Shown one piece after another: positions 1 to 64,000 of a stretch of DNA of 64,000 nucleotides. Within the stretch, counting starts at the first letter, position 1. Each line of letters begins with the position of its first letter. Source of the DNA: an uncultured Phycisphaera sp. (GTDB lineage: Bacteria > Planctomycetota > Phycisphaerae > UBA1845). The notes under the pieces are model-generated. The model had not been told where the DNA came from and made no database searches. It saw nothing but the letters and a program-made list of their open reading frames with translations. The position numbers and the translations under genes were made by a program. The stretch is from assembly GCA_964501365.1 (NCBI GenBank), contig CAZCST010000030.1, positions 132,153 to 196,152 on the forward strand, in the 5' to 3' direction.

Positions 1-1566
1 GAGCAAATCGGAAAATCCGCGGCCGATGTTCTGCTCGACGGAGACTATGCTTACATGGATGCCGTCGGAAATCTCCAGCCCGCGAGGTGGGATATCACCG
101 GCGTTTCGGAGCCCGATTGCCTTCATTGCCATTTGCCGGATCCGGCTTGGAATGGAGGTGCAAATAACGGGCGATACACCCGCCGTGCGGCGGCCGCTGC
201 CGCAGGTGCGAGTCTCGTCGATGACTCGGGTACTCCCGTGCCTGCATTTGCGGCGGTTGGCGTGGCCGGTCAGGGCTGGTTCTCGGCCATGCCGATCGTG
301 AACGGCAAGGCAACCAAATTACAAATCGACTACAACGTCGGTGTTGCACAAGGGTTCTTGGCGCAATCGGACGACCTGAGTCTGGCGATTGCGCCGGGCG
401 TGCTCGACGTCCCGCCGCGAGACGAAGCCTGCTGGCAATGCCACGGTCCCATTGGCTGGGTCAGTTTGCGGGGCGGAGTGTGGTTCGATCAGCGCGATTT
501 TCATTATGCCAAACTGAACAATTTGCTCGATGAAAATCCGGACAACGATATCGCACCGAGAAACAGCAAGGCCTGCAACTATTGCCACCCCGGAAATATT
601 GATCACAACTTCGCCAAGGGGAACAGCCTCGTGCAGCATTCCCGACAGGAGCTGGATTGGGTCAATCTTCGCACGTGCCGGAGCTGCCATCTGGAGAACA
701 GCCCCACACGCCACCCCGATGCTCCGCCAGTGCCGGGGGACAAGCTGATTCATCTTGCGATGTGGGATGCGCCGGACAAGCTCTCCTGCCAGGCATGTCA
801 TATTCCGCAGCCCTGGTCCGCTCCGACACAAATGCGGGCATTTCGGGATTCGTCACTTGGAGGGCCGAGCATTACATATCAGGCCAGCCTGTTTTATTCC
901 GCCGATCCGCAAGACCCGAATGCCTCGGATAAGTCTTCCTGGTATCCGGGCCTGTATCCGAAAGTCGATGAAGATGGCGTGGTACGACTCTTTCCAGCCA
1001 TTCCTCCAAACCTCAGCATTTATTGGGGAAATCTGTACGATCGCGGAACACCACAACGAAGCGACGATCTGGTGATTCCGATTGCAACGTGGAGGTTCAA
1101 CCAGATCATTGGAAACCAGCCTCTTCCCGTCGTCACCGACGATAACAACGACGGAAAGCTGGAAATCAATCGACCAGAGGAAATGCTCGCGTATATGGCC
1201 GCGCTAAAGGGCGTCGATAGTTATGGCGAACAAGTAGCGGCCAATCCCGTTCTTGTGAAAGGCCGACAAATTTGGTTTGAGGATGCCGGCGCGCCTGGCG
1301 GCGTAGGTTCATTCGATGCCGAGGTTGAGGGAGTGAAGGCGGAGGGTGAGACCGGCACTTGGGGAATCAATCACAACGTCCGTCGTGCCGGGGAAGCCTG
1401 GGGATATGATGCCGCAAATCCAGCCGCCGGCTGCCGGGATTGTCACCGTCCCAACACGATGGACTCCCCTGTGTTCGACAGGCTGATTCTAATTGATCCG
1501 TTTGGTCTCGACGGTAAGCCGGTGTATGCATCCGTTCGCGAACTTACGGGATTGAATCCTCCCTGA
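1..1566 (+). CDS. Multiheme c-type cytochrome (six CxxCH motifs), 5'-truncated by the window edge
   Basis: Frame 1 is open from nt 1 with no stop before the first ATG at 55, so the gene probably continues upstream. Heme-c motifs: CLHCH, CWQCH, CNYCH, CRSCH, CQACH, CRDCH. The family cannot be assigned by eye. Confidence 0.75.
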   Translation, partial: EQIGKSAADVLLDGDYAYMDAVGNLQPARWDITGVSEPDCLHCHLPDPAWNGGANNGRYTRRAAAAAAGASLVDDSGTPVPAFAAVGVAGQGWFSAMPIVNGKATKLQIDYNVGVAQGFLAQSDDLSLAIAPGVLDVPPRDEACWQCHGPIGWVSLRGGVWFDQRDFHYAKLNNLLDENPDNDIAPRNSKACNYCHPGNIDHNFAKGNSLVQHSRQELDWVNLRTCRSCHLENSPTRHPDAPPVPGDKLIHLAMWDAPDKLSCQACHIPQPWSAPTQMRAFRDSSLGGPSITYQASLFYSADPQDPNASDKSSWYPGLYPKVDEDGVVRLFPAIPPNLSIYWGNLYDRGTPQRSDDLVIPIATWRFNQIIGNQPLPVVTDDNNDGKLEINRPEEMLAYMAALKGVDSYGEQVAANPVLVKGRQIWFEDAGAPGGVGSFDAEVEGVKAEGETGTWGINHNVRRAGEAWGYDAANPAAGCRDCHRPNTMDSPVFDRLILIDPFGLDGKPVYASVRELTGLNPP

Positions 1567-3409
1567 CCGGCGGAGCAGTGATTTCCTCGCGGCGCCACTG
1601 GCCTTCCTGAAGGATATCGATCTGAACCGGTTCGCCATGGTGGCGCGACTCGAAGTGTCGTTCGCCAAGAATGTCCTGTTCCATGTGCAACAACGTCCCG
1701 GCTATCGCCGCTCGTTCCGGAGGTCCCTGCTGTATCGCTGCAATCAAGTGTTCCGTTCCGTAAAAAGTCCGGCATGCGAGAGCGCCCGCAGTTCCTGAGG
1801 TGGCGGAAGCTATCGGTTGAGCACCATACTGATTGATCAGCGCCTCTGCGCAGGTCGCAGGCGATGGAGAAGAGGCCGATGCGATGACCGTCCAGCCCTC
1901 CTTCCTGACCAGGTCGGGTATTGGCGAATGAATGAGGTCTGATCCGCCTACGATCACGATTCGGCGATTCGCATCAGTGAGTCTCTGCAAGACGGGCGAC
2001 GCCTTTTGAAGATTTCCCCAGAGGAACAGGATCGCGATTCTTTCCCGATCCACGGCATCGCGGACGCGTTCCGGAGTTACCTCGGCCGCTGCAATGTAGC
2101 GAACATCATGGATTTCACGGCGGCCCACATAGGATCTGGTCCAGGCGGTCCGAAGCGCAGTCTCATATGCTGTGTCCAATTCTACTACCAACCATGAGCC
2201 ATTGTTCTTCCGGCGGACGAATTCGAGGAGGCCCCGAATTTGCCTGGGTTGATCCTCGTGGCACTGGAATATCCAGCGCTCCGAAGCAGCAAGCCCGCCC
2301 ATTTCGATCGGGTTGAGGGCCACGTTGATTGCCGGAATTTGCATGAAGTCAATCGAAGCGGCCGTGTACGGCTGGTTGTCGTCGAGATGGGCGATAAGAC
2401 CGACAACATTGGCGTTATCGGCGTATTTGACTAGGTCGTCTTCCAGCAAGCCCCATGCATATTTCGAATAGCCGGGCGCTGGCTGCCATAGCATGACTTC
2501 GGACGTCGGCTTCGCCAGACGAGCAAGCTGGACGGCAATGCGCGTCGCGGCAATGTCCGGTTGATTGCGTGTTGCCCCAACATTGGCTGGTGAAGTGTCG
2601 CCCGGAAGAACGATGCGTCTTGTGCCCGGACCCAGGATGGCGATCGTAGGATGTGATCGTTCAGGCTTTTCCTGATTTTCGCTTGTCGAAATTCGATTGT
2701 CGATTGTGCCGTTCGCCGCGGGATCGCGGTCCATGGACAAACGGGAAGCCGCGTGTTCCGACCACTGACGAGTCGCAGGTTCCCAGCGAAATTGACCGCC
2801 TGACCACATTTCGGCGAGCAGTGCGCCCTGCTCCACTCTTATGTGCACGGCAACTTGCTGCGGCACACCGGACCTCCGAGGCACGAGCAAGTCCCAGGTT
2901 TGGGAAATCGGATCGAACTCGCTGACACCACCGTTGGTGGCGGCGTACACGCGGCCTTGTCCAACGGCGACTCCGAACACCATGTCTCCGGCCAACCCGC
3001 TGTTGAACTGATCAAACACGTCAAAGCGCCCCGCCGTGAATCGGACCAGTCCCCCGCCAAGGGTTCCAATCCACAAGTCGCGGGTCGTGGGATCGATGTC
3101 GAATGAAGAGACCCGACGTACAGCATGACCATCAGCCCCACTCCATCGCCGCCACCGACCGTCCTTGAAGGCGGCCAGTCCGTCATCTCCACCGACCCAC
3201 GTTGTGCCAAAGAAATCGCGAACGACTCGAACATGGGAGAAGTCCGGCTGTCGCCACTCATCGGGACTGACAGAGAAATTGCCCTTCGTCAGTGAGCTGA
3301 CGTCCTGAGCAGCGCAGGGCAGGCGGTATAGCGTACACGTGAGCACCAAGCACGCGAGCGCAACAGAGAAATCACACCTATTGTGCTTTGAGATACGCGA
3401 TGAGGTCAT
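1544..3409 (-). CDS. Secreted two-domain protein: regulator-propeller-like repeats plus a type I periplasmic binding protein-like domain
   Basis: Hydrophobic signal-like N-terminus (VALACLVLTCTLYRLPCAAQ). Propeller-type repeats (WVGGDDGLAAF, LWIGTLGGGLVRF, VYAATNGGVSEF). The C-terminal half resembles Leu/Ile/Val-type solute-binding proteins. The ATG at 3409 overlaps the upstream gene by 32 nt. Confidence 0.5.
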   Translation of the reverse strand: MTSSRISKHNRCDFSVALACLVLTCTLYRLPCAAQDVSSLTKGNFSVSPDEWRQPDFSHVRVVRDFFGTTWVGGDDGLAAFKDGRWRRWSGADGHAVRRVSSFDIDPTTRDLWIGTLGGGLVRFTAGRFDVFDQFNSGLAGDMVFGVAVGQGRVYAATNGGVSEFDPISQTWDLLVPRRSGVPQQVAVHIRVEQGALLAEMWSGGQFRWEPATRQWSEHAASRLSMDRDPAANGTIDNRISTSENQEKPERSHPTIAILGPGTRRIVLPGDTSPANVGATRNQPDIAATRIAVQLARLAKPTSEVMLWQPAPGYSKYAWGLLEDDLVKYADNANVVGLIAHLDDNQPYTAASIDFMQIPAINVALNPIEMGGLAASERWIFQCHEDQPRQIRGLLEFVRRKNNGSWLVVELDTAYETALRTAWTRSYVGRREIHDVRYIAAAEVTPERVRDAVDRERIAILFLWGNLQKASPVLQRLTDANRRIVIVGGSDLIHSPIPDLVRKEGWTVIASASSPSPATCAEALINQYGAQPIASATSGTAGALACRTFYGTEHLIAAIQQGPPERAAIAGTLLHMEQDILGERHFESRHHGEPVQIDILQEGQWRREEITAPPVREDSIP

Positions 3410-5765
3410 TGAATTCCTGCCTGGTCAGGCCGTGTACGGCGCCGTGACGATTGATCATGTTGAAACGCGTCCAGATTTCCTCCAGGGTTTGGGCGGCGCC
3501 GTTGTGAAGGTACGGGGCACTCGCAGCGATGTCCGTCAATTGCGGCACATCCCATTCCACAGACGGCATGCCCGCGTCGGTGAAGTAATAAGTACCCAGT
3601 TCACCGAATTCGTCAGTGTTGAACAAGTCCTTCAATTCAACGGCGACCGGTGCATCGAACCACATCGTGGTGCTGACCGGGAATTTCAGGCGGTTTGTCC
3701 GATACGCTCCACTATGACAGTGGTTACAACGATTTTCCGGCGGAATCGGCGTGCCGTCGCTGGCCGTGGTGCGTTCAAATATGGCCTTGCCGCGCTTCTG
3801 AGACACATTGAGCCCCTCCGGGCTTCGAAACCGATTCGGAGGGCGCTCGATCGTGGCGATGTAATGAACCAGGTCGTCGAGGTCCTGCGGGGCAAATGGA
3901 GCCTGCCGCGTGAAGAACACGGCGAACCGTGCACCGCATTGCCGCGACAGGGAAGGGTTGGTTCCCTCCCACTTGAATGGGCCGGTGTCGAAAATCCCGC
4001 GCAGCGTGCGATTGTCCAGCGGTTTCATGCCCGGCCCATCTGCTTCAATATCGAACGTCAGTCCGTTGAGGTGGCCGTCAGGGTGACAGCTTCGACAGGA
4101 AAACTGCCGCCCAAACGTGACCTCAGCGTTGTGAAATAACTCCTCACCTTTTCGAAGCGGAGTGATTTCAGCAGGACCGTCTAGCTCAATCGTCCGCGAA
4201 ATCGTCCAGGTGGAAGCATCAATGACGCTAATGCTGTCCGAGAGCGCGTTGCAGACATAGGCGCTGCGTCCGTCCGGGGAAAAACGTACGCCGCGTGGAT
4301 TCCCTCCCACCGCAATGCGTTGCCTGACGAAATGTTCGCTCGAACCAAGATAGTCAGGTAAAGCCTCCGACTGGCGCCCGGGCTCCTGATGATCGACATA
4401 TTCCATCAACCTGGACACATCGATGACCGCCACAACATTCGCACCGCCACTTGTCACCAGCGCCCACCGACCATCAGGGCTCACGGCAATATCCATCAAG
4501 TCGGGAAGGGCGTCGTCGGGTTGATCCAGCAGCACCTGATCCACCCGGCCGCCGGGGCGTAGCACCGCAAGTCCGTTGGTGATCATCCATCCCTGAGCAA
4601 GCCGCGTTGCTGGGATCAGGTTCTTCGTCCGCATCAGAGTGACGAGAACAGTCAGGGTGTCGGGCACCCACGCGACACCCTGAAGCATGTTGCCGCCAGG
4701 AATACGAACTCGATCGATCACCAGTCCCTGAGCCGCATCAATGAATGACACTTCGGACACGGGCGGTTCGCGGAAGCGGGTTGGATTCGGCCGTACACTG
4801 GTCACGGCTGCAAGATTCCCACGGACCTGAAGCGCCTCGGACCAGGGGCCGGCCCCTGCGACCAGTCGACGAATCTCCTGTCGGGTCTGAGCGTCGATCA
4901 CACTGATGGAATCTTCGCCGGTGTTGAGTACGTAGATCCATCGGCCTGACGAATCCGTCATGACACCGTGGGGTTCTGCGCCGACTGGAATCTGCGTCAA
5001 TTCAACACCATTGGCAACATCCACAACGCTGAGCGTTCCGCTATAGGCGTTGGTGACGTACAGCGTGGTCGCACTTCCATCGAGCGTAGCCGCCTTGGGA
5101 CGGTGGCCGACATGGACTTCCTGCAGAACCACCCCTTTTTCAGCGTCGACAAATAATAGGCTGTCACTGTGTTCGGCAACGACGTACAACCGGGTGCCGT
5201 TCGGTGATACGGTCAGACTCACGGGCGTCTTGTAGTGCGAATCGGCAGGACGGCGTGAGAAATTTCCTTGTACGACTTCGCGATGCGAGGGCCGATCTGT
5301 ATGGCAAAGATGACAATCCGCGCGATCGCCCCGCTTGATGAACAGGGATTTGGCCGCCGAATATTCCCCTGATGTTTGCGATGAAACGGCAGCAATATGA
5401 GAGCTGCCGGGGCCGTGACAGCTTTCACACTGTACTCCATCGTCGGATTGGAATGTGGGTGCCCACCAGCGTGGTCCATCGTCGGCCCCCGCACTGTGGC
5501 ATTCAAGACATACCCTGGTTTCGGTCGGCCGGCCTGACACGCCGCTGAGGACCGCTATTTCCGACGCCCGAGGCGTGCTCAATAAACGGTACGAATGTGA
5601 GTGTCCGTGGATCGGCTCAAGGCGGCATTCTCCTGCCCGTCCTGAGGGCCCATGGCATGCGCTGCACGCACGAACCCCCGCGTAGCTGGAAAGAACAGGC
5701 TCCCCGGCAAGCGCACTGGGCCCTGCGACAAGGACGGCGAGAAACGGAAGGGCACGCTGATTCAT
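3378..5765 (-). CDS. Fusion protein: N-terminal tetraheme cytochrome c + YVTN-type beta-propeller + C-terminal diheme cytochrome c peroxidase/MauG-family domain
   Basis: Signal peptide. Four N-terminal motifs: CSACH, CLECH, CESCH, CHLCH. YVTN-like repeats (LYVTNAYSGTLSVVDV, IYVLNTGEDSISVIDA, AYVCNALSDSISVIDA). CCP/MauG-like C-terminus (CRSCHPDG, LDNRTLRGI..FKWEGTNPSLSRQCG, CNHCH, APYLHNGAAQTLEEI). The ATG overlaps the upstream stop (ATGA at 5762-5765). Confidence 0.75.
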   Translation of the reverse strand: MNQRALPFLAVLVAGPSALAGEPVLSSYAGVRACSACHGPSGRAGECRLEPIHGHSHSYRLLSTPRASEIAVLSGVSGRPTETRVCLECHSAGADDGPRWWAPTFQSDDGVQCESCHGPGSSHIAAVSSQTSGEYSAAKSLFIKRGDRADCHLCHTDRPSHREVVQGNFSRRPADSHYKTPVSLTVSPNGTRLYVVAEHSDSLLFVDAEKGVVLQEVHVGHRPKAATLDGSATTLYVTNAYSGTLSVVDVANGVELTQIPVGAEPHGVMTDSSGRWIYVLNTGEDSISVIDAQTRQEIRRLVAGAGPWSEALQVRGNLAAVTSVRPNPTRFREPPVSEVSFIDAAQGLVIDRVRIPGGNMLQGVAWVPDTLTVLVTLMRTKNLIPATRLAQGWMITNGLAVLRPGGRVDQVLLDQPDDALPDLMDIAVSPDGRWALVTSGGANVVAVIDVSRLMEYVDHQEPGRQSEALPDYLGSSEHFVRQRIAVGGNPRGVRFSPDGRSAYVCNALSDSISVIDASTWTISRTIELDGPAEITPLRKGEELFHNAEVTFGRQFSCRSCHPDGHLNGLTFDIEADGPGMKPLDNRTLRGIFDTGPFKWEGTNPSLSRQCGARFAVFFTRQAPFAPQDLDDLVHYIATIERPPNRFRSPEGLNVSQKRGKAIFERTTASDGTPIPPENRCNHCHSGAYRTNRLKFPVSTTMWFDAPVAVELKDLFNTDEFGELGTYYFTDAGMPSVEWDVPQLTDIAASAPYLHNGAAQTLEEIWTRFNMINRHGAVHGLTRQEFNDLIAYLKAQ

Positions 5766-7156
5766 GGTTCAGTACGTTGCTGCGTTTGGGTCGCAGGATT
5801 CAGGAAACGATCGGCACGCTCCGGCAATCGGAGTTTTTGGGCCGGTTTACGAAGCGCCAGCACATGGCGATTCGGCGGTGATAGCTTAGGATCTTCATGA
5901 CAGCCGATGCACCCGCGCCGCTCGCCGGGCATGAGCCATGTCCAGCTTTTCATTCCACGTACTACCTCGCCATCCTGGCCGACCAATTCGAGACGGATCG
6001 GGGTTCGCGCTGGCACTTCGAGAAAAAAGGATCCATCGTCCTCAACGCTAACCTCACCAAGCATGCGCTCGGAAACGCCGTCCCCCTGGGTTTGTGCCTC
6101 AAGAACGCGAACACGCTGGACCTTTCGATTCAGGGGTGAATTGAATTCCGTGATCGTACTGTCAAGGCAATAGAGACTCGCACCTGCCGAATCGCGCACG
6201 ACACTCGAATGTCCTGCGTGATCCCGGTACGGGGCGACAACAACCGGGTCGGTCTCATCCCATTCTACGCTGTCGTAAAAGATGTCCCTGGGGCCGCCAT
6301 GTGGGTCCAGTGCCACTACGCCCATCGATTTCGTGCCGTCGAGGAACACAGATTCAAGCATGCGGCCATCCGAAAGGCGGCGTCGTGCGAATGGAGCCTC
6401 GCCGGATTTGACGGAATCGGTGAACGCAGGTTCTGAAACGGTTTCAGGGCCGAGAAAGGAACTGGGCGGCGCATATGCCCTCAAGTCCGTTCCATCCACA
6501 TGTACGATGAACTGTTCGGCGAGTCCTGAATTCTCGCGAACGGCGCGCGGGAGATCCGAAAGACAAAACGCCAGGCGTCCGTCCGGTAGCGGTGTAGGGT
6601 TCACCACTCCCAACGGCGTAAACGTAATTTGCCTGCGATCCGATCCATCCACGCGGCTGGTGAAAATGACGGCAGGGCTGGCAGCTTTGGGCTGACAGAC
6701 AAAGGCGATCCTGTGGCTGGGGGCGGGATCGTCAAGCGTGTAGAGCGTGGATAGATACTCCGCTTGAATGCAGTCGCCGTCACAACCAATGATCTCGCGT
6801 TGCTCAGCGCCGTCGGACCGCATCTCCCATACACTTAGGTGCCTTGAACGATCCTCCCTGCCAACAAACAGGATTCTCGAAGCGTCAGACGAAACCCTCG
6901 GCCGAGCGGCCGTATCGAAGTTCGGCGTCAATAGCTCCACATGGGCTCCTTCCATGAGCAGCGCAATTTTGCTTTGAGGACGCGGTACGTAAGACGCCTT
7001 TGCCCCCGATGCAACGGCGATTTTGGGTGATTGGGTATAAGCGACTACGTCCGAAATCGGCTGGCCTCGAGGGGTGTAGTTTTCGGCCCCAGCCCTCACG
7101 CCGGTAATCACAATTACCCCGCAAAAAACGAATGCCGAAAAATCGCCCATCCCCAT
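5762..7156 (-). CDS. HzsA-like protein: PD40/TolB-like beta-propeller plus a heme-c module resembling the hydrazine synthase alpha middle domain (single CxxCH)
   Basis: The ORF opens at 7294, but a signal-peptide-like start MGMGDFSAFVFCGVIVITGVRAGA begins at 7156 or 7150. PD40-like strand ILFVGREDRSRHLSVWEMRSDG. The C-terminal block LGEVSVEDDGSFFLEVPARTPIRLELVGQDGEVVRGMKSWTWLMPGERRGCIGCHEDP matches my memory of the HZS_alpha family pattern. Confidence 0.6.
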   Translation of the reverse strand: MGMGDFSAFVFCGVIVITGVRAGAENYTPRGQPISDVVAYTQSPKIAVASGAKASYVPRPQSKIALLMEGAHVELLTPNFDTAARPRVSSDASRILFVGREDRSRHLSVWEMRSDGAEQREIIGCDGDCIQAEYLSTLYTLDDPAPSHRIAFVCQPKAASPAVIFTSRVDGSDRRQITFTPLGVVNPTPLPDGRLAFCLSDLPRAVRENSGLAEQFIVHVDGTDLRAYAPPSSFLGPETVSEPAFTDSVKSGEAPFARRRLSDGRMLESVFLDGTKSMGVVALDPHGGPRDIFYDSVEWDETDPVVVAPYRDHAGHSSVVRDSAGASLYCLDSTITEFNSPLNRKVQRVRVLEAQTQGDGVSERMLGEVSVEDDGSFFLEVPARTPIRLELVGQDGEVVRGMKSWTWLMPGERRGCIGCHEDPKLSPPNRHVLALRKPAQKLRLPERADRFLNPATQTQQRTEP

Positions 7157-7262
7157 GCCCAATCTTCCCTGCAATTTCGGGGCCAGACCTATCTTTTGGC
7201 ACGTGGATTGCTGATACTTTTTGCGTAATTGGACCTCAGGAAAGGAACTTACATTGACGCGG

Positions 7263-7757
7263 ATGAATTCAACAAAAGGCCATCGCCGGCCCACAATAGC
7301 GGACTCGTCGCGGATTCCTAAGAAAGCGATTCACAATCCCGCAGTGCTTTGCGAAGCTTACCACTACGAAAACCCGGTGGCCTTTTCACGGGGGATGCGC
7401 GTCGAGCTGGATGGTTGTTCCATGATTATCATCTCTGGCACGGCCAGTGTGGACGAAAAGGGTCGCTCCGTTCATGCGGGCGATTTCGTGGCTCAGGCGA
7501 AGCGCGCCTTTAACAACATTGCATCATTGTTGGCCGGCGAAGGCGCTGATTGGCATGATGTAGTCCGTACCACCTGCTACCTCGTCGATTTCCGCCATTA
7601 CAAGGATTTCAATGAAGTCCGGAACACCTTTTACGGCGAACTCGGCCTCAATCCGCTGCCTGCCAGCACCTGCGTGCAAGCCGGGCTTTGTCGGCCGGAA
7701 CTCCTCGTGGAAATTGATGCAATGGCGATCGTGCCGAAAGAAAGAACCCGGGAGTGA
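7263..7757 (+). CDS. RidA/YjgF/TdcF (endoribonuclease L-PSP) family protein
   Basis: Family-typical core IIISGTASVDEKGRSVHAGDFVAQAKRAFNNIASLL..VVRTTCYLVDF..ASTCVQAGL..LVEIDAMA. The ORF opens at 7221. Met at 7263 was chosen to avoid a long N-terminal extension, so the start is uncertain. Confidence 0.75.
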   Translation: MNSTKGHRRPTIADSSRIPKKAIHNPAVLCEAYHYENPVAFSRGMRVELDGCSMIIISGTASVDEKGRSVHAGDFVAQAKRAFNNIASLLAGEGADWHDVVRTTCYLVDFRHYKDFNEVRNTFYGELGLNPLPASTCVQAGLCRPELLVEIDAMAIVPKERTRE

Positions 7758-7862
7758 CGTGAAAGCACCTTACACCTTTATGTAGCGTTCCCCCTCGGGT
7801 GTAGCACGAAGAGCATAGCTGCCGCCGACACGCACCGACACCGGATTCAACCGCTAAAGGTA

Positions 7863-9281
7863 TTATTCATCCTCTTTTGGGGGATCATCAATCAGCAGCA
7901 CGCCGCGATGGTCCGCGTCGTTAAGTCGAAACCCCACGTCTTGCGGGCGAGTGCGAACATGTTCTTTCCGCCATGCAACGTCGCCCCCGTCGTCGATTCC
8001 GTTTTCGTCCACCGAGTAGATCACGATGCCTTGTTCCGTTCGCGCTACTTTCAGCGGTTTACGGTCAAATGGATCGACCGGCACCGACGGCAGGTAGGCC
8101 GGCACAAGTTGTTCGAGCGTCCCCGGCAGATGCCCCTCCGCCAGTCGAAACCGCTCAGCAGCCAACGCTGTAATCGCACAGTCCAGCTGCGTGGATATTT
8201 TTGTGTTTAGGACGACTGTTCGCGCAAGACTAGGCATGAATATCTTCACAAACATTTGTGTTCGCGGAAGACTGGACACTTCCTGTTCCATTTTGTGCGC
8301 GGCCGCAATCAACGCCATCGAATCGTCCGCTGCGTCAATCAACATATTGAGCAACTGTGCACCACGAATCTGGTTTGAACGAACCAGGAATGTCGGCATC
8401 CGAAGAAATGGTTGGGGAAGCAAGTTACAGTCTCCCCCGACCGAGCAAATATCAACATATTGCATCGATCCACCGATGATGGCCTCGCATGTTTCAACGA
8501 AGAAAGCCCGTTCGCCCAGCAACGCCCACATGAGCGTTCCGTATTGCTTCATCGCTCGAAATTCATTGCCCATGCGTTCCAGTGACGCAGTCTCCGCCGC
8601 TCCCACTCGAAGCATCTCCTCGGCGGTTTGAATGGCCATCGCCTGAACGGAAATCTGCACCAGACGGCTGATCAATATCGGTTCATCGCTGAAGGCTCCC
8701 GCCAGCCGGCATTGTAGCGCGAAATCACGAAGGGCTCCGGCTTGGTCGGCGCTGATTAATCTAAGTTTGGCGTCCAAATGCACGAGCTTCGATGCCGCTC
8801 GAACATGGGAAGTATGAGGTAGCAACGTCTTGATGGGATCCGCTTGATCATATTGGATCGCAAATCGGCCGCTGGGCATCTCGCCTATATCTTCAAGTTT
8901 TGTAAGTATGTCCTGGTGTTTCGACAGGAACTCCCGTGCCAATTCGAGGCGTCCTCGTTTGAGACCGGTGAAAAAATCGCCGGTCTCATTCGATCCGGAG
9001 CCCAGCGAATCGAGCGTAACAGCCCCGCCCCGCTGTTCCGCAAGGGCAGCCGATAGACCTTCTATGATGCGAGCGCTGTTTTGATCATCCGGAATGACCG
9101 CCCGTCGGGCTTCGATTTCCGCAAAAGTCAGCGGCTGTCCCTTCGCCCGCAGCGACGCAGCGTATGCCTCCCATTCCCGCGTCCCGGCCGCGCCCAGCGA
9201 AACAATGATGATCCAGATCGTCGCCCCCACGCCGATCATCCCCAAAAGGACTTTCGCCCAGATATTTCCGTTTCGCTTCAT
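7863..9281 (-). CDS. Hypothetical membrane-anchored protein (single N-terminal TM, large helical domain)
   Basis: The long ORF opens at 9371. The likely start is MKRNGNIWAKVLLGMIGVGATIWIIIVSL at 9281, which forms a TM anchor. No recognisable catalytic motif. Last gene of the TPM/LemA operon. Confidence 0.5.
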   Translation of the reverse strand: MKRNGNIWAKVLLGMIGVGATIWIIIVSLGAAGTREWEAYAASLRAKGQPLTFAEIEARRAVIPDDQNSARIIEGLSAALAEQRGGAVTLDSLGSGSNETGDFFTGLKRGRLELAREFLSKHQDILTKLEDIGEMPSGRFAIQYDQADPIKTLLPHTSHVRAASKLVHLDAKLRLISADQAGALRDFALQCRLAGAFSDEPILISRLVQISVQAMAIQTAEEMLRVGAAETASLERMGNEFRAMKQYGTLMWALLGERAFFVETCEAIIGGSMQYVDICSVGGDCNLLPQPFLRMPTFLVRSNQIRGAQLLNMLIDAADDSMALIAAAHKMEQEVSSLPRTQMFVKIFMPSLARTVVLNTKISTQLDCAITALAAERFRLAEGHLPGTLEQLVPAYLPSVPVDPFDRKPLKVARTEQGIVIYSVDENGIDDGGDVAWRKEHVRTRPQDVGFRLNDADHRGVLLIDDPPKEDE

Positions 9282-9474
9282 AACAGCCACGCTCGAACTC
9301 CTCTGGATTCCCTTCCCGTTGCAGGCGAGATCAGCGCATGACGCCTCCGTCAGCAGGCCAGTCGCCCTCAACCTGTACTACGGAATTCCAGGTCCGAACT
9401 CGCAAAAGAACTGGGCCAGCCCGGCCAATGCCTGGCTGTGCGCAGCAAGTCCGAAAAGCGTTTCGCCCCGCACG

Positions 9475-10173
9475 CTATCCATCTTTGCGCGGCGAAAAAT
9501 CGACCTTGGGTGCCGTCTTGGCCGCCTCCCCAATCTCGAAATATTCGGCCTTTTCAACCTTGGCCAGCGATGTGTAAATGCCCCCAAGAAGTGACCGCGC
9601 AAACGTGTTCAACTCCTTCACGCGATCGTTGTACCGCTGCCGCTCAACGGCCAGGCGGTTCTCCGTGCCCTCGAGTGAATCCTGCAACTTCAGGAACGAT
9701 TCGTTCGACTTGAGTTCCGGATAGCTCTCGCGAATCACCAGCAGACGCGACAGGGCCGACTCAATCTGATTGGCCGCCTGGGCCTTGTCCGCGACCGTCT
9801 TGGCTCCGGTATACGCCTCGCGCGACTTCGCAATCCCCAGGAAGACATCCTTTTCCTGCTGGCCCATGCCCTTCACCGTCTCCACGAGATTCGGGATCAT
9901 CTCGTAGCGCCGCTGGAGCTGATTCTCCACCTGCGCCCACGCATTCTTCACTTCCTCGTCCATGCGGACGGCCCTGTTGTACCCACTATAGGCACAGCCG
10001 CCCATGAGCAATCCGCCAACAAGAACAACCAGCAGCAAACCGCCAATGATTTTTCCCATGCCAACCGTCCTTCCATTCGAAGTCACAAGCCGGGTCCCGC
10101 ACGACGGACAAAACGTTGCCCGCCGCTCGATCGCCGCATTGCAATTGGGACAACGATTACCAGCGTCCACCAC
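9475..10173 (-). CDS. lemA: LemA family protein with an N-terminal zinc-ribbon (CPNC..CPSC)
   Basis: LemA core NRAVRMDEEVKNAWAQVENQLQRRYEMIPNLVETVKG preceded by a TM helix and CPNCNAAIERRATFCPSCG. The ORF opens at 10248, which would overlap the upstream TPM gene by 92 nt. GTG codons at 10173 and 10170 follow a GGAGGAGG Shine-Dalgarno, so the shorter start is preferred. Confidence 0.75.
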   Translation of the reverse strand: MVDAGNRCPNCNAAIERRATFCPSCGTRLVTSNGRTVGMGKIIGGLLLVVLVGGLLMGGCAYSGYNRAVRMDEEVKNAWAQVENQLQRRYEMIPNLVETVKGMGQQEKDVFLGIAKSREAYTGAKTVADKAQAANQIESALSRLLVIRESYPELKSNESFLKLQDSLEGTENRLAVERQRYNDRVKELNTFARSLLGGIYTSLAKVEKAEYFEIGEAAKTAPKVDFSPRKDG

Positions 10174-11008
10174 CGCCACCTCCTCCGAATCGGCCGCCGC
10201 CGCCGAACGATCCGCCAAATCCTCCGCCCCCACCGCCGAAGCCGCCACTACTCCAGCCCCCGCGGCTGCTCCGGCCCATGTTGTTCAGCACACTCCCCCA
10301 GAAAACTGCGTCGCCCAGTCCACCGCCCCATCGTCCATAGTGCCGACGCCTCCGCCTCATCAGCAGAATAAGAATGATAATCAAAGGAAACGGAAATCCC
10401 CAAAACCCGCGTGGCACAGCCTTTCGCGGCGCAAGGCGGTATTGCGGAATCCCCGTCAACTGTACATTCGACGCATCGGCCACTTTATTCGCTATGGCCG
10501 TGACTGCGTTGAACAGGCCGTCCGAGTACTTGCCCGCCCGAAAATTCGGCACGATGACTTCCCGATGAAGTTGTCCGCACCACGAATCCGGCAGCATCGG
10601 TTCCAGGCCGTATCCCGTTTGGACTCGAAACTCCCTTTCCTTCACGGCCACCACCACCAACGCCCCATTGTCTTTCCCTTTCCGGCCCAGCTTCCATCGC
10701 TCGGCATGTCGCTGAGCGAAGTCAAACATGTCTTCGCCATCATTCGTCGGCACGGTAAGCACTTTCACCTGCGCGGTCGTCTTCTGTTCCAATTCGCGCA
10801 GCCAGCCCTCCATCTGCTGCTCGACTCCAGCATCAATAATGCCCGCCTTGTCTACCACAAACGTGCCCGGATCAGGCACGCTCACCTCGGCCCGCACTAA
10901 GTGCGCACCGTGAACGACGGCAAGAATGCCGGCCGATAAAACGAACATGGACTGTTGACGAACGATCACCTGCAATATCACCAAATCACTACGTCGCCAC
11001 ATCACCAA
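10157..11008 (-). CDS. TPM domain (YgcG-like) protein with a C-terminal TM and Gly-rich tail
   Basis: VVDKAGIIDAGVEQQMEGWLRELEQKTTAQVKVLTV..GALVVVAVKEREFRVQTGYGLEPMLPD is typical of the TPM_phosphatase fold. A TM segment follows, then the tail GGGGGFGGSFGGGGRFGGGGGGGRW. Confidence 0.75.
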   Translation of the reverse strand: MVMWRRSDLVILQVIVRQQSMFVLSAGILAVVHGAHLVRAEVSVPDPGTFVVDKAGIIDAGVEQQMEGWLRELEQKTTAQVKVLTVPTNDGEDMFDFAQRHAERWKLGRKGKDNGALVVVAVKEREFRVQTGYGLEPMLPDSWCGQLHREVIVPNFRAGKYSDGLFNAVTAIANKVADASNVQLTGIPQYRLAPRKAVPRGFWGFPFPLIIILILLMRRRRRHYGRWGGGLGDAVFWGSVLNNMGRSSRGGWSSGGFGGGGGGFGGSFGGGGRFGGGGGGGRW

Positions 11009-11014
11009 ATTGCC

Positions 11015-11767
11015 CTACATCGCATTGGCCTTGCCCATCAGAATTTCCACGTCGGCGTAAAGCTGATCGAATTCTTTCCAATCGTGTCGCGCCGAATGAT
11101 CCATCGCCGCACGTATCCCCTCAAACTTCACTCCAAGCAATTTCTCTATTTCTTGCAATACGGCCCCCGCAGCCAGATGTTCGCGCCGCCCCCTCAGCCA
11201 GAGCACTCCGCGAAGCACTCGCATCAGGTTGTCTGACGCAACACTCTCGATGTGTGCGACGGCCCTTTCCTTGCCGGTAACCGCCAGCAGCGCCTGCCGC
11301 AAACCCATGAAAATCTGCTTCACCTCGCGCTCGCACTGCAACCGCACGTCTCCTGGCTCCAGCACAAGTCCGGCAAAAAGATCAGTCCCCACGACGGCCA
11401 CTCCCTGCTGCTGAATCTCCAGCCATTCCAGCGGAAATGTGTCAAGCGACTCCTGAACGTAGGGCAGCGTCACGACCAGGGGTGCGCACATGTGCCCGCG
11501 CCCCAGGCGCAGGCCCTGCTCCGCGAGACGACGCAGCATCGGCAGCTCGACCTTCTGAACCACGGCCACGCTTCGCACCGCATGGCGCCGCCGATCAAAC
11601 CCGCCGGTCACCGCTTCGCCATACAGAATCACCGACACCAGCGACGACCCAAGCGTCTCCTGGATGATTTGAACATTCTCCTGAATCGCCCCCCGCAACG
11701 CCTCATCCACCCGATCCCATCCGCTATTCATTGGACCCTTCAACCTTGCGCCTTCTTCGTGTTCCAA
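11015..11767 (-). CDS. Hypothetical protein, possibly a degenerate nucleotidyltransferase-like fold with a helical C-terminus
   Basis: LVSVILYGEAVTGGF resembles the NTase hG[GS] strand, but no DxD pair follows. The C-terminus contains RGRREH (an Rx4H pattern). TTG start at 11767 is preceded by GGGAGG; the alternative ATG is at 11731. Confidence 0.4.
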   Translation of the reverse strand: MEHEEGARLKGPMNSGWDRVDEALRGAIQENVQIIQETLGSSLVSVILYGEAVTGGFDRRRHAVRSVAVVQKVELPMLRRLAEQGLRLGRGHMCAPLVVTLPYVQESLDTFPLEWLEIQQQGVAVVGTDLFAGLVLEPGDVRLQCEREVKQIFMGLRQALLAVTGKERAVAHIESVASDNLMRVLRGVLWLRGRREHLAAGAVLQEIEKLLGVKFEGIRAAMDHSARHDWKEFDQLYADVEILMGKANAM

Positions 11768-11827
11768 TTCGTGCCTCCCTGACGGCTATTTTGCATTTGC
11801 AACAATTCGCCGTCTCATGCTCACCAT

Positions 11828-11997
11828 GTTTCGGCGTTTCCGCGTTTCAGCGTTTCCATCGTTGCCTTTTTTGCCTTTTTGCGTTGTTGCCTCGTTGCCT
11901 CGTCGCCATCTCCTCCGTGCCTTTGCGCCTTCGTTGGGACTTCTCCTTTTTCCGCTTTCTGCTTTCTGCTTTCTGCTTTCCCTTTTTGCGTCTCCAC
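11828..11997 (+). repeat. Phased T-rich word array: about sixteen 8-mers (GTTTCNGC type, then TCGTTGCC type) followed by about six 7-mers (TTTCTGC x3)
   Basis: Direct reading: gtttcggc|gtttccgc|gtttcagc|gtttccat|cgttgcct|tttttgcc|tttttgcg|ttgttgcc|tcgttgcc|tcgtcgcc ... tttctgc|tttctgc|tttctgc|tttccct. Strong pyrimidine skew on the + strand. Fills the spacer between tRNA-Leu and the next minus-strand gene. Confidence 0.8.
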
Positions 11998-12082
11998 TGG
12001 GCGAGGCGGGACTCGAACCCGCACCCAGCTTTCGCCAGAGGGGCTTTTAAGGCCCCAGCGTCTGCCATTCCGCCACTCGCCC
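11998..12082 (-). tRNA. tRNA-Leu (anticodon UAA), class II with long variable arm, no encoded CCA
   Basis: Minus-strand read GGGCGAG TG GCGGAATGGCAGACGC T GGGGC CTTAAAA GCCCC TCTGGCGAAAGCTGGGT GCGGG TTCGAGT CCCGC CTCGCCC A. It has a 7-bp acceptor stem, a Leu-type D arm, anticodon loop CT-TAA-AA and T-loop TTCGAGT. Confidence 0.9.
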
Positions 12083-12140
12083 GCGCCCGTAGTTTATAGT
12101 CGCATCGATTTCTCACCACCGCGAACCGCGAACGACCGGC

Positions 12141-12200
12141 GTAGGGTGGGCCGTGCCCACCAATCAGTACCGCGACCGTGAGGGAGCGGTGTTGGTATCC
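12141..12200 (+). repeat. REP-like element copy A (hairpin GGTGGGC-CGT-GCCCACC plus ACCGC..GCGGT hairpin)
   Basis: gtagggtgggccgtgcccaccaatcagtaccgcgaccgtgagggagcggtgttggtatcc. About 56 of 60 nt are identical to 13227-13286. The core hairpin recurs at 29101-29117. Confidence 0.85.
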
Positions 12201-12246
12201 AACTAACTCAGAGCGCAGGGTGTATCCGGATGTACCAATTCGCATC

Positions 12247-12338
12247 TGACCCCGCAGGGGTCACCGAAAGTAGCCGGGTGTAAGCGCAGCGACACCCCCG
12301 GTCACCGCACGCCCAATAACCCGACCCTGAAGGGGTCG
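12247..12338 (+). repeat. Cluster of three further REP-like hairpins in the tRNA-proximal spacer
   Basis: tgacccc-gca-ggggtca (12247-12263); gggtgt-aagcgcagcg-acaccc (12276-12297); cgaccct-gaa-ggggtcg (12322-12338). The loop word AGCGCAGCGA recurs in the hairpin atcct-gagcgcagcga-aggat at 18951-18971. Confidence 0.7.
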
Positions 12339-12437
12339 CATCTTGCACGAACGCCCTCAGACAGTCTCACGCCTTGATTCGCGCAATATGCGGTTCTCAA
12401 ATCGCATCCGATTCTGCTACAATAGGGAAGGGCTACC

Positions 12438-13628
12438 GTGTTTCGATCGACCATCATCCTTGCCATCGCAACGTCGATAATCTGCTCGCACCATTCTTTC
12501 GGCGACGACCTCCTATACCACTACGAAGCCGACGTGCTACCCTATGACCCGACAGCTGGTTGGGTAGTGGCTCGGGATTGCCTTCCTTTCTGCAATGAGA
12601 TTGTTTCTAACGGACGTTTTGTACTAAGTTGGGGTCTCACGTCGGAAATTGCACGTTATAACCTGATCATTGCGCAATCGCCCATTCATCCGCCCGACAC
12701 ACTTTGGGTGGAATGGAGTTACCGTTCAAATCATCCTATAGGTCAATTCTTTGACTACTGCGACGGGAGCTTCTCGGTCAAGTATCGCAATATTTACGAT
12801 TATGTTTACGCGTTTGGAAATTATGCTCAATCGTCCGGTGGTAATGCTTGGGTTTCAAACCTATCCTTTGATGATTTCCACACTTTCAGATTCGAAAGTC
12901 TCAACGGGGTGAATTACGCATTGAGTGTCGATGGCTTCGTTTTTCTCCGAGACGTTGATACTAGTGGGAGCGGGTACAACGCTATTCAATTCGGTGGTGA
13001 AGGAAGATGCCCCGGCGATGCGATCCAGGAAGTTACCAACGAATGGGACTTCATCCGGTACGGCACGATCGCGTCCGGCGAACAGATCGTCTCCTCGAAT
13101 CCTCCTGCCGGTTTCGTCGACGCCCGCCTCCATCCCGCGCTCGACCGTTTCACCATCAAGTACGACTCGCCCAACTATGTCTACCTAAACGAAATCACTG
13201 TCGAGGTCATCCCCAATCAGACCGCAGTAGGGCGGGCCGTGCCCACCAATCAGTATCGCGACCACGAGGGAGCGGTGTTGAAATCCGACCAACGCCAATA
13301 TCGCAACACCCCAATCGACAATCCCGTCGTCGTCGCCACCCGCCGCCTCGACAACGGCCCGCCCGACGTCGTCGAAATCGTCCTCGACCGCCCCATCCCC
13401 TACAACGCTGCCACCCGCTTCACCTTCGACGATGGCACACTCTCGCAATCACTCGAATTTACCTACGCTCCCGGCGACACCGATGGCGACGGCCAAGCTT
13501 CCCTCTCCGACCTTGCCGCCTTCCAAAACTGCTTCGGCTCCGCTCCCCTAACCGGCCTCTGCCCCGTCCTCGACTCTGACAACGACAGCGAAATCGACCT
13601 TTCCGATTTCGCTTCCTTTCCCTGGTAG
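12438..13628 (+). CDS. Secreted protein with a C-terminal dockerin/EF-hand-like module; compositionally mosaic
   Basis: GTG start. Signal peptide MFRSTIILAIATSIICSHHSFG. The C-terminus PGDTDGDGQASLSDLAAFQNCFG...LDSDNDSEIDLSDFASF is dockerin-like. The 5' two-thirds is markedly AT-richer than its surroundings. Confidence 0.65.
   Translation: MFRSTIILAIATSIICSHHSFGDDLLYHYEADVLPYDPTAGWVVARDCLPFCNEIVSNGRFVLSWGLTSEIARYNLIIAQSPIHPPDTLWVEWSYRSNHPIGQFFDYCDGSFSVKYRNIYDYVYAFGNYAQSSGGNAWVSNLSFDDFHTFRFESLNGVNYALSVDGFVFLRDVDTSGSGYNAIQFGGEGRCPGDAIQEVTNEWDFIRYGTIASGEQIVSSNPPAGFVDARLHPALDRFTIKYDSPNYVYLNEITVEVIPNQTAVGRAVPTNQYRDHEGAVLKSDQRQYRNTPIDNPVVVATRRLDNGPPDVVEIVLDRPIPYNAATRFTFDDGTLSQSLEFTYAPGDTDGDGQASLSDLAAFQNCFGSAPLTGLCPVLDSDNDSEIDLSDFASFPW
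13227..13286 (+). repeat. REP-like element copy B, embedded in frame inside the 12438-13628 CDS
   Basis: gtagggcgggccgtgcccaccaatcagtatcgcgaccacgagggagcggtgttgaaatcc. It is translated as VGRAVPTNQYRDHEGAVLKS without disrupting the frame. Confidence 0.8.
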
Positions 13629-13636
13629 TCTCCCTC

Positions 13637-13705
13637 CCTTGACCCCTTGAACTCTTGAACTCCTGAATCGCTCGAAACCTATGCCCTATGCCGTATACCC
13701 TGATC
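13637..13705 (+). repeat. Bipartite word array: 8-mers (CCTTGACC, CCTTGAAC, TCTTGAAC, TCCTGAAT, CGCTCGAA) then 7-mers (CCTATGC x2, CGTATAC, CCTGATC)
   Basis: Direct reading, starting 9 nt after the stop codon at 13626-13628. It has the same architecture and word families as 29135-29216. Confidence 0.85.
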
Positions 13706-13921
13706 CAAAATCCCTACGAATCCCGCGCGCAGCAAATGTTCTCTTCCATGATGCACAACCGTGCGGCAGGCAATTCCAAGCGGGTAACCCGGCACCCAGA
13801 TTCCAGAGCTCAATCCCCAGCCTCTGAACCCGCGCAAATGCCAAACTACGGAACAAAGCCGATTGAAAGACTCACTTCAACCCTGATGTAGCGAAAACCC
13901 TACTCTTCCGATAATACGATC

Positions 13922-14962
13922 ATGGCTGACCACGCGAATCCGGCCTCTACGGCAATTCTGGACCGTTCCACGCCCAGATTGCCCCAACAACCCGGCGGCA
14001 ACTCTGCCGTCCCACGCTGCATAGTGGTCATGTACCACTATGTCCACGATCAGTTTCCTGCGTATGACAGCATCCCGCACCAAACCAAGGGTGTGCACGC
14101 GCTTTCCGTAAGCCAGTTCGAGCAGCAGCTCGACTTTCTGACCTCCCGGCTCGAACCCATCGACTGGGCGACACTCTCCTTGGGCCTCCGCAACAGGAGC
14201 CCGCTTCCTGACCAGTCGTTCCTGCTGACCTTTGACGACGGCCTCCGTGAACACGCCGAGATCGTGCTCCCCATCCTGGAGCGTCGTGGCCTGAAGGGGA
14301 TCTTTTTCGTGCCCGGCTGCGTGCTTTCCACTCCGAGAATGCTGACCGCTCACGCCGTCCATCTGCTTCTCGAAGCGATTGGCGTGGGCAGGCTGGCCGA
14401 TGAAATCGGCAACGAACTCTCCGGAATGGCAACGTACATCTCACTCAATGACGACGAAGCTGCGCAGGCGCTCAAGGTCTATCACTATGAAACTCCGAAA
14501 CTGGCGCTGCTCAAATTCCTGATCAATATGAAGCTCCCCTTGGCCACACGCGCCTCGGTGATTCGCCGCCTGTTCGAGCGACACGTCGGCTCGCACGAGG
14601 AATGGGCCGCGCGCTGGTACCTGACGACAAATCAGGTCCGCGAAATTCACGCCCTCGGACACACCATCGGCGGCCACAGCTTCGCCCACGAACCCTACGG
14701 TCGGCTCGATGAGGCCGCCCTAAGCCGCGACGTGAACCGCAGCGCCACGGCCCTCCGCGACATTCTCGGTCCCGGCGAACGGCCCTTCGCCTACCCCTTC
14801 GGCAGCACGCATCCAGACGCCGCAAAATTCCTTGGCGCAGCCGGTTTCGGCCGGGCCTTTGGCACCGCATCCGAATGGCTCGTTCGAGAGTCCCCTGCAA
14901 CAAACCTGCCTCGGGTGGACGCCATTCACGTAGAGACAAAATTGCAGGAGGCAAAGGCATGA
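13922..14962 (+). CDS. Polysaccharide deacetylase (NodB homology / CE4) family protein
   Basis: LLTFDDGLREHAEIVLPILERRGLKGIFFVPG and HTIGGHSFAHEP are NodB-type motifs. Confidence 0.75.
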   Translation: MADHANPASTAILDRSTPRLPQQPGGNSAVPRCIVVMYHYVHDQFPAYDSIPHQTKGVHALSVSQFEQQLDFLTSRLEPIDWATLSLGLRNRSPLPDQSFLLTFDDGLREHAEIVLPILERRGLKGIFFVPGCVLSTPRMLTAHAVHLLLEAIGVGRLADEIGNELSGMATYISLNDDEAAQALKVYHYETPKLALLKFLINMKLPLATRASVIRRLFERHVGSHEEWAARWYLTTNQVREIHALGHTIGGHSFAHEPYGRLDEAALSRDVNRSATALRDILGPGERPFAYPFGSTHPDAAKFLGAAGFGRAFGTASEWLVRESPATNLPRVDAIHVETKLQEAKA

Positions 14963-15010
14963 CAAGACTTCGTTCAACACCCCCGTCTCCCTCGAAGGTA
15001 GAAAGCTGCG

Positions 15011-15093
15011 CTGACGGCCGATCCCCCTCTCTCCTTAAGAGAGAAGACCGCACTGACGGCCAATCCCCCTCTCCCTCTAAGGGAGAGGGTCGG
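15011..15093 (+). repeat. Two tandem units (42 and 41 nt), each carrying a REP-like hairpin
   Basis: ctgacggccgatccccctctctccttaagagagaagaccgca / ctgacggccaatccccctctccctctaagggagagggtcgg. The second unit forms ccctctccc-tctaa-gggagaggg. The units lie between the two candidate starts of the methyltransferase gene. Confidence 0.75.
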
Positions 15094-15132
15094 GGTGAGG
15101 GTAAGATCTTGGGTACGCCTTACTGCTCCCGC

Positions 15133-16053
15133 ATGGAGTTGCTGCGCCGTTTCGTCGAGATGTACTGGCTTCGCCCGGAAAACGCCTTGTGGATGACGCT
15201 GCGCAGCCTCGCCCTTCGCGACGTCGAACTCTCTCATCCATCGATCGATCTGGGATGCGGCGACGGCGTATTCAGTTTCCTGCACATGGGTGGTGCGTTC
15301 GATCCGGCCTTCGACGTCTTCACCAGCGTCGATCACCTCGACAAGGTGCGGACCAGCCACGCCGATATGTTCGACTCTGCAGATACAAGCTATCAGCCTC
15401 GCATTCACAAACAGCCCACCGATCGATTTGACGTGGGCGCTGACTTCAAGGCCTCAATGCTTGCCAAGGCCGGGGCACTGAATTTCTACACCAGGCTCTC
15501 CGAACAAGACAACAACAAGCCGCTTCGATTCGAGTCCGGCTCATTTACAACCGTGTATTGCAATGCCGCCTATTGGGTGAAGAACATCGACGGCTTCCTT
15601 GCCGAACTCGCCCGCATCGCCAATCCAAACGGCCGCATCGTTCTTCAGGTCAAGCTCGACTCCATGAAGCGTTACACCCTTTCCAAATTTGAGGCCGCAC
15701 TCGGCGCAAAATTCCTGGACCTTATCGACCGCGGGCGGATGGACTGCTGGCCGAGCCTCACTGACCGCAAATCGTGGGAATCGCGTTTCGCACGCGCCGG
15801 CCTCTCGATTTCCTCGGCCACTCCTTTTGTCACTCGCACCCATTCACACATGTGGGACATCGGCCTCCGCCCCATCGCGCCCCAACTGGTCCGCATGGCC
15901 AACGCCCTGACGCCGCAAACCCGCACTGAGATCAAGCGCGACTGGGTGGACCTGTTTTGCGACTTGCTGACCCCCTTCTGCGATCCCGCCCTTGATTTAT
16001 TCCCCGGAACCGATGAACTTGCCGAAATTCAGTACGTGTTGGAGAAGCGTTGA
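15133..16053 (+). CDS. Class I SAM-dependent methyltransferase
   Basis: Motif I SIDLGCGDGVFSF. The ORF is open from 14875. Candidate starts are ATG 14959 (ATGA overlap with the deacetylase stop) and ATG 15133 (MELLRRFVEMYWLRPENA). The 15133 start excludes the repeat-derived low-complexity segment. Confidence 0.65.
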   Translation: MELLRRFVEMYWLRPENALWMTLRSLALRDVELSHPSIDLGCGDGVFSFLHMGGAFDPAFDVFTSVDHLDKVRTSHADMFDSADTSYQPRIHKQPTDRFDVGADFKASMLAKAGALNFYTRLSEQDNNKPLRFESGSFTTVYCNAAYWVKNIDGFLAELARIANPNGRIVLQVKLDSMKRYTLSKFEAALGAKFLDLIDRGRMDCWPSLTDRKSWESRFARAGLSISSATPFVTRTHSHMWDIGLRPIAPQLVRMANALTPQTRTEIKRDWVDLFCDLLTPFCDPALDLFPGTDELAEIQYVLEKR

Positions 16054-16071
16054 CGCCCCGGCAATGGGCGG

Positions 16072-16113
16072 ATTTCCCAATCGCAAATTTGAAATTTCAA
16101 ATTCAGGAAATTA
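16072..16113 (+). promoter_or_regulatory. Period-7 A/T word array containing an 18-bp perfect palindrome (AATTTGAAATTTCAAATT, 16086-16103), just upstream of the GNAT gene
   Basis: atttccc|aatcgca|aatttga|aatttca|aattcag|gaaatta. The palindrome was checked by reverse-complementing by hand. A hairpin cgccc-cggcaat-gggcg precedes it at about 16054-16070. The GTG start is at 16118. Confidence 0.5.
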
Positions 16114-16117
16114 AGGC

Positions 16118-16546
16118 GTGTCCGAAATCCACGAAGCCAATTCCGACGCCGACATTGCTCGATGTTTCCCCGTCATGCACGAACTCCGCCCCCATATCAG
16201 CGAAAGCGAATTCCTCCCCCGAATTCGCCGCCAGATGCAGGCCGGCTACCGCCTTGCCTTCGCGGAGAGCAATGGACAGGTCATGGCCGTCGCAGGATTT
16301 CGATTCTTCGAAATGCTCGCCTGGGGCAAGGCCCTGTACGTCGATGATCTGATCAGTACGGAAAAATCACGCGGCCACGGCTTCGCCAGCCAGCTCATCG
16401 ACTGGCTCATCGCCCTCGCCCGCGATTCCGGCTGCGACCAGTTTCACCTCGACAGCGGCGTCCACCGCTTCGTCGCCCACCGCTTCTATCTTCACAAGGG
16501 AATGGACATCACGTCGCACCACTTCGCGATGAAATTGCGGGGCTGA
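16118..16546 (+). CDS. GNAT family N-acetyltransferase
   Basis: Acetyl-CoA binding region ALYVDDLISTEKSRGHGFASQLIDWLIALARDSGCDQFHLDSG. GTG start. Confidence 0.75.
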   Translation: MSEIHEANSDADIARCFPVMHELRPHISESEFLPRIRRQMQAGYRLAFAESNGQVMAVAGFRFFEMLAWGKALYVDDLISTEKSRGHGFASQLIDWLIALARDSGCDQFHLDSGVHRFVAHRFYLHKGMDITSHHFAMKLRG

Positions 16547-16547
16547 A

Positions 16548-17972
16548 TCAGGTGAACATCTTCATCTGCCCGCGTTCGAGGGCAAATTTTTCGACGGGCT
16601 CATCGACGTTCACCGGATAATTGCCGGAGAAGCACGCCGTACAGTATTTTTCAGGCGGCATCTTCACGCACGAGAGCATCCCCTCCAGCGAAATGTAATG
16701 AAGAGAATCGACGCCCAGAAACGCGCGGACTTCATCCACCGATCGGTTGTGGGCGATCAGCTCTTTTTGATTCGGAAAGTCGATGCCGAAATAGCACGGG
16801 TGCCGGATGGGCGGGCTGGCAATTCGCAAATGAATCTCTTTCGCACCCGCCTCGCGCAGCGCCCCGATCTTGATCCGCGTCGTCGTGCCGCGCACGATGG
16901 AATCTTCGACAACCACCAGCCGCTTGCCGGCAACGGCCTCCTTGATCACGTTAAGCTTCATTTTTACCGCAGAATCGCGACCCGATTGCGTGGGCATGAT
17001 GAAGGAACGCAGCGCGTAATGGCTGGTCGTGAATCCGCGGCCATAGGGAATGCGGCTCTCGTTGGAATAACCCACCGCCGCGCATTGACCCGAAGTCGGA
17101 ATCGGAACAACCAGATCGGCCTTCGCCGGCGCTTCACGCGCGAGTTGTTGCCCCATCGCAACGCGCACCATGTGCACATTTTCACCGAAGACCAGGCTCG
17201 ATGGATCGGCAAAATAGATTTGCTCAAAAATGCACGCCGCCCCGCGACCGTTCAATTCCCCCCCGAAGTGACGGCTCCGAACTCCTTCGTCATCAATCGT
17301 GACGATCTCGCCGGGCTCAACGTCACGCTCGTATGTGGCGTTGATCATGTCGAAGGCCTTGGTCTCCGATGCCACCACCACCGACCCGCATTCCATCCGC
17401 CCCAGACACAGCGGCCTGAACCCCAGCGGATCTCGCACCGCCACCATGCGATCGGGAAATAGCAGCAGCAGTGAATACGCTCCCTGCAAGTGGTTCAGCA
17501 CATGGGTAAGAGGGTTTTCCTTTGTCTGATGGGCCGGCTTGGCCAGCAAATGAATGATGACCTCGGTGTCGCTGGTGGTCTGAAAAATGTGGCCGACTTC
17601 TTCGTAGTTGCGACGAAGCAGCGCCGCATTGATCAGGTTGCCATTGTGCGCAATCGCCACCTGTCCGCCTGCAAACGAAAACAATAATGGTTGAGCGTTG
17701 GCTTCGCTGCACGAGCCGGTGGTCGAATAGCGGCAATGGCCGATCGCCACGCGGCCCCGAATGCTGTCCAGCTTTCGCCGGTCAAATACCTCGTTGACCA
17801 GCCCCAGCCCGGCGATGCGTTGAAGGTCCTGTCCGTTGGAGGAAACAATGCCCGCCGCCTCCTGCCCGCGATGCTGCAGCGCATAGAGGCCAAGCTGCGT
17901 CAGGGCCACGGCATCTTCATGCCCCCACACGCCAAACAAGGCGCAGTTGTGTCGGATGGATATGCTTTCCAA
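16548..17972 (-). CDS. purF: Amidophosphoribosyltransferase
   Basis: Ntn-glutaminase Cys in HNCALFGVWG after a short propeptide. PRTase motif VVVEDSIVRGTT. C-terminal Cys cluster (CYFGIDFP, CTACFSGNYP). TTG start per the ORF track. Confidence 0.9.
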   Translation of the reverse strand: MESISIRHNCALFGVWGHEDAVALTQLGLYALQHRGQEAAGIVSSNGQDLQRIAGLGLVNEVFDRRKLDSIRGRVAIGHCRYSTTGSCSEANAQPLLFSFAGGQVAIAHNGNLINAALLRRNYEEVGHIFQTTSDTEVIIHLLAKPAHQTKENPLTHVLNHLQGAYSLLLLFPDRMVAVRDPLGFRPLCLGRMECGSVVVASETKAFDMINATYERDVEPGEIVTIDDEGVRSRHFGGELNGRGAACIFEQIYFADPSSLVFGENVHMVRVAMGQQLAREAPAKADLVVPIPTSGQCAAVGYSNESRIPYGRGFTTSHYALRSFIMPTQSGRDSAVKMKLNVIKEAVAGKRLVVVEDSIVRGTTTRIKIGALREAGAKEIHLRIASPPIRHPCYFGIDFPNQKELIAHNRSVDEVRAFLGVDSLHYISLEGMLSCVKMPPEKYCTACFSGNYPVNVDEPVEKFALERGQMKMFT

Positions 17973-18211
17973 GGTTGTGTGGTTGGTCGATGGTTACCGC
18001 CGTCGCAACCAGGCCCGCCGTGGACTGACGTTGCTGGAATGGCTAAACAAGTTGCAGCAGCGATCGACCATTGGAGTGTAGTTGATTTTTCACGTCCGGT
18101 CAACGAACCCGCCGTTCACGGGATTCCCTTTATTCATGTCAGCGGACCAGAAAAGTTCGATTTTCAACCCATCGGTGCGATGAATTTGCACACTGATCGA
18201 CCGGGTGAAGG

Positions 18212-18418
18212 TCACGTTTTTCCATCATCGTCCGGTGGATTCATCTCGGTTGCTTGATCCTGGGCATCCGGAAGGGGCTCGGTAATACTGTACGTTCCGT
18301 CAAGCCAGCGTCCCAGGTCGACCAGCTTGCAGCGCTTGGAACAGAAGGGCCGGAACGGGGCTTCCTCCTTGCGCTCGACGCTGATTTCCTTTCCGCAGGT
18401 TGGACAGACTAAGTTCAA
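18212..18418 (-). CDS. yacG: DNA gyrase inhibitor YacG-type zinc finger protein
   Basis: CPTCGKEI...[20 protein letters not shown]. The only in-frame start is TTG at 18418, which lies inside a TTGAAC word array. Confidence 0.7.
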
Positions 18419-18440
18419 GATTCAATGTTCAAAGTTCAAA
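18413..18440 (-). repeat. Period-7 word array (+ strand GTTCAAG|ATTCAAT|GTTCAAA|GTTCAAA; minus strand TTTGAAC-type)
   Basis: Direct reading. One more GTTCAAA lies at 18451-18457. It is the reverse complement of the TTGAAC words seen at 13637, 22894, 25445 and 29135. Confidence 0.8.
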
Positions 18441-18514
18441 AAATGCCAACGTTCAAAGAGGCATCAAGGCAGGAACGCAATGAGAACAATTGCCATGGTA
18501 CCACATCACTACTT

Positions 18515-18898
18515 CTAGTCCGCTTTTGGCTTGGGCTTCTTCTTCACCGATTTCTCGGGTTTCGATGTTGCGCCTGTCGTCGCGGCGGGCTTTGTGTCCG
18601 ACTTCGTGTCCGATGATTTCGATTCGCCTGATTTGGTATCGCCGCCCTTTGCCTCACCGGCACCGCTGTCGGCCTTGGCCGCCTCCTTGTAACTCTCGCT
18701 GCGATAGTCGGTAAGATAAAACCCCGATCCCTTGAAAATCAGTCCGCCACCCGTCGAAATCCTTCTCGAAACGGCGGCGTTGCACTTGCACGGTTTCGGG
18801 TCAGTGCTGCGCAGTTTCTTCCTGGGTGCTTCGGTGATGGGCTGAAAAAGTTCAAACACCTTTCCGCATTTCGTGCATTCATATTCATACGTCGGCAT
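18515..18898 (-). CDS. FmdB-family zinc-ribbon protein with a Lys/Ser-rich C-terminal tail
   Basis: MPTYEYECTKCGKVFELFQ...CKCNAAV is the CxxC..CxC FmdB signature, followed by a low-complexity basic tail. Confidence 0.7.
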   Translation of the reverse strand: MPTYEYECTKCGKVFELFQPITEAPRKKLRSTDPKPCKCNAAVSRRISTGGGLIFKGSGFYLTDYRSESYKEAAKADSGAGEAKGGDTKSGESKSSDTKSDTKPAATTGATSKPEKSVKKKPKPKAD

Positions 18899-18983
18899 TC
18901 AACATCTCCCGACACGTTCGAGCCACAAACCTGTGTTCGCGCAGCCCATCATCCTGAGCGCAGCGAAGGATCTCACTTCCTGG

Positions 18984-19529
18984 TCAACCAGCATCCGGCG
19001 CCTTGGACACAATCACCCGCGCCGGTCGCAACACGCGCTCGCGGAGCCTGTACCCCCGCGTCACCTGCTCGATCACATTCCCCGGCGGCACTGTTTCGGA
19101 CGGCTGATGCATCAAGGCCTCATGAATCGTCGGATCGAATTTCTCATGGGCAGCTTCGATCGGCTCCAGCCCAAACTCCTGAAGCGCCTTGGCGAGGTTG
19201 GCATGAACCAGCCGCGTCCCTTCGAGGATCGACTTGTCGGTCGCCCCCGTCGCTTCGAACGCCCGATCGAAATCCTCCAACACGGGGATCAACGCCCGCA
19301 TCAATTGTGCATTGGCAAAACGGATGGCCTCGTTTTTCTCAGCCGCCGCCCGGCGCTGAATATTTTGAGACTCGGCTTTGGCCCGCAGCAGCGCATCCTC
19401 CAGAGAATCGACCTTGGCTTGCAGCTGCGCCACAGGGTCCCCCGACCCCGAAAGTGGACTGTCCTGCACACCTTGTTCATTCAACTGATCGTTCATGTCC
19501 GTTTGCGTCGTTCCCGTATCCTTTTTCAT
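18984..19529 (-). CDS. grpE: Nucleotide exchange factor GrpE
   Basis: N-terminal coiled coil and a conserved C-terminus FDPTIHEALMHQPSETVPPGNVIEQVTRGYRLRERVLRPARV. Confidence 0.9.
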   Translation of the reverse strand: MKKDTGTTQTDMNDQLNEQGVQDSPLSGSGDPVAQLQAKVDSLEDALLRAKAESQNIQRRAAAEKNEAIRFANAQLMRALIPVLEDFDRAFEATGATDKSILEGTRLVHANLAKALQEFGLEPIEAAHEKFDPTIHEALMHQPSETVPPGNVIEQVTRGYRLRERVLRPARVIVSKAPDAG

Positions 19530-19576
19530 GACTGACCTCCTGTTGGCAAATGCCTCCAGAGGAAAAATTGCTCATC

Positions 19577-20716
19577 CTAGGATTTTTGGTCTCCGGGGCT
19601 GAGATAGTCCATAAGCTTGTCAAAAAAACCTCGAGATTCGGGCATGACTTCCAGGTCCTCTGTCTTGGCAAATTCACGAAGTAGCGTCTCCTGGGCCTTG
19701 CTCATGCTCTTGGGAATCTCCACGAGCACCTGCACAAGCTCTTCGCCCTTTCGCCCGCTCCGCAAATCCGGCAGGCCCTGACCGCCGAGCCGGAACAGTT
19801 GCCCGTGCTGTGTTCCCGGTGGAATCTTCAACTCGGCCTTGCCAGTGAGAGTCGGAGCCTCAACTACAGCGCCCAGTGCCGCCTGCGTAAAGCTGATGGG
19901 CATGCGGCAGACCAGATCGTTGTCATGCCGTTCCAGAAACGGATGCGGCTCGATCCGAACCAGACAGTGCAAATCGCCGCGGTCGGCTACATTTTCCCCC
20001 GGCTCGCCTTCGCCGCGAACGCGAACCGCCTGGCCCTCATGAATGCCCGCCGGAATCCGCACGGATACAATGCGTTCGCCGACCACCCGCCCCCGCCCCT
20101 TGCACTTGTCGCACGGTGTAACGATCGTAGAACCTCGCCCGCGACACGCTGGGCACGCCGTCACCACACGGCCAAACAGACCGGCCAGCCCGCCGCTTTG
20201 CTCGACCTGACCATACCCGCCGCAAGTCCGGCAGGTCTTTCGATCCGATCCCGGCGCAGCGCCAGTGCCCCCGCAAGTCCCGCAATGGTCCTGCCGCTCA
20301 AATTCAATCTGTCGCTCGGTACCGGCCGCAACTTCTGCAAGCGTAATCGTTACTTCGGTTTGCAGATCGCTTCCGCGTGTCCGACCCCCGCCACCCCGGC
20401 CAAACGCTCCGCCAAAAATGTCGTCGAACATCGAAAAGATGTCATCGACGCGCATATGCGAATAGTCAGTCCGGCTCGTCCCGTTCAGCCCGGCGTGGCC
20501 GTATTGGTCATATCGTTGGCGCAGCGCCGGATCGGAGAGCACCTGATACGCCTCCGAAGCCTCCTTGAACTTCAGTTCGGCGTCTGCCTCCGAATTGCGG
20601 TCCGGATGAAACTTGTGGGCGGCCCGGCGGTACGCCTTTTTGAGCTCATCGGGTGACGCATTCCGCTCCACCGCCAGCACTTCGTAAAAATCACGTTTCG
20701 CCGCTGCCACACTCAT
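19577..20716 (-). CDS. dnaJ: Molecular chaperone DnaJ
   Basis: J domain with HPD (KFHPDRN), a Gly-rich linker, and four CxxCxGxG repeats (CGTCGGTG, CRTCGGYG, CPACRGRG, CDKCKGRG). Confidence 0.92.
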   Translation of the reverse strand: MSVAAAKRDFYEVLAVERNASPDELKKAYRRAAHKFHPDRNSEADAELKFKEASEAYQVLSDPALRQRYDQYGHAGLNGTSRTDYSHMRVDDIFSMFDDIFGGAFGRGGGGRTRGSDLQTEVTITLAEVAAGTERQIEFERQDHCGTCGGTGAAPGSDRKTCRTCGGYGQVEQSGGLAGLFGRVVTACPACRGRGSTIVTPCDKCKGRGRVVGERIVSVRIPAGIHEGQAVRVRGEGEPGENVADRGDLHCLVRIEPHPFLERHDNDLVCRMPISFTQAALGAVVEAPTLTGKAELKIPPGTQHGQLFRLGGQGLPDLRSGRKGEELVQVLVEIPKSMSKAQETLLREFAKTEDLEVMPESRGFFDKLMDYLSPGDQKS

Positions 20717-20723
20717 TCCTAAC

Positions 20724-20774
20724 GTGCCACCGCTGTGTCAGCGGTGAAATCCACTGACTGTAAGGCAGTGGCAC
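20724..20774 (-). promoter_or_regulatory. Structured dnaJ 5' leader: two adjacent hairpins plus a mutually exclusive outer stem
   Basis: On the minus strand, ccactg-ccttacagt-cagtgg (20751-20771) and caccgctg-aca-cagcggtg (20728-20746). The outer GTGCCAC/GTGGCAC pair (20768-20774 with 20724-20730) overlaps both hairpins. The element ends 7 nt before the ATG, next to a TAGGA Shine-Dalgarno-like sequence. Confidence 0.4.
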
Positions 20775-20791
20775 AAACATATCGAATAGAA

Positions 20792-20828
20792 AGGGCGGGC
20801 GACATTGCACCCGCCCTTGCATTGCATC
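20792..20828 (-). terminator. Candidate intrinsic terminator after groEL (20851-22464)
   Basis: On the minus strand, AGGGCGGG-tgcaatgtcg-CCCGCCCT followed by TTCTATTC. It begins about 25 nt after the stop codon. Confidence 0.5.
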
Positions 20829-20850
20829 AAGTCATCGAGCCCATCGCTCT

Positions 20851-22464
<1,614 letters not shown>

Positions 22465-22500
22465 AGGAAACTCCAAGTGCCAAGTTGGTAGTGGATCAAA

Positions 22501-22540
22501 TTACCACATTACCAAGTTACAAAGTTACCAAATTACTTAT
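22501..22540 (+). repeat. Period-8 word array TTACCACA|TTACCAAG|TTACAAAG|TTACCAAA|TTACTTAT
   Basis: Direct reading. It fills the groES-groEL spacer, and the last unit contains the groES stop codon (22533-22535). Confidence 0.8.
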
Positions 22541-22862
22541 CCACCACCGCAAGCACGTCGCTCTCTCGAATCACTACATACGTCTCTGAACCCAGATCAA
22601 CTTCCGTGCCCGAATACTTGCCGTAGACGACCTCATCGCCCACGCGGAGGTTCATTTCCGCCCGCTTGCCGCTCTTGAGCGACTTGCCGGGACCGACCGC
22701 CAGAACCTTGCCGCGCTGTGGCTTTTCCTTGGCCGTGTCGGGCAAAATGATCCCGCCCGCCGTCCGCTCGGTCGCCTCAAGAGGCTGGATGAGTACGCGA
22801 TCCTCCAACGGGTGAAACTTCACCTTCGTTCTGCTCGGTGCTGTAGCTGTTGCCGTCGCCAT
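22533..22862 (-). CDS. groES: Co-chaperonin GroES (Cpn10)
   Basis: KFHPLEDRVLIQPLEATERTAGGIILPDTAKEKPQRGKVLAVGPG. AAGGAGAG Shine-Dalgarno upstream. Confidence 0.93.
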   Translation of the reverse strand: MATATATAPSRTKVKFHPLEDRVLIQPLEATERTAGGIILPDTAKEKPQRGKVLAVGPGKSLKSGKRAEMNLRVGDEVVYGKYSGTEVDLGSETYVVIRESDVLAVVDK

Positions 22863-22893
22863 TTTGATTGTCTCTCCTTCTGTTTATCGTTTC

Positions 22894-22928
22894 TTCGAAC
22901 TTCGAATTTTGAACTTCGAACTTCGTTT
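22894..22928 (+). repeat. Period-7 word array TTCGAAC|TTCGAAT|TTTGAAC|TTCGAAC|TTCGTTT
   Basis: Direct reading. It lies in the groEL-groES spacer, and the last unit overlaps the stop codon of the upstream groEL (22927-22929). Confidence 0.8.
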
Positions 22929-24561
22929 AGTAATCCATGTCCTCGTCCATGCCCGGAGGTGGAGTTTCGTCCTTGTCCTTCTTGGGCTTGTCCGTAATGC
23001 ATACTTCGGTGCTCAGCAGCACGCGGGCCACGCTGCTGGCGTTCTCCAGCGCCGACCGCACGACCTTGGTCGGATCGATCACGCCGTCCTTGATCAGGTC
23101 GGTGTACTCGCCGCTGTCTGCGTTGTAGCCAAACGAGCCTGACTTCTCCAGGACCCTGTGCACGACCACGCCGGGATTTACTCCCGCATTCGTCGCAATC
23201 TGCCGCAGCGGGGCGGAGAGCGCCTCGCGCACAATGTTCACGCCGGTCTGCTCATCGCCATCAAGGTCAAGCTTGTCCAGCACACTCATGCACCGTACCA
23301 ACGCCACTCCGCCGCCGGGAACAATCCCCTCTTCCAGGGCCGCGCGGGTCGCGTGCAGCGCATCCTCAATTCGCGCCTTCTTTTCCTTCAATTCCGTCTC
23401 GGTGGCGGCGCCGACGTTGATTTCTGCTACGCCGCCCACCAGCTTCGCCCGACGCTCCTCCAGCTTTTCGCGATCGTAATCCGAGGTCGTCGCCGCGATT
23501 TCCGCGGAAATCTGCTTGATTCGCCCCTGGATATCCTCGGTCGAGCCCGCACCCTCAATAATCGTCGTGTTATTCGCATCGACGATGATCTTCTTGGCCT
23601 GGCCGAGTTCCTTGATCGAAACTTTCTCAAGATCGAGCCCGAGGTCCTTCATGATCGGCGTCGCACCCGTGAGTTTCGCAATGTCTTCGAGCATGGCCTT
23701 GCGGCGGTCGCCATAGGCCGGCGCCTTCACCGCACACACGTCGAGAATGCCGCGAATCTTGTTCACTACCAGCGTCGCCAGCGCCTCGCCTTCAATGTCC
23801 TCGGCGAGAATCAGCAGCGGCCGCTTGGCCTTGGCTACCTTTTCGAGCAATGGGATCAGCTTCGGAACGCTGCTGATCTTGTCTTCATGAATAAGAATGA
23901 ACGCCTTGTTGAGCACGCATTCCATCGAGTTTTGATCGCTTACGAAATGCGGAGAGAGAAACCCGCGATCGAATTGCATGCCTTCGACCACTTCGATCGC
24001 AGTCTCGGACGTCTTGCCCTCCTCGACCGTGATCACGCCGTCTTTGCCGACCTTCTCGAAGCAATCTGCGAGGAGCTCGCCAATCTTCTGATCATTGTTC
24101 GCCGAAATCCGGGCGACGTTAACGATGTCGTCGCGCTTGTTCGCCTTCACAGGCCGTGATTGCTCCTTGAGAGCCTCGACGACCTTCGCGACCGCCTTCT
24201 GAATTCCGCGTGTCAGCGCGAACGCATCAGCACCTGCGGCGATGTTCTTCAAACCGTGTTGGAATAGCGCTTCCGCAAGGACCGTTGCCGTGGTCGTACC
24301 GTCGCCGGCGACCTCACTGGTCTTGCTGGCCGCCTGCTTTACGAGCTGAGCGCCGAGGTTTTCATATTTGTCTGAAAGTTCAACTTCTTCGGCCACCGTC
24401 ACCCCGTCCTTGGTGATCGTCGGCCCGCCCCAGCCCTTGTCGATGACCGCGTTGCGTCCGCGGGGACCAAGGGTAGCCTTGACCGCGCTGGCCAGCTTCT
24501 GTACGCCATTCCACAGCGACTGCCGTGCATCCTGCTCATAGGCCAATTGCTTGACCGCCAT
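22927..24561 (-). CDS. groEL: Chaperonin GroEL (Cpn60), paralog upstream of groES
   Basis: [38 protein letters not shown]. Acidic C-terminal tail [20 protein letters not shown] instead of GGM repeats. Confidence 0.93.
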
Positions 24562-24970
24562 AGCTCTCTCCTTATGCCTTCAACTCGTCTAACGATTTAC
24601 TGGTTTTCTGATCGCCTCCCCCTTTTCAAGGGGAAACTTCGGGGGTCTCCGCGGTGAATCTGTTTCAATACGCTCACAGTTCAGGCGTACCCTCCGCATG
24701 GTTCTGCTTGCAATCTGCGAACCACTTGCTCAGCTGCATCCTAAGTACCCAAAAATAAATGAGTTGCGATCCAGCGACAACCTCAACCTCCCGCCCGCAT
24801 TTCTGCCAGCTTGGCAGCATGAATCCTCGATTCCGGTAACACGTGCCAAATTGACAGCGTTACGCCGCAAACCCATTTCATGGCCAGCCCCGGATCGATT
24901 TTGGCCAGTAATTGCCTCTTCACTATACTCCACGGCAACCAAATAATGGACTGGAAAGGAACTCAAAGAT

Positions 24971-25450
24971 ATGCCCGGCAAAAAGAACATCGATGACAAT
25001 CAACCGACGGTGACCCGCAAAGAGCTGATCGACCTGCTCAATGAGGACCTCGCCGGCGAGTATCAGGCCATTATTGCGTACATCGTGTATTCACAGGTGC
25101 TCAAGGGGGCACAGTACATGAGCATCGCCAAGGAACTCGAAATCCACGCCGGCGAGGAACTCCAACACGCCATCACCATCGCAAAGCAGATTGACTATCT
25201 CGGCGGAATGCCGAAGGTCACACCCAAGCCCGTCAAGACTTCGAAGAAACCCGAGGACATGCTGCGCTTTGATCTTGAGAACGAGAACGAAACCGTCCGC
25301 AACTACCGCAAACGAGTCAAGCAATGTGAATCTCTGGGCGAATATGCGATGGCCGAACACATCCGCGAGATCCTCATCCAGGAACAGGAACACCAGATCG
25401 ACCTCGCCACCGCACTGGGCATCGAAGTCCCCGACGTCTCCGACCCTTGA
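24971..25450 (+). CDS. Bacterioferritin-family (ferritin-like di-iron) protein
   Basis: LIDLLNEDLAGEYQAIIAYIVYSQ...ELEIHAGEELQHAITIAKQIDYLGGMP...EQEHQIDL shows ExxH di-iron motifs in a four-helix pattern. Confidence 0.65.
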   Translation: MPGKKNIDDNQPTVTRKELIDLLNEDLAGEYQAIIAYIVYSQVLKGAQYMSIAKELEIHAGEELQHAITIAKQIDYLGGMPKVTPKPVKTSKKPEDMLRFDLENENETVRNYRKRVKQCESLGEYAMAEHIREILIQEQEHQIDLATALGIEVPDVSDP

Positions 25451-25476
25451 ACCCTAGAACTCTTGATCTCTTGAAC
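25445..25476 (+). repeat. Period-8 word array CCTTGAAC|CCTAGAAC|TCTTGATC|TCTTGAAC
   Basis: Direct reading. The first unit contains the stop codon of the ferritin-like gene (TGA 25448-25450). Confidence 0.8.
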
Positions 25477-25499
25477 CCGTTGGTCGCAAACGTGTCGGA

Positions 25500-26243
25500 C
25501 TATCTTGGGACGATGCCCGGGGCATTTCTTGTTCCGACGCGGCGGTGGATAAGCAATGACGCGGTGACGAATAATGCCGTCGCCAGAAAGCCCAAACCGT
25601 AGTCGCCTAGCGCAGGCACATTGGTTCCAGTCAAGAGGCGCAGTTGCATGCCATTGCACACCGCCCCCACGGCTTCGCCCGCACCAGAATTCAATCCCGA
25701 ATGCGGACCCATGAATCCGCTCGCGTCCACCGTTACGATATGGCGTGCGTAGGTCACTCCGTGCAATTGCTGTCCAGGCCATGCTCCACCCGAAAGCTCG
25801 ACGCCAGGAGTATGATCCACGAACGACTTTGCGGTAAGCGACGGATTGCTGGGTCGCCACGCATATGTTGTCAGTTCATACATGCCAGGCGTTAGTCCGT
25901 TGAAGTAGAAACACGAATCGACGCCGAAGGTGTGTGTGATGATTCCGTCGTTCATCAGCGTCGCATCGTTACCGTTGACGCTTGGATCGCTGCCGGTAAG
26001 CACGCCCACCGCCCCGCTCTGTGAGAAATGCACACTCGTGAGAATTCCGGAAAGATCCTTGAGCACGTAATCCGTTCCGCCGGTCGCCGGAATCTTATTC
26101 CAGAATCCGCTCTGACCTGCCGCCCCATAGTTGGACGGCGGCCCCGCGCCCGGCTGACCGAAATCGATATTGAACGATTGCGCCCTGGCTTGGGAAACGA
26201 CCAGCAAAACAGACAACGCGATGCAACACCGTAATCGATTCAT
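25500..26243 (-). CDS. Secreted hypothetical protein with a PEP-CTERM-like C-terminal anchor (VPAL variant)
   Basis: Signal peptide MNRLRCCIALSVLLVVSQARAQ. The C-terminus VPALGDYGLGFLATALFVTASLLIHRR has a short motif, a TM helix and basic residues. Confidence 0.5.
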   Translation of the reverse strand: MNRLRCCIALSVLLVVSQARAQSFNIDFGQPGAGPPSNYGAAGQSGFWNKIPATGGTDYVLKDLSGILTSVHFSQSGAVGVLTGSDPSVNGNDATLMNDGIITHTFGVDSCFYFNGLTPGMYELTTYAWRPSNPSLTAKSFVDHTPGVELSGGAWPGQQLHGVTYARHIVTVDASGFMGPHSGLNSGAGEAVGAVCNGMQLRLLTGTNVPALGDYGLGFLATALFVTASLLIHRRVGTRNAPGIVPR

Positions 26244-26399
26244 TGGTGCATCCTTTCAAGCCTGACCTGCCATTTGACTATGCAATACCGTATCCGAATT
26301 ACCAAAGCAGATACAAGGGGCGGGTGGGTAGAGGTCGGCGGGGCCGAAACGGTCTGTCCATCCCGCAAACAGGCGGCGAAATGGCTGGCTTTGTATGTT

Positions 26400-27434
26400 C
26401 TAGAATCCTTCGGGAAGCTTAAAATCCGCGATGAAAATTTGCGAGTCAGGAAGTCCCCCGCGCTTGCTTGTCCACAACAATTTCTTCCCATCGGAACTGA
26501 ACACCGGAAGGCCATCAAATTCCGGATCAAATGTAATCCGAAGCGGCTCGCCCCCTTCAACCCTCATCAGGAAGAGGTCGTAGTTGGGCTTCCCGCCCCT
26601 TGCATAGGCCCCGTGGTCCGCCTGCGTGAAAATGAAACTCTTCCCCGACGGATAATAATACGGACACCAGTTGAAAATCGGGTTGTCAGTAATCGCCCGG
26701 TCGTTGCTGCCGTCGGCGTTCACCATTCGAATTTGCAAATTCTGCTTTCCATCATCGCGCCGATCGCCTCGGTACAAGATCATCTTTCCGTCGGGCGAAA
26801 AAAACGGCCCGCCGTCATACCCCTTGGCGTTCGTGAGCCGCTTCGGTGACGAGCCGTCAGCGTTCATGACATAAATCTCAAGATCGCCGTCTCGCTGCGA
26901 GGTAAACACAATCTGCTTGCCATCGGGCGAATACGAACCCTCCGCGTCATATCCTTTGGCGTCGGTCAATCGCTTGAGATGCGATCCATCGACATCCGCC
27001 TCAAAGATGTCCATGTATTCATTGAAATCCCATTCGTAGCCACGGCCCTGCCTGGGCGGTTTGGGCTTGTCCAAATCTGGATCAAGATGTGACGACGCAA
27101 AAACGATCTTCTTTCCGTCCGGCCGGTAAAACGAGCAAGTGCATGCCCCTTTGCCGGTGCTGACCATTTTGGGCGATTTGGAACCCAGCTCCAGGGTATA
27201 GATTTGGTAATCGTTTGCGCCGAGCCCTTCCTTTTTTGGCACGGCCTGGAAAATGATCGACTTCGCATCCGGCGAAAAGTAGGCCTCTCCGGCCTTGGAA
27301 AATCCCATCGTATCGAATGTGACCTGCTGAATGTTCGTAAGATACTTGGACTCGTCGGACATCTGCGCGGATGCATGCCCGATGAGGGCGTGCATCAAAA
27401 CCGGAACCAGAAACATCGTTGTGTGAATACGCAT
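26400..27434 (-). CDS. PD40/TolB-like beta-propeller repeat protein, secreted
   Basis: Repeats YFSPDAKSIIFQA, FYRPDGKKIVFAS, SYSPDGKQIVFTSQRDGDLEIYVMNADGS, FFSPDGKMILYRG, VFSSDGKKLLWTS. The ORF opens at 27569, but the signal peptide MRIHTTMFLVPVLMHALIGHASA starts at 27434. Confidence 0.75.
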   Translation of the reverse strand: MRIHTTMFLVPVLMHALIGHASAQMSDESKYLTNIQQVTFDTMGFSKAGEAYFSPDAKSIIFQAVPKKEGLGANDYQIYTLELGSKSPKMVSTGKGACTCSFYRPDGKKIVFASSHLDPDLDKPKPPRQGRGYEWDFNEYMDIFEADVDGSHLKRLTDAKGYDAEGSYSPDGKQIVFTSQRDGDLEIYVMNADGSSPKRLTNAKGYDGGPFFSPDGKMILYRGDRRDDGKQNLQIRMVNADGSNDRAITDNPIFNWCPYYYPSGKSFIFTQADHGAYARGGKPNYDLFLMRVEGGEPLRITFDPEFDGLPVFSSDGKKLLWTSKRGGLPDSQIFIADFKLPEGF

Positions 27435-27511
27435 TTCTACACCTGAAAAGGAGAAAATTGAATGCCCGTCCGATTTCCGCTGTTGTGGAACAAGTTGTGT
27501 CTGCGGCCCGC

Positions 27512-28069
<558 letters not shown>

Positions 28070-28214
28070 CTCCTAAAGTTCAGCAATAGAACCGAATCGG
28101 CGCTGGAGAATACCGCAAGGAAACCGATGGTGCAAAGAAAAAATTCGATGACAAACGGTGTTTTTTCCTTCAGCAGCGTGAAACCAACGGCGAGTGCCGC
28201 TGTCCGGCATGTCT

Positions 28215-29057
28215 CTACGCCTGACAGTGCTTTGGGGGGCAAGATTGCATGCCCTTTTTTGGCACAAGACGCGGCACGGCAGCAAGCAGCGACTTCGTAT
28301 AGGCGTGCTGTGGCCGCTCGAACAACTCCTCCGTCGGGGCCAGTTCAACGATGCGACCGCGCTGCATGACCGCCACGCGATCGCTCAGCCGCCGCACCAC
28401 CGCCAGGTTGTGAGCGATGAACAGGTAGGCAAGGCCAAGTTCCCGTTTGAGATCGGTCAGCAGGCTCATAATCTGGGCCTGAATGGACACATCCAGGGCG
28501 CTGACCGGCTCATCAAGCACAATAAATCGTGGTTCAAGAGCCAGCGCGCGAGCAATCCCAACCCGTTGCTTCTGCCCGCCGGATAGTTCATGCGGATACC
28601 GCTCCGCGACGCCGCTGGACAGGCCGACACGCTCCAGTAACTGCATGGCCCCTTCGCGGCGTGACGTTCGATCCCCTATCCCATGAATCAGCAACGGCTC
28701 CGCCACAATTGCCCCGATGCGCATGCGTGTGTTCAAGCTGCCTGCAGGGTCCTGAAAGACAATCTGCATTCGCCGCCGGATTTCCTTCATCCGTCGCGGC
28801 CGCGCCGAGCATACGTCAGTTCCGTCAAACCGAACCGAGCCCGCTTGCGGTTCAATCAACCGCAAGATCGCCCGCCCCAGCGTCGTCTTTCCCGACCCGC
28901 TCTCCCCAACCAATCCCAGCGTCTCCCCGCTCGCAATTTGAAATGACACCCCGTCCACCGCCGCCACATCGTTGCGGCTCCTATGAAACAAACGCGGCCT
29001 CCCAAACACCACGCGCAGGTCGGCAACGTGAAGCAACGGCTGAGCAGAAGGGATCAT
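28215..29057 (-). CDS. ABC transporter ATP-binding protein (Dpp/Opp F-type), no cognate permease or binding protein nearby
   Basis: Walker [10 protein letters not shown], signature [15 protein letters not shown], Walker [13 protein letters not shown]. Confidence 0.8.
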
Positions 29058-29100
29058 GACCCCGATTATCGTCGAGCGAAGAAATCACGCGAGTTTTTGG

Positions 29101-29117
29101 GGTGGGCCGTGCCCACC
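29101..29117 (+). repeat. REP core hairpin copy C (GGTGGGC-CGT-GCCCACC)
   Basis: Identical to the core of 12146-12162. Only the hairpin core is present here. Confidence 0.7.
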
Positions 29118-29134
29118 ATTCCAGACTCTTCTCG

Positions 29135-29216
29135 CCTTGATACCTTGCACTCTTGAACCCTTGAACTCTTGAACCCTATTCCCTAACCCCTATACCCTAT
29201 GCCCTATTCCCTAATC
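29135..29216 (+). repeat. Bipartite word array: five 8-mers (CCTTGATA, CCTTGCAC, TCTTGAAC, CCTTGAAC, TCTTGAAC) then six 7-mers (CCTATTC, CCTAACC, CCTATAC, CCTATGC, CCTATTC, CCTAATC)
   Basis: Direct reading with no gaps between units. Same orientation and architecture as 13637-13705. Confidence 0.9.
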
Positions 29217-29346
29217 TGCGTTCTCAGCGCCTCTGCGGTGAATCCCGGGGTGGCGGGTTGGCCCGCCTCCTTGCCGTATCAGAGGTAGGGCTACGATTCC
29301 CACTCGGATTAAATCCGATGCTCTTACCCAAAAACCCAACCCCGGT

Positions 29347-29376
29347 ATCTGTGTTCATCTGTGTTGATCTGCGGCC
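29347..29376 (+). repeat. Three tandem 10-mers ATCTGTGTTC|ATCTGTGTTG|ATCTGCGGCC
   Basis: Direct reading. The words are related to the CTGCGTAATC / GCAGATT words at 31096-31201. Confidence 0.7.
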
Positions 29377-29718
29377 CGTCCCTTCCATCCCTAATCCCTG
29401 CCTTTCCCCTGATCGCAATTCGCAACAATTTTCCGCGCGCCGCGCATGTTATCAAAGGCGATGGATGCAATTGGAGAAAATCTGCCCTTGTGCCTGACCG
29501 GGGAGAAGGACCCCCAACCCATAGTACCCGAACGATACCCTACCACAAGCGCAAAGACAGTACTTGTCAAAACGAACCCATCCTTCAGCACGACTTTGCA
29601 ATCGCGCAAGTTTCAACACCTTTCGACGCTAAGCGCCTTCGACTCCTCATGTTTCGCGATACACTCTATTTTCAGCGATTGTCGCCATGAAAATAACACC
29701 AAATTGCGGAGGTGGTCT

Positions 29719-31086
29719 ATGAAAACTCAAATGTGGGTCATTGCAGCTCTGGCAGGACTGATTCTGGCGGGTTCCAGCGCAGCCCGGGCCGATGACCTTA
29801 AGCGCCGCGGCATGCTCGGAGTCCAACTCGCGCCGATTACCGACGAGGTCAAAACCAGCCTCAAGCTCGCCGACAACAAGGGCGTTCTCATCACCGGAAC
29901 GGTGCCCAATTCCGCCGCCGCTGCCGCCGGAATATTGGGCAACGATGTCATCGTCAGAATCAACGACGACCCCATCGATTCCGTCCCTACGCTGATTCGA
30001 ACGCTGCGCAAATACGGCGCCGGCGAGAAGATGAAACTTGTCGTTCTTCGTGAGGGGAAGGAAACGCCGACCGAAATCTCCATGCTTCCCCGCCCGCAGG
30101 AGCAGTCGACCGACTATGACATCGTCTATGATTCCGCGGGCGAAGCGGGCAAGCGGGTCCGCACGATCATCACCAAGCCCAAAAAGGAGGGGAAGAACCC
30201 TGCGGTCCTGTTTATTCAAGGCCTGGCTCCCAGCTCCGTTGAACTATCAACGCCCCAGCCGCACCCCTATAAGAACATTATCAGCGATTTGACCAAGGCC
30301 GGGTTTGTCACCATGCGCGTCGAGCGACCCGGCGCAGGCGACAGCGAAGGGTTGGATGTGCAGGAGACCACCGTTCCGGAGGATGTCGCTGCGTTCCGAG
30401 CCGGACTCAAAAAGCTGAAAACCTACGATTATGTGGACGCGGCCAACGTCTTCGTGTTCAGTCAGTCTTCCGGAGGCGCGATTGCTCCGATCCTTGCCGA
30501 GGACGGCGTTCGCGGAATTGCCACTTTTGCCGCCTTTGCCCGCCCATGGACGGAACACACCGCAGATCAGACCATGCGGCAGTGGAAGCTCGAACTCCTT
30601 AAGGAGGACGAAATCAAGGCCAACCTGGAAAAGGAAAAAATCATCGCCGACGAACTCTACGTGAAAAAGCATTCGCTCAAGGAAGCGCTCGACGCCCATC
30701 CGGAACTCAAGGACTACCTGAAGGACTCCATCCAGGGGGACAACCTCATTTACGGGATGCACTACAAGTACCTGCAGCAACTTGCCGGTCTGGATTTGGT
30801 CGCCTCCTGGTCCAAGGTCTCCGTACCGGTCTTGGCGATGTGGGGCGAGTCCGATTTCGCAGCGTCAAAAGCGGATAGCGAGCTGATCGCCTCCACGGTA
30901 AACAAGAAAGCACCCGGCAAGGCGAAATTCGTCGCACTTCCAAAAACCGATCACAGCTATGCCAAGGTCGAGGATCAGGAGGAAAGCTTCCTTGCGGGCC
31001 CCGGCGGCGGCGGAAACTTCAACCCCATCGTGATGGAAACCGTCATCAACTGGTTCAAGGAGCAGATGGGTTCCAAGAGTTCATAG
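29719..31086 (+). CDS. Secreted PDZ domain + alpha/beta-hydrolase fusion protein
   Basis: The ORF opens at 29446, but GGAGGTGG precedes ATG 29719 (signal peptide MKTQMWVIAALAGLILAGSSAARA). PDZ segment GVLITGTVPNSAAAAAGILGNDVIVRINDDPI. Hydrolase part with nucleophile elbow FSQSSGG and late D/H residues. Confidence 0.7.
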   Translation: MKTQMWVIAALAGLILAGSSAARADDLKRRGMLGVQLAPITDEVKTSLKLADNKGVLITGTVPNSAAAAAGILGNDVIVRINDDPIDSVPTLIRTLRKYGAGEKMKLVVLREGKETPTEISMLPRPQEQSTDYDIVYDSAGEAGKRVRTIITKPKKEGKNPAVLFIQGLAPSSVELSTPQPHPYKNIISDLTKAGFVTMRVERPGAGDSEGLDVQETTVPEDVAAFRAGLKKLKTYDYVDAANVFVFSQSSGGAIAPILAEDGVRGIATFAAFARPWTEHTADQTMRQWKLELLKEDEIKANLEKEKIIADELYVKKHSLKEALDAHPELKDYLKDSIQGDNLIYGMHYKYLQQLAGLDLVASWSKVSVPVLAMWGESDFAASKADSELIASTVNKKAPGKAKFVALPKTDHSYAKVEDQEESFLAGPGGGGNFNPIVMETVINWFKEQMGSKSS

Positions 31087-31095
31087 AGACACTGA

Positions 31096-31201
31096 ATCCG
31101 CAGATTACGCAGAGGCGCGCAGATTGCAGGTAAGTGGGAAAAACCTGGAAGCCCGACGTTTGAGTGGGTTGTGCCGGCGAAACTCTGCGTAATCGGCGGA
31201 T
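31096..31201. repeat. 19-bp inverted repeat pair (18 of 19 complementary) flanking 68 bp, between convergent genes
   Basis: Left arm atccgcagattacgcagag (31096-31114). Right arm ctctgcgtaatcggcggat (31183-31201). The reverse complement of the left arm differs by one base. Confidence 0.7.
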
Positions 31202-31205
31202 CGCG

Positions 31206-33518
31206 TCAGAAGTTTCCGACAACGAAGCTGAAGATTTGATCGTCGTCTTCCGAATCCTTGGCGACCGGCATCGCCACGTTGAACTCAATCGGAATCGGAC
31301 CAAACAGATTCAGCGTGAAGCGCACTCCCGTGCCCACGCCCGCGCGATATCCGCCCGATCCCGCGGTGCCTGTGTCGATAAAGACGTGCCCGCGAAGGTT
31401 GTCGCCGTAGAGGGGATAGCTGTACTCGGCACCGACAAGGATGAGGTAGTCGCCGCCGATGTTATTATCATCGATCCCGTCGCGCTCGCCGATCCCGCGA
31501 TATTGAAACCCGCGGACTGACCCGATTCCACCCGCGTAGTACCGCTCAAATACCGGTGCATCGCCCAGAATGTATCCGCCCTCCCCGCGCAGCGCGAGAA
31601 CGCTCTTTCGTTCCAGCCGGTCGGTGGCCACGGTGGTGTACCAGTTGTAGCTCACTCCCACGCGGCCAAAAACGTAGTCCCCCACTACCTGTTCGTAACT
31701 GAGTCGCAAACGGTCGCCGGTGGTCGGAACAAAGCGACTGTCGGTTCGGTCGCGCACCAAAGAGCCCTTGAGCCCCAGGATCAGATTATTGCCTTCATCA
31801 TCGCGGATCTCTTTTGATGCGAACAAATCCACATCATCCACGCTCACCGCCTCGTCGCGAAACGCCAGTTCGCCCGACCATCCTTGCAGCCGGCCCCGCT
31901 CAAACCGCTTGCCGAGACTAAAGGAACTTCCAATGCGTTTTTCCGTGTACCCGTCACGGTCACGCTCGAACAGGAAAAAGCTGGAATCGAAGCGAATTGG
32001 CTTATCGAACAAGTAGGGTTCCGTGTAGTCAATGCGAAAGCGGCTGACCTCGGTGCCGGGCTGCACCTCGAGACGGAGTCGCTGACCTCCGCCAAAGAAG
32101 GACCGAAACTTGAAGAACTCGCTCCATGTTTCCGGAACATCCCAGAAGTCGAAATTCTGGAAATCGAGAACAATCGAACCGACGATGCCGCTGTTGCTTG
32201 TAACTCCGGCGCCAAAAAGGAAATCACCCGCCTTTTCCGACTCCACGACGTCCATGACCGCGTCGCGGACCCCCGGCTGATCGCCCGATGGAATCACTTT
32301 GGCCGAACTGAACACACGGCTTTCCACCAATTGTTTTTCCGCTTCTTTGGCTTGCGTCAGATTGAACAGATCGTCCGGCGGATAGAGGTTGAGTGCGCGG
32401 CGTGCCACCTTGTCCTTGGTTCGGGCGTTGCCGCGCACCACCACACGCCCGACGCGGAATTGCTCGCCCTCCTCGATCTCGATGGTCAATCGCACAAGCC
32501 CCGGCGTGTCCGAAAACACACGGACAGCCCGCACTCGCACGTAGATATGTCCCAGCTCGCCGTAGCGATCTCGAATCGCTGTCACATCCGCATCGATTCG
32601 GGGCCGTTTGACATCGTCGCCCACCCGACTCTTCATCGCGGAAAGCAATTCCTCCGAGCCAAACAAGGTATTGCCCTTGATGTCAATGCTCTCAAATTTG
32701 TACCGCGTTCCCTCGCTGACCGTAAACAACACGGTCATTTCGTGGCCGGCGAGCTGCGTGCTGTATTCCGCCGTTGCGTCAAGGAATCCCTCGTCGCGAT
32801 AGAAGTTTTGGAGTTTCGCCACATCGCTCTGGGCTTTTTCGACATCAAAGGCACCCGACCGAAAAATCCACAACGCTGTCTTGGTTTCGATTTGCCCGGA
32901 GAGGTCATCGGCCGTGAAGCTTTCATTCCCCGCGAAATCGATCTTCGAGACCTTCACCTTTTCGCCTTCGTGAATGATAAAGACGAGTTCACCTGTCCGG
33001 GATGCGGCCCCCTCATCCACGTCAACCGTCGCATCCGAATAGCCCGCTTCCCGATATTTTCGCAGAATCGCGTCGCGCCCTTCGCGGACCGCCGACAAGT
33101 CCAGCGGCTGACTGATCTTCTGCGGCACCTCGGCCTTCAAAGTATTTTCACGAAAGATTTTTGCGCCCTCGAATCGAACCGCGGTGATGAGCGATCGCTC
33201 GACAACTTCGAAAACCACCCTGCCCCCGTCACCGATCTCGTACTTGACGCTTTCAAAACGTCCGGTGCGCAGGAGCCGCGAAACCGCCTCATCCAGGGCC
33301 GCCCGTTGGATTGGGGCGCCGGCCGGAAGACGCACAACGTCATGCGCCATGGCCGGCGAAGTACGCTGCAAACCGACAAATTCGATCGACGTGATAACTT
33401 GCCCCGGCTCCTGAGCCAGGGCGGATTGACCCGGCGCTGACCACATCAACATTGTGATCAACAGGGGTCCAACCAGCGCGGCCTGCGCTGGAAATCTGAC
33501 CGGATGACTTGCGTTCAA
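31206..33518 (-). CDS. bamA: Outer membrane protein assembly factor BamA (Omp85 family)
   Basis: Signal peptide. Repeated POTRA-like units (ITSIEFVGLQRTSPAMAHDVV, ITAVRFEGAKIFRENTL, VSKIDFAGNESF, FESIDIKGNTLF, VGRVVVRGNARTKDKV). C-terminal barrel ending FVVGNF. Confidence 0.88.
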   Translation of the reverse strand: MNASHPVRFPAQAALVGPLLITMLMWSAPGQSALAQEPGQVITSIEFVGLQRTSPAMAHDVVRLPAGAPIQRAALDEAVSRLLRTGRFESVKYEIGDGGRVVFEVVERSLITAVRFEGAKIFRENTLKAEVPQKISQPLDLSAVREGRDAILRKYREAGYSDATVDVDEGAASRTGELVFIIHEGEKVKVSKIDFAGNESFTADDLSGQIETKTALWIFRSGAFDVEKAQSDVAKLQNFYRDEGFLDATAEYSTQLAGHEMTVLFTVSEGTRYKFESIDIKGNTLFGSEELLSAMKSRVGDDVKRPRIDADVTAIRDRYGELGHIYVRVRAVRVFSDTPGLVRLTIEIEEGEQFRVGRVVVRGNARTKDKVARRALNLYPPDDLFNLTQAKEAEKQLVESRVFSSAKVIPSGDQPGVRDAVMDVVESEKAGDFLFGAGVTSNSGIVGSIVLDFQNFDFWDVPETWSEFFKFRSFFGGGQRLRLEVQPGTEVSRFRIDYTEPYLFDKPIRFDSSFFLFERDRDGYTEKRIGSSFSLGKRFERGRLQGWSGELAFRDEAVSVDDVDLFASKEIRDDEGNNLILGLKGSLVRDRTDSRFVPTTGDRLRLSYEQVVGDYVFGRVGVSYNWYTTVATDRLERKSVLALRGEGGYILGDAPVFERYYAGGIGSVRGFQYRGIGERDGIDDNNIGGDYLILVGAEYSYPLYGDNLRGHVFIDTGTAGSGGYRAGVGTGVRFTLNLFGPIPIEFNVAMPVAKDSEDDDQIFSFVVGNF

Positions 33519-33623
33519 ACTGTCTTCTCGATGGCTCTGTTGTCTTTGAGTCCGCGCCAGCGGTGCGGCGATGATAACGATGAGCGATGAGGGCGTAAAG
33601 AAGGGAGGAGGGATGGGGCGAAT

Positions 33624-34097
33624 CTATTTTTTCCCCCGGGCACGCTGCATAGAGAAGAATTCCCGAAGAATCAAGGAACAATCCTCGGCCATCACCCCCT
33701 CGGTGATTTCCACGCGATGATTGAGCCTGGCGTCAGCACAAAGATTGAACAGCGATCCGCACGCTCCCGCCTTGGGATCGCGTGCTCCAAAAACGAGCCG
33801 CCGAATGCGCGCCAACACCAATGCCCCTGCGCACATTGCGCAGGGCTCCAGCGTGACGTAGATCGCGCAGTCATCCAGACGCCAACTGGAAAGGTGTGCG
33901 GCTGCCGCGGTAATGGCAATCATTTCAGCGTGCGCCGTGGGATCCTGAAGCTGCTCGCGTTGATTACGCCCGCGACCAATGATGCGGCCTTCGTGGACCA
34001 CGACGGCCCCGACCGGCACGTCCTCGTGGTCGAGCGCCGCCACGGCCTCGTGATAGGCCGCACGCATGAACGTCTCGTCAGGATTCGTGTGCATCAA
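33624..34097 (-). CDS. tadA: tRNA adenosine(34) deaminase
   Basis: HAEMIAI...LEPCAMCAGAL zinc motif. The ATG overlaps the arsC stop by 4 nt. Confidence 0.9.
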   Translation of the reverse strand: MMHTNPDETFMRAAYHEAVAALDHEDVPVGAVVVHEGRIIGRGRNQREQLQDPTAHAEMIAITAAAAHLSSWRLDDCAIYVTLEPCAMCAGALVLARIRRLVFGARDPKAGACGSLFNLCADARLNHRVEITEGVMAEDCSLILREFFSMQRARGKK

Positions 34098-34576
34098 ATG
34101 TCCCCCAGGAATCGAAGCCGTTTCTCGATTTCGTTATTCGGACCCGTCCAGTTGATGGATACAAGCCCCTCAATTTTCGCGCGGATTCGATTGGCTACCA
34201 AAAGGGCAAACGCCTCCCGTTCCATCTGGTCGCCAGCGTGAAAAGCAGGGTCGGGAATCGACCAATGCACTTTGAATCTCGTCTCGGGAAAAATCGGGCA
34301 GGCTTCCTTCGCTGCAGAATCGCAAAGGGTAATTACGACATCCATCGGCTGTCCCGCCAGTACATCCCAACTCTTGGATTCCAGTTCTCCAAGCGGAATG
34401 CGCATCGCGGAGAGGGCATAAACGGCCAATGGATGGATAAATCCCGCCGGCCTTGATCCGGCACTGTGTGCAAGAAATGCTCCACCTCCGAGATGCCGCA
34501 GCATGGCTTCCGCCATGATGGATCGACAGGAGTTGCCGGTGCATAGAAAAAGTACGGTAATGGGCTTGCCGGGCAT
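34094..34576 (-). CDS. arsC: Arsenate reductase, thioredoxin-coupled LMW-PTP family
   Basis: P-loop LCTGNSCRS and downstream Cys pair TLCDSAAKEAC. The ORF opens at 34588; Met at 34576 (MPGKPITVLF) is preferred. Confidence 0.75.
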   Translation of the reverse strand: MPGKPITVLFLCTGNSCRSIMAEAMLRHLGGGAFLAHSAGSRPAGFIHPLAVYALSAMRIPLGELESKSWDVLAGQPMDVVITLCDSAAKEACPIFPETRFKVHWSIPDPAFHAGDQMEREAFALLVANRIRAKIEGLVSINWTGPNNEIEKRLRFLGDI

Positions 34577-34758
34577 CAGAACATTCACCTTGAAGTTGAA
34601 TGGAACCGTGTTCTACTGGAATCCTACCAGATCGGCCCTTCGAGAATAGCGCCAATCGCGTTGCGGTAAGGTTGTTTTTGCGAAGGCGTGGAACTTCTTT
34701 ACCGGAGCCAGATTTTTCACTCCGCTCAGAATAGTGCATGCGTCACAACGACATCATA

Positions 34759-34800
34759 AAACGGGACAAGGTCGGCGACCCTGATGAGCCGCCGACCTTG
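34759..34800 (-). terminator. Candidate terminator after the TadG/vWA gene (11-bp stem)
   Basis: caaggtcggcg (34767-34777) pairs with cgccgaccttg (34790-34800). On the minus strand tcccGTTTTatg follows, so the T-run is short. Confidence 0.45.
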
Positions 34801-34834
34801 AATCGTGAAGGTAAGGATATTGGACGCCTTGCGG

Positions 34835-36505
34835 CTATTCGATCAGCGCGGCGAAACCCATCGTACCGATCGTACGGAAAATTTGGCGAAGCTGTGCTGT
34901 GTATTCCGCCGAGGTGCCGGCCGCGAAGAACTCCTGGCCGCCGGTCATTTCCGCGATTTCCTGCATGACCTGTCGGTCCGCCAGCGATCCCACGCTGATG
35001 GTGTAGACCGGGATATGGAGATCCGCCGCCTGTTGGGCGATGGTCGTGGCATTCGGTCCCGCATTCGATTCGCCGTCTGACAGAAGCACGATCATCGGTC
35101 TGGCGTCGTCCCTGCCACGGGCAGCCAGTTCATTGAGCGCCAGCTGAAGCCCACCACCGATATTCGTGTTGGGGTCGTAGTAATTCGGCTGCCTGACCTT
35201 CAATCTGTCGGCGATGGATTGGCGATCTTCCGTAAGATTCAGCTCGTGCCGCGCAGTCGTCGCAAAGACTTCCAGCGACATCTGGTCAAAATTACGGGTC
35301 ACGTCCACCATTGCCTGCAGCCCCTGCTTGATGCTCTGCGATGGTTCGACTGGCGTATGTGTCAAATCGGTTTCGCTGTACGAATTCCGGCGATCCAGCA
35401 TGTACTGCACAACCGTCTTGACGCCGAATCGAAACTTGAATTGTGAGTTTTCGTCGGTCAACCTGTTGTTATTGCCCGTGGACCAGTCGATATAATCCGC
35501 CCAGGTCCAGTTCTTGCGGACGGCCGGGTAGGCGGCCCAAGTCAGCTCACTGCTTCCAATGGTCGTGTCACTCCCACTGCTGGGGTGCCATTCTGCGAGT
35601 CCAAGCATGACAGCGACGCGGTTGGGCCAGGTGGACGAACTGCTGCTGTTCATGATCGTGCTGCGCCGACTCGCGTTGTATCCGCGGGCAGTCAGGCTCG
35701 TGGTGATGGCGGCTATTGTGCACGGGGCGTTGTTGGGAATGTACCAAAGCCCCGGATCGGTCGTCGGGTTATAGGAGGAAGTGATCGCACTTCCCCAGGT
35801 ATTCATGATGCCATAAGCCGGGCCGGTGTCGTTCTTATATTCCGACTGATCTTCGGCAACGGGCACATAATTTGCACTTGGCGCGGGTCCGTCCATGGAC
35901 GCCCAGACATCACGCATGTTCACCTGGGCAATATCACGATAATAGCGCAACTCGCTGTCATACTTCATCGAACCCGACAGATCCACGACGACGGCGATGT
36001 CGCGGGCGCCAGTCAGCCCCGCCGTGGCGGACGCCTGCACATTGGCGGTATGTTTGCCGAAAATTCCCGCGAAGAAGAGATTGGTGGGTCCATTGACCGA
36101 TCCCGCGGACTTCCGGATGGTAACGCGGACCGCGTCAGGAAACGTGGTCGTCGGGGTGAAATCGTAATGATTGGTGTCTTCGTTGTAGTCGATTTGACCG
36201 AAAACCAGATCGTCAGCACCGACTTGCAGGTCGTGGCCAAGCGAAACGTGCCGCTGAATGATGTCGATGGCGGCCTGACGGGCTTTGGAGACACCCGCCG
36301 CGCTTCGATCCTCGGACAGGATGTCCGTCGCGGCCAATGCCCCGGCATCGGCGGCGTTCTGCAGATCTGCACGCGTGTTGTACAACACGCCGACGTCGAC
36401 AGTCAGCGCCGCAAACCCCAGCAGAACCGGGATCAGCACCAGCACCAGGAAGACCACAACGGCTCGCCGCCTGCTGGACCTAGCTTTGGGAGTTGATTGA
36501 TTCAT
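34835..36505 (-). CDS. TadG-like (Flp pilus assembly N-terminal domain) protein with a C-terminal von Willebrand factor A domain
   Basis: N-terminus RRRAVVVFLVLVLIPVLLGFAALTVDVGVLYNTRADLQNAADAGALAA is Tad N-terminal type. vWA MIDAS-like DLSGSM and IVLLSDGESNAG. Confidence 0.7.
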   Translation of the reverse strand: MNQSTPKARSSRRRAVVVFLVLVLIPVLLGFAALTVDVGVLYNTRADLQNAADAGALAATDILSEDRSAAGVSKARQAAIDIIQRHVSLGHDLQVGADDLVFGQIDYNEDTNHYDFTPTTTFPDAVRVTIRKSAGSVNGPTNLFFAGIFGKHTANVQASATAGLTGARDIAVVVDLSGSMKYDSELRYYRDIAQVNMRDVWASMDGPAPSANYVPVAEDQSEYKNDTGPAYGIMNTWGSAITSSYNPTTDPGLWYIPNNAPCTIAAITTSLTARGYNASRRSTIMNSSSSSTWPNRVAVMLGLAEWHPSSGSDTTIGSSELTWAAYPAVRKNWTWADYIDWSTGNNNRLTDENSQFKFRFGVKTVVQYMLDRRNSYSETDLTHTPVEPSQSIKQGLQAMVDVTRNFDQMSLEVFATTARHELNLTEDRQSIADRLKVRQPNYYDPNTNIGGGLQLALNELAARGRDDARPMIVLLSDGESNAGPNATTIAQQAADLHIPVYTISVGSLADRQVMQEIAEMTGGQEFFAAGTSAEYTAQLRQIFRTIGTMGFAALIE

Positions 36506-36564
36506 ATTGGGACGCTCCTTACCCCTCGGGCCAAAAGAATAGTGTTCCTCTCAGTCTTCCCGGG

Positions 36565-36640
36565 CGGCGCGACAATCCGTCATCAGGGCGGACTCAACGC
36601 TTTGCGTCCCAATCTCGCGACTGGTTTGCCTTTGTCTCAG
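36565..36640 (-). promoter_or_regulatory. Candidate c-di-GMP-I (GEMM-I) riboswitch aptamer in the leader of the TadG/vWA gene
   Basis: Minus-strand read GACAAA GGCAAACC AGUC GCGA GAUU GGGACGCAAAGC G UUGAG UCCG CCCUGAUGA CGGA UUGUC GC. It shows the conserved GGCAAACC and GGGACGCAAAGC blocks, a GNRA-capped first hairpin and a second hairpin. AUUGGGACGC (36604-36613) is perfectly complementary to GCGUCCCAAU (36506-36515), which sits between the AAGGAG Shine-Dalgarno and the AUG. Confidence 0.7.
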
Positions 36641-36652
36641 GATGTCAAATTC

Positions 36653-36682
36653 AATCTACGATTTGCGGAACGCAATGTGCAA
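36653..36682 (-). promoter_or_regulatory. Candidate sigma70-type promoter for the riboswitch leader (TTGCAC-N18-TAGATT)
   Basis: On the minus strand, TTGCAC at 36682-36677 and TAGATT at 36658-36653. The predicted transcription start lies about 10 nt upstream of the aptamer. Confidence 0.3.
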
Positions 36683-36775
36683 ATGAAGTGAAAAATGTCG
36701 CGCGAGAATTTCTTGACCAGGCGAGAGGAGGTGTCGTGTGATAACCAATGGGCTTGGAGGTGAGGTCCAGGCACG

Positions 36776-37147
36776 CTACTTATCGTACTCAAATTCCCCG
36801 CCAACGAGGAATCCCTTCAGACCAACGACGCAGTGCGTTACACGAACCTTTAGCCAGGGATGCGACAGAGTGTCCGCACCGTCTCGAAGATAGATCGTTT
36901 CACCCAGTTCGACTTTTTTTCGGATCCAAAAACTCACGCCGCCCAGCGAGATGTCATGTGTTGAAACCTGCGTCGTCTCCTCAGCCGCCGGATCCCGTCG
37001 CAAATCCATCCAGTTGTCATTTCGCAGCCGGGACTTCTTCCGCTTTCCCGCATACTTGTCGGGCCGCCCGGTTCGCGTGGCCGCGGAAACCAGTCGCTTC
37101 ACTTCCTCTTTGCCCCCCAATGCCAGTGTTGCCTGCGTCATGATCAC
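36776..37147 (-). CDS. PilZ domain protein (c-di-GMP receptor family)
   Basis: RxxxR (RKKSR) followed about 25 residues later by DxSxxG (DISLGG). Confidence 0.7.
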   Translation of the reverse strand: MIMTQATLALGGKEEVKRLVSAATRTGRPDKYAGKRKKSRLRNDNWMDLRRDPAAEETTQVSTHDISLGGVSFWIRKKVELGETIYLRDGADTLSHPWLKVRVTHCVVGLKGFLVGGEFEYDK

Positions 37148-37320
37148 TCCAGTGAGAATAGCCCTGTGCCTGGATTACAAAATGCGCCTGCGTTTGCGCT
37201 TTACCGCCATGCGGTTTCGAATTTGCCTAATATCCTTCGACGAATTTTTTCACGAATTGTAATTGCGGGCTTTGCGGACGTGTCGGCGATTTATCGTACC
37301 AGCCGACTCCCCTGTGGATT

Positions 37321-38043
37321 CTACAGACCTACTTTCATCGCGACGCCGCACGCCAGAAGGAGCAGTCCAGCCGCGGGTGCAGCCAACCGGCCCGAAATGC
37401 CTGTTCGCAGGGCAAACCGACTCGTCGTGATCAACCACACGATCAGCGTCATCGTGGTAATGGTTGCGCAGGCAAAAATGATGGTGATCGCAATCAATAA
37501 CCAATAACTCCCCGCCGCTGCCGGGTACATGAGAAGGGGAATCAACGGTTCGCAAGGTCCGAATAGAAAAATCGTGAAGAGAATCCAGGGCGTCATGGTC
37601 TCACGGGAACCCTTCGCCGAATGGACATGGTCATGAACATGCAAGTGTTCCGCGTTATGCCGGTGCTCATGACTGTGAAAGGCTTCGCCGTCGTGCGAAT
37701 GCCAATGAGTGTGTGGCCGATTCCGCACGAATCGCACCATCGCCCAGGCAAAATACACCAATCCGAATCCCATCAACATCCAGGCGGCGATTTCACCCCG
37801 CACTGATTCAATCCGTTCCAGGTGAAACACGGCCGTACCAATCGCAATGCCAATGAGGCCGAGAACCACCGAGCCCAGTACGTGCCCCACGCCGCACAGA
37901 ACGGTCACGATCAGCGTTTTCCGCACGGGCCAGTCCCCCACGCGCGACATGGCTGCGAATGGGACGTAATGATCAGGCCCCAGCAGTGTATGAACCGTGC
38001 CGATGGCCGCCGCCGACCAGCATAAGAGGGCCGCTTCGTTCAT
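37321..38043 (-). CDS. His-rich-loop membrane metal transporter (NicO/RcnA/UreH-like superfamily, Ni/Co-type by inference)
   Basis: Six or more TM segments. HTLLGPDHYVPF motif in TM1. Cytoplasmic loop HTHWHSHDGEAFHSHEHRHNAEHLHVHDHVHS. The ORF opens at 38079; ATG 38043 forms an ATGA overlap with the upstream stop. Confidence 0.55.
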   Translation of the reverse strand: MNEAALLCWSAAAIGTVHTLLGPDHYVPFAAMSRVGDWPVRKTLIVTVLCGVGHVLGSVVLGLIGIAIGTAVFHLERIESVRGEIAAWMLMGFGLVYFAWAMVRFVRNRPHTHWHSHDGEAFHSHEHRHNAEHLHVHDHVHSAKGSRETMTPWILFTIFLFGPCEPLIPLLMYPAAAGSYWLLIAITIIFACATITTMTLIVWLITTSRFALRTGISGRLAAPAAGLLLLACGVAMKVGL

Positions 38044-38534
38044 GGTTGTTCCGAAAAAAAGGCCCCGCACACCGGGCACTTCTGTTTATCATCCACCTTG
38101 AGCGGCGCCACCCATCGCCCCTCGCACGCAGCCGAATAGCATCGTCGCCCCGGCATCCCCGTCTCCTTCTTGCATCGATCGCAAGTGATCGGAAATCGAT
38201 GGAACCCGAATTCCCTTTGAATGACGAAGTTATATCCGCAAGCGGGATTGGAACACACCACGTGAAAATCCGCCGTCGCCGACGGGTCGCGCGCACCCGG
38301 CGGCAATGGTGGCGTAAGGATGCCGACAAGCAAGACGACCAGCCAGGTCCCAATCAATCCCAAGGCGCCATATGTGGAAAAGCGAATTACCGGGGATTCC
38401 CAGAGCAAATAAGGCTGCTCACGAACTTCGCCAACCCACTCTTTGAATTGATCCCACGCAATCGGGGCGTTCTGCCGCAGCAGCGTCACCCATTCAGAAA
38501 GCCGATTTGGACGCTCTTGAGCCATATACCGCAA
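38040..38534 (-). CDS. Hypothetical single-pass membrane protein with a C-terminal double zinc-ribbon (8 Cys)
   Basis: TM helix YGALGLIGTWLVVLLVGIL. C-terminal CSNPAC..CDRC..CYSAAC..CPVC. Translationally coupled to the His-rich transporter. Confidence 0.5.
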   Translation of the reverse strand: MRYMAQERPNRLSEWVTLLRQNAPIAWDQFKEWVGEVREQPYLLWESPVIRFSTYGALGLIGTWLVVLLVGILTPPLPPGARDPSATADFHVVCSNPACGYNFVIQREFGFHRFPITCDRCKKETGMPGRRCYSAACEGRWVAPLKVDDKQKCPVCGAFFSEQP

Positions 38535-38566
38535 TCCCGGACGAGCCTCATGCCGATATGTATATT

Positions 38567-39460
38567 ATGACCCTCAATGCTCGCAGGCGAATCCATCCAG
38601 ATTCACCACGCATCGCTGTTTTGACGAGCGTCGAAACGCGGCACCGCTATTTCGCCAATACCGTTCGGCGTCGCTTCGGAGCGGCGGCCGTGATTTACGC
38701 CCGGCCCACCTACGCCCCGGCAACGGTGGACGACTCGCTTTTGTCTACCCACGACAAAGGCGTTGTCGCGGAGCACTTCGCCGAGCGTGCGCGGCAGGAA
38801 GAAACCTTTTTCGGCCATGACTCAGCCTTTATCGAATCGGACACGGATTGCCCGGTCGTCCGTGTCGAGCCGGGCGAGCTGAATACCGATCGAATCGCGG
38901 GCTTCTTACGCGAAAACAGCATCGACACCGTGGTAGTTTTCGGCACGGACCTGATCAAGCCGCCGCTGCTCAACCCAAAGGCCTGGAACATGATCAACAT
39001 GCACCTTGGCCTTTCACCCTACTATCGTGGAACAGCCACCAACTTCTATCCGCTTCTCAATGAAGAACCGCAGTTCGTCGGCGCCACGATTCACCAGCTC
39101 GACGCGGGCATCGATAGCGGACCGATCCTGCACCATGCCCGACCCAACATTGAAGCCGCAGACCGCCCCCACACGATTGGGTGCAAGGCCATCGCGGCCG
39201 GCATCGATGGAATGATCGAAATCCTTGAGCGACTCGGGCGTGGCGAAGAGATTCGTGGCGTCCCTCAGTGGAAGGAATTGAATTCGCGACTCTATCTGCG
39301 GCGGGATTATCACCCTTCGCAGGTCGTTGAGCTGTACCGAAAGTGGGAAAGCGGTCTATTGGATCGATTTCTCGCGCAGCCGGGGCACAATCCAAGACTG
39401 GTTCATTTCGGCAATCTCGATCCTATCGACGTCTACACTTTTGCTACAGCCGTGCGCTGA
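38567..39460 (+). CDS. Formyltransferase family protein (Fmt/ArnA N-terminal domain-like)
   Basis: NMHLGLSPYYRGTATNFYPL (H..SP..RG motif) and HQLDAGIDSGPIL. The ORF opens at 38507; Met at 38567 (MTLNARRR) is preferred to reduce overlap with the divergent gene. Confidence 0.65.
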   Translation: MTLNARRRIHPDSPRIAVLTSVETRHRYFANTVRRRFGAAAVIYARPTYAPATVDDSLLSTHDKGVVAEHFAERARQEETFFGHDSAFIESDTDCPVVRVEPGELNTDRIAGFLRENSIDTVVVFGTDLIKPPLLNPKAWNMINMHLGLSPYYRGTATNFYPLLNEEPQFVGATIHQLDAGIDSGPILHHARPNIEAADRPHTIGCKAIAAGIDGMIEILERLGRGEEIRGVPQWKELNSRLYLRRDYHPSQVVELYRKWESGLLDRFLAQPGHNPRLVHFGNLDPIDVYTFATAVR

Positions 39461-39975
39461 CGTGAAAGTTTGTTCGTCGTAAGTGCGGAAGGGTCCGCCT
39501 CCAATCGAAGGAGGCGGTGTTTGGGCCCCCCCGTCTGAAACCGATGACTTTCGTCACCAACGATGCGAAAGCCGCAGTTTTCGTAACAGCAAATGGCAGG
39601 CCGGTTGTCAGGAAATACCACCAGAGATACGCGCTGGGCACGCTGCTTGTAGAACGCAACTTCCAGGATCCTTCCAACAAACAAACGCCCGACGCCGCAG
39701 TTGCGCAACTGCGGGTCCACTATCACGTGGCCGATCCAGAAATGGCCTGCGTCCGATCGCATCGGATTCAACTCGCCGTACGCTAATGGATATTTGGATC
39801 GCCCTTCGAAGCCTACAAGCGAAAACCCGCCCGGTTTCTTCCACGCGGTGATTTTTTCACCGGTGAGCGGCGGTTCGGTCCCGGGCGCCAGCCAGCGAAG
39901 ATCCTGCTCGGACTTCACCCATGCGGCAATCAATCCTCCCCAGGCCGGCGTATAGGGCTCTAAGTGCATGGTCAC
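39433..39975 (-). CDS. GNAT family N-acetyltransferase
   Basis: HVIVDPQLRNCGVGRLFVGRILEVAF...VVFPDNRPAICCYENCGFRIVG. Confidence 0.75.
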   Translation of the reverse strand: MTMHLEPYTPAWGGLIAAWVKSEQDLRWLAPGTEPPLTGEKITAWKKPGGFSLVGFEGRSKYPLAYGELNPMRSDAGHFWIGHVIVDPQLRNCGVGRLFVGRILEVAFYKQRAQRVSLVVFPDNRPAICCYENCGFRIVGDESHRFQTGGPKHRLLRLEADPSALTTNKLSRQRTAVAKV

Positions 39976-39993
39976 ACCAGTTCTCGTAAAACC

Positions 39994-40467
39994 CTATTGA
40001 CTACTACGCTGAACGGAAGTCGTCACGTCAAAATCCAGAATCAGATCAGAATGATCGAAGGTAAAAATGATCCGATCACCGCAGCCAAAATCATTGCCAT
40101 CGCGAAGCACGCCGGTGCTTGTTTCAGGTCCCACGCCGCCAATAATCTGCAAATCCGCATCCCCTATCATAATTGCGCGAAGATCATTGCAGTTCACCGA
40201 AAACGTCGACTGTCCGCCGGCTGCGATCGCGAAGAGCCGCTTGGTGCCCGTCGCCTCAAGGACATCCGCGATCGTATCATCTTCGTCGCCGTAGAATAGC
40301 TCCCCTTCGACCGCAAAATCGCTGTTGTTGACCAACTCCACGGTGACAAGATTCGGCTGGAAAATCCCGACCAAACCGGAAAGCGCGTCGCACCCGCATA
40401 GCAACGCCATGAGCGACGACAGCCCCGCACAACTGATGCTCTTTCGACTCATTCCATACATCTTCAT
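39994..40467 (-). CDS. Small secreted or lipoprotein-like hypothetical protein
   Basis: Signal-like MKMYGMSRKSISCAGLSSLMALLCGCDA. No recognisable domain. Start ambiguous (40503, 40467, 40461 or 40452). Confidence 0.45.
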   Translation of the reverse strand: MKMYGMSRKSISCAGLSSLMALLCGCDALSGLVGIFQPNLVTVELVNNSDFAVEGELFYGDEDDTIADVLEATGTKRLFAIAAGGQSTFSVNCNDLRAIMIGDADLQIIGGVGPETSTGVLRDGNDFGCGDRIIFTFDHSDLILDFDVTTSVQRSSQ

Positions 40468-40606
40468 ACACCTCCCCTTTCGGGCCTTTTGCGGCATTTC
40501 CACTCACGCTACTGCAACCATTATTTGGAGGAGTCCCCGAAAAGGAAAGCGGTTAATGAATGGTCCAGACCACCTGGATTAACAGTCAGTAGACGCCAAG
40601 ACCCCC

Positions 40607-40981
40607 CTAGCAAAAGTGCGGCGAATTTTCAACATCGACATTCTGTTTGCAGGCAGGGCAGGATTGCACTGTCCCATAGAGCTCACCCGGAAACTCGACC
40701 CGGCGCCCGCATTCCGAGCAAATGATCGAGATCACTTTTTCAGAGGTTTCGAGATGACGCTCCTTGATTAACTCCGATTGGTCCTTCAAAAGCGAAATCG
40801 CCATTTCCGCCTGATCCGGGTTCACCACGCATACCTCCACCCCCCTTGGGGCGACAGCAAGGGATACATAGTTGGCGGCCATGTTCCGGTTTTTTACAAA
40901 CGCCGGTATGCCGCGATCTGCCAGCCAGGCCACGACGATGTCGGCCTGTTCCACACTTGATGCCTTGAACACGCTATTCAT
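40607..40981 (-). CDS. DUF2007-like (putative signal-transducing) domain protein with a C-terminal zinc-ribbon
   Basis: MNSVFKASSVEQADIVVAWLADRGIPAFVKN is DUF2007-like, plus CSECGRRVEF...CPACKQ. The ORF opens at 41017. Confidence 0.5.
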   Translation of the reverse strand: MNSVFKASSVEQADIVVAWLADRGIPAFVKNRNMAANYVSLAVAPRGVEVCVVNPDQAEMAISLLKDQSELIKERHLETSEKVISIICSECGRRVEFPGELYGTVQSCPACKQNVDVENSPHFC

Positions 40982-41096
40982 GGTAACTCTCCTCGCGGCC
41001 GACTTTGGGTGGACCAAATCCTTGGGCCCCGGCCATAGGCATTATAGGCTGTTCCTGCATACCGTCCCGTGGTGTAGTGTGTACAATAAATTAGCA

Positions 41097-41780
41097 ATGA
41101 ATTTGTTGGCCTCGCTGCACCCGACCGATAACATGGGAACTACTTTGCTTCCGAAGCGTCAAATCATCGGCACTGAGGCAGGCACGCGCGATCTGCCCGT
41201 CGATGACCAAACATTGGTGGCGCAGGTGAAGGCCGGACAAACCCATAGCTACGGCGAGCTGGTCCGGCGTTACCAGGACCGCATTTTCAACACGTGCTGG
41301 CGCATCTGCGGTCACCTTGAAGATGCGAGGGACATTACCCAGGAGGCGTTCCTCAAAGGCTTTCAGGGATTGGACGGCTATCGGCAGGAGAGTGGATTTT
41401 ATACCTGGATTTTCCGCGTGGCCACCAATCTCGCAATCTCTCATCGTCGCAGCGCCGGCCGGACCAAGGCCATGCTGGAGCACCAGGGCGGTATCGTTCG
41501 GACCCAGGCGGATGCCTTGGCGCGTAGAATGGAGGAGAGTTCCGGCGAGGATTCGGGGCGATCCGGTGATGCTTCAGCCCGCGCCGCAGCGTTGCTCCAA
41601 TCGCTCGATGATGAGCATCGTGCCGTCGTGGTCTTGCGAGATATTGAAGGGTTCGATTATCAGCAGATCAGCGACATCTTGGGAGTCCCAACAGGCACAG
41701 TAAAATCGAGGCTGCACCGCGCCCGACTGGCGCTCCGTGAAGCAATCCTGAGAGAAGGGCAAGAGTCGAGAAAACAGTAA
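41097..41780 (+). CDS. ECF-type RNA polymerase sigma-70 family factor
   Basis: Region 2 YGELVRRYQDRIFNTCWRICGHLEDARDITQEAFLKGF...FYTWIFRVATNLAISHRR. Region 4 DIEGFDYQQISDILGVPTGTVKSRLHRAR. Start is 41097 or 41133; the ORF-track start at 40872 overlaps the divergent gene. Confidence 0.85.
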   Translation: MNLLASLHPTDNMGTTLLPKRQIIGTEAGTRDLPVDDQTLVAQVKAGQTHSYGELVRRYQDRIFNTCWRICGHLEDARDITQEAFLKGFQGLDGYRQESGFYTWIFRVATNLAISHRRSAGRTKAMLEHQGGIVRTQADALARRMEESSGEDSGRSGDASARAAALLQSLDDEHRAVVVLRDIEGFDYQQISDILGVPTGTVKSRLHRARLALREAILREGQESRKQ

Positions 41781-41785
41781 CCACC

Positions 41786-43222
41786 ATGGCGATGACACGC
41801 GAACAACTCTCGGAACTGTTGTCAGCCTATCTCGATGGCGAGGTCAATCCTCGTGAAAAGGCGATGGCGGAGGATGCCCTGCGCGCCGATCCAGCCGCCC
41901 GGCGGCTGCTCGAGGAACTTCGTCAGACGGTTGCGGTGGTTTCGTCGCTGCCCAAGCATTCAGCCCCCCCCGATCTGGCCACAGAGCTGGATGTGCAATT
42001 GGAGCGCGCACAGCTTCTTGCCGGATTTCCGGACGCCGGTACAGCTGCATCATCGCCATCCGTATCGTGGCGTGGTTACCTGCGGGCCGCTGCGATGCTG
42101 GGTTTCGTCCTGGCCGGCGGCTGGTGGTTCCTTTCTCAACAGCAGGACAAACGGCAGGATCGATTGGTTGATGCGACTTCGCACAAAGCAAGGGATTTTT
42201 CCGACGGATTAGCGCCTTCTCCAGCATCACCATCCTCTCCGAAACCAGCGCCCATGGAAGCGGAAAAACTCATAGCCACCGGAGCTGATCCGGTTGTGCT
42301 GGTCAATCAATCGTTTGATCCTGAGCCAATCCGAATCCGCGTGATTGCTCGTAACGCCGCAGAGCGTGACGCGTTGACGCGAAAGTTCGCCTCGCAGCTG
42401 GCCGAGGCGAAGACGGAAAACCTGGCTCATCGTGGAAACGCCGCGGGGCAAAAACAGGCGGTGGGTTCGTTTTACCTGGAAGGCAGGCCTGGCATCAATT
42501 TCAGCAATACTCAGGATAAGCAAATCTTGGTTCGACTGCCGCAATCCGACGCCGAGGGGATCATTGATTCCGTCGTGGCAGGAACCAGCATTCCGGCAGA
42601 TCAATTCGCATTGCAAGTTGGTCCGGCGGTGGTGCGCGGACCAGAGAACGCCCGTGGAATGCTGCAAGTCATGGCCGGCAATGCCCAGCCCGTTACTCCT
42701 TCCCATGACAACCTGCCTGCGACAGCAGGGGCTGCGAAAAGCCACACTCCGTCGGGCAATCTGCTCAACACCCTGGAACAAATCGTCGGCCTGGACACAG
42801 TATTGGCCAACCGGAACAACCGGCCAGGAGATACAAGAATTGCAATGGCGTCTGGCGAGAAGGCAGACGACGAGGAGGCATTGCGCAAAGACCGGTCGCG
42901 TCCTGCCGCTTCACGGGAAAACGATGCGCCGGAAGCCCTGCGAGACAAGTCAACCGCCATGCCGGAGGACAACGAAAAAAAGGAGGTCTCCGTAAGGCGA
43001 CCGCTGGTGTCTAGAAAGTTGGATGCCTTGGCCGGACGGGCCGAAAGAAGCGCGGGAACGTCGCCAGAATCCGCCGCATCGCCCCCCAATTCGGCAGCCG
43101 CCATTGCAACTTCCACACCCAATGCCATTGCCCAAAATTCCTTTATCACCATCGTAGTCGAGTTTGCCATTCCCGAACCTCCGAACCCTGCCAAAAACAA
43201 TTCCAGCCGCACGCGCTCCTAG
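41786..43222 (+). CDS. Anti-sigma factor (zf-HC2-like N-terminus, one TM, long low-complexity periplasmic region)
   Basis: LSELLSAYLDGEVNPREKAMAEDALRADPAARRLLEEL. TM AAAMLGFVLAGGWWFL. Located 5 nt downstream of the ECF sigma gene. Confidence 0.7.
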   Translation: MAMTREQLSELLSAYLDGEVNPREKAMAEDALRADPAARRLLEELRQTVAVVSSLPKHSAPPDLATELDVQLERAQLLAGFPDAGTAASSPSVSWRGYLRAAAMLGFVLAGGWWFLSQQQDKRQDRLVDATSHKARDFSDGLAPSPASPSSPKPAPMEAEKLIATGADPVVLVNQSFDPEPIRIRVIARNAAERDALTRKFASQLAEAKTENLAHRGNAAGQKQAVGSFYLEGRPGINFSNTQDKQILVRLPQSDAEGIIDSVVAGTSIPADQFALQVGPAVVRGPENARGMLQVMAGNAQPVTPSHDNLPATAGAAKSHTPSGNLLNTLEQIVGLDTVLANRNNRPGDTRIAMASGEKADDEEALRKDRSRPAASRENDAPEALRDKSTAMPEDNEKKEVSVRRPLVSRKLDALAGRAERSAGTSPESAASPPNSAAAIATSTPNAIAQNSFITIVVEFAIPEPPNPAKNNSSRTRS

Positions 43223-43282
43223 CCGGCGTTTGCATAGAGTCGATGCAAAGCCCAAGATAGCGGCCACAGTTGTCTTTACGAG

Positions 43283-43969
43283 ATGAATCCCTGCATGACC
43301 TCGATGGAAAATCACGCACCCGGCAACGTCCTTCAATGGACCACCGACGTTCCAGGTCCCCACGGACGCTGGTGGATCGGCGTTGGTCTCGCTTGTATTT
43401 TCGCGCTGCCCCTCGCGTGGCTGCTCTCCTATGCTGCGGCCCTCCCATTTTTCCTCGGGCTGTTTTTCTTCATGCTATTTGGCCTGATGATCGGCGCAGT
43501 CGCTTTTCGCATTGCTGCTCCCGGCAAGCCGTATGGAAATTTTGCTTTGATCGCGGGCACGACAATACTGGTGGTGCTGCCGTGGAGCCTGTCGCTTTTC
43601 AAGGAAGCGCGAGACTTTCCAGATGATCTGGCCCGAAGAATCTCTCTCCGAACACGCGATATTGGCGATCGCACCGTGTCCGAATTTCGTGACGCCGTCG
43701 CATCCGACATACGAAGGCTCCTTGCAGATCGCTATGGACCCGGCTCCATCTGGGGCTACATCCGGTGGGTCTTGACCAACGGGGAACTAAGGCGCGGTGA
43801 ACTGCCCACGCTGAATGCAGCAGTAGCTGTTCCGACGGCCCAGACGAAGGGCTGGTGGGCGTTTCGAGTCGTAGCCTCGGCGGCGCTGCTGGCGTTTGGC
43901 ATTTCGTCGCAATCATTGCTGCTTCGCGGAGCAGACAAATTCCATCGCGTGCCAGAGGATGAAAAATGA
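43283..43969 (+). CDS. Hypothetical integral membrane protein
   Basis: Several hydrophobic helices (WWIGVGLACIFALPLAWLL, FFLGLFFFMLFGLMIGAVAF). The stop overlaps the next ATG (ATGA 43966-43969). Confidence 0.5.
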   Translation: MNPCMTSMENHAPGNVLQWTTDVPGPHGRWWIGVGLACIFALPLAWLLSYAAALPFFLGLFFFMLFGLMIGAVAFRIAAPGKPYGNFALIAGTTILVVLPWSLSLFKEARDFPDDLARRISLRTRDIGDRTVSEFRDAVASDIRRLLADRYGPGSIWGYIRWVLTNGELRRGELPTLNAAVAVPTAQTKGWWAFRVVASAALLAFGISSQSLLLRGADKFHRVPEDEK

Positions 43970-44364
43970 CATTACAGCCACCCCGCCCCCGCTATGCCGC
44001 CGCCATCATCGAACGCGCTGACAATCACGTTCTCATTGCCCTGCCTGCCGATTGCGAATCGGAGCGCAAATGGATTTTTCCGCGCGGGCAAGTCGACCTC
44101 AAGGAATCTGCGGAGGCAGCCATGCGCCGCATTACTCAGGAACAATTAAACCTTTACGTCGAGCTGGTCATTGGCCAACCGCCGTTGCTGTGCGATATTG
44201 CCGGGCGTCCATCCGAAGTCCGATATTTCTTATGCGGCCTGACCGACGGCGACGCAAAGGCCGGGCCGTATGCGGAGATTCGCTGGGTCCTCCGCGCCCA
44301 CCTTCAGGAATACGATTTCGACATCGCCTCCAAGTCCGTGGTGGAGTGGCTACTGGAAAGGTAA
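43966..44364 (+). CDS. NUDIX-fold protein with a degenerate NUDIX box
   Basis: WIFPRGQVDLKESAEAAMRRITQEQLNL fits Gx5Ex7 but replaces the REUxEE catalytic glutamates with RITQEQ. Confidence 0.5.
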   Translation: MTLQPPRPRYAAAIIERADNHVLIALPADCESERKWIFPRGQVDLKESAEAAMRRITQEQLNLYVELVIGQPPLLCDIAGRPSEVRYFLCGLTDGDAKAGPYAEIRWVLRAHLQEYDFDIASKSVVEWLLER

Positions 44365-44511
44365 CCCCCTCCTGGCGCATCCACGCCCCCCTGCCCAATG
44401 CAGCACGTTTTATGAGAACATCGGCGAGGCAAGTCCTGTGGCGGCTCCTTCCGCGCGCGGGTTGGACTTTCTTCCGAAATACTGACGGCAGGTTGAGGGA
44501 TTCGGCTACCC

Positions 44512-45885
44512 ATGAAAAACCCACAAAAGCCCAGAAATCTGGCGGCGGCGCTGACCATGATCCTTTGTGCGGTTGCGCTATGCGTCATCCGGATTCCGTC
44601 GGGGCTGGGTCCGCGGCTGGCCTGGATTTGCAGTCTTCTATGCCTAGCCCTTTCAGTCTTCTCTTCACGCTCGCAAGTCGACGCGCCGACCGCCCGGCGA
44701 AGTGCGACTTATGCAGTCCCCCGCTGGATGTATCACCACACGGCCCTGCTACTTGGGGTGTCGGCCTCGATTGTACTTACCTTGCAACTCATCATGCGAA
44801 GCGTGTACGTCGGGATCGACCTGCTGCACGGTTACCCGTGGCAGGGAATTCGTGAATTCGGCTTCAGCCAGGCAGGCCTCTGGACGATCGCCGCGCTTTG
44901 TCTGGCTTGCATCGTTGCGCTGCAAGCCACTCGCGATGGACGGCTTCTCACGGTCCAATTCTGGCTGCTCGTGCTGTTCGCTGCTTGGGCCAGCCTTCTC
45001 TCTGATCCCTTTCAATCCACAAAAACCGGCGGCTTTGAGCGAAACGACGCCACCTTGATTCTCGTAGAATGTCTTGCTTTCCTGGTCTTACTATCGGTGG
45101 TGGTGGTTGGCTGGGTTTGCGATTGCGGATGCTTGAATGTGCAACTCCCAGCTCCATCCGCGGGCTCGGCACTGTCATCTTTCCAAAGGCAACTACCGGC
45201 GGGATTCCGCAGCAGTGTGGCCGCATTGTTGCTCGGACTCAACATCGCCGTCGTTTTCCACATCCTCGTTCCGGCGGGAGAAAGCACAACTGTTTTGCGG
45301 ATGTCAGGTTTCCGGGCCGGAATCGCAGCCTTCGTTGCTGCCACGGGAGGCCTGTTCCTGCTTCGTCGAACTTGGGGAGCACACCTGGCCGACGCCAGTC
45401 TGGGCCTGCTCGCGTTGACGCTGTGCGGGCTGGCGACTGCGGCCGTTCCCTCCATCAGGGTTCCACTCGACCAGCGATACCCGATGATTTTCAATGCCAT
45501 CACGCTGGGCTATGCCTTTGCAGCAGGTATCTTTGCCCATTGGAGTCAGGTATGGGGCGGTGCGCATCTCGATACCTCGATGATTCGTGCGCGAATCGTC
45601 CCGCATCTGAATCGATTCGCCTTTTTTTGCGGCGCTGCCGCACTGCTTTCAGGAGTGATGATGTGCTTCTGGCCGGGACTTCCGGGAATTTCCGCCATGG
45701 ATCACACCCTGGGTCGCGTGCTGGCCGGTTTTGCCGCCTTCCTCTTTTTGCTCCTTGTCACCCTCCGAAGCTCCCGGCTCTTGCATAGGATGAGCTTTCA
45801 TTTTCTTACGGTGGCCGTTGCGGCCTCCATGGTCGCCTTCCTCGTGATTCGAGCACTTCCCTTTGCGTCGGATATTTCTCACTAG
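44512..45885 (+). CDS. Hypothetical polytopic membrane protein (about 12 TM)
   Basis: Continuous 457-aa ORF that is hydrophobic throughout. No motif recognised. Confidence 0.5.
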   Translation: MKNPQKPRNLAAALTMILCAVALCVIRIPSGLGPRLAWICSLLCLALSVFSSRSQVDAPTARRSATYAVPRWMYHHTALLLGVSASIVLTLQLIMRSVYVGIDLLHGYPWQGIREFGFSQAGLWTIAALCLACIVALQATRDGRLLTVQFWLLVLFAAWASLLSDPFQSTKTGGFERNDATLILVECLAFLVLLSVVVVGWVCDCGCLNVQLPAPSAGSALSSFQRQLPAGFRSSVAALLLGLNIAVVFHILVPAGESTTVLRMSGFRAGIAAFVAATGGLFLLRRTWGAHLADASLGLLALTLCGLATAAVPSIRVPLDQRYPMIFNAITLGYAFAAGIFAHWSQVWGGAHLDTSMIRARIVPHLNRFAFFCGAAALLSGVMMCFWPGLPGISAMDHTLGRVLAGFAAFLFLLLVTLRSSRLLHRMSFHFLTVAVAASMVAFLVIRALPFASDISH

Positions 45886-46014
45886 AGCAGACTCTGGGTG
45901 GCGTGAGTCGAGCTCATGCAGAAACCACGGTGCGACAGTATCATCGGGCAGCTCATTGGCCCGACGGTGGTGAATCGGGTTTGAACGCAAAGTATACGCA
46001 ACGGGAATCGAAAC

Positions 46015-46464
46015 ATGCGTGCCGTCGTTCAACGAGTTTTGAAGGCTTCAGTCGAGGTGGACGGCAAGACCGTTGGCGCAATTGAAAGGGGACTGCTCGT
46101 TTATCTTGGAGTCGGTTTGGACGATACGGCTGATGACGCCAATCTACTCGCTGACAAAATTCGCTTCCTGCGTGTGTTTGAAGATCAGGACGGCAAGATG
46201 AACCTTGACGTCGCTCAGGCAAACGACTCCGTGCTTGTGGTCAGTGCGTTCACCGTGCAGGCGGATGCCCGAAAGGGCCGCCGGCCGACGTTTGATGCCG
46301 CAGCAAGAGGCGAGAGCGCTTTGAAACTATATGAACGGTTTTGCGACGCGCTTCAATCCACCGGACTGATCATAGCACGCGGCTCGTTCGGCGCAGACAT
46401 GAAAGTCCACTCCGTCAACGACGGCCCCGTCTGCATTCTGCTCGATTCGCAACGAGTGTTCTGA
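46015..46464 (+). CDS. dtd: D-aminoacyl-tRNA deacylase
   Basis: MRAVVQRV..., VSAFTVQAD, NDGPVCILLD. Confidence 0.9.
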   Translation: MRAVVQRVLKASVEVDGKTVGAIERGLLVYLGVGLDDTADDANLLADKIRFLRVFEDQDGKMNLDVAQANDSVLVVSAFTVQADARKGRRPTFDAAARGESALKLYERFCDALQSTGLIIARGSFGADMKVHSVNDGPVCILLDSQRVF

Positions 46465-46524
46465 ATTCTTGCCAGGCGGAGATTTCCATTTGGAAACCCC
46501 AGGCTATGATCCACTGCCTCAACC

Positions 46525-47343
46525 ATGTGGAATCTGCATTTTGGCTGGTTATTCGCACTAGGCGTGGGCGTCGGCGCACTGGGTACGCTGATCGGCGCGG
46601 GCGGAGGGTTCCTTCTCGTGCCGATCTTGCTGCTGCTGTATCCTCGCGAACAGCCCGAAACCATTGCGTCTATTTCGCTGGCCGTTGTATTCTTTAACGC
46701 CGCTTCGGGGTCCCTTGCCTATGCATGGCAAAAGCGAATTGATTATCGCTCTGCAATTCTTTTTACGTTAACGACTGTGCCTGGCGCAATCGTGGGCGCG
46801 CTGGTCACATCCCATGTTCCGCGCCGCCTCTTTGACGCATTATTGGGCGCCGTGATGTTGACGACGGCGGCGTACTTGCTATTGGAACGCAAGCGAGAAT
46901 TCCAGTACGAAGATGCGGTGGTGGCTCATGTTAAGCCAGGAGACGAGCAGCACCCCAAACTAGACACGAAGAAAACGCTCCTGGGGATGGCTCTTAGCGG
47001 GATTCTCGGAGGTCTCTCCAGCTTGCTGGGAATCGGCGGTGGAATCGTCCACGTACCCTTACTTGTAAAGGTACTTTCGTTTCCAGTTCATATTGCAACG
47101 GCGACATCACATCTGATCTTGGCCATCACCGCGTTGGCCGGAACCATCGTGCACATTGCCAATGGGGCCTTTCATCATGGTGTCGTGCGTACAACATTCC
47201 TCTCGATGGGAGTGGTCGTCGGAGCACAAATCGGCGCCAGACTCTCTACGTTGATGGGTGGAAAATGGATCATGCGCGGATTGGGCCTGGCGCTATTGCT
47301 CGTGGCGCTACGACTCTTGATCGCGGCCTGCATGAACCGCTAA
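46525..47343 (+). CDS. TauE/SafE family (sulfite exporter-like) membrane protein
   Basis: Duplicated 4-TM pattern with GVGALGTLIGAGGGFLLVPILL and GGLSSLLGIGGGIVHVPLL. Confidence 0.75.
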   Translation: MWNLHFGWLFALGVGVGALGTLIGAGGGFLLVPILLLLYPREQPETIASISLAVVFFNAASGSLAYAWQKRIDYRSAILFTLTTVPGAIVGALVTSHVPRRLFDALLGAVMLTTAAYLLLERKREFQYEDAVVAHVKPGDEQHPKLDTKKTLLGMALSGILGGLSSLLGIGGGIVHVPLLVKVLSFPVHIATATSHLILAITALAGTIVHIANGAFHHGVVRTTFLSMGVVVGAQIGARLSTLMGGKWIMRGLGLALLLVALRLLIAACMNR

Positions 47344-47350
47344 CTCAAAC

Positions 47351-49285
47351 TCAACCCGAATCAGAGGGCTTGGACGGTTTGGGATTGTCCTGACTCCGCC
47401 CCCCCAGATGTTCGGAAAGAAAGTGTTCGGCCTTCCCGTAAAAATCCAGCCGATTCTCAGGGCGGGCAAAGCCATGACCCTCGTCAGGGTATTCCACATA
47501 TTCGACGATCTTGCCCGCCTTTTTCAAGGCATCCACCATCTGCAATGACTCAGACTTCTTGACGCGAGGATCATTTGCACCTTGGGCAATCAGCAACGGC
47601 TTGACAATTTTGTCCACATGGAAGAGCGGCGAGCGCGACTTCAGGAACTCCGCATCCTTCTGTGGATGCCCCACGCGCTGCCACAGAATCGGCTCCAGCG
47701 GCTTCCAATACGGCGGAATGGTTTCCTGAAACGTGATGAGATTGCTGGGCCCGACAATATCCACACCGCAGGCGAAAAGCTCGGGCGTAAAGGTCAGGCC
47801 AACCAGGGTTGCATAACCGCCGTACGACCCACCGAAGATTCCCACACGTTTGGGGTCGGCGATGCCCTGATCGACCACCCACTTGACCCCATCAACCAGA
47901 TCGTCGTGCATCTTGCCGCCCCACTCGCGATTCGCGGCGTTCAGATAATTCTTGCCGTATCCTGTCGATCCACGATAGTTGATCTGCATCACGGCATAAC
48001 CGCGATTGGCCAGCCACTGAACTTCGCCGTCATACCCCCAACTGTCCCGCGCCCACGGACCACCATGCACATTCAGAACCAGCGGCAGATTTTTCGGTTC
48101 GACGCCCGGGGGCAATGTGAGGTAGCCCTGAACGGTGAGGCCGTCCCGGGCCTTGAAGCTCACAGGCTTCATCTTTGCGAGCGACAGACCTTCCAACGCC
48201 TTGCGATTGGCGAACAGCAATTGCGCTTTCTTTGTGCCGCGGTCGAAGGCATAGTAGTAAACCGGCCCATCGTCCTCATCGAACGTGACGAGCCAGGTCT
48301 TGTCCGCACGGTCGCGGTTGGCAATGTTGAAGTCCCCGTCACGGATCGCTGCGATTGCAGCAAAGTCGTCCTTGATGGTTTCGTCGATCACCGTCCACGT
48401 GCGCCGGGCCTTGCTGAAGGCGACCGCCTGCACGGCATGCGTGTTGGGGTGAATCAACAGGTCTGACACATCCGCCTGATCGTCCTTTGCAATGGTCTTC
48501 TCCTTGCCCGTTGCAAAGTCCAGCTCGCGAAGCTCGCCCGTATTGCTTCCCACGCTGCTGATGACGTACAGACTCGTGCCGCCCGGTGCGACCGCTACCG
48601 GTCCGCTGGTCATCGCATCTTCCGGGCCCCAGGCCGCCATCTGCTTCCATTCGGCTTTTTCATTTTCCCGGCCATGAAACGCGATGCCGCCGTCGGGCAT
48701 CATTTTCGCCCCGCCGCGCACGTGGAACTCGTGGTCCGTGACCCAGCCGATGAACTGCTGATCGTTGACGGCCACTTCAGTCATTGCGCCCGTTGTGACA
48801 TTGATGCGATATACATCGTGGAATTGCGGGTCGCGTTTGTTGATGGAAACCAGAATCTCATTGGGAAATTTCTGATCGACCGATTCGATGCGGGCCTGAA
48901 CGTTATCGAAGGGGGTCAAATTGCGTTCTGTGTTGGTCTTCAGATCGACTGCGTAAAGGCGCCAGTTCTCGTCGCCGTCCTTGTCCTGGATGTAGACAAT
49001 CTGTTCGTTATTTGGCACCCAGAAGTACATGCGGATGCCGCGTTTGCGGTCATTCGTAATCACGTGGTCGTCGGACTGCCCGATCGTGCGCACCCAGACG
49101 TTGAGCACACCTTCATTCGCGGCCAGATAGGCGAGACGCTTGCCATCCGGTGAGATTTGTGGATTGGCGCGATCGGGGTTGCCGAAGAACACTTCTCTGG
49201 GGATCAGCGGTGGCAATTCCGCATGAACCCACGAACCCGCCAACATCGTCATCAGCAGAGAGGCGCTTGCTTTCCGAAAACACAT
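47351..49285 (-). CDS. S9 family serine peptidase (prolyl oligopeptidase / DPP-type) with an N-terminal beta-propeller
   Basis: Catalytic GGSYGGY, GANDPRV, EGHGF. The ORF opens at 49369; the signal peptide MCFRKASASLLMTMLAGSWVHA starts at 49285. Confidence 0.85.
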   Translation of the reverse strand: MCFRKASASLLMTMLAGSWVHAELPPLIPREVFFGNPDRANPQISPDGKRLAYLAANEGVLNVWVRTIGQSDDHVITNDRKRGIRMYFWVPNNEQIVYIQDKDGDENWRLYAVDLKTNTERNLTPFDNVQARIESVDQKFPNEILVSINKRDPQFHDVYRINVTTGAMTEVAVNDQQFIGWVTDHEFHVRGGAKMMPDGGIAFHGRENEKAEWKQMAAWGPEDAMTSGPVAVAPGGTSLYVISSVGSNTGELRELDFATGKEKTIAKDDQADVSDLLIHPNTHAVQAVAFSKARRTWTVIDETIKDDFAAIAAIRDGDFNIANRDRADKTWLVTFDEDDGPVYYYAFDRGTKKAQLLFANRKALEGLSLAKMKPVSFKARDGLTVQGYLTLPPGVEPKNLPLVLNVHGGPWARDSWGYDGEVQWLANRGYAVMQINYRGSTGYGKNYLNAANREWGGKMHDDLVDGVKWVVDQGIADPKRVGIFGGSYGGYATLVGLTFTPELFACGVDIVGPSNLITFQETIPPYWKPLEPILWQRVGHPQKDAEFLKSRSPLFHVDKIVKPLLIAQGANDPRVKKSESLQMVDALKKAGKIVEYVEYPDEGHGFARPENRLDFYGKAEHFLSEHLGGRSQDNPKPSKPSDSG

Positions 49286-49485
49286 AGAAATGCTCGCTGG
49301 CACAGAATAAATCTCCCTCCTCCATGATCGAAACCAACGGGAAGGACATCCTGTCCCCCTGACCACCACCTCAATTTATCCTAGCACTCGGCGAGCCACT
49401 CACGAGTCCAATGTTGTGTATTCCTGTCGGACCGGGGATCCGCCAAGGGCTCACACAACATTCCAGTCTCTTTATGGGCTGATCT

Positions 49486-51036
49486 TCAAAACCGCTCGGT
49501 AATCGATTTGCCCTGCAGGAACAGTTGCAGGTAGTCGCGGCCACCGGCCTTGGAGTCCGTGCCGGACATGTTGAAGCCGCCAAACGGCTGGACATCGACG
49601 AGCGCGCCGGTGCATTTGCGGTTCAAATAGAGGTTGCCGACGTGGAATTCGTGGCGGGCGCGCTCCAGGCGCATGCGGTCGCGCGAAAACAGCGCACCGG
49701 TCAGGCCGTACTGCGTCCCATTGGCGATTTGCAGCGCGTTATCGAAATCGTGCGCCTTGATCACCGCAAGCACCGGGCCGAAAATCTCCTCCTGTGCGAT
49801 TCGAGCCGCGGGAGGCACGTCTGCAATGATGGTCGGCGGCACGAAATAGCCGTTGGATGGCACACGACCCTCGCCTGTGACCATCCGCCCTTCGGATTTT
49901 CCGATGCGGACATATTCAGTGATCTTCTTGTGGGCAGCCTGATCGATTACTGCGCCCATGTAGAAATTTTCCGCCGTCACGGTGTCTCCGACAGAAAGTT
50001 CGCGGGATCCTGCGGCGACGCGGTCGAGTAGTTCGTCGTAAATCTGTTCATGGGCAATGAGCCTGCTGCACGCCGAGCACTTCTGCCCCTGGAACCCAAA
50101 AGCCGCCGCTACCACCGCCTGCGCTGCCGAGGCCACGTCTGCGGTCTCATCGACGATGATGGCGTCCTTACCGCCCATTTCCAGAACCGTTCGCTTGAGC
50201 CAAATCTGCCCAGGAGCGACTTTGGCGGCCTTTTCGAAGATTCCCAAGCCCACGTCGCGCGACCCGGTAAACGAGATGAACCGAGTCAGCGGGTGCGCAA
50301 CCATCGTGTCGCCGACGCTGGCTCCGGGCCCCGGCACGAAATTCAGGACCTCCGGGGGCAGACCCGCCTCGTGCAGACATTCCACCAGCTTCGCCGCAAC
50401 GATTGGCGACGCACTTGACGGCTTCAGACACACGGTATTGCCTGTCACCAAAGCCGCCGTCGTCATGCCCGCGGTAATGGCCAGCGCAAAATTCCACGGC
50501 GGTATCACCACGCCCACGCCCAGCGGAATGTAACGAACTTCGTTCTCCTCGCCGGGCATCGGTGTTGTCGGGTGGGACCCGCTCAGCCGCATCGCCTCGC
50601 GTGCATAAAACTCCATGAAGTCGATCGCTTCGCAGGTGTCGGCGTACGCTTCAATCCAGCTCTTGCTGACTTCGTAGCACATCCACGCGGAAAATTCATA
50701 GAGCCGCCGCCGCATGATCGCTGCGGCCTTCAGCAGCACGCGAGCCCGTACGTCGGGTTCGACACGACTCCAAGCCGTGAATTGTTGCGACGCTGAGCGC
50801 ACTGCACGGTCGGCTATGTCAGCATTGGCCTTGGACATGACGCCTACGATGCGACTGGGATCGGCCGGGCTGATTGAAGTGAATGTTTCCGATGTCGTGA
50901 TCGGCTTGCCATCGACCCAGAGTGGATACGTTCGGCCAAGATGTCCCCGCACGTGTTCGAGTGCGGCGAGCATTTTGGCTCGCGGTTCGGGTTGATTGAA
51001 GTCAACGTAACTTTCCGGGAAATATGGCGTCAACAT
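49486..51036 (-). CDS. pruA: L-glutamate gamma-semialdehyde (1-pyrroline-5-carboxylate) dehydrogenase
   Basis: ALDH family with LEMGGKDA and FGFQGQKCSACSR. The length and N-terminal region are typical of stand-alone P5CDH. Confidence 0.8.
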   Translation of the reverse strand: MLTPYFPESYVDFNQPEPRAKMLAALEHVRGHLGRTYPLWVDGKPITTSETFTSISPADPSRIVGVMSKANADIADRAVRSASQQFTAWSRVEPDVRARVLLKAAAIMRRRLYEFSAWMCYEVSKSWIEAYADTCEAIDFMEFYAREAMRLSGSHPTTPMPGEENEVRYIPLGVGVVIPPWNFALAITAGMTTAALVTGNTVCLKPSSASPIVAAKLVECLHEAGLPPEVLNFVPGPGASVGDTMVAHPLTRFISFTGSRDVGLGIFEKAAKVAPGQIWLKRTVLEMGGKDAIIVDETADVASAAQAVVAAAFGFQGQKCSACSRLIAHEQIYDELLDRVAAGSRELSVGDTVTAENFYMGAVIDQAAHKKITEYVRIGKSEGRMVTGEGRVPSNGYFVPPTIIADVPPAARIAQEEIFGPVLAVIKAHDFDNALQIANGTQYGLTGALFSRDRMRLERARHEFHVGNLYLNRKCTGALVDVQPFGGFNMSGTDSKAGGRDYLQLFLQGKSITERF

Positions 51037-51204
51037 GCTCGTCCCTCGCTATGCTTCCAGTATGCTATCCCAAGCCTGAACGTACCAACTCTGTCACTCA
51101 TGTTATACCCTCGATGCATGATAAAAAAGTTTCGAGACATTTCCATTGGGACGATGTTCGTGTTTACGATTGTCAACGATGTTACCTCGATCTAGGATGA
51201 ACAA

Positions 51205-52608
51205 ATGTCAAGCAATCCCCTGACTGCGCCTTCCACCGTCGGATATCCAGGTTTCCTGAGACCGAAATGGGTAATGCTCGCACTCTTGGCCCTTGCGGGG
51301 CTTCTGTTCCCCACCGGGTGCCCTAATTCAGCGACAACGGGCAACGGAAACGGCAATTCCGACACAATTCGGCTCCGTTTGGTCGCCGAAGGTTTGGTCG
51401 CGCCTGTTGGGATGGCCATACCGCCTGACAATTCCAATCGAATCTTCGTTCTCGATCAGGTCGGAAAGGTACGCATCATTGAGGCATCGGGCCATATCCT
51501 CGAAACCCCCTTCCTCGATTTGACCGACCGGCTTGTCGAAATCCTTCCGGCTTATGACGAACGCGGACTCCTTGGGATGGCGTTTCATCCCAACTACGCG
51601 GAAAACGGCAGATTCTTCATCGTCTATAACGCGCCGCCTCCCGCCGACGGCGGCGATGTCGGGTACGCGATTGATTCGCTGGAGCGAGTTTCCGAATTTC
51701 GCGTGAGCGATCAGGCGAATATCGCGGACTCATCAAGCGAGCGAATTCTCCTGGAACTCGCCAAACCGCAATTCAACCACAACGGCGGTCAGCTCGCCTT
51801 TGGTCCTTCCGACGGTTTTCTTTATGTTTCCATTGGGGATGGCGGCGGGGCCAATGATGTCGGTGATGGACACAATTCGGCTTTGGGTAACGCCCAGGAC
51901 ACCCAATCCCTCTTTGGAAAAATCCTGCGAATCGACGTAGATCAGGGGAATCCGTACGCAGTCCCCGATGATAATCCCTTTGTTGGCAATTCCGGATATC
52001 GCCCCGAGATTTGGGCGCTGGGCCTGAGAAACCCCTGGCGATTTTCCCTCGACCGCCAGAATCCCGAGCGCATGTTCATCGCTGACGTTGGCCAGGAACT
52101 CTTCGAAGAAGTCGATCTTGGCGTCAAAGGCGCCAATTATGGCTGGCACATGCGAGAGGGGACGCATTGTTTCAGCGCCGAGACAGCCACCGAGCCGCCG
52201 CCATCCTGCAGTGGTGTCGGGGCGAATGGCGAGCCTCTGGTTGGACCCATCTTCGACCATTCCCACCTCAACGACGCTGGTGAAGTGAATCGAACGTCAA
52301 TCATCGGCGGCTATGTCTATCGAGGCTCAAACATCCCCGGATTGACGGGGCAATATGTTTTCGGAGATTACAGCTCTGGATTCGAAGGCACTGGCGATGG
52401 CACACTTCTGGCCGCACGCGAAAACGCCAACGGCACATGGTCATTGCGCGAGCTTGGCGTCGAGAATAACTCCGACGCGCGAATTCATCTTTTTGTTCGC
52501 GGGTTTGGCGAGGATTCATCCGGCGAACTCTATGTTCTTACTACCAGCAGCCTGGGCCCGGTCGGCTCAACCGGTGCGGTGTACAAAATTGAACCGAGTT
52601 CTAACTGA
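51205..52608 (+). CDS. PQQ-dependent sugar dehydrogenase (soluble GDH / sorbosone dehydrogenase family)
   Basis: HNGGQLAFGPSDGFLYVSIGDGGG, GKILRIDVD, WALGLRNPWRFS, IADVGQELFEEV. Confidence 0.8.
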   Translation: MSSNPLTAPSTVGYPGFLRPKWVMLALLALAGLLFPTGCPNSATTGNGNGNSDTIRLRLVAEGLVAPVGMAIPPDNSNRIFVLDQVGKVRIIEASGHILETPFLDLTDRLVEILPAYDERGLLGMAFHPNYAENGRFFIVYNAPPPADGGDVGYAIDSLERVSEFRVSDQANIADSSSERILLELAKPQFNHNGGQLAFGPSDGFLYVSIGDGGGANDVGDGHNSALGNAQDTQSLFGKILRIDVDQGNPYAVPDDNPFVGNSGYRPEIWALGLRNPWRFSLDRQNPERMFIADVGQELFEEVDLGVKGANYGWHMREGTHCFSAETATEPPPSCSGVGANGEPLVGPIFDHSHLNDAGEVNRTSIIGGYVYRGSNIPGLTGQYVFGDYSSGFEGTGDGTLLAARENANGTWSLRELGVENNSDARIHLFVRGFGEDSSGELYVLTTSSLGPVGSTGAVYKIEPSSN

Positions 52609-52644
52609 AACCAACCAAGACCCAGTTGAGGCGTAAGAAGCGAA

Positions 52645-53346
52645 ATGACGCAGCGTAATGGGAACGTACTGACCGTGTGCTGGACTGCAAGCGCACTTGC
52701 GATGTTGATTTCGCTGGCCTTTCTCGTCGCCGGTCCGGCCTGTATCAGCAATACGGGAGGTGCATCTCACACGGATCAAACTGTTGGCGCTGTGCTGTTT
52801 CGGACCAACTACGTGACGGCCGGGGGTGAATCACAATCGTGCGATGATTGTCATGGCGCGAACGGTTCCGGCGGGCCGGACGTTGACATTCGAGGAAGCT
52901 CGTCATCACACCTGCAATCCCACGCTCAGGGCACGGGGACACATCCTGATGGCGTAAAATATCCAGACCTGACAGATGACGATTTCGTCGCCATTGCCGA
53001 GTTTCTTGGCGGCGAAGGTGCTGGCAATGATGACCACGATGACGGAGCCGACGATCTGGTCGGCGATGCACAGCGGGGTATGGAGCTATTCCGTTCGCCG
53101 CAGCCAACCGCAGGCGGCATTGACCTTTCTTGTTCGAGTTGCCATCGACAGGACGGCGCTGGTGCAGGCGGCCCATCCCTGCTCGACCAGGCCGCCGGAC
53201 ATTTGATGGAGCATGCCCAGGAGTCGGGTGAACACCCAGAAGGAATCAAATTCCCCGAGTTGACCGCGCAGGATTTTGCTGACATGGCCGCGTTTCTGAG
53301 CACCGAAACAGATGGCCACCAGCTGTCGCCAATCCTGGTGCATTGA
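52645..53346 (+). CDS. Diheme c-type cytochrome made of two duplicated modules
   Basis: CDDCH and CSSCH. The modules align with each other (SHLQSHAQGTGTHPDGVKYPDLTDDDFVAIAEFL versus GHLMEHAQESGEHPEGIKFPELTAQDFADMAAFL). Confidence 0.7.
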   Translation: MTQRNGNVLTVCWTASALAMLISLAFLVAGPACISNTGGASHTDQTVGAVLFRTNYVTAGGESQSCDDCHGANGSGGPDVDIRGSSSSHLQSHAQGTGTHPDGVKYPDLTDDDFVAIAEFLGGEGAGNDDHDDGADDLVGDAQRGMELFRSPQPTAGGIDLSCSSCHRQDGAGAGGPSLLDQAAGHLMEHAQESGEHPEGIKFPELTAQDFADMAAFLSTETDGHQLSPILVH

Positions 53347-53359
53347 GAAGTAGAGAGAT

Positions 53360-55474
53360 CTATGGCATTGGCGGGAGCGATTTGCCATTGTAAACCGCGA
53401 ACGGAGCAGCGCCATTCAGGAGATCGATGAGGGTGATGATGTCCGGCGGCGCGGCCACCCCGGAACGATCGATATCAGTCGCCCAAATCGGCCGGACAAA
53501 CACTCCATTCAACGAGTCAATCAGTTCCAGAATGTCAGCCGGACTGGTGAGCCCGTCGCTGCCGGCATCACCCGGCAGGTAGCCAAGTCGGACACGCGAA
53601 CCGGTGGCCACATGCGTAATCGTCGTCCATGACTGCGGATCAATGGGTCGATCCAGAGTGATACGAACGTGATCCGTGTCGAGCGGCTCAACTGCAATGA
53701 TTGATGGCGCCGAACCGGCGACAGACTGCTCGATGGAGAAATCACTCGACGCCACACCATCGACATCTCGTGGAAAACGAAGATCGATACTCGACCAGCC
53801 AACTGGTGCAAGTGATTTTCGATCGATTGGCTGCCTTGCATCAATGGCGGTGTCAGGCGGATTCGACTCAAGAATGCCTGGCCATTGTGCCGCAGCCAGC
53901 AACGCCAGATGTGCGTTGATCCGACCATACCCGAAGTGATCGTCCCAGCCGGGTGCGCCGCGATCCTCGGCGGTGGTCTCGATGATTTCCTCGATCTCAT
54001 CATTGGTAAGTTCAGGCACGTACGATTTGATCAGTGCGGCCAATCCCGAAACGTGGGGAGTTGCCATGGAAGTTCCGAGATTGTCATGATACTGCCCGTT
54101 CGTCCAAGTTGAATAGATGTTCTGGCCCGGAGCGGCCACATCCGTTTGCACTCCATAGTTGGCGAAAAATCCCAGACCGTCCTGATTGTCGGTCGCGGTG
54201 ACAGCCATGACATTAGTCATTCGCGCGGGGTAGCAGACTGTGTCGTTTGCCGGCGGAACGCCATTGCTGCAATTGTCATTATTCCCCGTAGCCGCCACGA
54301 GCAGAACGCCCGCGTCATGCGCATAGTTCACCGCAGCCTGCATGGTGGTGATCGAAGTCTGCTGGCTGAGGTTATACTGGACGCTCATGTTGATAATGTC
54401 CGCACCGTGATCGGCGGCCCACACAATCCCCTCACTAAGGTCCGTCGCGTTACCGCTGCATCCGGTCAGGACTTTGACGGGGAGGAGGTAGACGCCCCAC
54501 GACATTCCGGCGACACCAATCGCCGTGCAAGTCGGATCGCCGCAAACACCGCCCGGACATTCGTTGCTGGTGACACAGGGCTGCCCTGCATTGGAGCTTC
54601 CAACGCACCCCGGCGCACAATCGGCCGCCGATTGGCAGGATTTCCCCAAGTCAGATGTTCCGCCGCCGCAACTCGTGCCACCGGCTGCGCCAACGATTCC
54701 GGCGACGTGCGTTCCGTGCGGACAGGAGTCTTGTAGGTTGGCCGCCGTGCCCGAATTCAGAACCGTATTCCAACCAGGAAGGATTCTGCCCGTGGAAAGC
54801 GGACCCAGATTGTTGCCGAATTCGGGGTGGGAGCTGATTCCGCTGTCAATCACTGCGACGATCACGAGGTTGGGCCCCACGCCAGTGTGGATCGCCCACG
54901 CTTCAGGCGCGTCGATATCGGCATCGATCAGGCCGGGCGGACCACCGTTAATAGATTGCCCTGTATTGTTCATTCCCCATTGAATATTGAAGAACTGATC
55001 GCTTGGAATGATCGGATCTGAGGCCACGCTGCCAATCACGTCCGGAGCAGCGAATTCGACCTCGTCATTCAACGCGGACAATGCATTGGCCAACCGCTGC
55101 GTGTCCGTACCGGCCGGGACTTCCAATACAAACGTTCGGTCGAGTCCGTACTTTTCTGCAATCGCTGGATGAGAGAAGGCATCCCGATACCCCCGCCGCA
55201 TTTTGGACGCGCGCCAAGCAGAGGCTAGTGCCCGAAATCGCACGCTGGTTCGCGGCAATGCATCGTTATCGGCAACGGCAGCGGCACGTCGAATCGCAGA
55301 CCGGGCAAAAGCGTCAGCCCGAAGCCGGACGACAAGGCGAGTGCTTGCGATTCCTCCGGGTGTGTCGGGAAGGCCGGGCTGTGTGGGTTGCGCCAATGCC
55401 ACGCCGCCCATCCAAACAGCGGCAACGCCAAAGGCAATCCCAAAACGTAGTCCCCGAATGCGCGCTATCGCCAC
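53360..55474 (-). CDS. Secreted S8 (subtilisin-family) serine protease with a Cys-rich insertion and a C-terminal dockerin-like module
   Basis: Triad contexts VAVIDSGI, HGTHVAGIV, GTSMATPHVSGLAALI. Insertion TSCGGGTSDLGKSCQSAADCAPGCVGSSNAGQPCVTSNECPGGVCGDPTC. C-terminus PGDAGSDGLTSPADILELIDSLNG...DIDRSGVAAPPDIITLIDLLNG. Confidence 0.85.
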   Translation of the reverse strand: MAIARIRGLRFGIAFGVAAVWMGGVALAQPTQPGLPDTPGGIASTRLVVRLRADAFARSAIRRAAAVADNDALPRTSVRFRALASAWRASKMRRGYRDAFSHPAIAEKYGLDRTFVLEVPAGTDTQRLANALSALNDEVEFAAPDVIGSVASDPIIPSDQFFNIQWGMNNTGQSINGGPPGLIDADIDAPEAWAIHTGVGPNLVIVAVIDSGISSHPEFGNNLGPLSTGRILPGWNTVLNSGTAANLQDSCPHGTHVAGIVGAAGGTSCGGGTSDLGKSCQSAADCAPGCVGSSNAGQPCVTSNECPGGVCGDPTCTAIGVAGMSWGVYLLPVKVLTGCSGNATDLSEGIVWAADHGADIINMSVQYNLSQQTSITTMQAAVNYAHDAGVLLVAATGNNDNCSNGVPPANDTVCYPARMTNVMAVTATDNQDGLGFFANYGVQTDVAAPGQNIYSTWTNGQYHDNLGTSMATPHVSGLAALIKSYVPELTNDEIEEIIETTAEDRGAPGWDDHFGYGRINAHLALLAAAQWPGILESNPPDTAIDARQPIDRKSLAPVGWSSIDLRFPRDVDGVASSDFSIEQSVAGSAPSIIAVEPLDTDHVRITLDRPIDPQSWTTITHVATGSRVRLGYLPGDAGSDGLTSPADILELIDSLNGVFVRPIWATDIDRSGVAAPPDIITLIDLLNGAAPFAVYNGKSLPPMP

Positions 55475-55588
55475 TAACCCCTCCCCCGTTCAATTGTTCG
55501 ATGAGGCCGAAAAATGGAATCCCCCGGTTGCTTGCTGAAGATCATAGATGGAATGTCGTGGGGATTCAAACCTTGTTTTCGGACTTGC

Positions 55589-56170
55589 TTATGTATTCCA
55601 GGTGGGTCTGGTTGTGGCCACAAACCGTAACTGACCAAAAAGAAAGTGTCGCTGCATCACCAGCCGAGTCAACTCGCGAAGGACGGTTTCGTCCATTCGA
55701 CCGCTGAACTTCATCGCGATTACGTCCTCTTCAAGCTCCTGCCAACGTCGTGTACCGGTGAATTTTCGCTTTCGTTTGGGGTCGCGTTCGTCCATGATCT
55801 TGCGAACGTCGGACTCCACCCGGGCCAATTCCACTGCGATTTTGTGACCCGAAAATTCATGTTGCCACTCGCCTTTGCGAAACCGATTGCTGGGAGGGAC
55901 AAGGGTGTCGCCCGTTGGGAATGCTTTGCTTGCAAAGACGGTCGCTTCTTCCTGCGGCTGGGCGGATGCGGATTCGCCGTTTTCAGGGGCGGCTTCATAC
56001 TCGGCTCCGTCCAGAGCACGAACCTCAATGGACATGGCAGCGGCCTTGGCCTCTTCGATCGGCGAAACTGTTTCAACTTCCGATTGAGTTGACCCATCCG
56101 CCGTGGCGTCGTTTTCGATGGATTCGTCGAATCCATGTTCCGGCGGAATTGTGTCGTCAGAATCCATCAT
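55589..56170 (-). CDS. Hypothetical protein (acidic N-terminal half, basic helical C-terminal half)
   Basis: The ORF opens at 56278 and would overlap the upstream gene by 79 nt. ATGATG at 56170 or 56167 is preferred. No motif recognised. Confidence 0.45.
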   Translation of the reverse strand: MMDSDDTIPPEHGFDESIENDATADGSTQSEVETVSPIEEAKAAAMSIEVRALDGAEYEAAPENGESASAQPQEEATVFASKAFPTGDTLVPPSNRFRKGEWQHEFSGHKIAVELARVESDVRKIMDERDPKRKRKFTGTRRWQELEEDVIAMKFSGRMDETVLRELTRLVMQRHFLFGQLRFVATTRPTWNT

Positions 56171-56199
56171 AATAGATATTCCATTCCTCCGGCCGCGCC

Positions 56200-57336
56200 T
56201 TACATTGGCTGATTCATTATCGTTTGCAAGGTCAGCACCGCATAGGCCGTCACCAGATACGGATTCGACTCCATCCAACGGTCGGCCTCGTTGTACCAGC
56301 TTCCATCCTTACGCTGAAGTGAAAGCAACGCGCCAGTCAGTTCATTTCGCCAGGGATGCCTTACGCCCGCCGCATCGGTGATCGTCTCTTCGCCCCAGGC
56401 AGACATCGCCTTTCCAAATACAAAGAAATAGTAGTAGAGCCCCTGTTTTGATTGCTCGCCGGGCATGTTGGGGTTGTGGTCCAGCGTGTAATTGCGGCGA
56501 ATCCAATCGACCGCCCCTTTCACGCGAGGGTCATCGCGATCGACTTTCGCATACAACATGCTCTTAAACGCGGCATACGTCATCGTGCCGTAGGTACGCA
56601 GCTGCGGCCGCTCGCCGATGGTCTCGGTTCCGGCCATGGACTCGCCACCGTTGGCGGGAGTGTATACAAATCCGCCGTCTTCCGATCCCTTCGCGAACGC
56701 TTGGTCATTTGTTTTGCCCAGCATCTGGCAGCGCTCAATGAAAACGAGCGCCTTTTTATACGCCGGGTCGTCCGCTGGCAGGCCGCTCTCGTGCAGAGCC
56801 TCAATCATCATCTGCGTATTGGAAAGGTCCGGCCGCTTGCCCCGCCCATACCCCTGCCCGCCGTACCAGGGGCTGTCTTTTTCGTAACCTTCTTCTTCAT
56901 CCCACTGAAGTTTCTTGAGAAAATCCTGGGCGGACGTAATTGCCTTTCGGTCCGCCGTATCTTTCATCGTAGCCAACATCATGAGTGCAACACTCGTATG
57001 GTAGTTCTTATGTCCGTCCTCTTCGCGGTAAATGCCGCCATCAGGCTGGGCGAACTTCAAGACGTATTCCAGCCCGCGCTTCACCGCCGGATGATTCGGA
57101 CCGTACTTGGGGTCCTGGGCCAGCGCCTTGACGACCAGAGCCGAAACGGCCGGATGCGATTTCCCAGAAACTTCCCAGCCGCCGTCGGCAGCCTGGGAGG
57201 CGGCAAGGTATGCCAGTGCTTTGGCGACGGCATCATTAGCTCGAACCGCCACGGCGGAATCGAGAGTGGTGGTCTGCGGTTCAAGAACTGCACATAGCGC
57301 GATGAGAATCGAAGCGAACATTGGCACACCTTTCAA
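56200..57336 (-). CDS. Secreted prenyltransferase / squalene-oxidase-repeat (alpha-alpha toroid) protein
   Basis: Signal peptide. Repeated QxxDGGW-type motifs (QAADGGWEV, QPDGGIYRE, SEDGGFVY, RKDGSWYN). Confidence 0.65.
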   Translation of the reverse strand: MKGVPMFASILIALCAVLEPQTTTLDSAVAVRANDAVAKALAYLAASQAADGGWEVSGKSHPAVSALVVKALAQDPKYGPNHPAVKRGLEYVLKFAQPDGGIYREEDGHKNYHTSVALMMLATMKDTADRKAITSAQDFLKKLQWDEEEGYEKDSPWYGGQGYGRGKRPDLSNTQMMIEALHESGLPADDPAYKKALVFIERCQMLGKTNDQAFAKGSEDGGFVYTPANGGESMAGTETIGERPQLRTYGTMTYAAFKSMLYAKVDRDDPRVKGAVDWIRRNYTLDHNPNMPGEQSKQGLYYYFFVFGKAMSAWGEETITDAAGVRHPWRNELTGALLSLQRKDGSWYNEADRWMESNPYLVTAYAVLTLQTIMNQPM

Positions 57337-57419
57337 TTCGTTCCCGTGTTTGGAACAACTACGTTCACCTTGGTTAGATCATACCTTTGAATCATAGCAA
57401 CGTCATCGGCTTGAACTTG

Positions 57420-58010
57420 TCATGGTTCATAGTGTTTGAGCCGATCGAGCCGCTTTTGCCGGAATTCTTCGAGAATCTCCGGCGTCGCGACGTTTTGATC
57501 GGGCGGAGGTGGAAACTTCCGCAGAATACCTGCGCTATGCCCGGCGAGCAGGAACAACACTGCGGCCATGCCAGCCAAGGCAAACACCAACAAGGCGGAA
57601 ATGACCCGGCCGAGTGCAACCACATAGGCGACGGACACAATCAGGTAACAGGTCGCCAGCAGGCCGCTTGCGGCCATCGCAACACGACCGCTGCCGGGGC
57701 GCTCGCCCTGGAGACCCAATCCCACCGCGAGAAGCCCGAGGCCACCGACGAATGTCAGCAGCAACGCTATCGTCATCAACGCCGAGGGAAGGTGCTCTTC
57801 GTGGAAAAACCCATTCCATTGAGATTGCGGCGCCGCGGCCTTGGGCACCGTCCACGCCGAAATGAGCCACACGACACAAGCCATGAACACAAAGAGTCCG
57901 CCGACGGATTGAAACACTGCGCCGCTGCCTATGACAAATGCACGGGGGGAGGCCACCGGCTCGGGCGGTTGGGAGTAGTCGTCACCGCGTTGTTGGTTCA
58001 TCTGCTCCAC
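57420..58010 (-). CDS. Hypothetical 4-TM membrane protein
   Basis: Hydrophobic helices. C-terminal cytoplasmic tail PPPPDQNVATPEILEEFRQKRLDRLKHYEP. Confidence 0.45.
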   Translation of the reverse strand: MEQMNQQRGDDYSQPPEPVASPRAFVIGSGAVFQSVGGLFVFMACVVWLISAWTVPKAAAPQSQWNGFFHEEHLPSALMTIALLLTFVGGLGLLAVGLGLQGERPGSGRVAMAASGLLATCYLIVSVAYVVALGRVISALLVFALAGMAAVLFLLAGHSAGILRKFPPPPDQNVATPEILEEFRQKRLDRLKHYEP

Positions 58011-58019
58011 GGGACGTTA

Positions 58020-59252
58020 TCATACTGCAACGGATGAATCACGCGCCGGCAGGGATGATCCATACGTCGTTCGCCGCCATGTCGTGCGGGTCAGGCCAAA
58101 TGATTTCAAGAGTGCATTGAGCAGCATCGCAGAATTCACTGCAACCGCGATTCCATAGAAAAGCGACCAGAATAGTCCGTAGCCCAGTGCAAAATAGAGC
58201 CTCGCCGTGACCAACTGAATTAACAGGACAACGCCCCCCCACATCGCGGCTGCCCGCCACCACGCGGGATCGCCGCCGGCCAGCGCAACCAGGAAAGCAA
58301 TGACAAGACTAACATAGGGAAACATTCCGCCCACAAGCGTCAGAGCAAACGCAGCCGCAATACGCGAGGGCCTTTCAAAGCAGCCATAAAAAATCCTGCT
58401 CCAACCGTGAAAACCGGCGCGAAATGATTCGTACATACGAACTTCGTAAAGGCTCTTGTTTTCCATGACCCGCAGTCGCTGCCCGCGCGCCTTGGCAAGG
58501 GCCGCCATGTGCATGTCCTCATTGATTTTGTCGCGCACGGCTTCGTGACCGCCAATGGCGTTGTAACACGTCCGGCTCATGAGCATGAACGCGCCGTTGG
58601 CATAGGCGGTCGGGAGTGAGGGATTATTCACCCGCGCGGGCCGAAACCAGACCATGAGAATCGTCGCACAAATCGGTTGGACAATCCGCTCCCACAACGC
58701 GCGACGCTCCAGGTTTGGCAGCAACGATAGAAAATCCGTCTTTCGAGACAACACCTCGTTCATGGCGAGCGAAAGGGTCTTGCGCGAGGTCTGACGACAA
58801 TCGGCATCGGTAAAAAGCAGCCAGTCTCCCGTCGCAGCTTCCATCCCCACTCGTACGGCGTTGTGTTTGCCAAACCATCCCGGCGGTAGAGTCTCGACAC
58901 GCATCATATGCAGACGATTTGCGTAGTCAGAAGTGAGGCGATTGAGAATGGCAGGAGTGCGGTCCGTGCTGCGGTCGTCAACAACGATCAACTCAAAATT
59001 CGGATAGTCCTGATCGAGCAGACTCACCACACAAGCTTCAATGTTTTTCTCTTCATCCTTGCCCGCCACGACGATGGAGATCTTCGGAGCCTGCATCGGA
59101 GCGCCATCGAAACTGCCTTCATGCAGGAATTCGCGAACGCGGAGTGCGGATTCGACGGCAAATACACGGACGATCCAAAGCAAACCTAGCAGGACAGCCA
59201 GACACGTCCACAAACCAAAGAAGATCAAATGAAAACTCCAAGCCCCAGGCAT
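58020..59252 (-). CDS. Family 2 glycosyltransferase with an N-terminal TM and C-terminal TM bundle (processive-synthase-like topology)
   Basis: ISIVVAGKDEEKNIEACVVSLLDQDYPNFELIVVDDRSTDRT, LFTDADC, followed by several C-terminal TM helices. Confidence 0.75.
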   Translation of the reverse strand: MPGAWSFHLIFFGLWTCLAVLLGLLWIVRVFAVESALRVREFLHEGSFDGAPMQAPKISIVVAGKDEEKNIEACVVSLLDQDYPNFELIVVDDRSTDRTPAILNRLTSDYANRLHMMRVETLPPGWFGKHNAVRVGMEAATGDWLLFTDADCRQTSRKTLSLAMNEVLSRKTDFLSLLPNLERRALWERIVQPICATILMVWFRPARVNNPSLPTAYANGAFMLMSRTCYNAIGGHEAVRDKINEDMHMAALAKARGQRLRVMENKSLYEVRMYESFRAGFHGWSRIFYGCFERPSRIAAAFALTLVGGMFPYVSLVIAFLVALAGGDPAWWRAAAMWGGVVLLIQLVTARLYFALGYGLFWSLFYGIAVAVNSAMLLNALLKSFGLTRTTWRRTTYGSSLPARDSSVAV

Positions 59253-59326
59253 TTCTCATGGCCTGAAGGCTTGGAGTATAGCAATTGAATCCGTATCGAC
59301 GAATCCCTCCCCCAGAGAGGATCCGA

Positions 59327-59938
59327 CTATAGCTCCACCTGCAACCGTCGCACTTCCGCGATCTGATAGAAGCAACTCATCACCGTCGGCACCAGAAGCA
59401 CGAACGGAACCACGATGACGCTGTTGCGAGCCAGAGCATTGACCGTTCCATAGAACGAGTGAAGCGACATCATCCATGTCGCAACGCCGGACATGAGCAG
59501 CACCGCGCCGAGGAACGCCGTGACGAAAATCACAACCCGCTGCTTGCCCAGGAATGAAAATCCCGTGAAGGCGACAAATGCCGCTCCGCAAAGCGACCAG
59601 TGCATGATATCATTGAGCGAGATTCGGCTCAGGTAGAAATGCGAAATACCCGCACCGATCAGCCCGCCCAGGACGGCGACCGCCTGATGCACGGGAAACG
59701 CACTCACCACCGCCAGGATAATCGCGCCGGCAATGGCAAAAACCACCTGCTGTTCGCTTTGCCCGGCCACGATCGCGCCGAGCACCCCGCCGATCAGGCC
59801 GTACGCGAGGATGACCGTCACCTTCCACATCCGCCATCCGAAAAGCATCAAGGACAGGCCGAAGATCACCAGCGGGAAGCCCATCGTGCTGTCGGAACTT
59901 CTGAGGAACTCCACCCAATCATTTACGGAAGTGATCAA
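59327..59938 (-). CDS. Hypothetical multi-pass membrane protein (DUF4203-like by resemblance)
   Basis: 6-7 TM. N-terminal block VIFGLSLMLFGWRMWKVTVILAYGLIGGVLG resembles LILLTFGIGLSVLGAKFARFALTTSFVIAGGVLG of the neighbouring gene. Confidence 0.45.
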   Translation of the reverse strand: MITSVNDWVEFLRSSDSTMGFPLVIFGLSLMLFGWRMWKVTVILAYGLIGGVLGAIVAGQSEQQVVFAIAGAIILAVVSAFPVHQAVAVLGGLIGAGISHFYLSRISLNDIMHWSLCGAAFVAFTGFSFLGKQRVVIFVTAFLGAVLLMSGVATWMMSLHSFYGTVNALARNSVIVVPFVLLVPTVMSCFYQIAEVRRLQVEL

Positions 59939-60157
59939 GTCTCAACTCCTTCACAGGCCAGTGCGCAAGCCAGGCGATCGGCGGGCAATTGACCTTCGCA
60001 AACAGGAAGATCAGGCAGGCCACACCCAAAGGGTACGATATCGCCGCTGATCGATGGATCAGACTTGCTGGTTGATTATGAGACTATCGAGGAGGTGCGA
60101 GAACCCCCGATCCAGAGGCTCTTTGAGATCAGGCCATACGCCTTTGATAAACTTCTT

Positions 60158-61027
60158 CTAGCCGTCAGCTGGCTTTTTTCCGACCGTGGATTTTCGCATG
60201 AGCATCGTTTGAAGCAAAAGCGACGTTGCGAGAAAGGCCGCGACCCCCAGCCCGATGATTCGCGGATTACTCTCAATGGACGAATACGCACTGGGCACTG
60301 AATTCGCCAGCAGCGTTGCAACGCCGGAGACAACCAGAGCCGTTCCGAAAAGTGATGTCGAAATAATCAACGAGGGTCGAACCGCCATCAACCCAAGACA
60401 CAAACCACCCAGCGCGGTCAATATGGCCAGCGCCTGCGTATTTCGAGCGATGTTCGGGTCACGCTCCGTCAGAAACTTCCAGAAATTCGAAAACCAGATG
60501 CTGGGGTCGCGGTTCACATACTTCGCTTGTTCTTCCGGCGAAGGTATGGCGAATTCGGTTTCGCCCGCCAGGGCACCTTCTCCGAAGGCCGGCAAAGTCG
60601 TATCCGTATATTCTGCAAGATGCGGCAGGACGGTTTTGGCGCTGAAGCCGCTGACGACAAACGCCGAAACCAACATGGCGATGGCAACGCCAACCCAAAG
60701 CCGAAATGTTTGAAAACCAATAAGGCCAACGAGCACCGCTCCAATCGGCACGCAAATGGCTCGATGAAAGTCAAAGGCAAATGCAAAGCGATCACCCAAC
60801 ACTCCGCCGGCGATGACAAAGGACGTTGTAAGCGCAAACCGTGCGAATTTCGCACCCAGGACACTGAGCCCGATGCCAAACGTCAGCAAAATCAGCGCCA
60901 CCGGCACTGCCCCCGTAGGCATCTTCTCGGGCGCGTGTTGAATCGTAAAAAGCCGCAACTGGTCCAGAATCGATGCTACCTGATCCATGATCGTCCTCAT
61001 TTCATCCAAGGTGACGACCTCTCTCAA
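60158..61027 (-). CDS. Hypothetical multi-pass membrane protein, distant paralog of 59327-59938 with an inserted soluble loop
   Basis: See the previous entry. Central loop HLAEYTDTTLPAFGEGALAGETEFAIPSPEEQAKYVNRDPSIWFSNFWKFL. Confidence 0.45.
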   Translation of the reverse strand: MREVVTLDEMRTIMDQVASILDQLRLFTIQHAPEKMPTGAVPVALILLTFGIGLSVLGAKFARFALTTSFVIAGGVLGDRFAFAFDFHRAICVPIGAVLVGLIGFQTFRLWVGVAIAMLVSAFVVSGFSAKTVLPHLAEYTDTTLPAFGEGALAGETEFAIPSPEEQAKYVNRDPSIWFSNFWKFLTERDPNIARNTQALAILTALGGLCLGLMAVRPSLIISTSLFGTALVVSGVATLLANSVPSAYSSIESNPRIIGLGVAAFLATSLLLQTMLMRKSTVGKKPADG

Positions 61028-61138
61028 TACCCAAGCGTTCGGCCACGGCGACTATCTTTGACCGCGTCCTGAACTCTAGATCGGTTCGCCACCCGGTGAT
61101 TCTAGCACATATTCGGGCAACTGGATGCAATATTTCGT

Positions 61139-62032
61139 CTATCCGGGGATATGAAACCTGTCAGGAAACGTCGAAATATCGATGATGGGGTGCCCGGCAT
61201 CAGCCCGGCCGGTCTGGGCGAAGTTCTGCCGCAAAAGCGCCAGCTTTTGCGGGGCGAGGTTTTCCTCGACCTCATATCCCGGGGCTGATCCCCACCGGAT
61301 GCGGCCTCCATCGCGATCGGTGAGCAGTTCGACGTGCGTACTGCGGGCATTCTTTCTGCCGGAGAAATTCACCACATTCACGCCGGTGATTTGAGCGCGA
61401 AACGGCTCGGGGCGCAATGCGGCCAGAATCGAAATGCCGGCCTGCAGGTCGGGAGCCGCCCACCGCTCGCCCACCTTGGGGGCCGGCGAATCCACACCAT
61501 TGATCACGTACCAGCGCGGATGGTAGACGTACAAACCGGGCAGGCGTACGCCTTGCGCATCCACCAACACATAATCGTTCCTGGGAACGCCGACGAGGGC
61601 GAACGGCAGTCTGTACCTGGCCTTGATCTCGAATCGTCCCGCAATCGTTCGCTGGACAGAATCCACTGCGTCGATCCAACCGATTCCGGCAAGCCGCTCG
61701 GCGATTTGGCGACACAGATCAGGCTCGGTCCAAGGTCGCTCAAGCAGATCGGCAATACCGCCGCGAAGATCGCCCCCGGCCAGAGCCATCAGGCCTTCCG
61801 GAAGATCCAAAAACTCCACCGTTGCAGCCGGGCTGCGCGCCAGTAATGTCTGATTGAGATGTTCATCAAATGCAGCGATGGACCGCGATCCGGTCAGCAC
61901 CAGAGCAGCCAAAGACGCAACGCAAATGGTGTACCATAGCGGACGTCGAAGTTTCTGCCATGAAATAGCACTGAGAATACCGCCGCCTTTTGCGCCGCGA
62001 TTGGAGGATTGGCTCTTGCGTTTACGGGACAT
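61139..62032 (-). CDS. ftsQ: Cell division protein FtsQ/DivIB-like (basic N-tail, TM, POTRA + FtsQ domain)
   Basis: Position immediately after ddl. TM LWYTICVASLAALVL. POTRA-like IAERLAGIGWIDAVDSVQRTIAGRFEIKARYRLPFALV. C-terminal IIDISTFPDRFHIP. Confidence 0.65.
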   Translation of the reverse strand: MSRKRKSQSSNRGAKGGGILSAISWQKLRRPLWYTICVASLAALVLTGSRSIAAFDEHLNQTLLARSPAATVEFLDLPEGLMALAGGDLRGGIADLLERPWTEPDLCRQIAERLAGIGWIDAVDSVQRTIAGRFEIKARYRLPFALVGVPRNDYVLVDAQGVRLPGLYVYHPRWYVINGVDSPAPKVGERWAAPDLQAGISILAALRPEPFRAQITGVNVVNFSGRKNARSTHVELLTDRDGGRIRWGSAPGYEVEENLAPQKLALLRQNFAQTGRADAGHPIIDISTFPDRFHIPG

Positions 62033-62044
62033 ATCCGGCCTGCC

Positions 62045-63022
62045 TTAGTCGAATGATAGCTCGATGATTCGCTGACAGAGCTGATCGAAGCTCATGCCGA
62101 TACGGGCGGCGGCCTTTGGCAGCAGTGAATGGCTCGTAAAACCGGGGATCGTGTTCACTTCGAGAATGAACGGTTCCAGCGTGTTTCGATCCACCATGCA
62201 GTCCACGCGGGAAAAGACTCGACAACGTAGCGCGCGATGGGCTTCCAGGCTCAGCTTCTGAATCTTCTTGAGCAATTCCGCCGGGTAATCCAGGTCGAAG
62301 ACATACTGCGTGTCATCGTCGATGTACTTGGCCTGATAATCGTAGAATTCCCGCTTGGTTCGAATTTCGCAAACGGGAAGCGGCGTGTCACCGAGGATTC
62401 CAACGGTGAATTCGTACCCGCTGATGTATTGTTCAACGAGTGCTTCGCCGTAGCGATCCACCACGAGAGGCGCCGCCGCGCGCAGCGCCTGCGATGTGTG
62501 AACGATACTCGTGTCCACACTGCTTCCCGAAGCGACCGGCTTGATCACTGCTGGAAGGCGAACATCCGCCAAAGCGTAGTTGATGTTCGTGGGGTCAATG
62601 ACTTCGAATTGCGGCGTGGGAATCCCCGCACGAACAAACCGCCGCTTGGCCTCCACCTTGTTCATTGCCACGCGAGAGGCCGCCTCATCGGAGCCACAGT
62701 AACGCAAACCGCGCGCTTCGAGTTCGGCCTGCAAAACGCCGTCTTCGCCAAATTCGCCATGCAAAGCGATGAACACAAAATCCGCCGGAAGGTCAAGCGC
62801 GGATAAGTCATCCGGGCCAATGTCGCGCACCGTCACTTCGTGACCCAGTCGCTTGAGAGCCGCCTGAACCGCCTGCCCGCTGTTCAAGCTGACCTCTCGC
62901 TCCATTCCCGGCCCGCCGGACAAGACAAGTATCCGCAGCGAGTCAAGACTTTTCGGTTGAGGTTTCGTTCCAACCGCTGATGTCTTGGATGTCCTTATTG
63001 CCTTCATTATGATTCGATCCAA
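62045..63022 (-). CDS. ddl: D-alanine--D-alanine ligase
   Basis: LRILVLSGGPGMEREVSLNSG, ALHGEFGEDGVLQAELE, ATP-grasp motifs, LEVNTIPG. Confidence 0.9.
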   Translation of the reverse strand: MDRIIMKAIRTSKTSAVGTKPQPKSLDSLRILVLSGGPGMEREVSLNSGQAVQAALKRLGHEVTVRDIGPDDLSALDLPADFVFIALHGEFGEDGVLQAELEARGLRYCGSDEAASRVAMNKVEAKRRFVRAGIPTPQFEVIDPTNINYALADVRLPAVIKPVASGSSVDTSIVHTSQALRAAAPLVVDRYGEALVEQYISGYEFTVGILGDTPLPVCEIRTKREFYDYQAKYIDDDTQYVFDLDYPAELLKKIQKLSLEAHRALRCRVFSRVDCMVDRNTLEPFILEVNTIPGFTSHSLLPKAAARIGMSFDQLCQRIIELSFD

Positions 63023-63028
63023 TATTTG

Positions 63029-63931
63029 TTACGCCGCGTGGCCGCTGGGCCGCCAGATTTCAATTTCTGTTTCCAATTCCGTGTCGAATTCCCGCAACAC
63101 CCGCTCGCGCACGAAATCAATCAAATGCAACACATCGGAAGCGGTCGCCCCCGATCGGGCCACAATAAAATTCGCATGGACGGACGAAACTTCTGCCGCG
63201 CCGATTCGCGACCCCTTCAATCCGGCCTGGTCAATGAGTGCGCCGGCGGGTTTGATCGACGGATTCTTGAAAATGCATCCCGCGCTGTGTTCCGCCAGCG
63301 GCTGCGTCCGTTGCTTGCGCTCCAGATGTTTACGAAAGGAATCTCTGACCCTTCTTGGGTCGCCCTCTTCGAGTTTCAACGTAGCGCCAAGGATGATTTC
63401 TGCGCGATCCAGACTGGTATGGCGATATCGAAAGCCGATTTGCTCGTGGCTGCGTACTTCGACATTCTTTTCGGGAGTCAATACTCGAATGCTCTCCACC
63501 ACGTCGCCGAATTCACACGCCGGACCGCCCGCGTTCATACGAACCGCCCCGCCGATCGTCGCGGGAATCCCCGCCAATCCTTCAATCCCTGAAAGACCCT
63601 CACGGCTGCAGCGCCGAACCAGCGGCATCAGATCAACACCCGCGCCAACTTCAAGTCGCTCACCGCTGCGCCGCACGCGCCGGAATTCCTCGGAGTCCAG
63701 CCGGACCACGACACCGTCAAAGCCGTCGTCGGAGACCAGCACATTCGCCCCGCGTCCCAGCACCTTGACGCCAACGTTTGCGTTAGCGGCGCGATGCAGA
63801 AACGAAGCAAGCTGGTCCGCCTCACGCGGCTGAAACAGATACCGTGCCCGCCCCCCCAGCCGGAACCACGTGCTGGTCCCGAGAGGTGCGTCGCACGTCA
63901 CCTGGTCGGCAAAATCGCTCCACCAGTTCAT
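63029..63931 (-). CDS. murB: UDP-N-acetylenolpyruvoylglucosamine reductase
   Basis: TWFRLGGRARYLFQP, VLGRGANVLVSD, AGCIFKNP. The alternative GTG start at 63901 would shorten the overlap with murC. Confidence 0.88.
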   Translation of the reverse strand: MNWWSDFADQVTCDAPLGTSTWFRLGGRARYLFQPREADQLASFLHRAANANVGVKVLGRGANVLVSDDGFDGVVVRLDSEEFRRVRRSGERLEVGAGVDLMPLVRRCSREGLSGIEGLAGIPATIGGAVRMNAGGPACEFGDVVESIRVLTPEKNVEVRSHEQIGFRYRHTSLDRAEIILGATLKLEEGDPRRVRDSFRKHLERKQRTQPLAEHSAGCIFKNPSIKPAGALIDQAGLKGSRIGAAEVSSVHANFIVARSGATASDVLHLIDFVRERVLREFDTELETEIEIWRPSGHAA

Positions 63932-64000
63932 CGGCCACTTTCCAAACGTCGCCCGCGCCCATGGTCATCACCAGATCGCCCGCGACCAACCGTTGCGCCA
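63822..64000 (-). CDS. murC: UDP-N-acetylmuramate--L-alanine ligase, C-terminal fragment (5' part outside the window)
   Basis: Minus-strand frame reads AQRLVAGDLVMTMGAGDVWKVADELVERF..., typical of a Mur ligase C-terminus, and the position upstream of murB fits. The frame stays open to TGA at 63824-63822, overlapping murB by 110 nt. Confidence 0.55.
   Translation of the reverse strand, partial: AQRLVAGDLVMTMGAGDVWKVADELVERFCRPGDVRRTSRDQHVVPAGGAGTVSVSAA

What the first reader, a model, noticed from the sequence alone, without database searches (positions are those of the whole stretch)
1..7294. Hydrazine-synthase-like domain inventory (HzsA-like protein plus propeller-CCP/MauG fusion) in a translationally coupled heme operon
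Seen in sequence:
- Three minus-strand genes are tightly coupled, with an ATGA overlap at 5762-5765 and a 32-nt overlap at 3378-3409.
- Gene A (5762-7156) is a PD40-type propeller followed by a C-terminal module ending KSWTWLMPGERRGCIGCHEDP, with one CxxCH.
- Gene B (3378-5765) fuses four CxxCH motifs, a YVTN beta-propeller and a diheme CCP/MauG-type domain.
- Gene C (1544-3409) is a secreted propeller plus solute-binding-like protein.
- A hexaheme cytochrome (1-1566) converges on the operon.
- Together this gives 13 CxxCH sites.

Established knowledge: anammox hydrazine synthase is built from an alpha subunit (propeller plus heme-binding middle domain plus C-terminal heme domain), a beta subunit (propeller) and a gamma subunit (diheme, CCP/MauG-like fold). 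Beta and gamma are fused in some anammox lineages.

Inference: genes A and B reproduce that inventory, minus the second alpha heme and plus a tetraheme entry module. The genomic context is GC-rich and shows no other anammox hallmark in this window. This could be an uncharacterised N-oxide, hydroxylamine or peroxide-transforming heme complex rather than a simple peroxidase.
Basis: partly seen in the sequence, partly recalled or inferred. Interest (0 to 1): 0.75.

Follow-up and report, generated by a model that had tools for sequence, protein, structure and literature searches.

The report
Hydrazine-synthase-like haem operon, not anammox
This operon encodes secreted haem proteins that are true but distant relatives of the anammox enzyme hydrazine synthase; they lack the residues that enzyme needs, and they belong to a widespread, already published family whose function is unknown.

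Summary
Three coupled minus-strand genes encode:
- A, an HzsA-like protein with one CxxCH.
- B, a fusion of a tetrahaem c554-like module, an HzsB-like propeller and an HzsC-like dihaem domain.
- C, a Reg_prop propeller fused to a LivK-type binding domain.

The nearest solved structures are the hydrazine synthase (HZS) subunits, well ahead of peroxidases and of TolB.

It is not a hydrazine synthase:
- Scores lie far below the NCBIfam cut-offs.
- The haem αII domain, αTyr591, αCys303, γAsp168, γHis144 and the β-loop Glu are missing.
- The extra haem-linking Cys (γCys165) is kept. It sits in a Trp-x9-Gln-Cys-Gly-x-Arg pocket that mixes CCP/MauG and HZS features.

The A-B-C order is conserved in about 97% of 79 related loci from at least seven phyla.

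The family is already described (Dalcin Martins 2023; Hägglund 2025). The window holds a compact six-haem Phycisphaerae-type member without the FG-GAP gene.

Seen here, and not in the parts of those papers I read: the conserved propeller gene C, its fusion to the binding protein, and a co-travelling Rid-family gene.

Function is unknown. My best guess is a periplasmic two-site reductase for a small N- or O-oxide.

The parts
5762..7156 (-). Gene A: secreted HzsA-like protein (464 aa), made of a propeller plus the HZS_alpha middle domain. It has no C-terminal haem alpha-II domain.
   Evidence: Pfam HZS_alpha E 1.7e-22. Family profile against 5c2v_A gives E 7e-45, collinear with HzsA chain residues 29-560. 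Model pLDDT 78, best fold match 5c2v_A with TM 0.66.
5897..5911 (-). Single haem-binding motif of A (CIGCH, residues 416-420). It lies inside the family-invariant block M..W.MP...RGCIGCHE....PPN(RH).
   Evidence: It aligns with the HzsA haem alpha-I CSGCH motif. No Tyr follows it.
3378..5765 (-). Gene B: secreted 795-aa fusion with six c-type haem motifs.
5286..5693 (-). B residues about 25-160: tetrahaem cytochrome c554-like module, the presumed electron wire.
   Evidence: Pfam Cytochrome_C554 E 8.8e-08. All four CxxCH motifs are invariant in 20 homologues.
4215..5237 (-). B residues 177-517: seven-bladed YVTN propeller, HzsB-like.
   Evidence: 5c2v_B E 4.6e-34 over chain residues 14-348 of 352. 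NCBIfam hydrazine_beta 162.6 bits.
3381..4160 (-). B residues 536-795: dihaem HzsC/CCP/MauG-type domain. It holds CRSCH557-561, W599, Q609, C610, R613 and CNHCH680-684.
   Evidence: 5c2v_C E 3.9e-18 for the single sequence and 1.2e-30 for the profile. The motif W-x9-QCGxR is present in 78 of 80 loci.
1544..3409 (-). Gene C: secreted fusion of a short Reg_prop propeller (residues about 59-218; 2756-3235) and a type I periplasmic binding domain (residues about 255-610; 1580-2647).
   Evidence: Homologues carry PF07494 and PF13458. Model pLDDT 80; Foldseek LivK 2.2e-11 and BT4663 propeller 1e-8. A C-type gene follows B in 65 of 68 loci.
7221..7757 (+). Rid-family (YjgF-like) gene, divergent from A. 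It is probably cytoplasmic and is a conserved companion of the cluster.
   Evidence: Pfam Ribonuc_L-PSP E 3.2e-22. NCBIfam TIGR00004 59.8 bits, below the cut-off of 106. Orthologues 50-70% identical are adjacent to the cluster in 27 of 79 loci, five of them with a 4-nt overlap onto A.
1..1566 (+). 3' part of a convergent multihaem cytochrome (753 aa and 7 CxxCH in full). It is a neighbour and probably not a core part.
   Evidence: A homologue lies behind the cluster in only 1 of 80 loci (L007).

Best explanation
The window carries a compact member of the published family of non-anammox hydrazine-synthase-like gene clusters.

Shown:
- A, B and C are co-transcribed, translationally coupled and secreted.
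- A is homologous to the propeller and middle domain of HzsA.
- B is homologous to HzsB fused to HzsC, behind a tetrahaem c554-type module.
- C is a sensor-type propeller fused to a LivK-type ligand-binding domain.
- The set A-B-C (plus binding protein) is inherited as a unit across many phyla.

Inferred:
- The proteins assemble in the periplasm into an HZS-like complex.
- Electrons enter through the four N-terminal haems of B. They pass to the bis-His-type second haem of the dihaem domain, and then via the invariant Trp599 to the catalytic haem.
- That catalytic haem is held by three cysteines (C557, C560 and the extra C610). It faces Gln609 and Arg613, with a hydrophobic residue where HZS has Asp168.
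- A small N- or O-oxide (NO, NH2OH or H2O2-like) is reduced there.
- A's ordinary His-ligated haem serves as a second site or as an electron partner.
- The binding domain of C captures a small ligand.

It does not make hydrazine, and the organism is not a cryptic anammox bacterium.
For: Homology:
- Pfam HZS_alpha 80 bits.
- The best NCBIfam hits for A and B are the hydrazine synthase models.
- PDB sequence searches give 5c2v_A, 5c2v_B and 5c2v_C as the closest solved relatives among haem enzymes. One S-layer YVTN propeller outranks them, but only on repeats.
- The fold match of A is to 5c2v_A, TM 0.66.

Complex and unit of inheritance:
- ATGA and 32-nt overlaps.
- A upstream of B in 56 of 58 loci. 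C downstream in 65 of 68. A binding protein downstream in 52 of 53.
- C and the binding protein are fused in the window's clade and separate elsewhere, which acts as a Rosetta-stone link.

Catalytic pocket:
- All six CxxCH motifs and C610 are invariant.
- W-x9-QCGxR followed by L or F occurs in 78 of 80 loci.
- C610 aligns with gamma-Cys165, W599 with gamma-His144 (Trp in CCP/MauG), and Q609 with the CCP distal Gln.

Not HZS:
- Scores of 55.5 against 800 and 187 against 1250.
- No Tyr after CIGCH, and no alpha-II domain.
- Independent agreement from PMC12758564.

No HAO, HDH or NXR gene is present in the 64-kb window.
Against: - No experiment exists for any member of the family. Substrate, direction of electron flow and subunit contacts are all inferred.
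- The pocket keeps the CCP/MauG Trp and Gln, so plain peroxidase chemistry or MauG-like oxidation fits equally well.
- The conserved binding proteins, the propeller C, the FG-GAP protein of the larger clusters and the Rid-family gene have no role in a simple small-oxide reductase model.
- Window A lacks about 45 residues of the propeller that most of the family has.
Confidence: 0.6

Rival explanations
1. It is a genuine, divergent hydrazine synthase, and the organism is an unrecognised anammox bacterium. This was suggested for similar genes in PMC10732223 and PMC11828985.
For: The subunit inventory and folds match HZS. The beta-gamma fusion is also seen in Scalindua. The gamma-Cys165 equivalent is kept.
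Against: - NCBIfam scores are 7-15% of the equivalog cut-offs.
- The alpha-Tyr591/Cys303 site, the alpha-II domain, gamma-Asp168, gamma-His144 and the beta-loop Glu are all missing.
- Gene order is reversed relative to anammox bacteria.
- The family occurs in Acidobacteriota, Verrucomicrobiota, Gemmatimonadota and others.
- There is no hdh or hao in the window.
- PMC12758564 reaches the same conclusion.
Confidence: 0.03
2. It is essentially a multihaem cytochrome c peroxidase. B reduces H2O2 to water for detoxification or peroxide respiration, fed by its own haem wire, with A and C as structural or accessory partners.
For: The dihaem domain belongs to the CCP/MauG superfamily. It keeps the inter-haem Trp and the distal Gln at Trp+10.
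Against: - The Pfam CCP_MauG model does not match B at all.
- HzsC is closer than any CCP by more than 20 orders of magnitude.
- The position of the CCP catalytic Glu (Trp+20) is an invariant Thr-Arg.
- An invariant third haem-linking Cys is unknown in CCPs.
- Strict co-inheritance with A, C and binding proteins is not expected for a peroxidase.
Confidence: 0.15
3. It is an oxidative enzyme. A ligand delivered by the binding domain (an amine, amino acid or similar) is oxidised at the A or B haems, electrons leave through the tetrahaem module to the respiratory chain, and the Rid-family protein deals with a reactive product.
For: LivK-type binding proteins are conserved in 52 of 53 loci and fused to C here. 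A Rid-family gene is adjacent in 27 of 79 loci. No ABC permease or ATPase gene is among the conserved neighbours, so the binding proteins probably do not serve transport.
Against: - The Rid protein has no signal peptide, whereas the complex is periplasmic.
- The Rid protein lacks the Arg105 needed for imine hydrolysis in RidA.
- No ligand is known.
- HZS and CCPs both work reductively at the equivalent haem.
Confidence: 0.12
4. B is a MauG/MbnH-like maturase. It uses peroxide or O2 to oxidise residues of a partner protein (A or C), creating a protein-derived cofactor, and the real catalyst is that modified partner.
For: Weak NCBIfam hits to MbnH, MauG and the His-Xaa-Ser-system MauG-like proteins. 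The Trp hole-hopping residue is conserved. MauG-type enzymes are always encoded next to their protein substrates.
Against: - Those hits are far weaker than the hits to HzsC.
- A stoichiometric fusion to a propeller and a 4-8 haem wire is not what a maturase needs.
- No candidate modified residue was identified.
Confidence: 0.08

Closest known systems
Non-anammox HZS-like alpha / beta-gamma gene clusters: Hägglund et al. 2025, Genome Biol Evol, PMC12758564, clades I-III; and the Phycisphaerae UBA1845 hzsA-like + hzsBC-like genes of Dalcin Martins et al. 2023, PMC10732223
   Same: - The alpha-like gene lies directly upstream of a fused beta-gamma-like gene.
- There are extra N-terminal c554-type haems.
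- Gamma-Cys165 is kept and gamma-His144 is replaced by Trp.
- Alpha-Tyr591 and Cys303 are absent.
- Binding-protein genes lie downstream.
- One of the published MAGs (OFTM5) is locus L006 here: 53% identity in B and the same layout.
   Different: - The window has the compact layout: 4+2 haems rather than 8+2.
- A has one haem and no alpha-II domain.
- There is no FG-GAP/CRTAC1 gene.
- C is fused to the binding domain.
- Its A also lacks about 45 propeller residues.
- The propeller gene C and the Rid-family companion are not mentioned in the parts of the papers I read.
Anammox hydrazine synthase HzsABC (Kuenenia stuttgartiensis, PDB 5C2V)
   Same: - Same folds and same order of domains.
- Closest solved structures for A, for the propeller of B and for the dihaem domain of B.
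- Third cysteine at the catalytic gamma-I haem.
- Blade-6 loop region present.
   Different: - 16-17% identity for A.
- No alpha-II haem domain.
- Canonical His-ligated haem instead of the Tyr591/Zn site.
- No Asp168, Trp for His144, no loop Glu.
- A fused tetrahaem wire.
- Sec-type periplasmic location.
- Reversed gene order.
- Extra partners (C, binding domain).
Bacterial dihaem cytochrome c peroxidases and MauG/MbnH (Pfam PF03150)
   Same: Two c-type haems. An inter-haem Trp and a distal Gln at Trp+10. The PYLHNG motif near the second haem.
   Different: - The Pfam model is not matched.
- The extra haem-linking Cys.
- Thr-Arg at the position of the catalytic Glu.
- Fusion to a propeller and a haem wire.
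- An obligatory HzsA-like partner.

Membership tests
Anammox hydrazine synthase (NCBIfam NF052339-NF052342) | Scores reach the curated equivalog cut-offs | tested here: not met
   A scores 55.5 bits against 800. B scores 187.1 against 1250 (BC fusion), 162.6 against 560 (beta) and 71.4 against 625 (gamma).
Anammox hydrazine synthase | The alpha subunit has three domains, including the C-terminal bis-His haem alpha-II domain | tested here: not met
   A ends 44 residues after its only CxxCH. Homology to 5c2v_A stops at chain residue 560 of 782. The 10-haem relatives such as L030 do keep this domain.
Anammox hydrazine synthase | Haem alpha-I with a Tyr591 proximal ligand, and His587 diverted to a zinc ion shared with Cys303 | tested here: not met
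   No Tyr occurs in the 15 residues after CIGCH, either in the window protein or in the 28-sequence alignment (consensus HEDRELTPPNRH). Tyr is absent in 58 of 65 related loci. The column aligned to Cys303 is Ser in the window and His in the consensus. The same was reported in PMC12758564.
Anammox hydrazine synthase | Haem gamma-I bound by three cysteines (CxxCH plus Cys165) | tested here: met
   C610 aligns with Cys165, is invariant in 20 homologues and is present in 79 of 80 loci. This holds at the sequence level only; the covalent link itself was not tested.
Anammox hydrazine synthase | Gamma-Asp168 at the distal side of haem gamma-I (proton supply, PMC12607021) | tested here: not met
   The aligned residue is Phe614 in the window, and Leu (75) or Phe (3) in 78 loci.
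Anammox hydrazine synthase | Gamma-His144 between the two gamma haems | tested here: not met
   Trp599, which is invariant. This is the CCP/MauG state.
Anammox hydrazine synthase | Beta-subunit loop 245-260 with the Mg-binding Glu253 | tested here: not met
   The loop region aligns without gaps, but the Glu position is Ala390. The chain-to-residue offset of 32 is my own inference. The loss is also reported in PMC12758564.
Anammox hydrazine synthase | Genomic company of hdh/hao-type octahaem genes and other anammox genes | tested here: inconclusive
   None in the 64-kb window or in the extra 6 kb of L001. The rest of the genome was not available.
Non-anammox HZS-like clusters (PMC12758564, PMC10732223) | The alpha-like gene is adjacent to and upstream of a fused beta-gamma-like gene | tested here: met
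   There is a 4-nt overlap in the window. The same order occurs in 56 of 58 related loci.
Non-anammox HZS-like clusters | Extra N-terminal cytochrome c554-type haem domain(s) on the beta-gamma protein | tested here: met
   The window has one tetrahaem module. Most relatives have two.
Non-anammox HZS-like clusters | An FG-GAP / CRTAC1 (ASPIC-UnbV) gene in the cluster (clades I-III) | tested here: not met
   There is no homologue in the window (tblastn). It is absent in 11 of the 65 loci where an A gene was found, all in or near the window's clade.
Non-anammox HZS-like clusters | Periplasmic binding-protein genes downstream | tested here: met
   Present as the C-terminal domain of gene C. Related loci have two separate genes.
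Dihaem cytochrome c peroxidase / MauG (PF03150) | Match to the family model | tested here: not met
   There is no PF03150 hit for B at E <= 0.1. RoxA-like_Cyt-c scores 24.6 bits, below the 26.7 cut-off. NCBIfam CytoC_perox scores 12.5 bits.
Dihaem cytochrome c peroxidase / MauG | Inter-haem Trp, distal Gln and catalytic Glu (Trp, Trp+10, Trp+20) | tested here: inconclusive
   Trp599 and Gln609 are present and align to CCP chains. Trp+20 is an invariant Thr619-Arg620 rather than Glu. The Glu spacing is taken from memory of the Pseudomonas and MauG numbering.

The most novel reading that the evidence does not exclude
The A-B-C(+binding protein)+Rid module is a widespread periplasmic enzyme. It is found in at least 351 species-level genomes and in more than 1000 protein clusters at 50% identity. 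On this reading it catalyses a nitrogen-cycle reaction not yet described. One example would be reduction of NO or hydroxylamine at the triple-cysteine haem, coupled at the second haem to an amine or other ligand brought by the binding domain. That would make it a non-anammox cousin of hydrazine synthesis operating in soils and sediments.
Probability: 0.1. Interest if true: 0.9.

Novelty: new member of a known kind. Interest (0 to 1): 0.45.

Why it matters
Hydrazine synthase was long thought to have no relatives. These clusters are its only known kin and probably resemble its ancestor.

They are common in Planctomycetota, Acidobacteriota, Verrucomicrobiota and Gemmatimonadota from soils, peat, groundwater and sediments. 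No member has been studied biochemically.

Metagenomic surveys already count such genes as 'hzsA' and infer anammox potential in ten phyla (PMC11828985). The residue-level tests here argue that such counts are wrong for this family.

Learning the real substrate could add a reaction to the nitrogen or reactive-oxygen cycle. It could also explain how the N-N bond-forming enzyme evolved.

For this window specifically the gain is modest. It adds one more, rather reduced, member, together with the observation that a sensor-type propeller, a binding domain and a Rid-family gene belong to the conserved set.

Tried and rejected
1. A+B complex prediction was not possible.
2. The promoter and terminator scan of 1-8000 gave counts at the shuffle level and is uninformative.
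3. The convergent cytochrome D and its upstream 834-aa gene E were tested as possible partners. D was found behind the cluster only in L007, and E only in L006, L007 and L010 (plus a weak partial match in L074). I rejected them as core parts.
4. Single-linkage clustering of all neighbour ORFs merged the propeller proteins into one cluster. It revealed no further conserved neighbour beyond binding proteins, Rid and a TPR-like protein in 9 loci.
5. tblastn of the free-standing binding proteins of L030 against the window found nothing. The binding domain of C had to be shown through homologues and structure instead.
6. My first regular expression for the pocket motif had the wrong spacing and matched nothing. 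It was corrected.
7. Reading the Rid-family gene as an imine deaminase is weakened, because the Arg105 equivalent is Ser.
8. Literature searches for experimental work on cultured carriers (Opitutus, Thermogutta, Syntrophobacter, Paludibaculum) found none.
9. The organism could not be named. No 100% match exists among the species-representative genomes, and the best is 57% to Phycisphaerae MAGs.

Full report
**1. What is in the sequence**

The ORF list shows three minus-strand genes:
- A: 5762-7156 from the ATG. A longer GTG-start ORF reaches 7294.
- B: 3378-5765.
- C: 1544-3409.

A's stop overlaps B's start in ATGA at 5762-5765. B and C overlap by 32 nt. Gene callers on two public contigs identical to this stretch chose the same three genes with the same lengths: 464, 795 and 621 aa.

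A has one CxxCH (CIGCH 416-420). B has six (34, 86, 113, 151, 557, 680). C has none. All three start with a hydrophobic signal-like segment.

The plus-strand cytochrome at 1-1566 is cut by the window edge. On contig L001 it is 753 aa with seven CxxCH, six of them inside the window. It is preceded by an 834-aa gene with no family match.

G+C content is even across the window, 0.55-0.60.

**2. Homology to hydrazine synthase is real**

Gene A:
- It matches Pfam HZS_alpha above threshold: 80.2 bits against 26.6, E 1.7e-22.
- Its best NCBIfam hit is hydrazine_alpha.
- Its only PDB sequence hit is 5c2v_A.
- A profile of 28 family members scores E 7e-45 against 5c2v_A. It matches in three collinear stretches covering chain residues 29-131, 216-394 and 429-560, and ends exactly at the haem alpha-I CxxCH.
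- An AlphaFold2 model (pLDDT 78, pTM 0.79) finds 5c2v_A/D first: E 1.5e-19, TM 0.66-0.67. TolB is next at 1e-7 with TM 0.30.

Gene B:
- Residues 180-516 align with HzsB over chain residues 14-348 of 352 (E 4.6e-34).
- Residues 536-794 align with HzsC over chain residues 42-313 of 314 (E 3.9e-18).
- Ordinary peroxidases score about 1e-3.
- A profile of the dihaem domain widens the gap: HzsC 1.2e-30, best CCP-type chain 6e-9.
- The N-terminal 160 residues are a cytochrome c554-type tetrahaem module.

Gene C:
- It has no Pfam match itself.
- Its homologues at 40-51% identity carry Reg_prop (PF07494) and Peripla_BP_6 (PF13458).
- Its model (pLDDT 80, pTM 0.83) matches LivK/LivJ-type binding proteins (2.2e-11). 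It also matches the sensor propeller of the BT4663 hybrid two-component system (1e-8, rmsd 4 Å).

**3. It is not a hydrazine synthase**

Scores are 7-29% of the NCBIfam equivalog cut-offs. I checked the residues that the structural and spectroscopic literature ties to catalysis (PMC12607021; PMC12758564).

Alpha side:
- A ends 44 residues after its only haem motif, so the haem alpha-II domain is absent.
- No tyrosine follows CIGCH (family consensus HEDRELTPPNRH). The Tyr591 ligand is therefore missing and the haem should be ordinarily His-ligated.
- The column of the zinc ligand Cys303 is Ser in the window.

Gamma side:
- C610 aligns with Cys165, the third haem-linking cysteine, and is invariant.
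- Asp168 is replaced by Phe614 (Leu in most relatives).
- His144 is replaced by Trp599.

Beta side:
- The loop aligns, but its Mg-binding Glu is Ala390 (offset inferred).

Across 80 related loci, the motif Trp-x9-Gln-Cys-Gly-x-Arg followed by Leu or Phe is present in 78. Trp and Gln sit where CCPs and MauG have their inter-haem Trp and distal Gln. Twenty residues after the Trp, where I recall the CCP catalytic Glu, there is an invariant Thr-Arg.

The pocket is thus a hybrid: a CCP/MauG electron path and Gln, the HZS third thioether, and neither the CCP Glu nor the HZS Asp.

**4. The gene set is conserved and widespread**

- Homologue searches found more than 1400 B-type and 350 A-type proteins among the candidates scored. 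They are mostly named 'beta-propeller fold lactonase family protein' and 'HzsA-related protein' from Planctomycetota MAGs, and many A/B pairs share a contig.
- A scan of one genome per species found at least 351 loci. The best 80 come from Planctomycetota (Phycisphaerae, Sedimentisphaerales, Pirellulales, Thermoguttaceae), Acidobacteriota, Verrucomicrobiota, Gemmatimonadota, Bdellovibrionota, Deltaproteobacteria/Thermodesulfobacteriota and Anaerolineales.
- In those loci, A lies upstream of B in 56 of 58 with enough flank. A C-type propeller gene follows B in 65 of 68. A LivK-type binding protein follows in 52 of 53.
- An exhaustive profile search gives 1063 A-type clusters (50% identity) at E <= 1e-30.

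Two layouts exist:
- Most loci carry: [Rid] - A (two haem motifs) - FG-GAP/ASPIC protein - B (8+2 haems) - C (about 400 aa) - two binding proteins. The layout was read in detail in L030.
- The window and eleven loci (L003-L010, L067, L068, L074) carry the compact layout: A (one haem) - B (4+2 haems) - C fused to the binding domain, with no FG-GAP gene. These loci are mostly Phycisphaerae, plus one labelled Acidobacteriota.
- In a neighbour-joining tree of the beta-gamma part, rooted with Kuenenia HzsB+HzsC, the ten compact loci with an intact B plus the window (L074 was left out) form a clade in the main tree, recovered in 28 of 50 bootstrap replicates, sister to the 10-haem group. Both groups are equally distant from HZS.

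**5. Already published**

- Dalcin Martins et al. [quoted passage not shown] Their MAG OFTM5 is locus L006 here.
- Hägglund et al. 2025 (PMC12758564) analysed the wider family. They covered the gene order, the FG-GAP gene, the downstream binding proteins, the c554 domains, the loss of Tyr591, Cys303 and the loop Glu, the retention of Cys165 and Trp for His144. They concluded that these are not hydrazine synthases.
- A cold-seep survey (PMC11828985) instead counted such genes as anammox potential in ten phyla. My residue tests side with Hägglund et al.
- No paper in the library reports biochemistry or genetics for the family.

**6. What this analysis adds**

- The Reg_prop propeller gene C is as conserved as A and B.
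- C's fusion to the binding domain in the window's clade argues that propeller and binding protein work together.
- No ABC permease or ATPase gene is among the conserved neighbours, so the binding proteins are probably parts of the system rather than of a transporter.
- A Rid-family gene (window 7221-7757, divergent from A) has orthologues 50-70% identical next to the cluster in 27 of 79 loci. Five of them overlap A by 4 nt.
- That Rid protein has no signal peptide, and it has Ser where E. coli RidA has Arg105 (E. coli sequence from memory).
- Neither gene C nor the Rid gene appears in the main text of PMC12758564.
- Window A and its three closest relatives lack about 45 residues of the propeller that the rest of the family has.

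**7. How it most likely works**

Shown: a co-inherited, co-transcribed set of secreted proteins with HZS-like folds, seven haem sites in A+B, and a ligand-binding domain.

Inferred:
- The proteins form a periplasmic complex built like HZS.
- Electrons run from the tetrahaem module to the second haem of the dihaem domain, and via Trp599 to the triple-cysteine haem.
- A small N- or O-oxide is reduced at that haem.
- A's ordinary haem acts as a second site or as a relay.

The substrate is unknown. Rival readings cannot be excluded: peroxidase, outward-flowing oxidation of a bound ligand, or a MauG-like maturase. The roles of C, the binding domain and the Rid protein are unexplained by any of them.

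**8. Context and verdict**

The rest of the window is housekeeping:
- two GroEL genes, DnaJ, BamA and Ddl;
- a sigma factor, peptidases and an aldehyde dehydrogenase;
- a GSDH gene next to a dihaem cytochrome.

No HAO, HDH or NXR gene is present.

The finding is a new, reduced member of a known but functionally uncharacterised family. It is interesting as enzymology waiting to be done, not as a discovery.

Noticed in passing
window 7221-7757 (+); L047, L056, L070, L073, L081 and others: A Rid-family (YjgF-like) gene is a conserved companion of the HZS-like cluster. Orthologues 50-70% identical are adjacent in 27 of 79 loci across phyla, sometimes overlapping gene A by 4 nt. It has no signal peptide, and the Arg105 of RidA is Ser.
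   Followed up: partly
window 1-1566 (+); L001 10517-15324: The convergent multihaem cytochrome is truncated by the window. In full it is 753 aa with 7 CxxCH plus a CSGSCH near the N-terminus. It follows an 834-aa gene with a Cys/Asp-rich C-terminus and no family match. The pair recurs behind the cluster only in L007 (the 834-aa gene also in L006 and L010).
   Followed up: partly
window about 6400-6480 (gene A residues about 228-256): Window A and its three closest relatives (P0122, P0124, P0125) lack about 45 residues (the MPCET...SLH.RR segment, aligned to HzsA chain residues about 281-330) that the rest of the family has. The model is disordered here (pLDDT below 50 at residues 232-256).
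   Followed up: partly
window 2756-3235 (gene C residues 59-218): The propeller part of C is only about 160 residues (about four blades). The free-standing C proteins of the 10-haem clusters are about 400 aa. The window's C may need a partner or dimerisation to close the propeller.
   Followed up: no
L030 6274-8325 and about 25 other loci: In many 10-haem clusters the second haem motif of the A-type protein is CxxxxCH (for example CSTAACH) where HzsA has CAMCH. This is an expanded haem-binding motif.
   Followed up: no
window 51205-53346 (+): A PQQ-type glucose/sorbosone dehydrogenase (GSDH) gene is followed by a dihaem cytochrome c. This is probably a separate periplasmic dehydrogenase with its electron acceptor.
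   Followed up: no
window 20851-24561 (-): Two tandem GroEL (Cpn60) paralogues, with DnaJ next at 19577-20716.
   Followed up: no
window 26400-27569 (-): A TolB-like PD40 propeller protein that weakly cross-hits the A-type propeller (tblastn 1e-5). It is unrelated to the cluster.
   Followed up: no
L030 3204-5961: In the Acidobacteriota chromosome, a periplasmic (Tat-signal) molybdopterin aldehyde-oxidase/xanthine-dehydrogenase-type pair sits just upstream of the cluster. It is seen in only 2 loci, so it is probably coincidental.
   Followed up: no

Follow-up and report, generated by a model that had tools for sequence, protein, structure and literature searches.

The spacer upstream of a TadG-like, VWA-domain gene in the window (the whole 64 kb stretch of DNA analysed here) almost certainly carries a class I c-di-GMP aptamer, as judged from its sequence. 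Sequence comparison and modelled folds further suggest that this aptamer probably acts as a translational ON switch, through a helix that would pair part of the aptamer core with a complementary box at the ribosome-binding site (RBS). That c-di-GMP is bound, that it raises expression, that it does so at the level of translation and that the protein has an adhesive role are what we infer from the evidence laid out below.

The aptamer and its ligand class

A preliminary description of this locus had called a c-di-GMP-I riboswitch candidate in the spacer, and a covariance-model search agrees with it. RF01051 (Rfam c-di-GMP-I) matches the minus strand at 36640-36560 with 53.0 bits, above its gathering score of 35 (E 1.6e-7, as computed for the 64 kb window against 4227 Rfam families), and the match is full-length (model positions 1-87 of 87). 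Besides RF01051, the only Rfam match in the 64 kb is one tRNA. In the alignment to the consensus, the P1b hairpin with its GNRA loop, the flanking GGCAAAC and GGGACGCAAAGC segments and the junction-closing P2 are all present, at the following positions.

36560-36640, minus strand: c-di-GMP-I aptamer (RF01051, 53.0 bits; model R1, 92.8 bits; helices covary)
36630, minus strand: G20 equivalent (covariance-model alignment)
36624-36619 with 36614-36609, minus strand: P1b, with GCGA loop at 36618-36615 (RF01051 alignment)
36610-36604, minus strand: GGGACGC core (RF01051 alignment)
36603, minus strand: A47 equivalent (covariance-model alignment)
36600-36566, minus strand: span of P2 (RF01051 alignment)
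36564, minus strand: C92 equivalent (covariance-model alignment)

For comparison, 159 loci were gathered around homologues of the TadG/VWA protein, and Rfam finds 23 aptamers of the c-di-GMP-I clan in 17 of them. The aptamer alignment A2 and the covariance model R1 derived from it were built from 23 homologous aptamers, in which 94.8% of the helix cells are paired and eight pairs show changes on both sides, a covariation reached by none of 500 shuffles. P1b cells are 99.3% paired, with 4/6 pairs altered on both sides, and P2 cells 92% paired, with four such pairs. Aligned to the covariance model, the window has G 36630, A 36603 and C 36564 at the G20, A47 and C92 positions, the second of which we take to be the intercalating nucleotide of the class I aptamer; all three are invariant in the 23 homologues, except for an A at position 20 in one leader, L156b. 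G20 and C92 are the base-specific ligand contacts (PMC6140456).

The P1b loop of the window is GCGA, a GNRA loop; docking of this loop into a receptor in P2 characterises Vc2-type members and is not shared by the whole family. In the window the loop might dock elsewhere, in the conserved GAGUCC/GGAUUG segment. According to the alignment, the canonical 11-nt tetraloop-receptor positions of the RF01051 model are deleted in the window's P2, and at the A48·U90 position (model pair 44:86) the window has a C as opposed to the U of most family members. This deletion and this C would suit a specificity variant, be it RF03167 (c-di-GMP-I-GGC) or the cGAMP-type GEMM-Ib, whose ligand is something other than c-di-GMP. 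RF03167 is also the window's best match by E-value in the local search, several relatives pass its cut-off (60-63 bits against 59), and L156b has its A precisely at the G20 position. The window itself stays under the RF03167 gathering score (55.9 bits against 59) and, like all its relatives, reads GACGC-A-AA where the RF03167 consensus reads GACGC-G-AA (GACGCAAAGC in the window, GACGCGAAgC in the consensus), and the c-di-GMP-I-GGC identity was rejected on both counts. As for cGAMP riboswitches, they have A in place of G20 (PMC6140456), whereas the window has G at 36630, and the GEMM-Ib identity was likewise rejected. The A after GACGC together with the G at position 20 gives the window a canonical c-di-GMP signature, and both the PilZ-like neighbour and the adhesin-like target suit c-di-GMP biology. 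We consider a specificity variant very unlikely and treat the element below as a class I aptamer for c-di-GMP.

The transcription unit and the regulated gene

The spacer had been described as 270 nt long and free of ORFs. Between the upstream ORF's stop (36776) and the AUG its length is indeed 270 nt; mechanical ORFs do overlap it, none of them with support as a gene. The spacer and its surroundings hold these features.

36682-36677, minus strand: -35-like hexamer TTGCAC (TTGnnn positionally conserved)
36658-36653, minus strand: -10-like hexamer TAGATT with a conserved TCG before it (in relatives, (a)TCG-TAnnnT precedes the GCAAAC anchor by 18-24 nt)
34835-36505, minus strand: gene of a TadG-like protein, 556 aa, with a C-terminal VWA domain (Pfam)
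34756-34800, minus strand: probable intrinsic terminator, a 15-bp hairpin (34800-34767) followed by U-rich UCCCGUUUUAU (fold energy)
36776-37147, minus strand: small upstream PilZ-like ORF, 123 aa, outside the control of the riboswitch (Pfam PilZ, sub-threshold)

TTGCAC and TAGATT, spaced by 18 nt, had been pointed out as a promoter-like pair; the sequence is correct and its position is conserved. Among 25 homologous leaders with an aptamer, drawn from Phycisphaerae/Planctomycetota contigs, 20 have TTGnnn-N16-18-TAnnnT, usually with a preceding TCG, at a fixed distance from the aptamer. The leaders are often paralogues or orthologues, so counts over them, here and below, are not counts of independent events. 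A consensus promoter scanner called no promoter in the region, because TTGCAC matches the consensus at only 3/6 positions. From the sequence, transcripts would begin at about 36646-36644, where a conserved (A)CAUCC lies.

The downstream gene had been named TadG/vWA, and Pfam confirms it with three domains, all above cut-off: VWA (3.7e-17), an N-terminal Tad (PF13400, 1.4e-9) and Tad_C (1.4e-7). A MIDAS-type DLSGS motif (DxSxS) is kept in 60 homologues, with D175 invariant and S177 and S179 nearly so. The homologues are labelled Phycisphaerae/Planctomycetota. NCBIfam returned nothing above cut-off for either this protein or the PilZ-like ORF. The next genes on the same strand (LMW phosphatase, deaminase and BamA) are unrelated, and 35 nt past the stop codon of the TadG/VWA gene lies the terminator hairpin (-31.3 kcal/mol, z = -6.0, 0/200 shuffles as stable); the regulated unit is therefore probably this single gene.

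Two further observations concern terminators. The hairpin after the TadG/VWA gene escaped the consensus scanner, and a terminator-like site called at 36950-36933, inside the PilZ-like ORF, was discarded as being at the chance level of the scan.

The upstream ORF had been presented as a PilZ gene. Its match to Pfam PilZ (PF07238) has E 0.0015 and 19.3 bits, below the cut-off of 22.5, and in this respect the name goes too far. On the other side, 6/7 of its orthologues match the model (best E 2.4e-5), and both binding motifs, RKKSR (RxxxR) and DISLGG (DxSxxG), are in place, with R36, R40, S67 and G70 invariant in seven orthologues. Its synteny is conserved in close relatives. A PDB sequence-profile search with this ORF returned only a spurious sybody match. 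Its sequence partly supports a divergent PilZ-like protein.

The aptamer is carried by orthologues of the TadG/VWA gene down to about 49% identity and by some more distant paralogues. In relatives, riboswitch-gene cassettes are often found in tandem; the window has a single copy. Among the distant full-length orthologues (L001-L016), no aptamer was detected even with filters off. Permissive scans for remnants of an aptamer (no filters, E-values to 10) also gave nothing credible, whether ahead of distant TadG/VWA orthologues or ahead of control genes whose RBS resembles the box.

The box at the ribosome-binding site, the alternative helix and hairpin H2

The proposed switch depends on four elements.

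36613-36604, minus strand: switching strand AUUGGGACGC, made up of the 3' half of P1b and the conserved junction/pocket strand; inside the aptamer in the Rfam alignment, inside the alternative helix in the ligand-free minimum free energy (MFE) fold
36515-36506, minus strand: anti-aptamer box GCGUCCCAAU, from the last base of the Shine-Dalgarno (SD) sequence to the base before the AUG
36520-36515, minus strand: SD sequence AAGGAG
36505-36503, minus strand: AUG start

AUUGGGACGC and GCGUCCCAAU are exact reverse complements and form a 10-bp helix with a duplex energy of -17.8 kcal/mol; the perfect ten-nucleotide complement noticed at first reading, 36613-36604 against 36515-36506 on the minus strand, is thus borne out. 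It had been placed exactly between SD and AUG. The box does abut the AUG, and its first G is at the same time the last G of AAGGAG, an overlap of one base. When 28-mers are drawn at random from the window, about 0.2-0.3% of them have a perfect complement of at least 10 nt in the 81-nt aptamer, and only 1/300 shuffled 3' tails pairs the aptamer core into the RBS window in the MFE fold.

The ligand-free MFE fold of the leader contains the 10-bp core/box helix, with pair probabilities of 0.76-1.0. In the ligand-free ensemble the probability of being unpaired is 0.05 for the SD-AUG spacer and 0.83 on average for the SD hexamer, meaning that it is chiefly the spacer, and less the SD, that the helix occludes. 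When the aptamer fold is imposed, the energy penalty is 7.7 kcal/mol for the window (1.1-11.2 kcal/mol over 23 leaders), and the mean accessibility of positions -14 to +3 rises from 0.39 to 0.61. Given the picomolar Kd for c-di-GMP reported for Vc2 (PMC6140456), a penalty of 7.7 kcal/mol would be of an order payable by the ligand, a rough argument because fold energies leave out tertiary contacts. In the free MFE fold of 7/23 leaders the core is unpaired with the RBS, and the stability of the whole-leader fold is ordinary (z = -1.16). It can also be observed that the alternative helix must displace the local GNRA hairpin, which is the first to fold during transcription.

Since aptamer and RBS helix both use nucleotides 36613-36604, they are mutually exclusive. 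The preliminary description had proposed this exclusivity for the ligand-bound aptamer, and it is upheld by the nucleotides in common, by the ligand-free MFE fold and ensemble and, more strongly, by retention of the box in 21/25 leaders together with some covariation of the outer pairs. The switch would then work as follows. The transcription unit would run from a conserved sigma-70-like promoter through a 5' UTR of ~140 nt and the single TadG/VWA gene to the terminator hairpin. With no ligand, the 10-bp core/box helix would be preferred and the SD-AUG spacer buried, so that 30S would be blocked and translation would be off. With c-di-GMP bound, the stabilised aptamer would keep the 36613-36604 strand, the box GCGUCCCAAU would be freed and translation would start. 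High c-di-GMP would in this manner give more of the TadG/VWA product, a Tad-type protein with a MIDAS motif and a probable part in adhesion.

For the comparison of leaders, start codons were set by the gene calls in the databases or by the position of the protein N-terminus, independently of the box. A CGUCC(C/U) box lies between SD and AUG in 21/25 leaders, with duplex energies of -12 kcal/mol or lower (median -15.8) for a 13-nt aptamer segment against positions -20 to +3; among the other ATG starts with an SD on these contigs, taken as a control, about 3/465 reach -12 kcal/mol. Of 22 distinct leaders, 18-20 retain the seven core pairs of the helix. The outer pairs covary as A-U/G•U/G-C/C-G and U-A/A-U/G•U, tracking the variable P1b strand, in the following forms.

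Outer pairing A-U: window, L157, L064
Outer pairing G•U: L145-147, L159
Outer pairing G-C: L152
Outer pairing U-A changed to A-U: L149
Helix lengthened to 11 bp: L154b
CCGUGGG with CCCAUGG: L080a

The covariation score of the core/box helix is modest, 0.144 against 0.100 in shuffles (0/500 as high) and 0.109 with a slide of +2, in a compact alignment that the analyst anchored on the box and fitted to the helices. Covariation is confined to two or three outer pairs because the aptamer strand of the helix hardly varies. A MAFFT full-leader alignment (A3) split the box into two registers, since the spacing between box and AUG varies from 0 to 4 nt, and pairs were counted in the compact anchored alignments A4 and A6 in its place. 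Mean pairwise identity was as follows for the different parts of the leaders.

Box: 0.86
Aptamer: 0.83
SD heptamer: 0.67
First 60 nt of CDS: 0.63
Linker: 0.52

The surveyed loci also supply natural controls and exceptions. L077b combines a decayed aptamer core with a decayed box, L156b combines the A at position 20 with a decayed box, and Tad genes lacking the aptamer in the same loci have no box. L065 and L080b have clean aptamers without a box. L027, a distant riboswitch with a different P2 that precedes a different gene, has a complementary GUGUCUCC at its RBS.

These data bear on whether the CGUCCC box could be kept for a reason that has nothing to do with the aptamer, as an initiation signal of the clade, as a protein or sRNA site, or by shared descent of the cassettes, its complementarity being a by-product. 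The leaders do share a common descent, tandem cassettes are frequent, and with an invariant aptamer core, covariation at that core cannot demonstrate complementarity. Linker, SD heptamer and early CDS, though, diverge far more than the box, and pairing comparable to that of the leaders is as rare at other SD-preceded starts of the same contigs as the control above indicates. The outer pairs of L152, L149, L154b and L080a follow the variable P1b strand, and L027 has its complement at the RBS of another gene. An aptamer-unrelated box appears extremely unlikely to us.

A second alternative accepts the c-di-GMP-I aptamer as real and lets it act at another level or in another direction, by Rho-dependent termination, by mRNA stability or as an OFF response, with the box helix incidental or secondary. 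In Vc1 and Vc2, the class I examples studied best, neither a terminator nor an anti-SD is apparent, and how they work is described as unclear (PMC4744006); the predicted OFF fold leaves most of the SD hexamer unpaired; and the ON scheme has no role for the conserved 5' (A)CAUCC motif or for the hairpin H2 described below. It is difficult to reconcile this alternative with a box that is conserved like the aptamer while its flanks diverge, that is absent from aptamer-less Tad genes and that has decayed in the two leaders where the aptamer is decayed or altered. Moreover, the consensus promoter/terminator scanner found no intrinsic terminator in the leader, and a ligand-stabilised aptamer can only free the box, not sequester it. 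Another level or direction is unlikely. The ON switch at the level of translation, as read in the preliminary description, draws its support from box conservation (21/25), the natural controls and the ligand-free fold.

The 3' side of the aptamer holds a hairpin, H2.

36524-36563, minus strand: hairpin H2, whose first nucleotide directly follows the C92 equivalent (free MFE and aptamer-forced fold)
36563-36559 (CCGGG) with 36530-36524 (CCCG-A-GG), minus strand: H2 outer stem
36554-36546 (CUGAGAGGA) with 36539-36531 (UUCUUUUGG), minus strand: H2 inner stem

H2 occupies the place of the canonical closing helix P1a. Both predicted conformers of the window contain it, and an equivalent is predicted in 25/25 leaders. 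H2 covaries strongly, with 7/7 pairs altered on both sides and a score of 0.575 against 0.298 in shuffles (0/500 as high), in an alignment anchored by the predicted duplex. This covariation at the P1a site was overlooked at first reading. A P1a candidate can be drawn in the window by pairing CCUG(A)G with C-CGGG (-6.9 kcal/mol), and the same 3' strand forms H2. In most relatives P1a candidates are weak or absent (+0.3 to -4.7 kcal/mol); group B, the other riboswitch group in the surveyed loci, and L027 have a short, covarying canonical P1a. On the basis of these modelled folds, H2 may compete with P1a, substitute for it or bring the box near the core.

We may speculate, with considerable doubt, that the class I aptamer of this clade is a topological variant, in which a constitutive H2 supplied from the 3' side takes the place of P1a and the invariant GGGACGC switches through the CGUCCC box instead of through P1. 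Since the whole family shares an invariant pocket strand, six complementary bases beside any start codon would on this reading suffice for a c-di-GMP ON switch. If it were true, the use of pocket strand and box may be widespread, and L027, with its different gene and different P2, also shows it. The translational ON switch through the core/box helix, as laid out above, is the reading carried into the comparison that follows.

Relation to known riboswitches

The add adenine riboswitch of Vibrio vulnificus is a translational ON switch under thermodynamic control, in which the ligand frees the RBS from a mutually exclusive helix. The logic proposed here is the same, with another ligand and another fold. 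In add the closing helix P1 supplies the switching strand, from its 3' side, whereas here the role would fall to a strand in the interior of the aptamer, at the pocket (GGGACGC with the 3' half of P1b).

Class I c-di-GMP riboswitches are already established, and so are c-di-GMP ON switches before adhesin or pilus genes. In the Bacillus cereus group, a rise in c-di-GMP turns on the collagen adhesin gene cbpA/cap through the class I riboswitch Bc2 (PMC7423583). The likeness lies in a class I aptamer placed before an adhesin or adhesin-like gene and in the ON direction, which for the window we infer. Bc2 is reported to switch on transcription (PMC7423583), whereas in the leader studied here no terminator was found and the predicted platform pairs with the RBS; phylum and target protein family are also different. 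In Clostridioides difficile, Cdi-2-4 (c-di-GMP-II) is an ON switch before the type IV pilin gene pilA1 and promotes adherence (PMC6366702). It belongs to another aptamer class with another fold, and it decides between transcription read-through and termination, not by RBS occlusion (PMC6366702). RF03167 belongs to the same clan, with a very similar consensus and a short P2.

In a search of the open-access literature, no paper came up on c-di-GMP riboswitches in Planctomycetota or on any placed before a TadG-like gene. As read from its sequence, the element in the window would link c-di-GMP directly to how much of a Tad-type VWA protein is made in Phycisphaerae/Planctomycetota. The approximately 25 natural variants, including the exceptions, the decayed copies and the A20 variant, constitute a ready mutational series for the core acting as switching strand, and the same set could reveal whether H2 competes with P1a or replaces it.

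With Vc2 of Vibrio cholerae, the type example of RF01051, the window has in common the GGCAAAC...GNRA...GGGACGCAAAGC core, P1b, P2 and the G20/A47/C92 equivalents (PMC6140456). The differences are that the window's P2 is without the 11-nt tetraloop-receptor positions that are a feature of Vc2, and that the GAAA loop of Vc2 is replaced in the window and its relatives by GYRA loops (GCGA, GUAA, GCAA) (PMC11705072). As opposed to the canonical class I architecture, P1a is weak or unclear here, with the covarying 3' hairpin H2 in its place. Finally, whereas the platforms of Vc1 and Vc2 have been called unclear (PMC4744006), this class I c-di-GMP riboswitch has an explicit predicted platform that pairs with the RBS, a translational ON platform with comparative support.

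Hairpin H2 and the 5′ end of the leader

The 3′ hairpin of the leader, H2 (window 36563-36524, minus strand), has its first base directly 3′ of the equivalent of C92, a ligand contact. Among 25 homologous leaders H2 shows strong covariation, and in the majority of them the canonical closing helix P1a, formed from the 5′ and 3′ flanks, is weak or absent. H2 is contained in both predicted folds, the ligand-free one and the one in which the aptamer is forced.

At the predicted mRNA 5′ end, a short (A)CAUCC motif (window 36646-36641, minus strand) is kept at the equivalent positions of the relatives, conserved by sequence and not by covariation. It is similar to an anti-SD-like UCCU, and pairing with GGAUUGU of P2 is conceivable as well. 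Within the aptamer, window positions 36601/36566 (columns 44 and 86 in our alignment of 23 homologous aptamers) form an A·C combination that is found in 15 other homologues; the remaining 7 of the 23 carry A·U, which is also the family consensus.

Genes and RNA signals around the riboswitch

The window holds the following further features:

34800-34756, minus strand: 15-bp GC-rich hairpin followed by UCCCGUUUUAU (-31.3 kcal/mol, z -6.0)
36776-37147, minus strand: small ORF in which the motifs RxxxR and DxSxxG are invariant
11998-12082, minus strand: tRNA-Leu, anticodon UAA, the sole structured-RNA match in the window besides the aptamer

The 15-bp hairpin starts 35 nt 3′ of the TadG/VWA stop codon and, together with UCCCGUUUUAU, is probably an intrinsic terminator; the pattern scanner for terminators did not detect it. 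The small ORF is a candidate divergent PilZ-like c-di-GMP receptor. Its synteny with the riboswitch-TadG/VWA unit is kept in close relatives, which puts a candidate protein sensor of c-di-GMP beside a candidate RNA sensor.

Tandem cassettes and other aptamers in related loci

The riboswitch and its TadG-like gene, present in the window as one cassette, are repeated in tandem in relatives, and six of the loci collected around TadG/VWA homologues (L064, L080, L110, L154, L156 and L157) harbor two aptamers each. A degenerate aptamer at L077:3818-3970 (32 bits on R1, our covariance model) adjoins an intact copy at L077:1640-1790; its core reads GCGGCGU versus GGGACGC, and its RBS box has decayed as well (GCACACC).

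A second group of c-di-GMP-I aptamers (L102, L108, L109, L111, L113, L120, L123, L136 and L143) differs from the window type in P2 and in having a canonical, covarying P1a. At least in L136 and L143, the aptamer lies 5′ of a small ORF starting with M-x-VC(V/I)SSL, and genes whose products have TadG-like N-termini follow downstream of that ORF. The SD of these leaders may be masked by a GCAACC...GGUUGU hairpin, an arrangement that would constitute an expression platform differing from the core/RBS design. A Planctomycetia c-di-GMP-I aptamer (L027:1398-1527) precedes an unrelated ORF of 238 aa, and a stretch complementary to its core lies between SD and AUG (GUGUCUCC versus GGGGACGC, with two G•U pairs), hinting at a wider use of the core/RBS design.

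RF03167, the c-di-GMP-I-GGC variant family, scores above its gathering cut-off at L110:290-375, L154:2369-2450 and L146:2370-2449; in all three, the diagnostic nucleotide after GACGC is the canonical A. Automatic annotation could mislabel this clade as the GGC variant.

The aptamer at L156:2365-2503 carries A at the position of the ligand contact G20 (AAAAGCAAACC), the same base as in the cGAMP-type GEMM-Ib, and nevertheless reaches an RF01051 score of 54.7 bits. Its RBS box, now GCAUUCAAAU, is decayed. Either the specificity of this aptamer has changed or the copy is on its way to losing its function.
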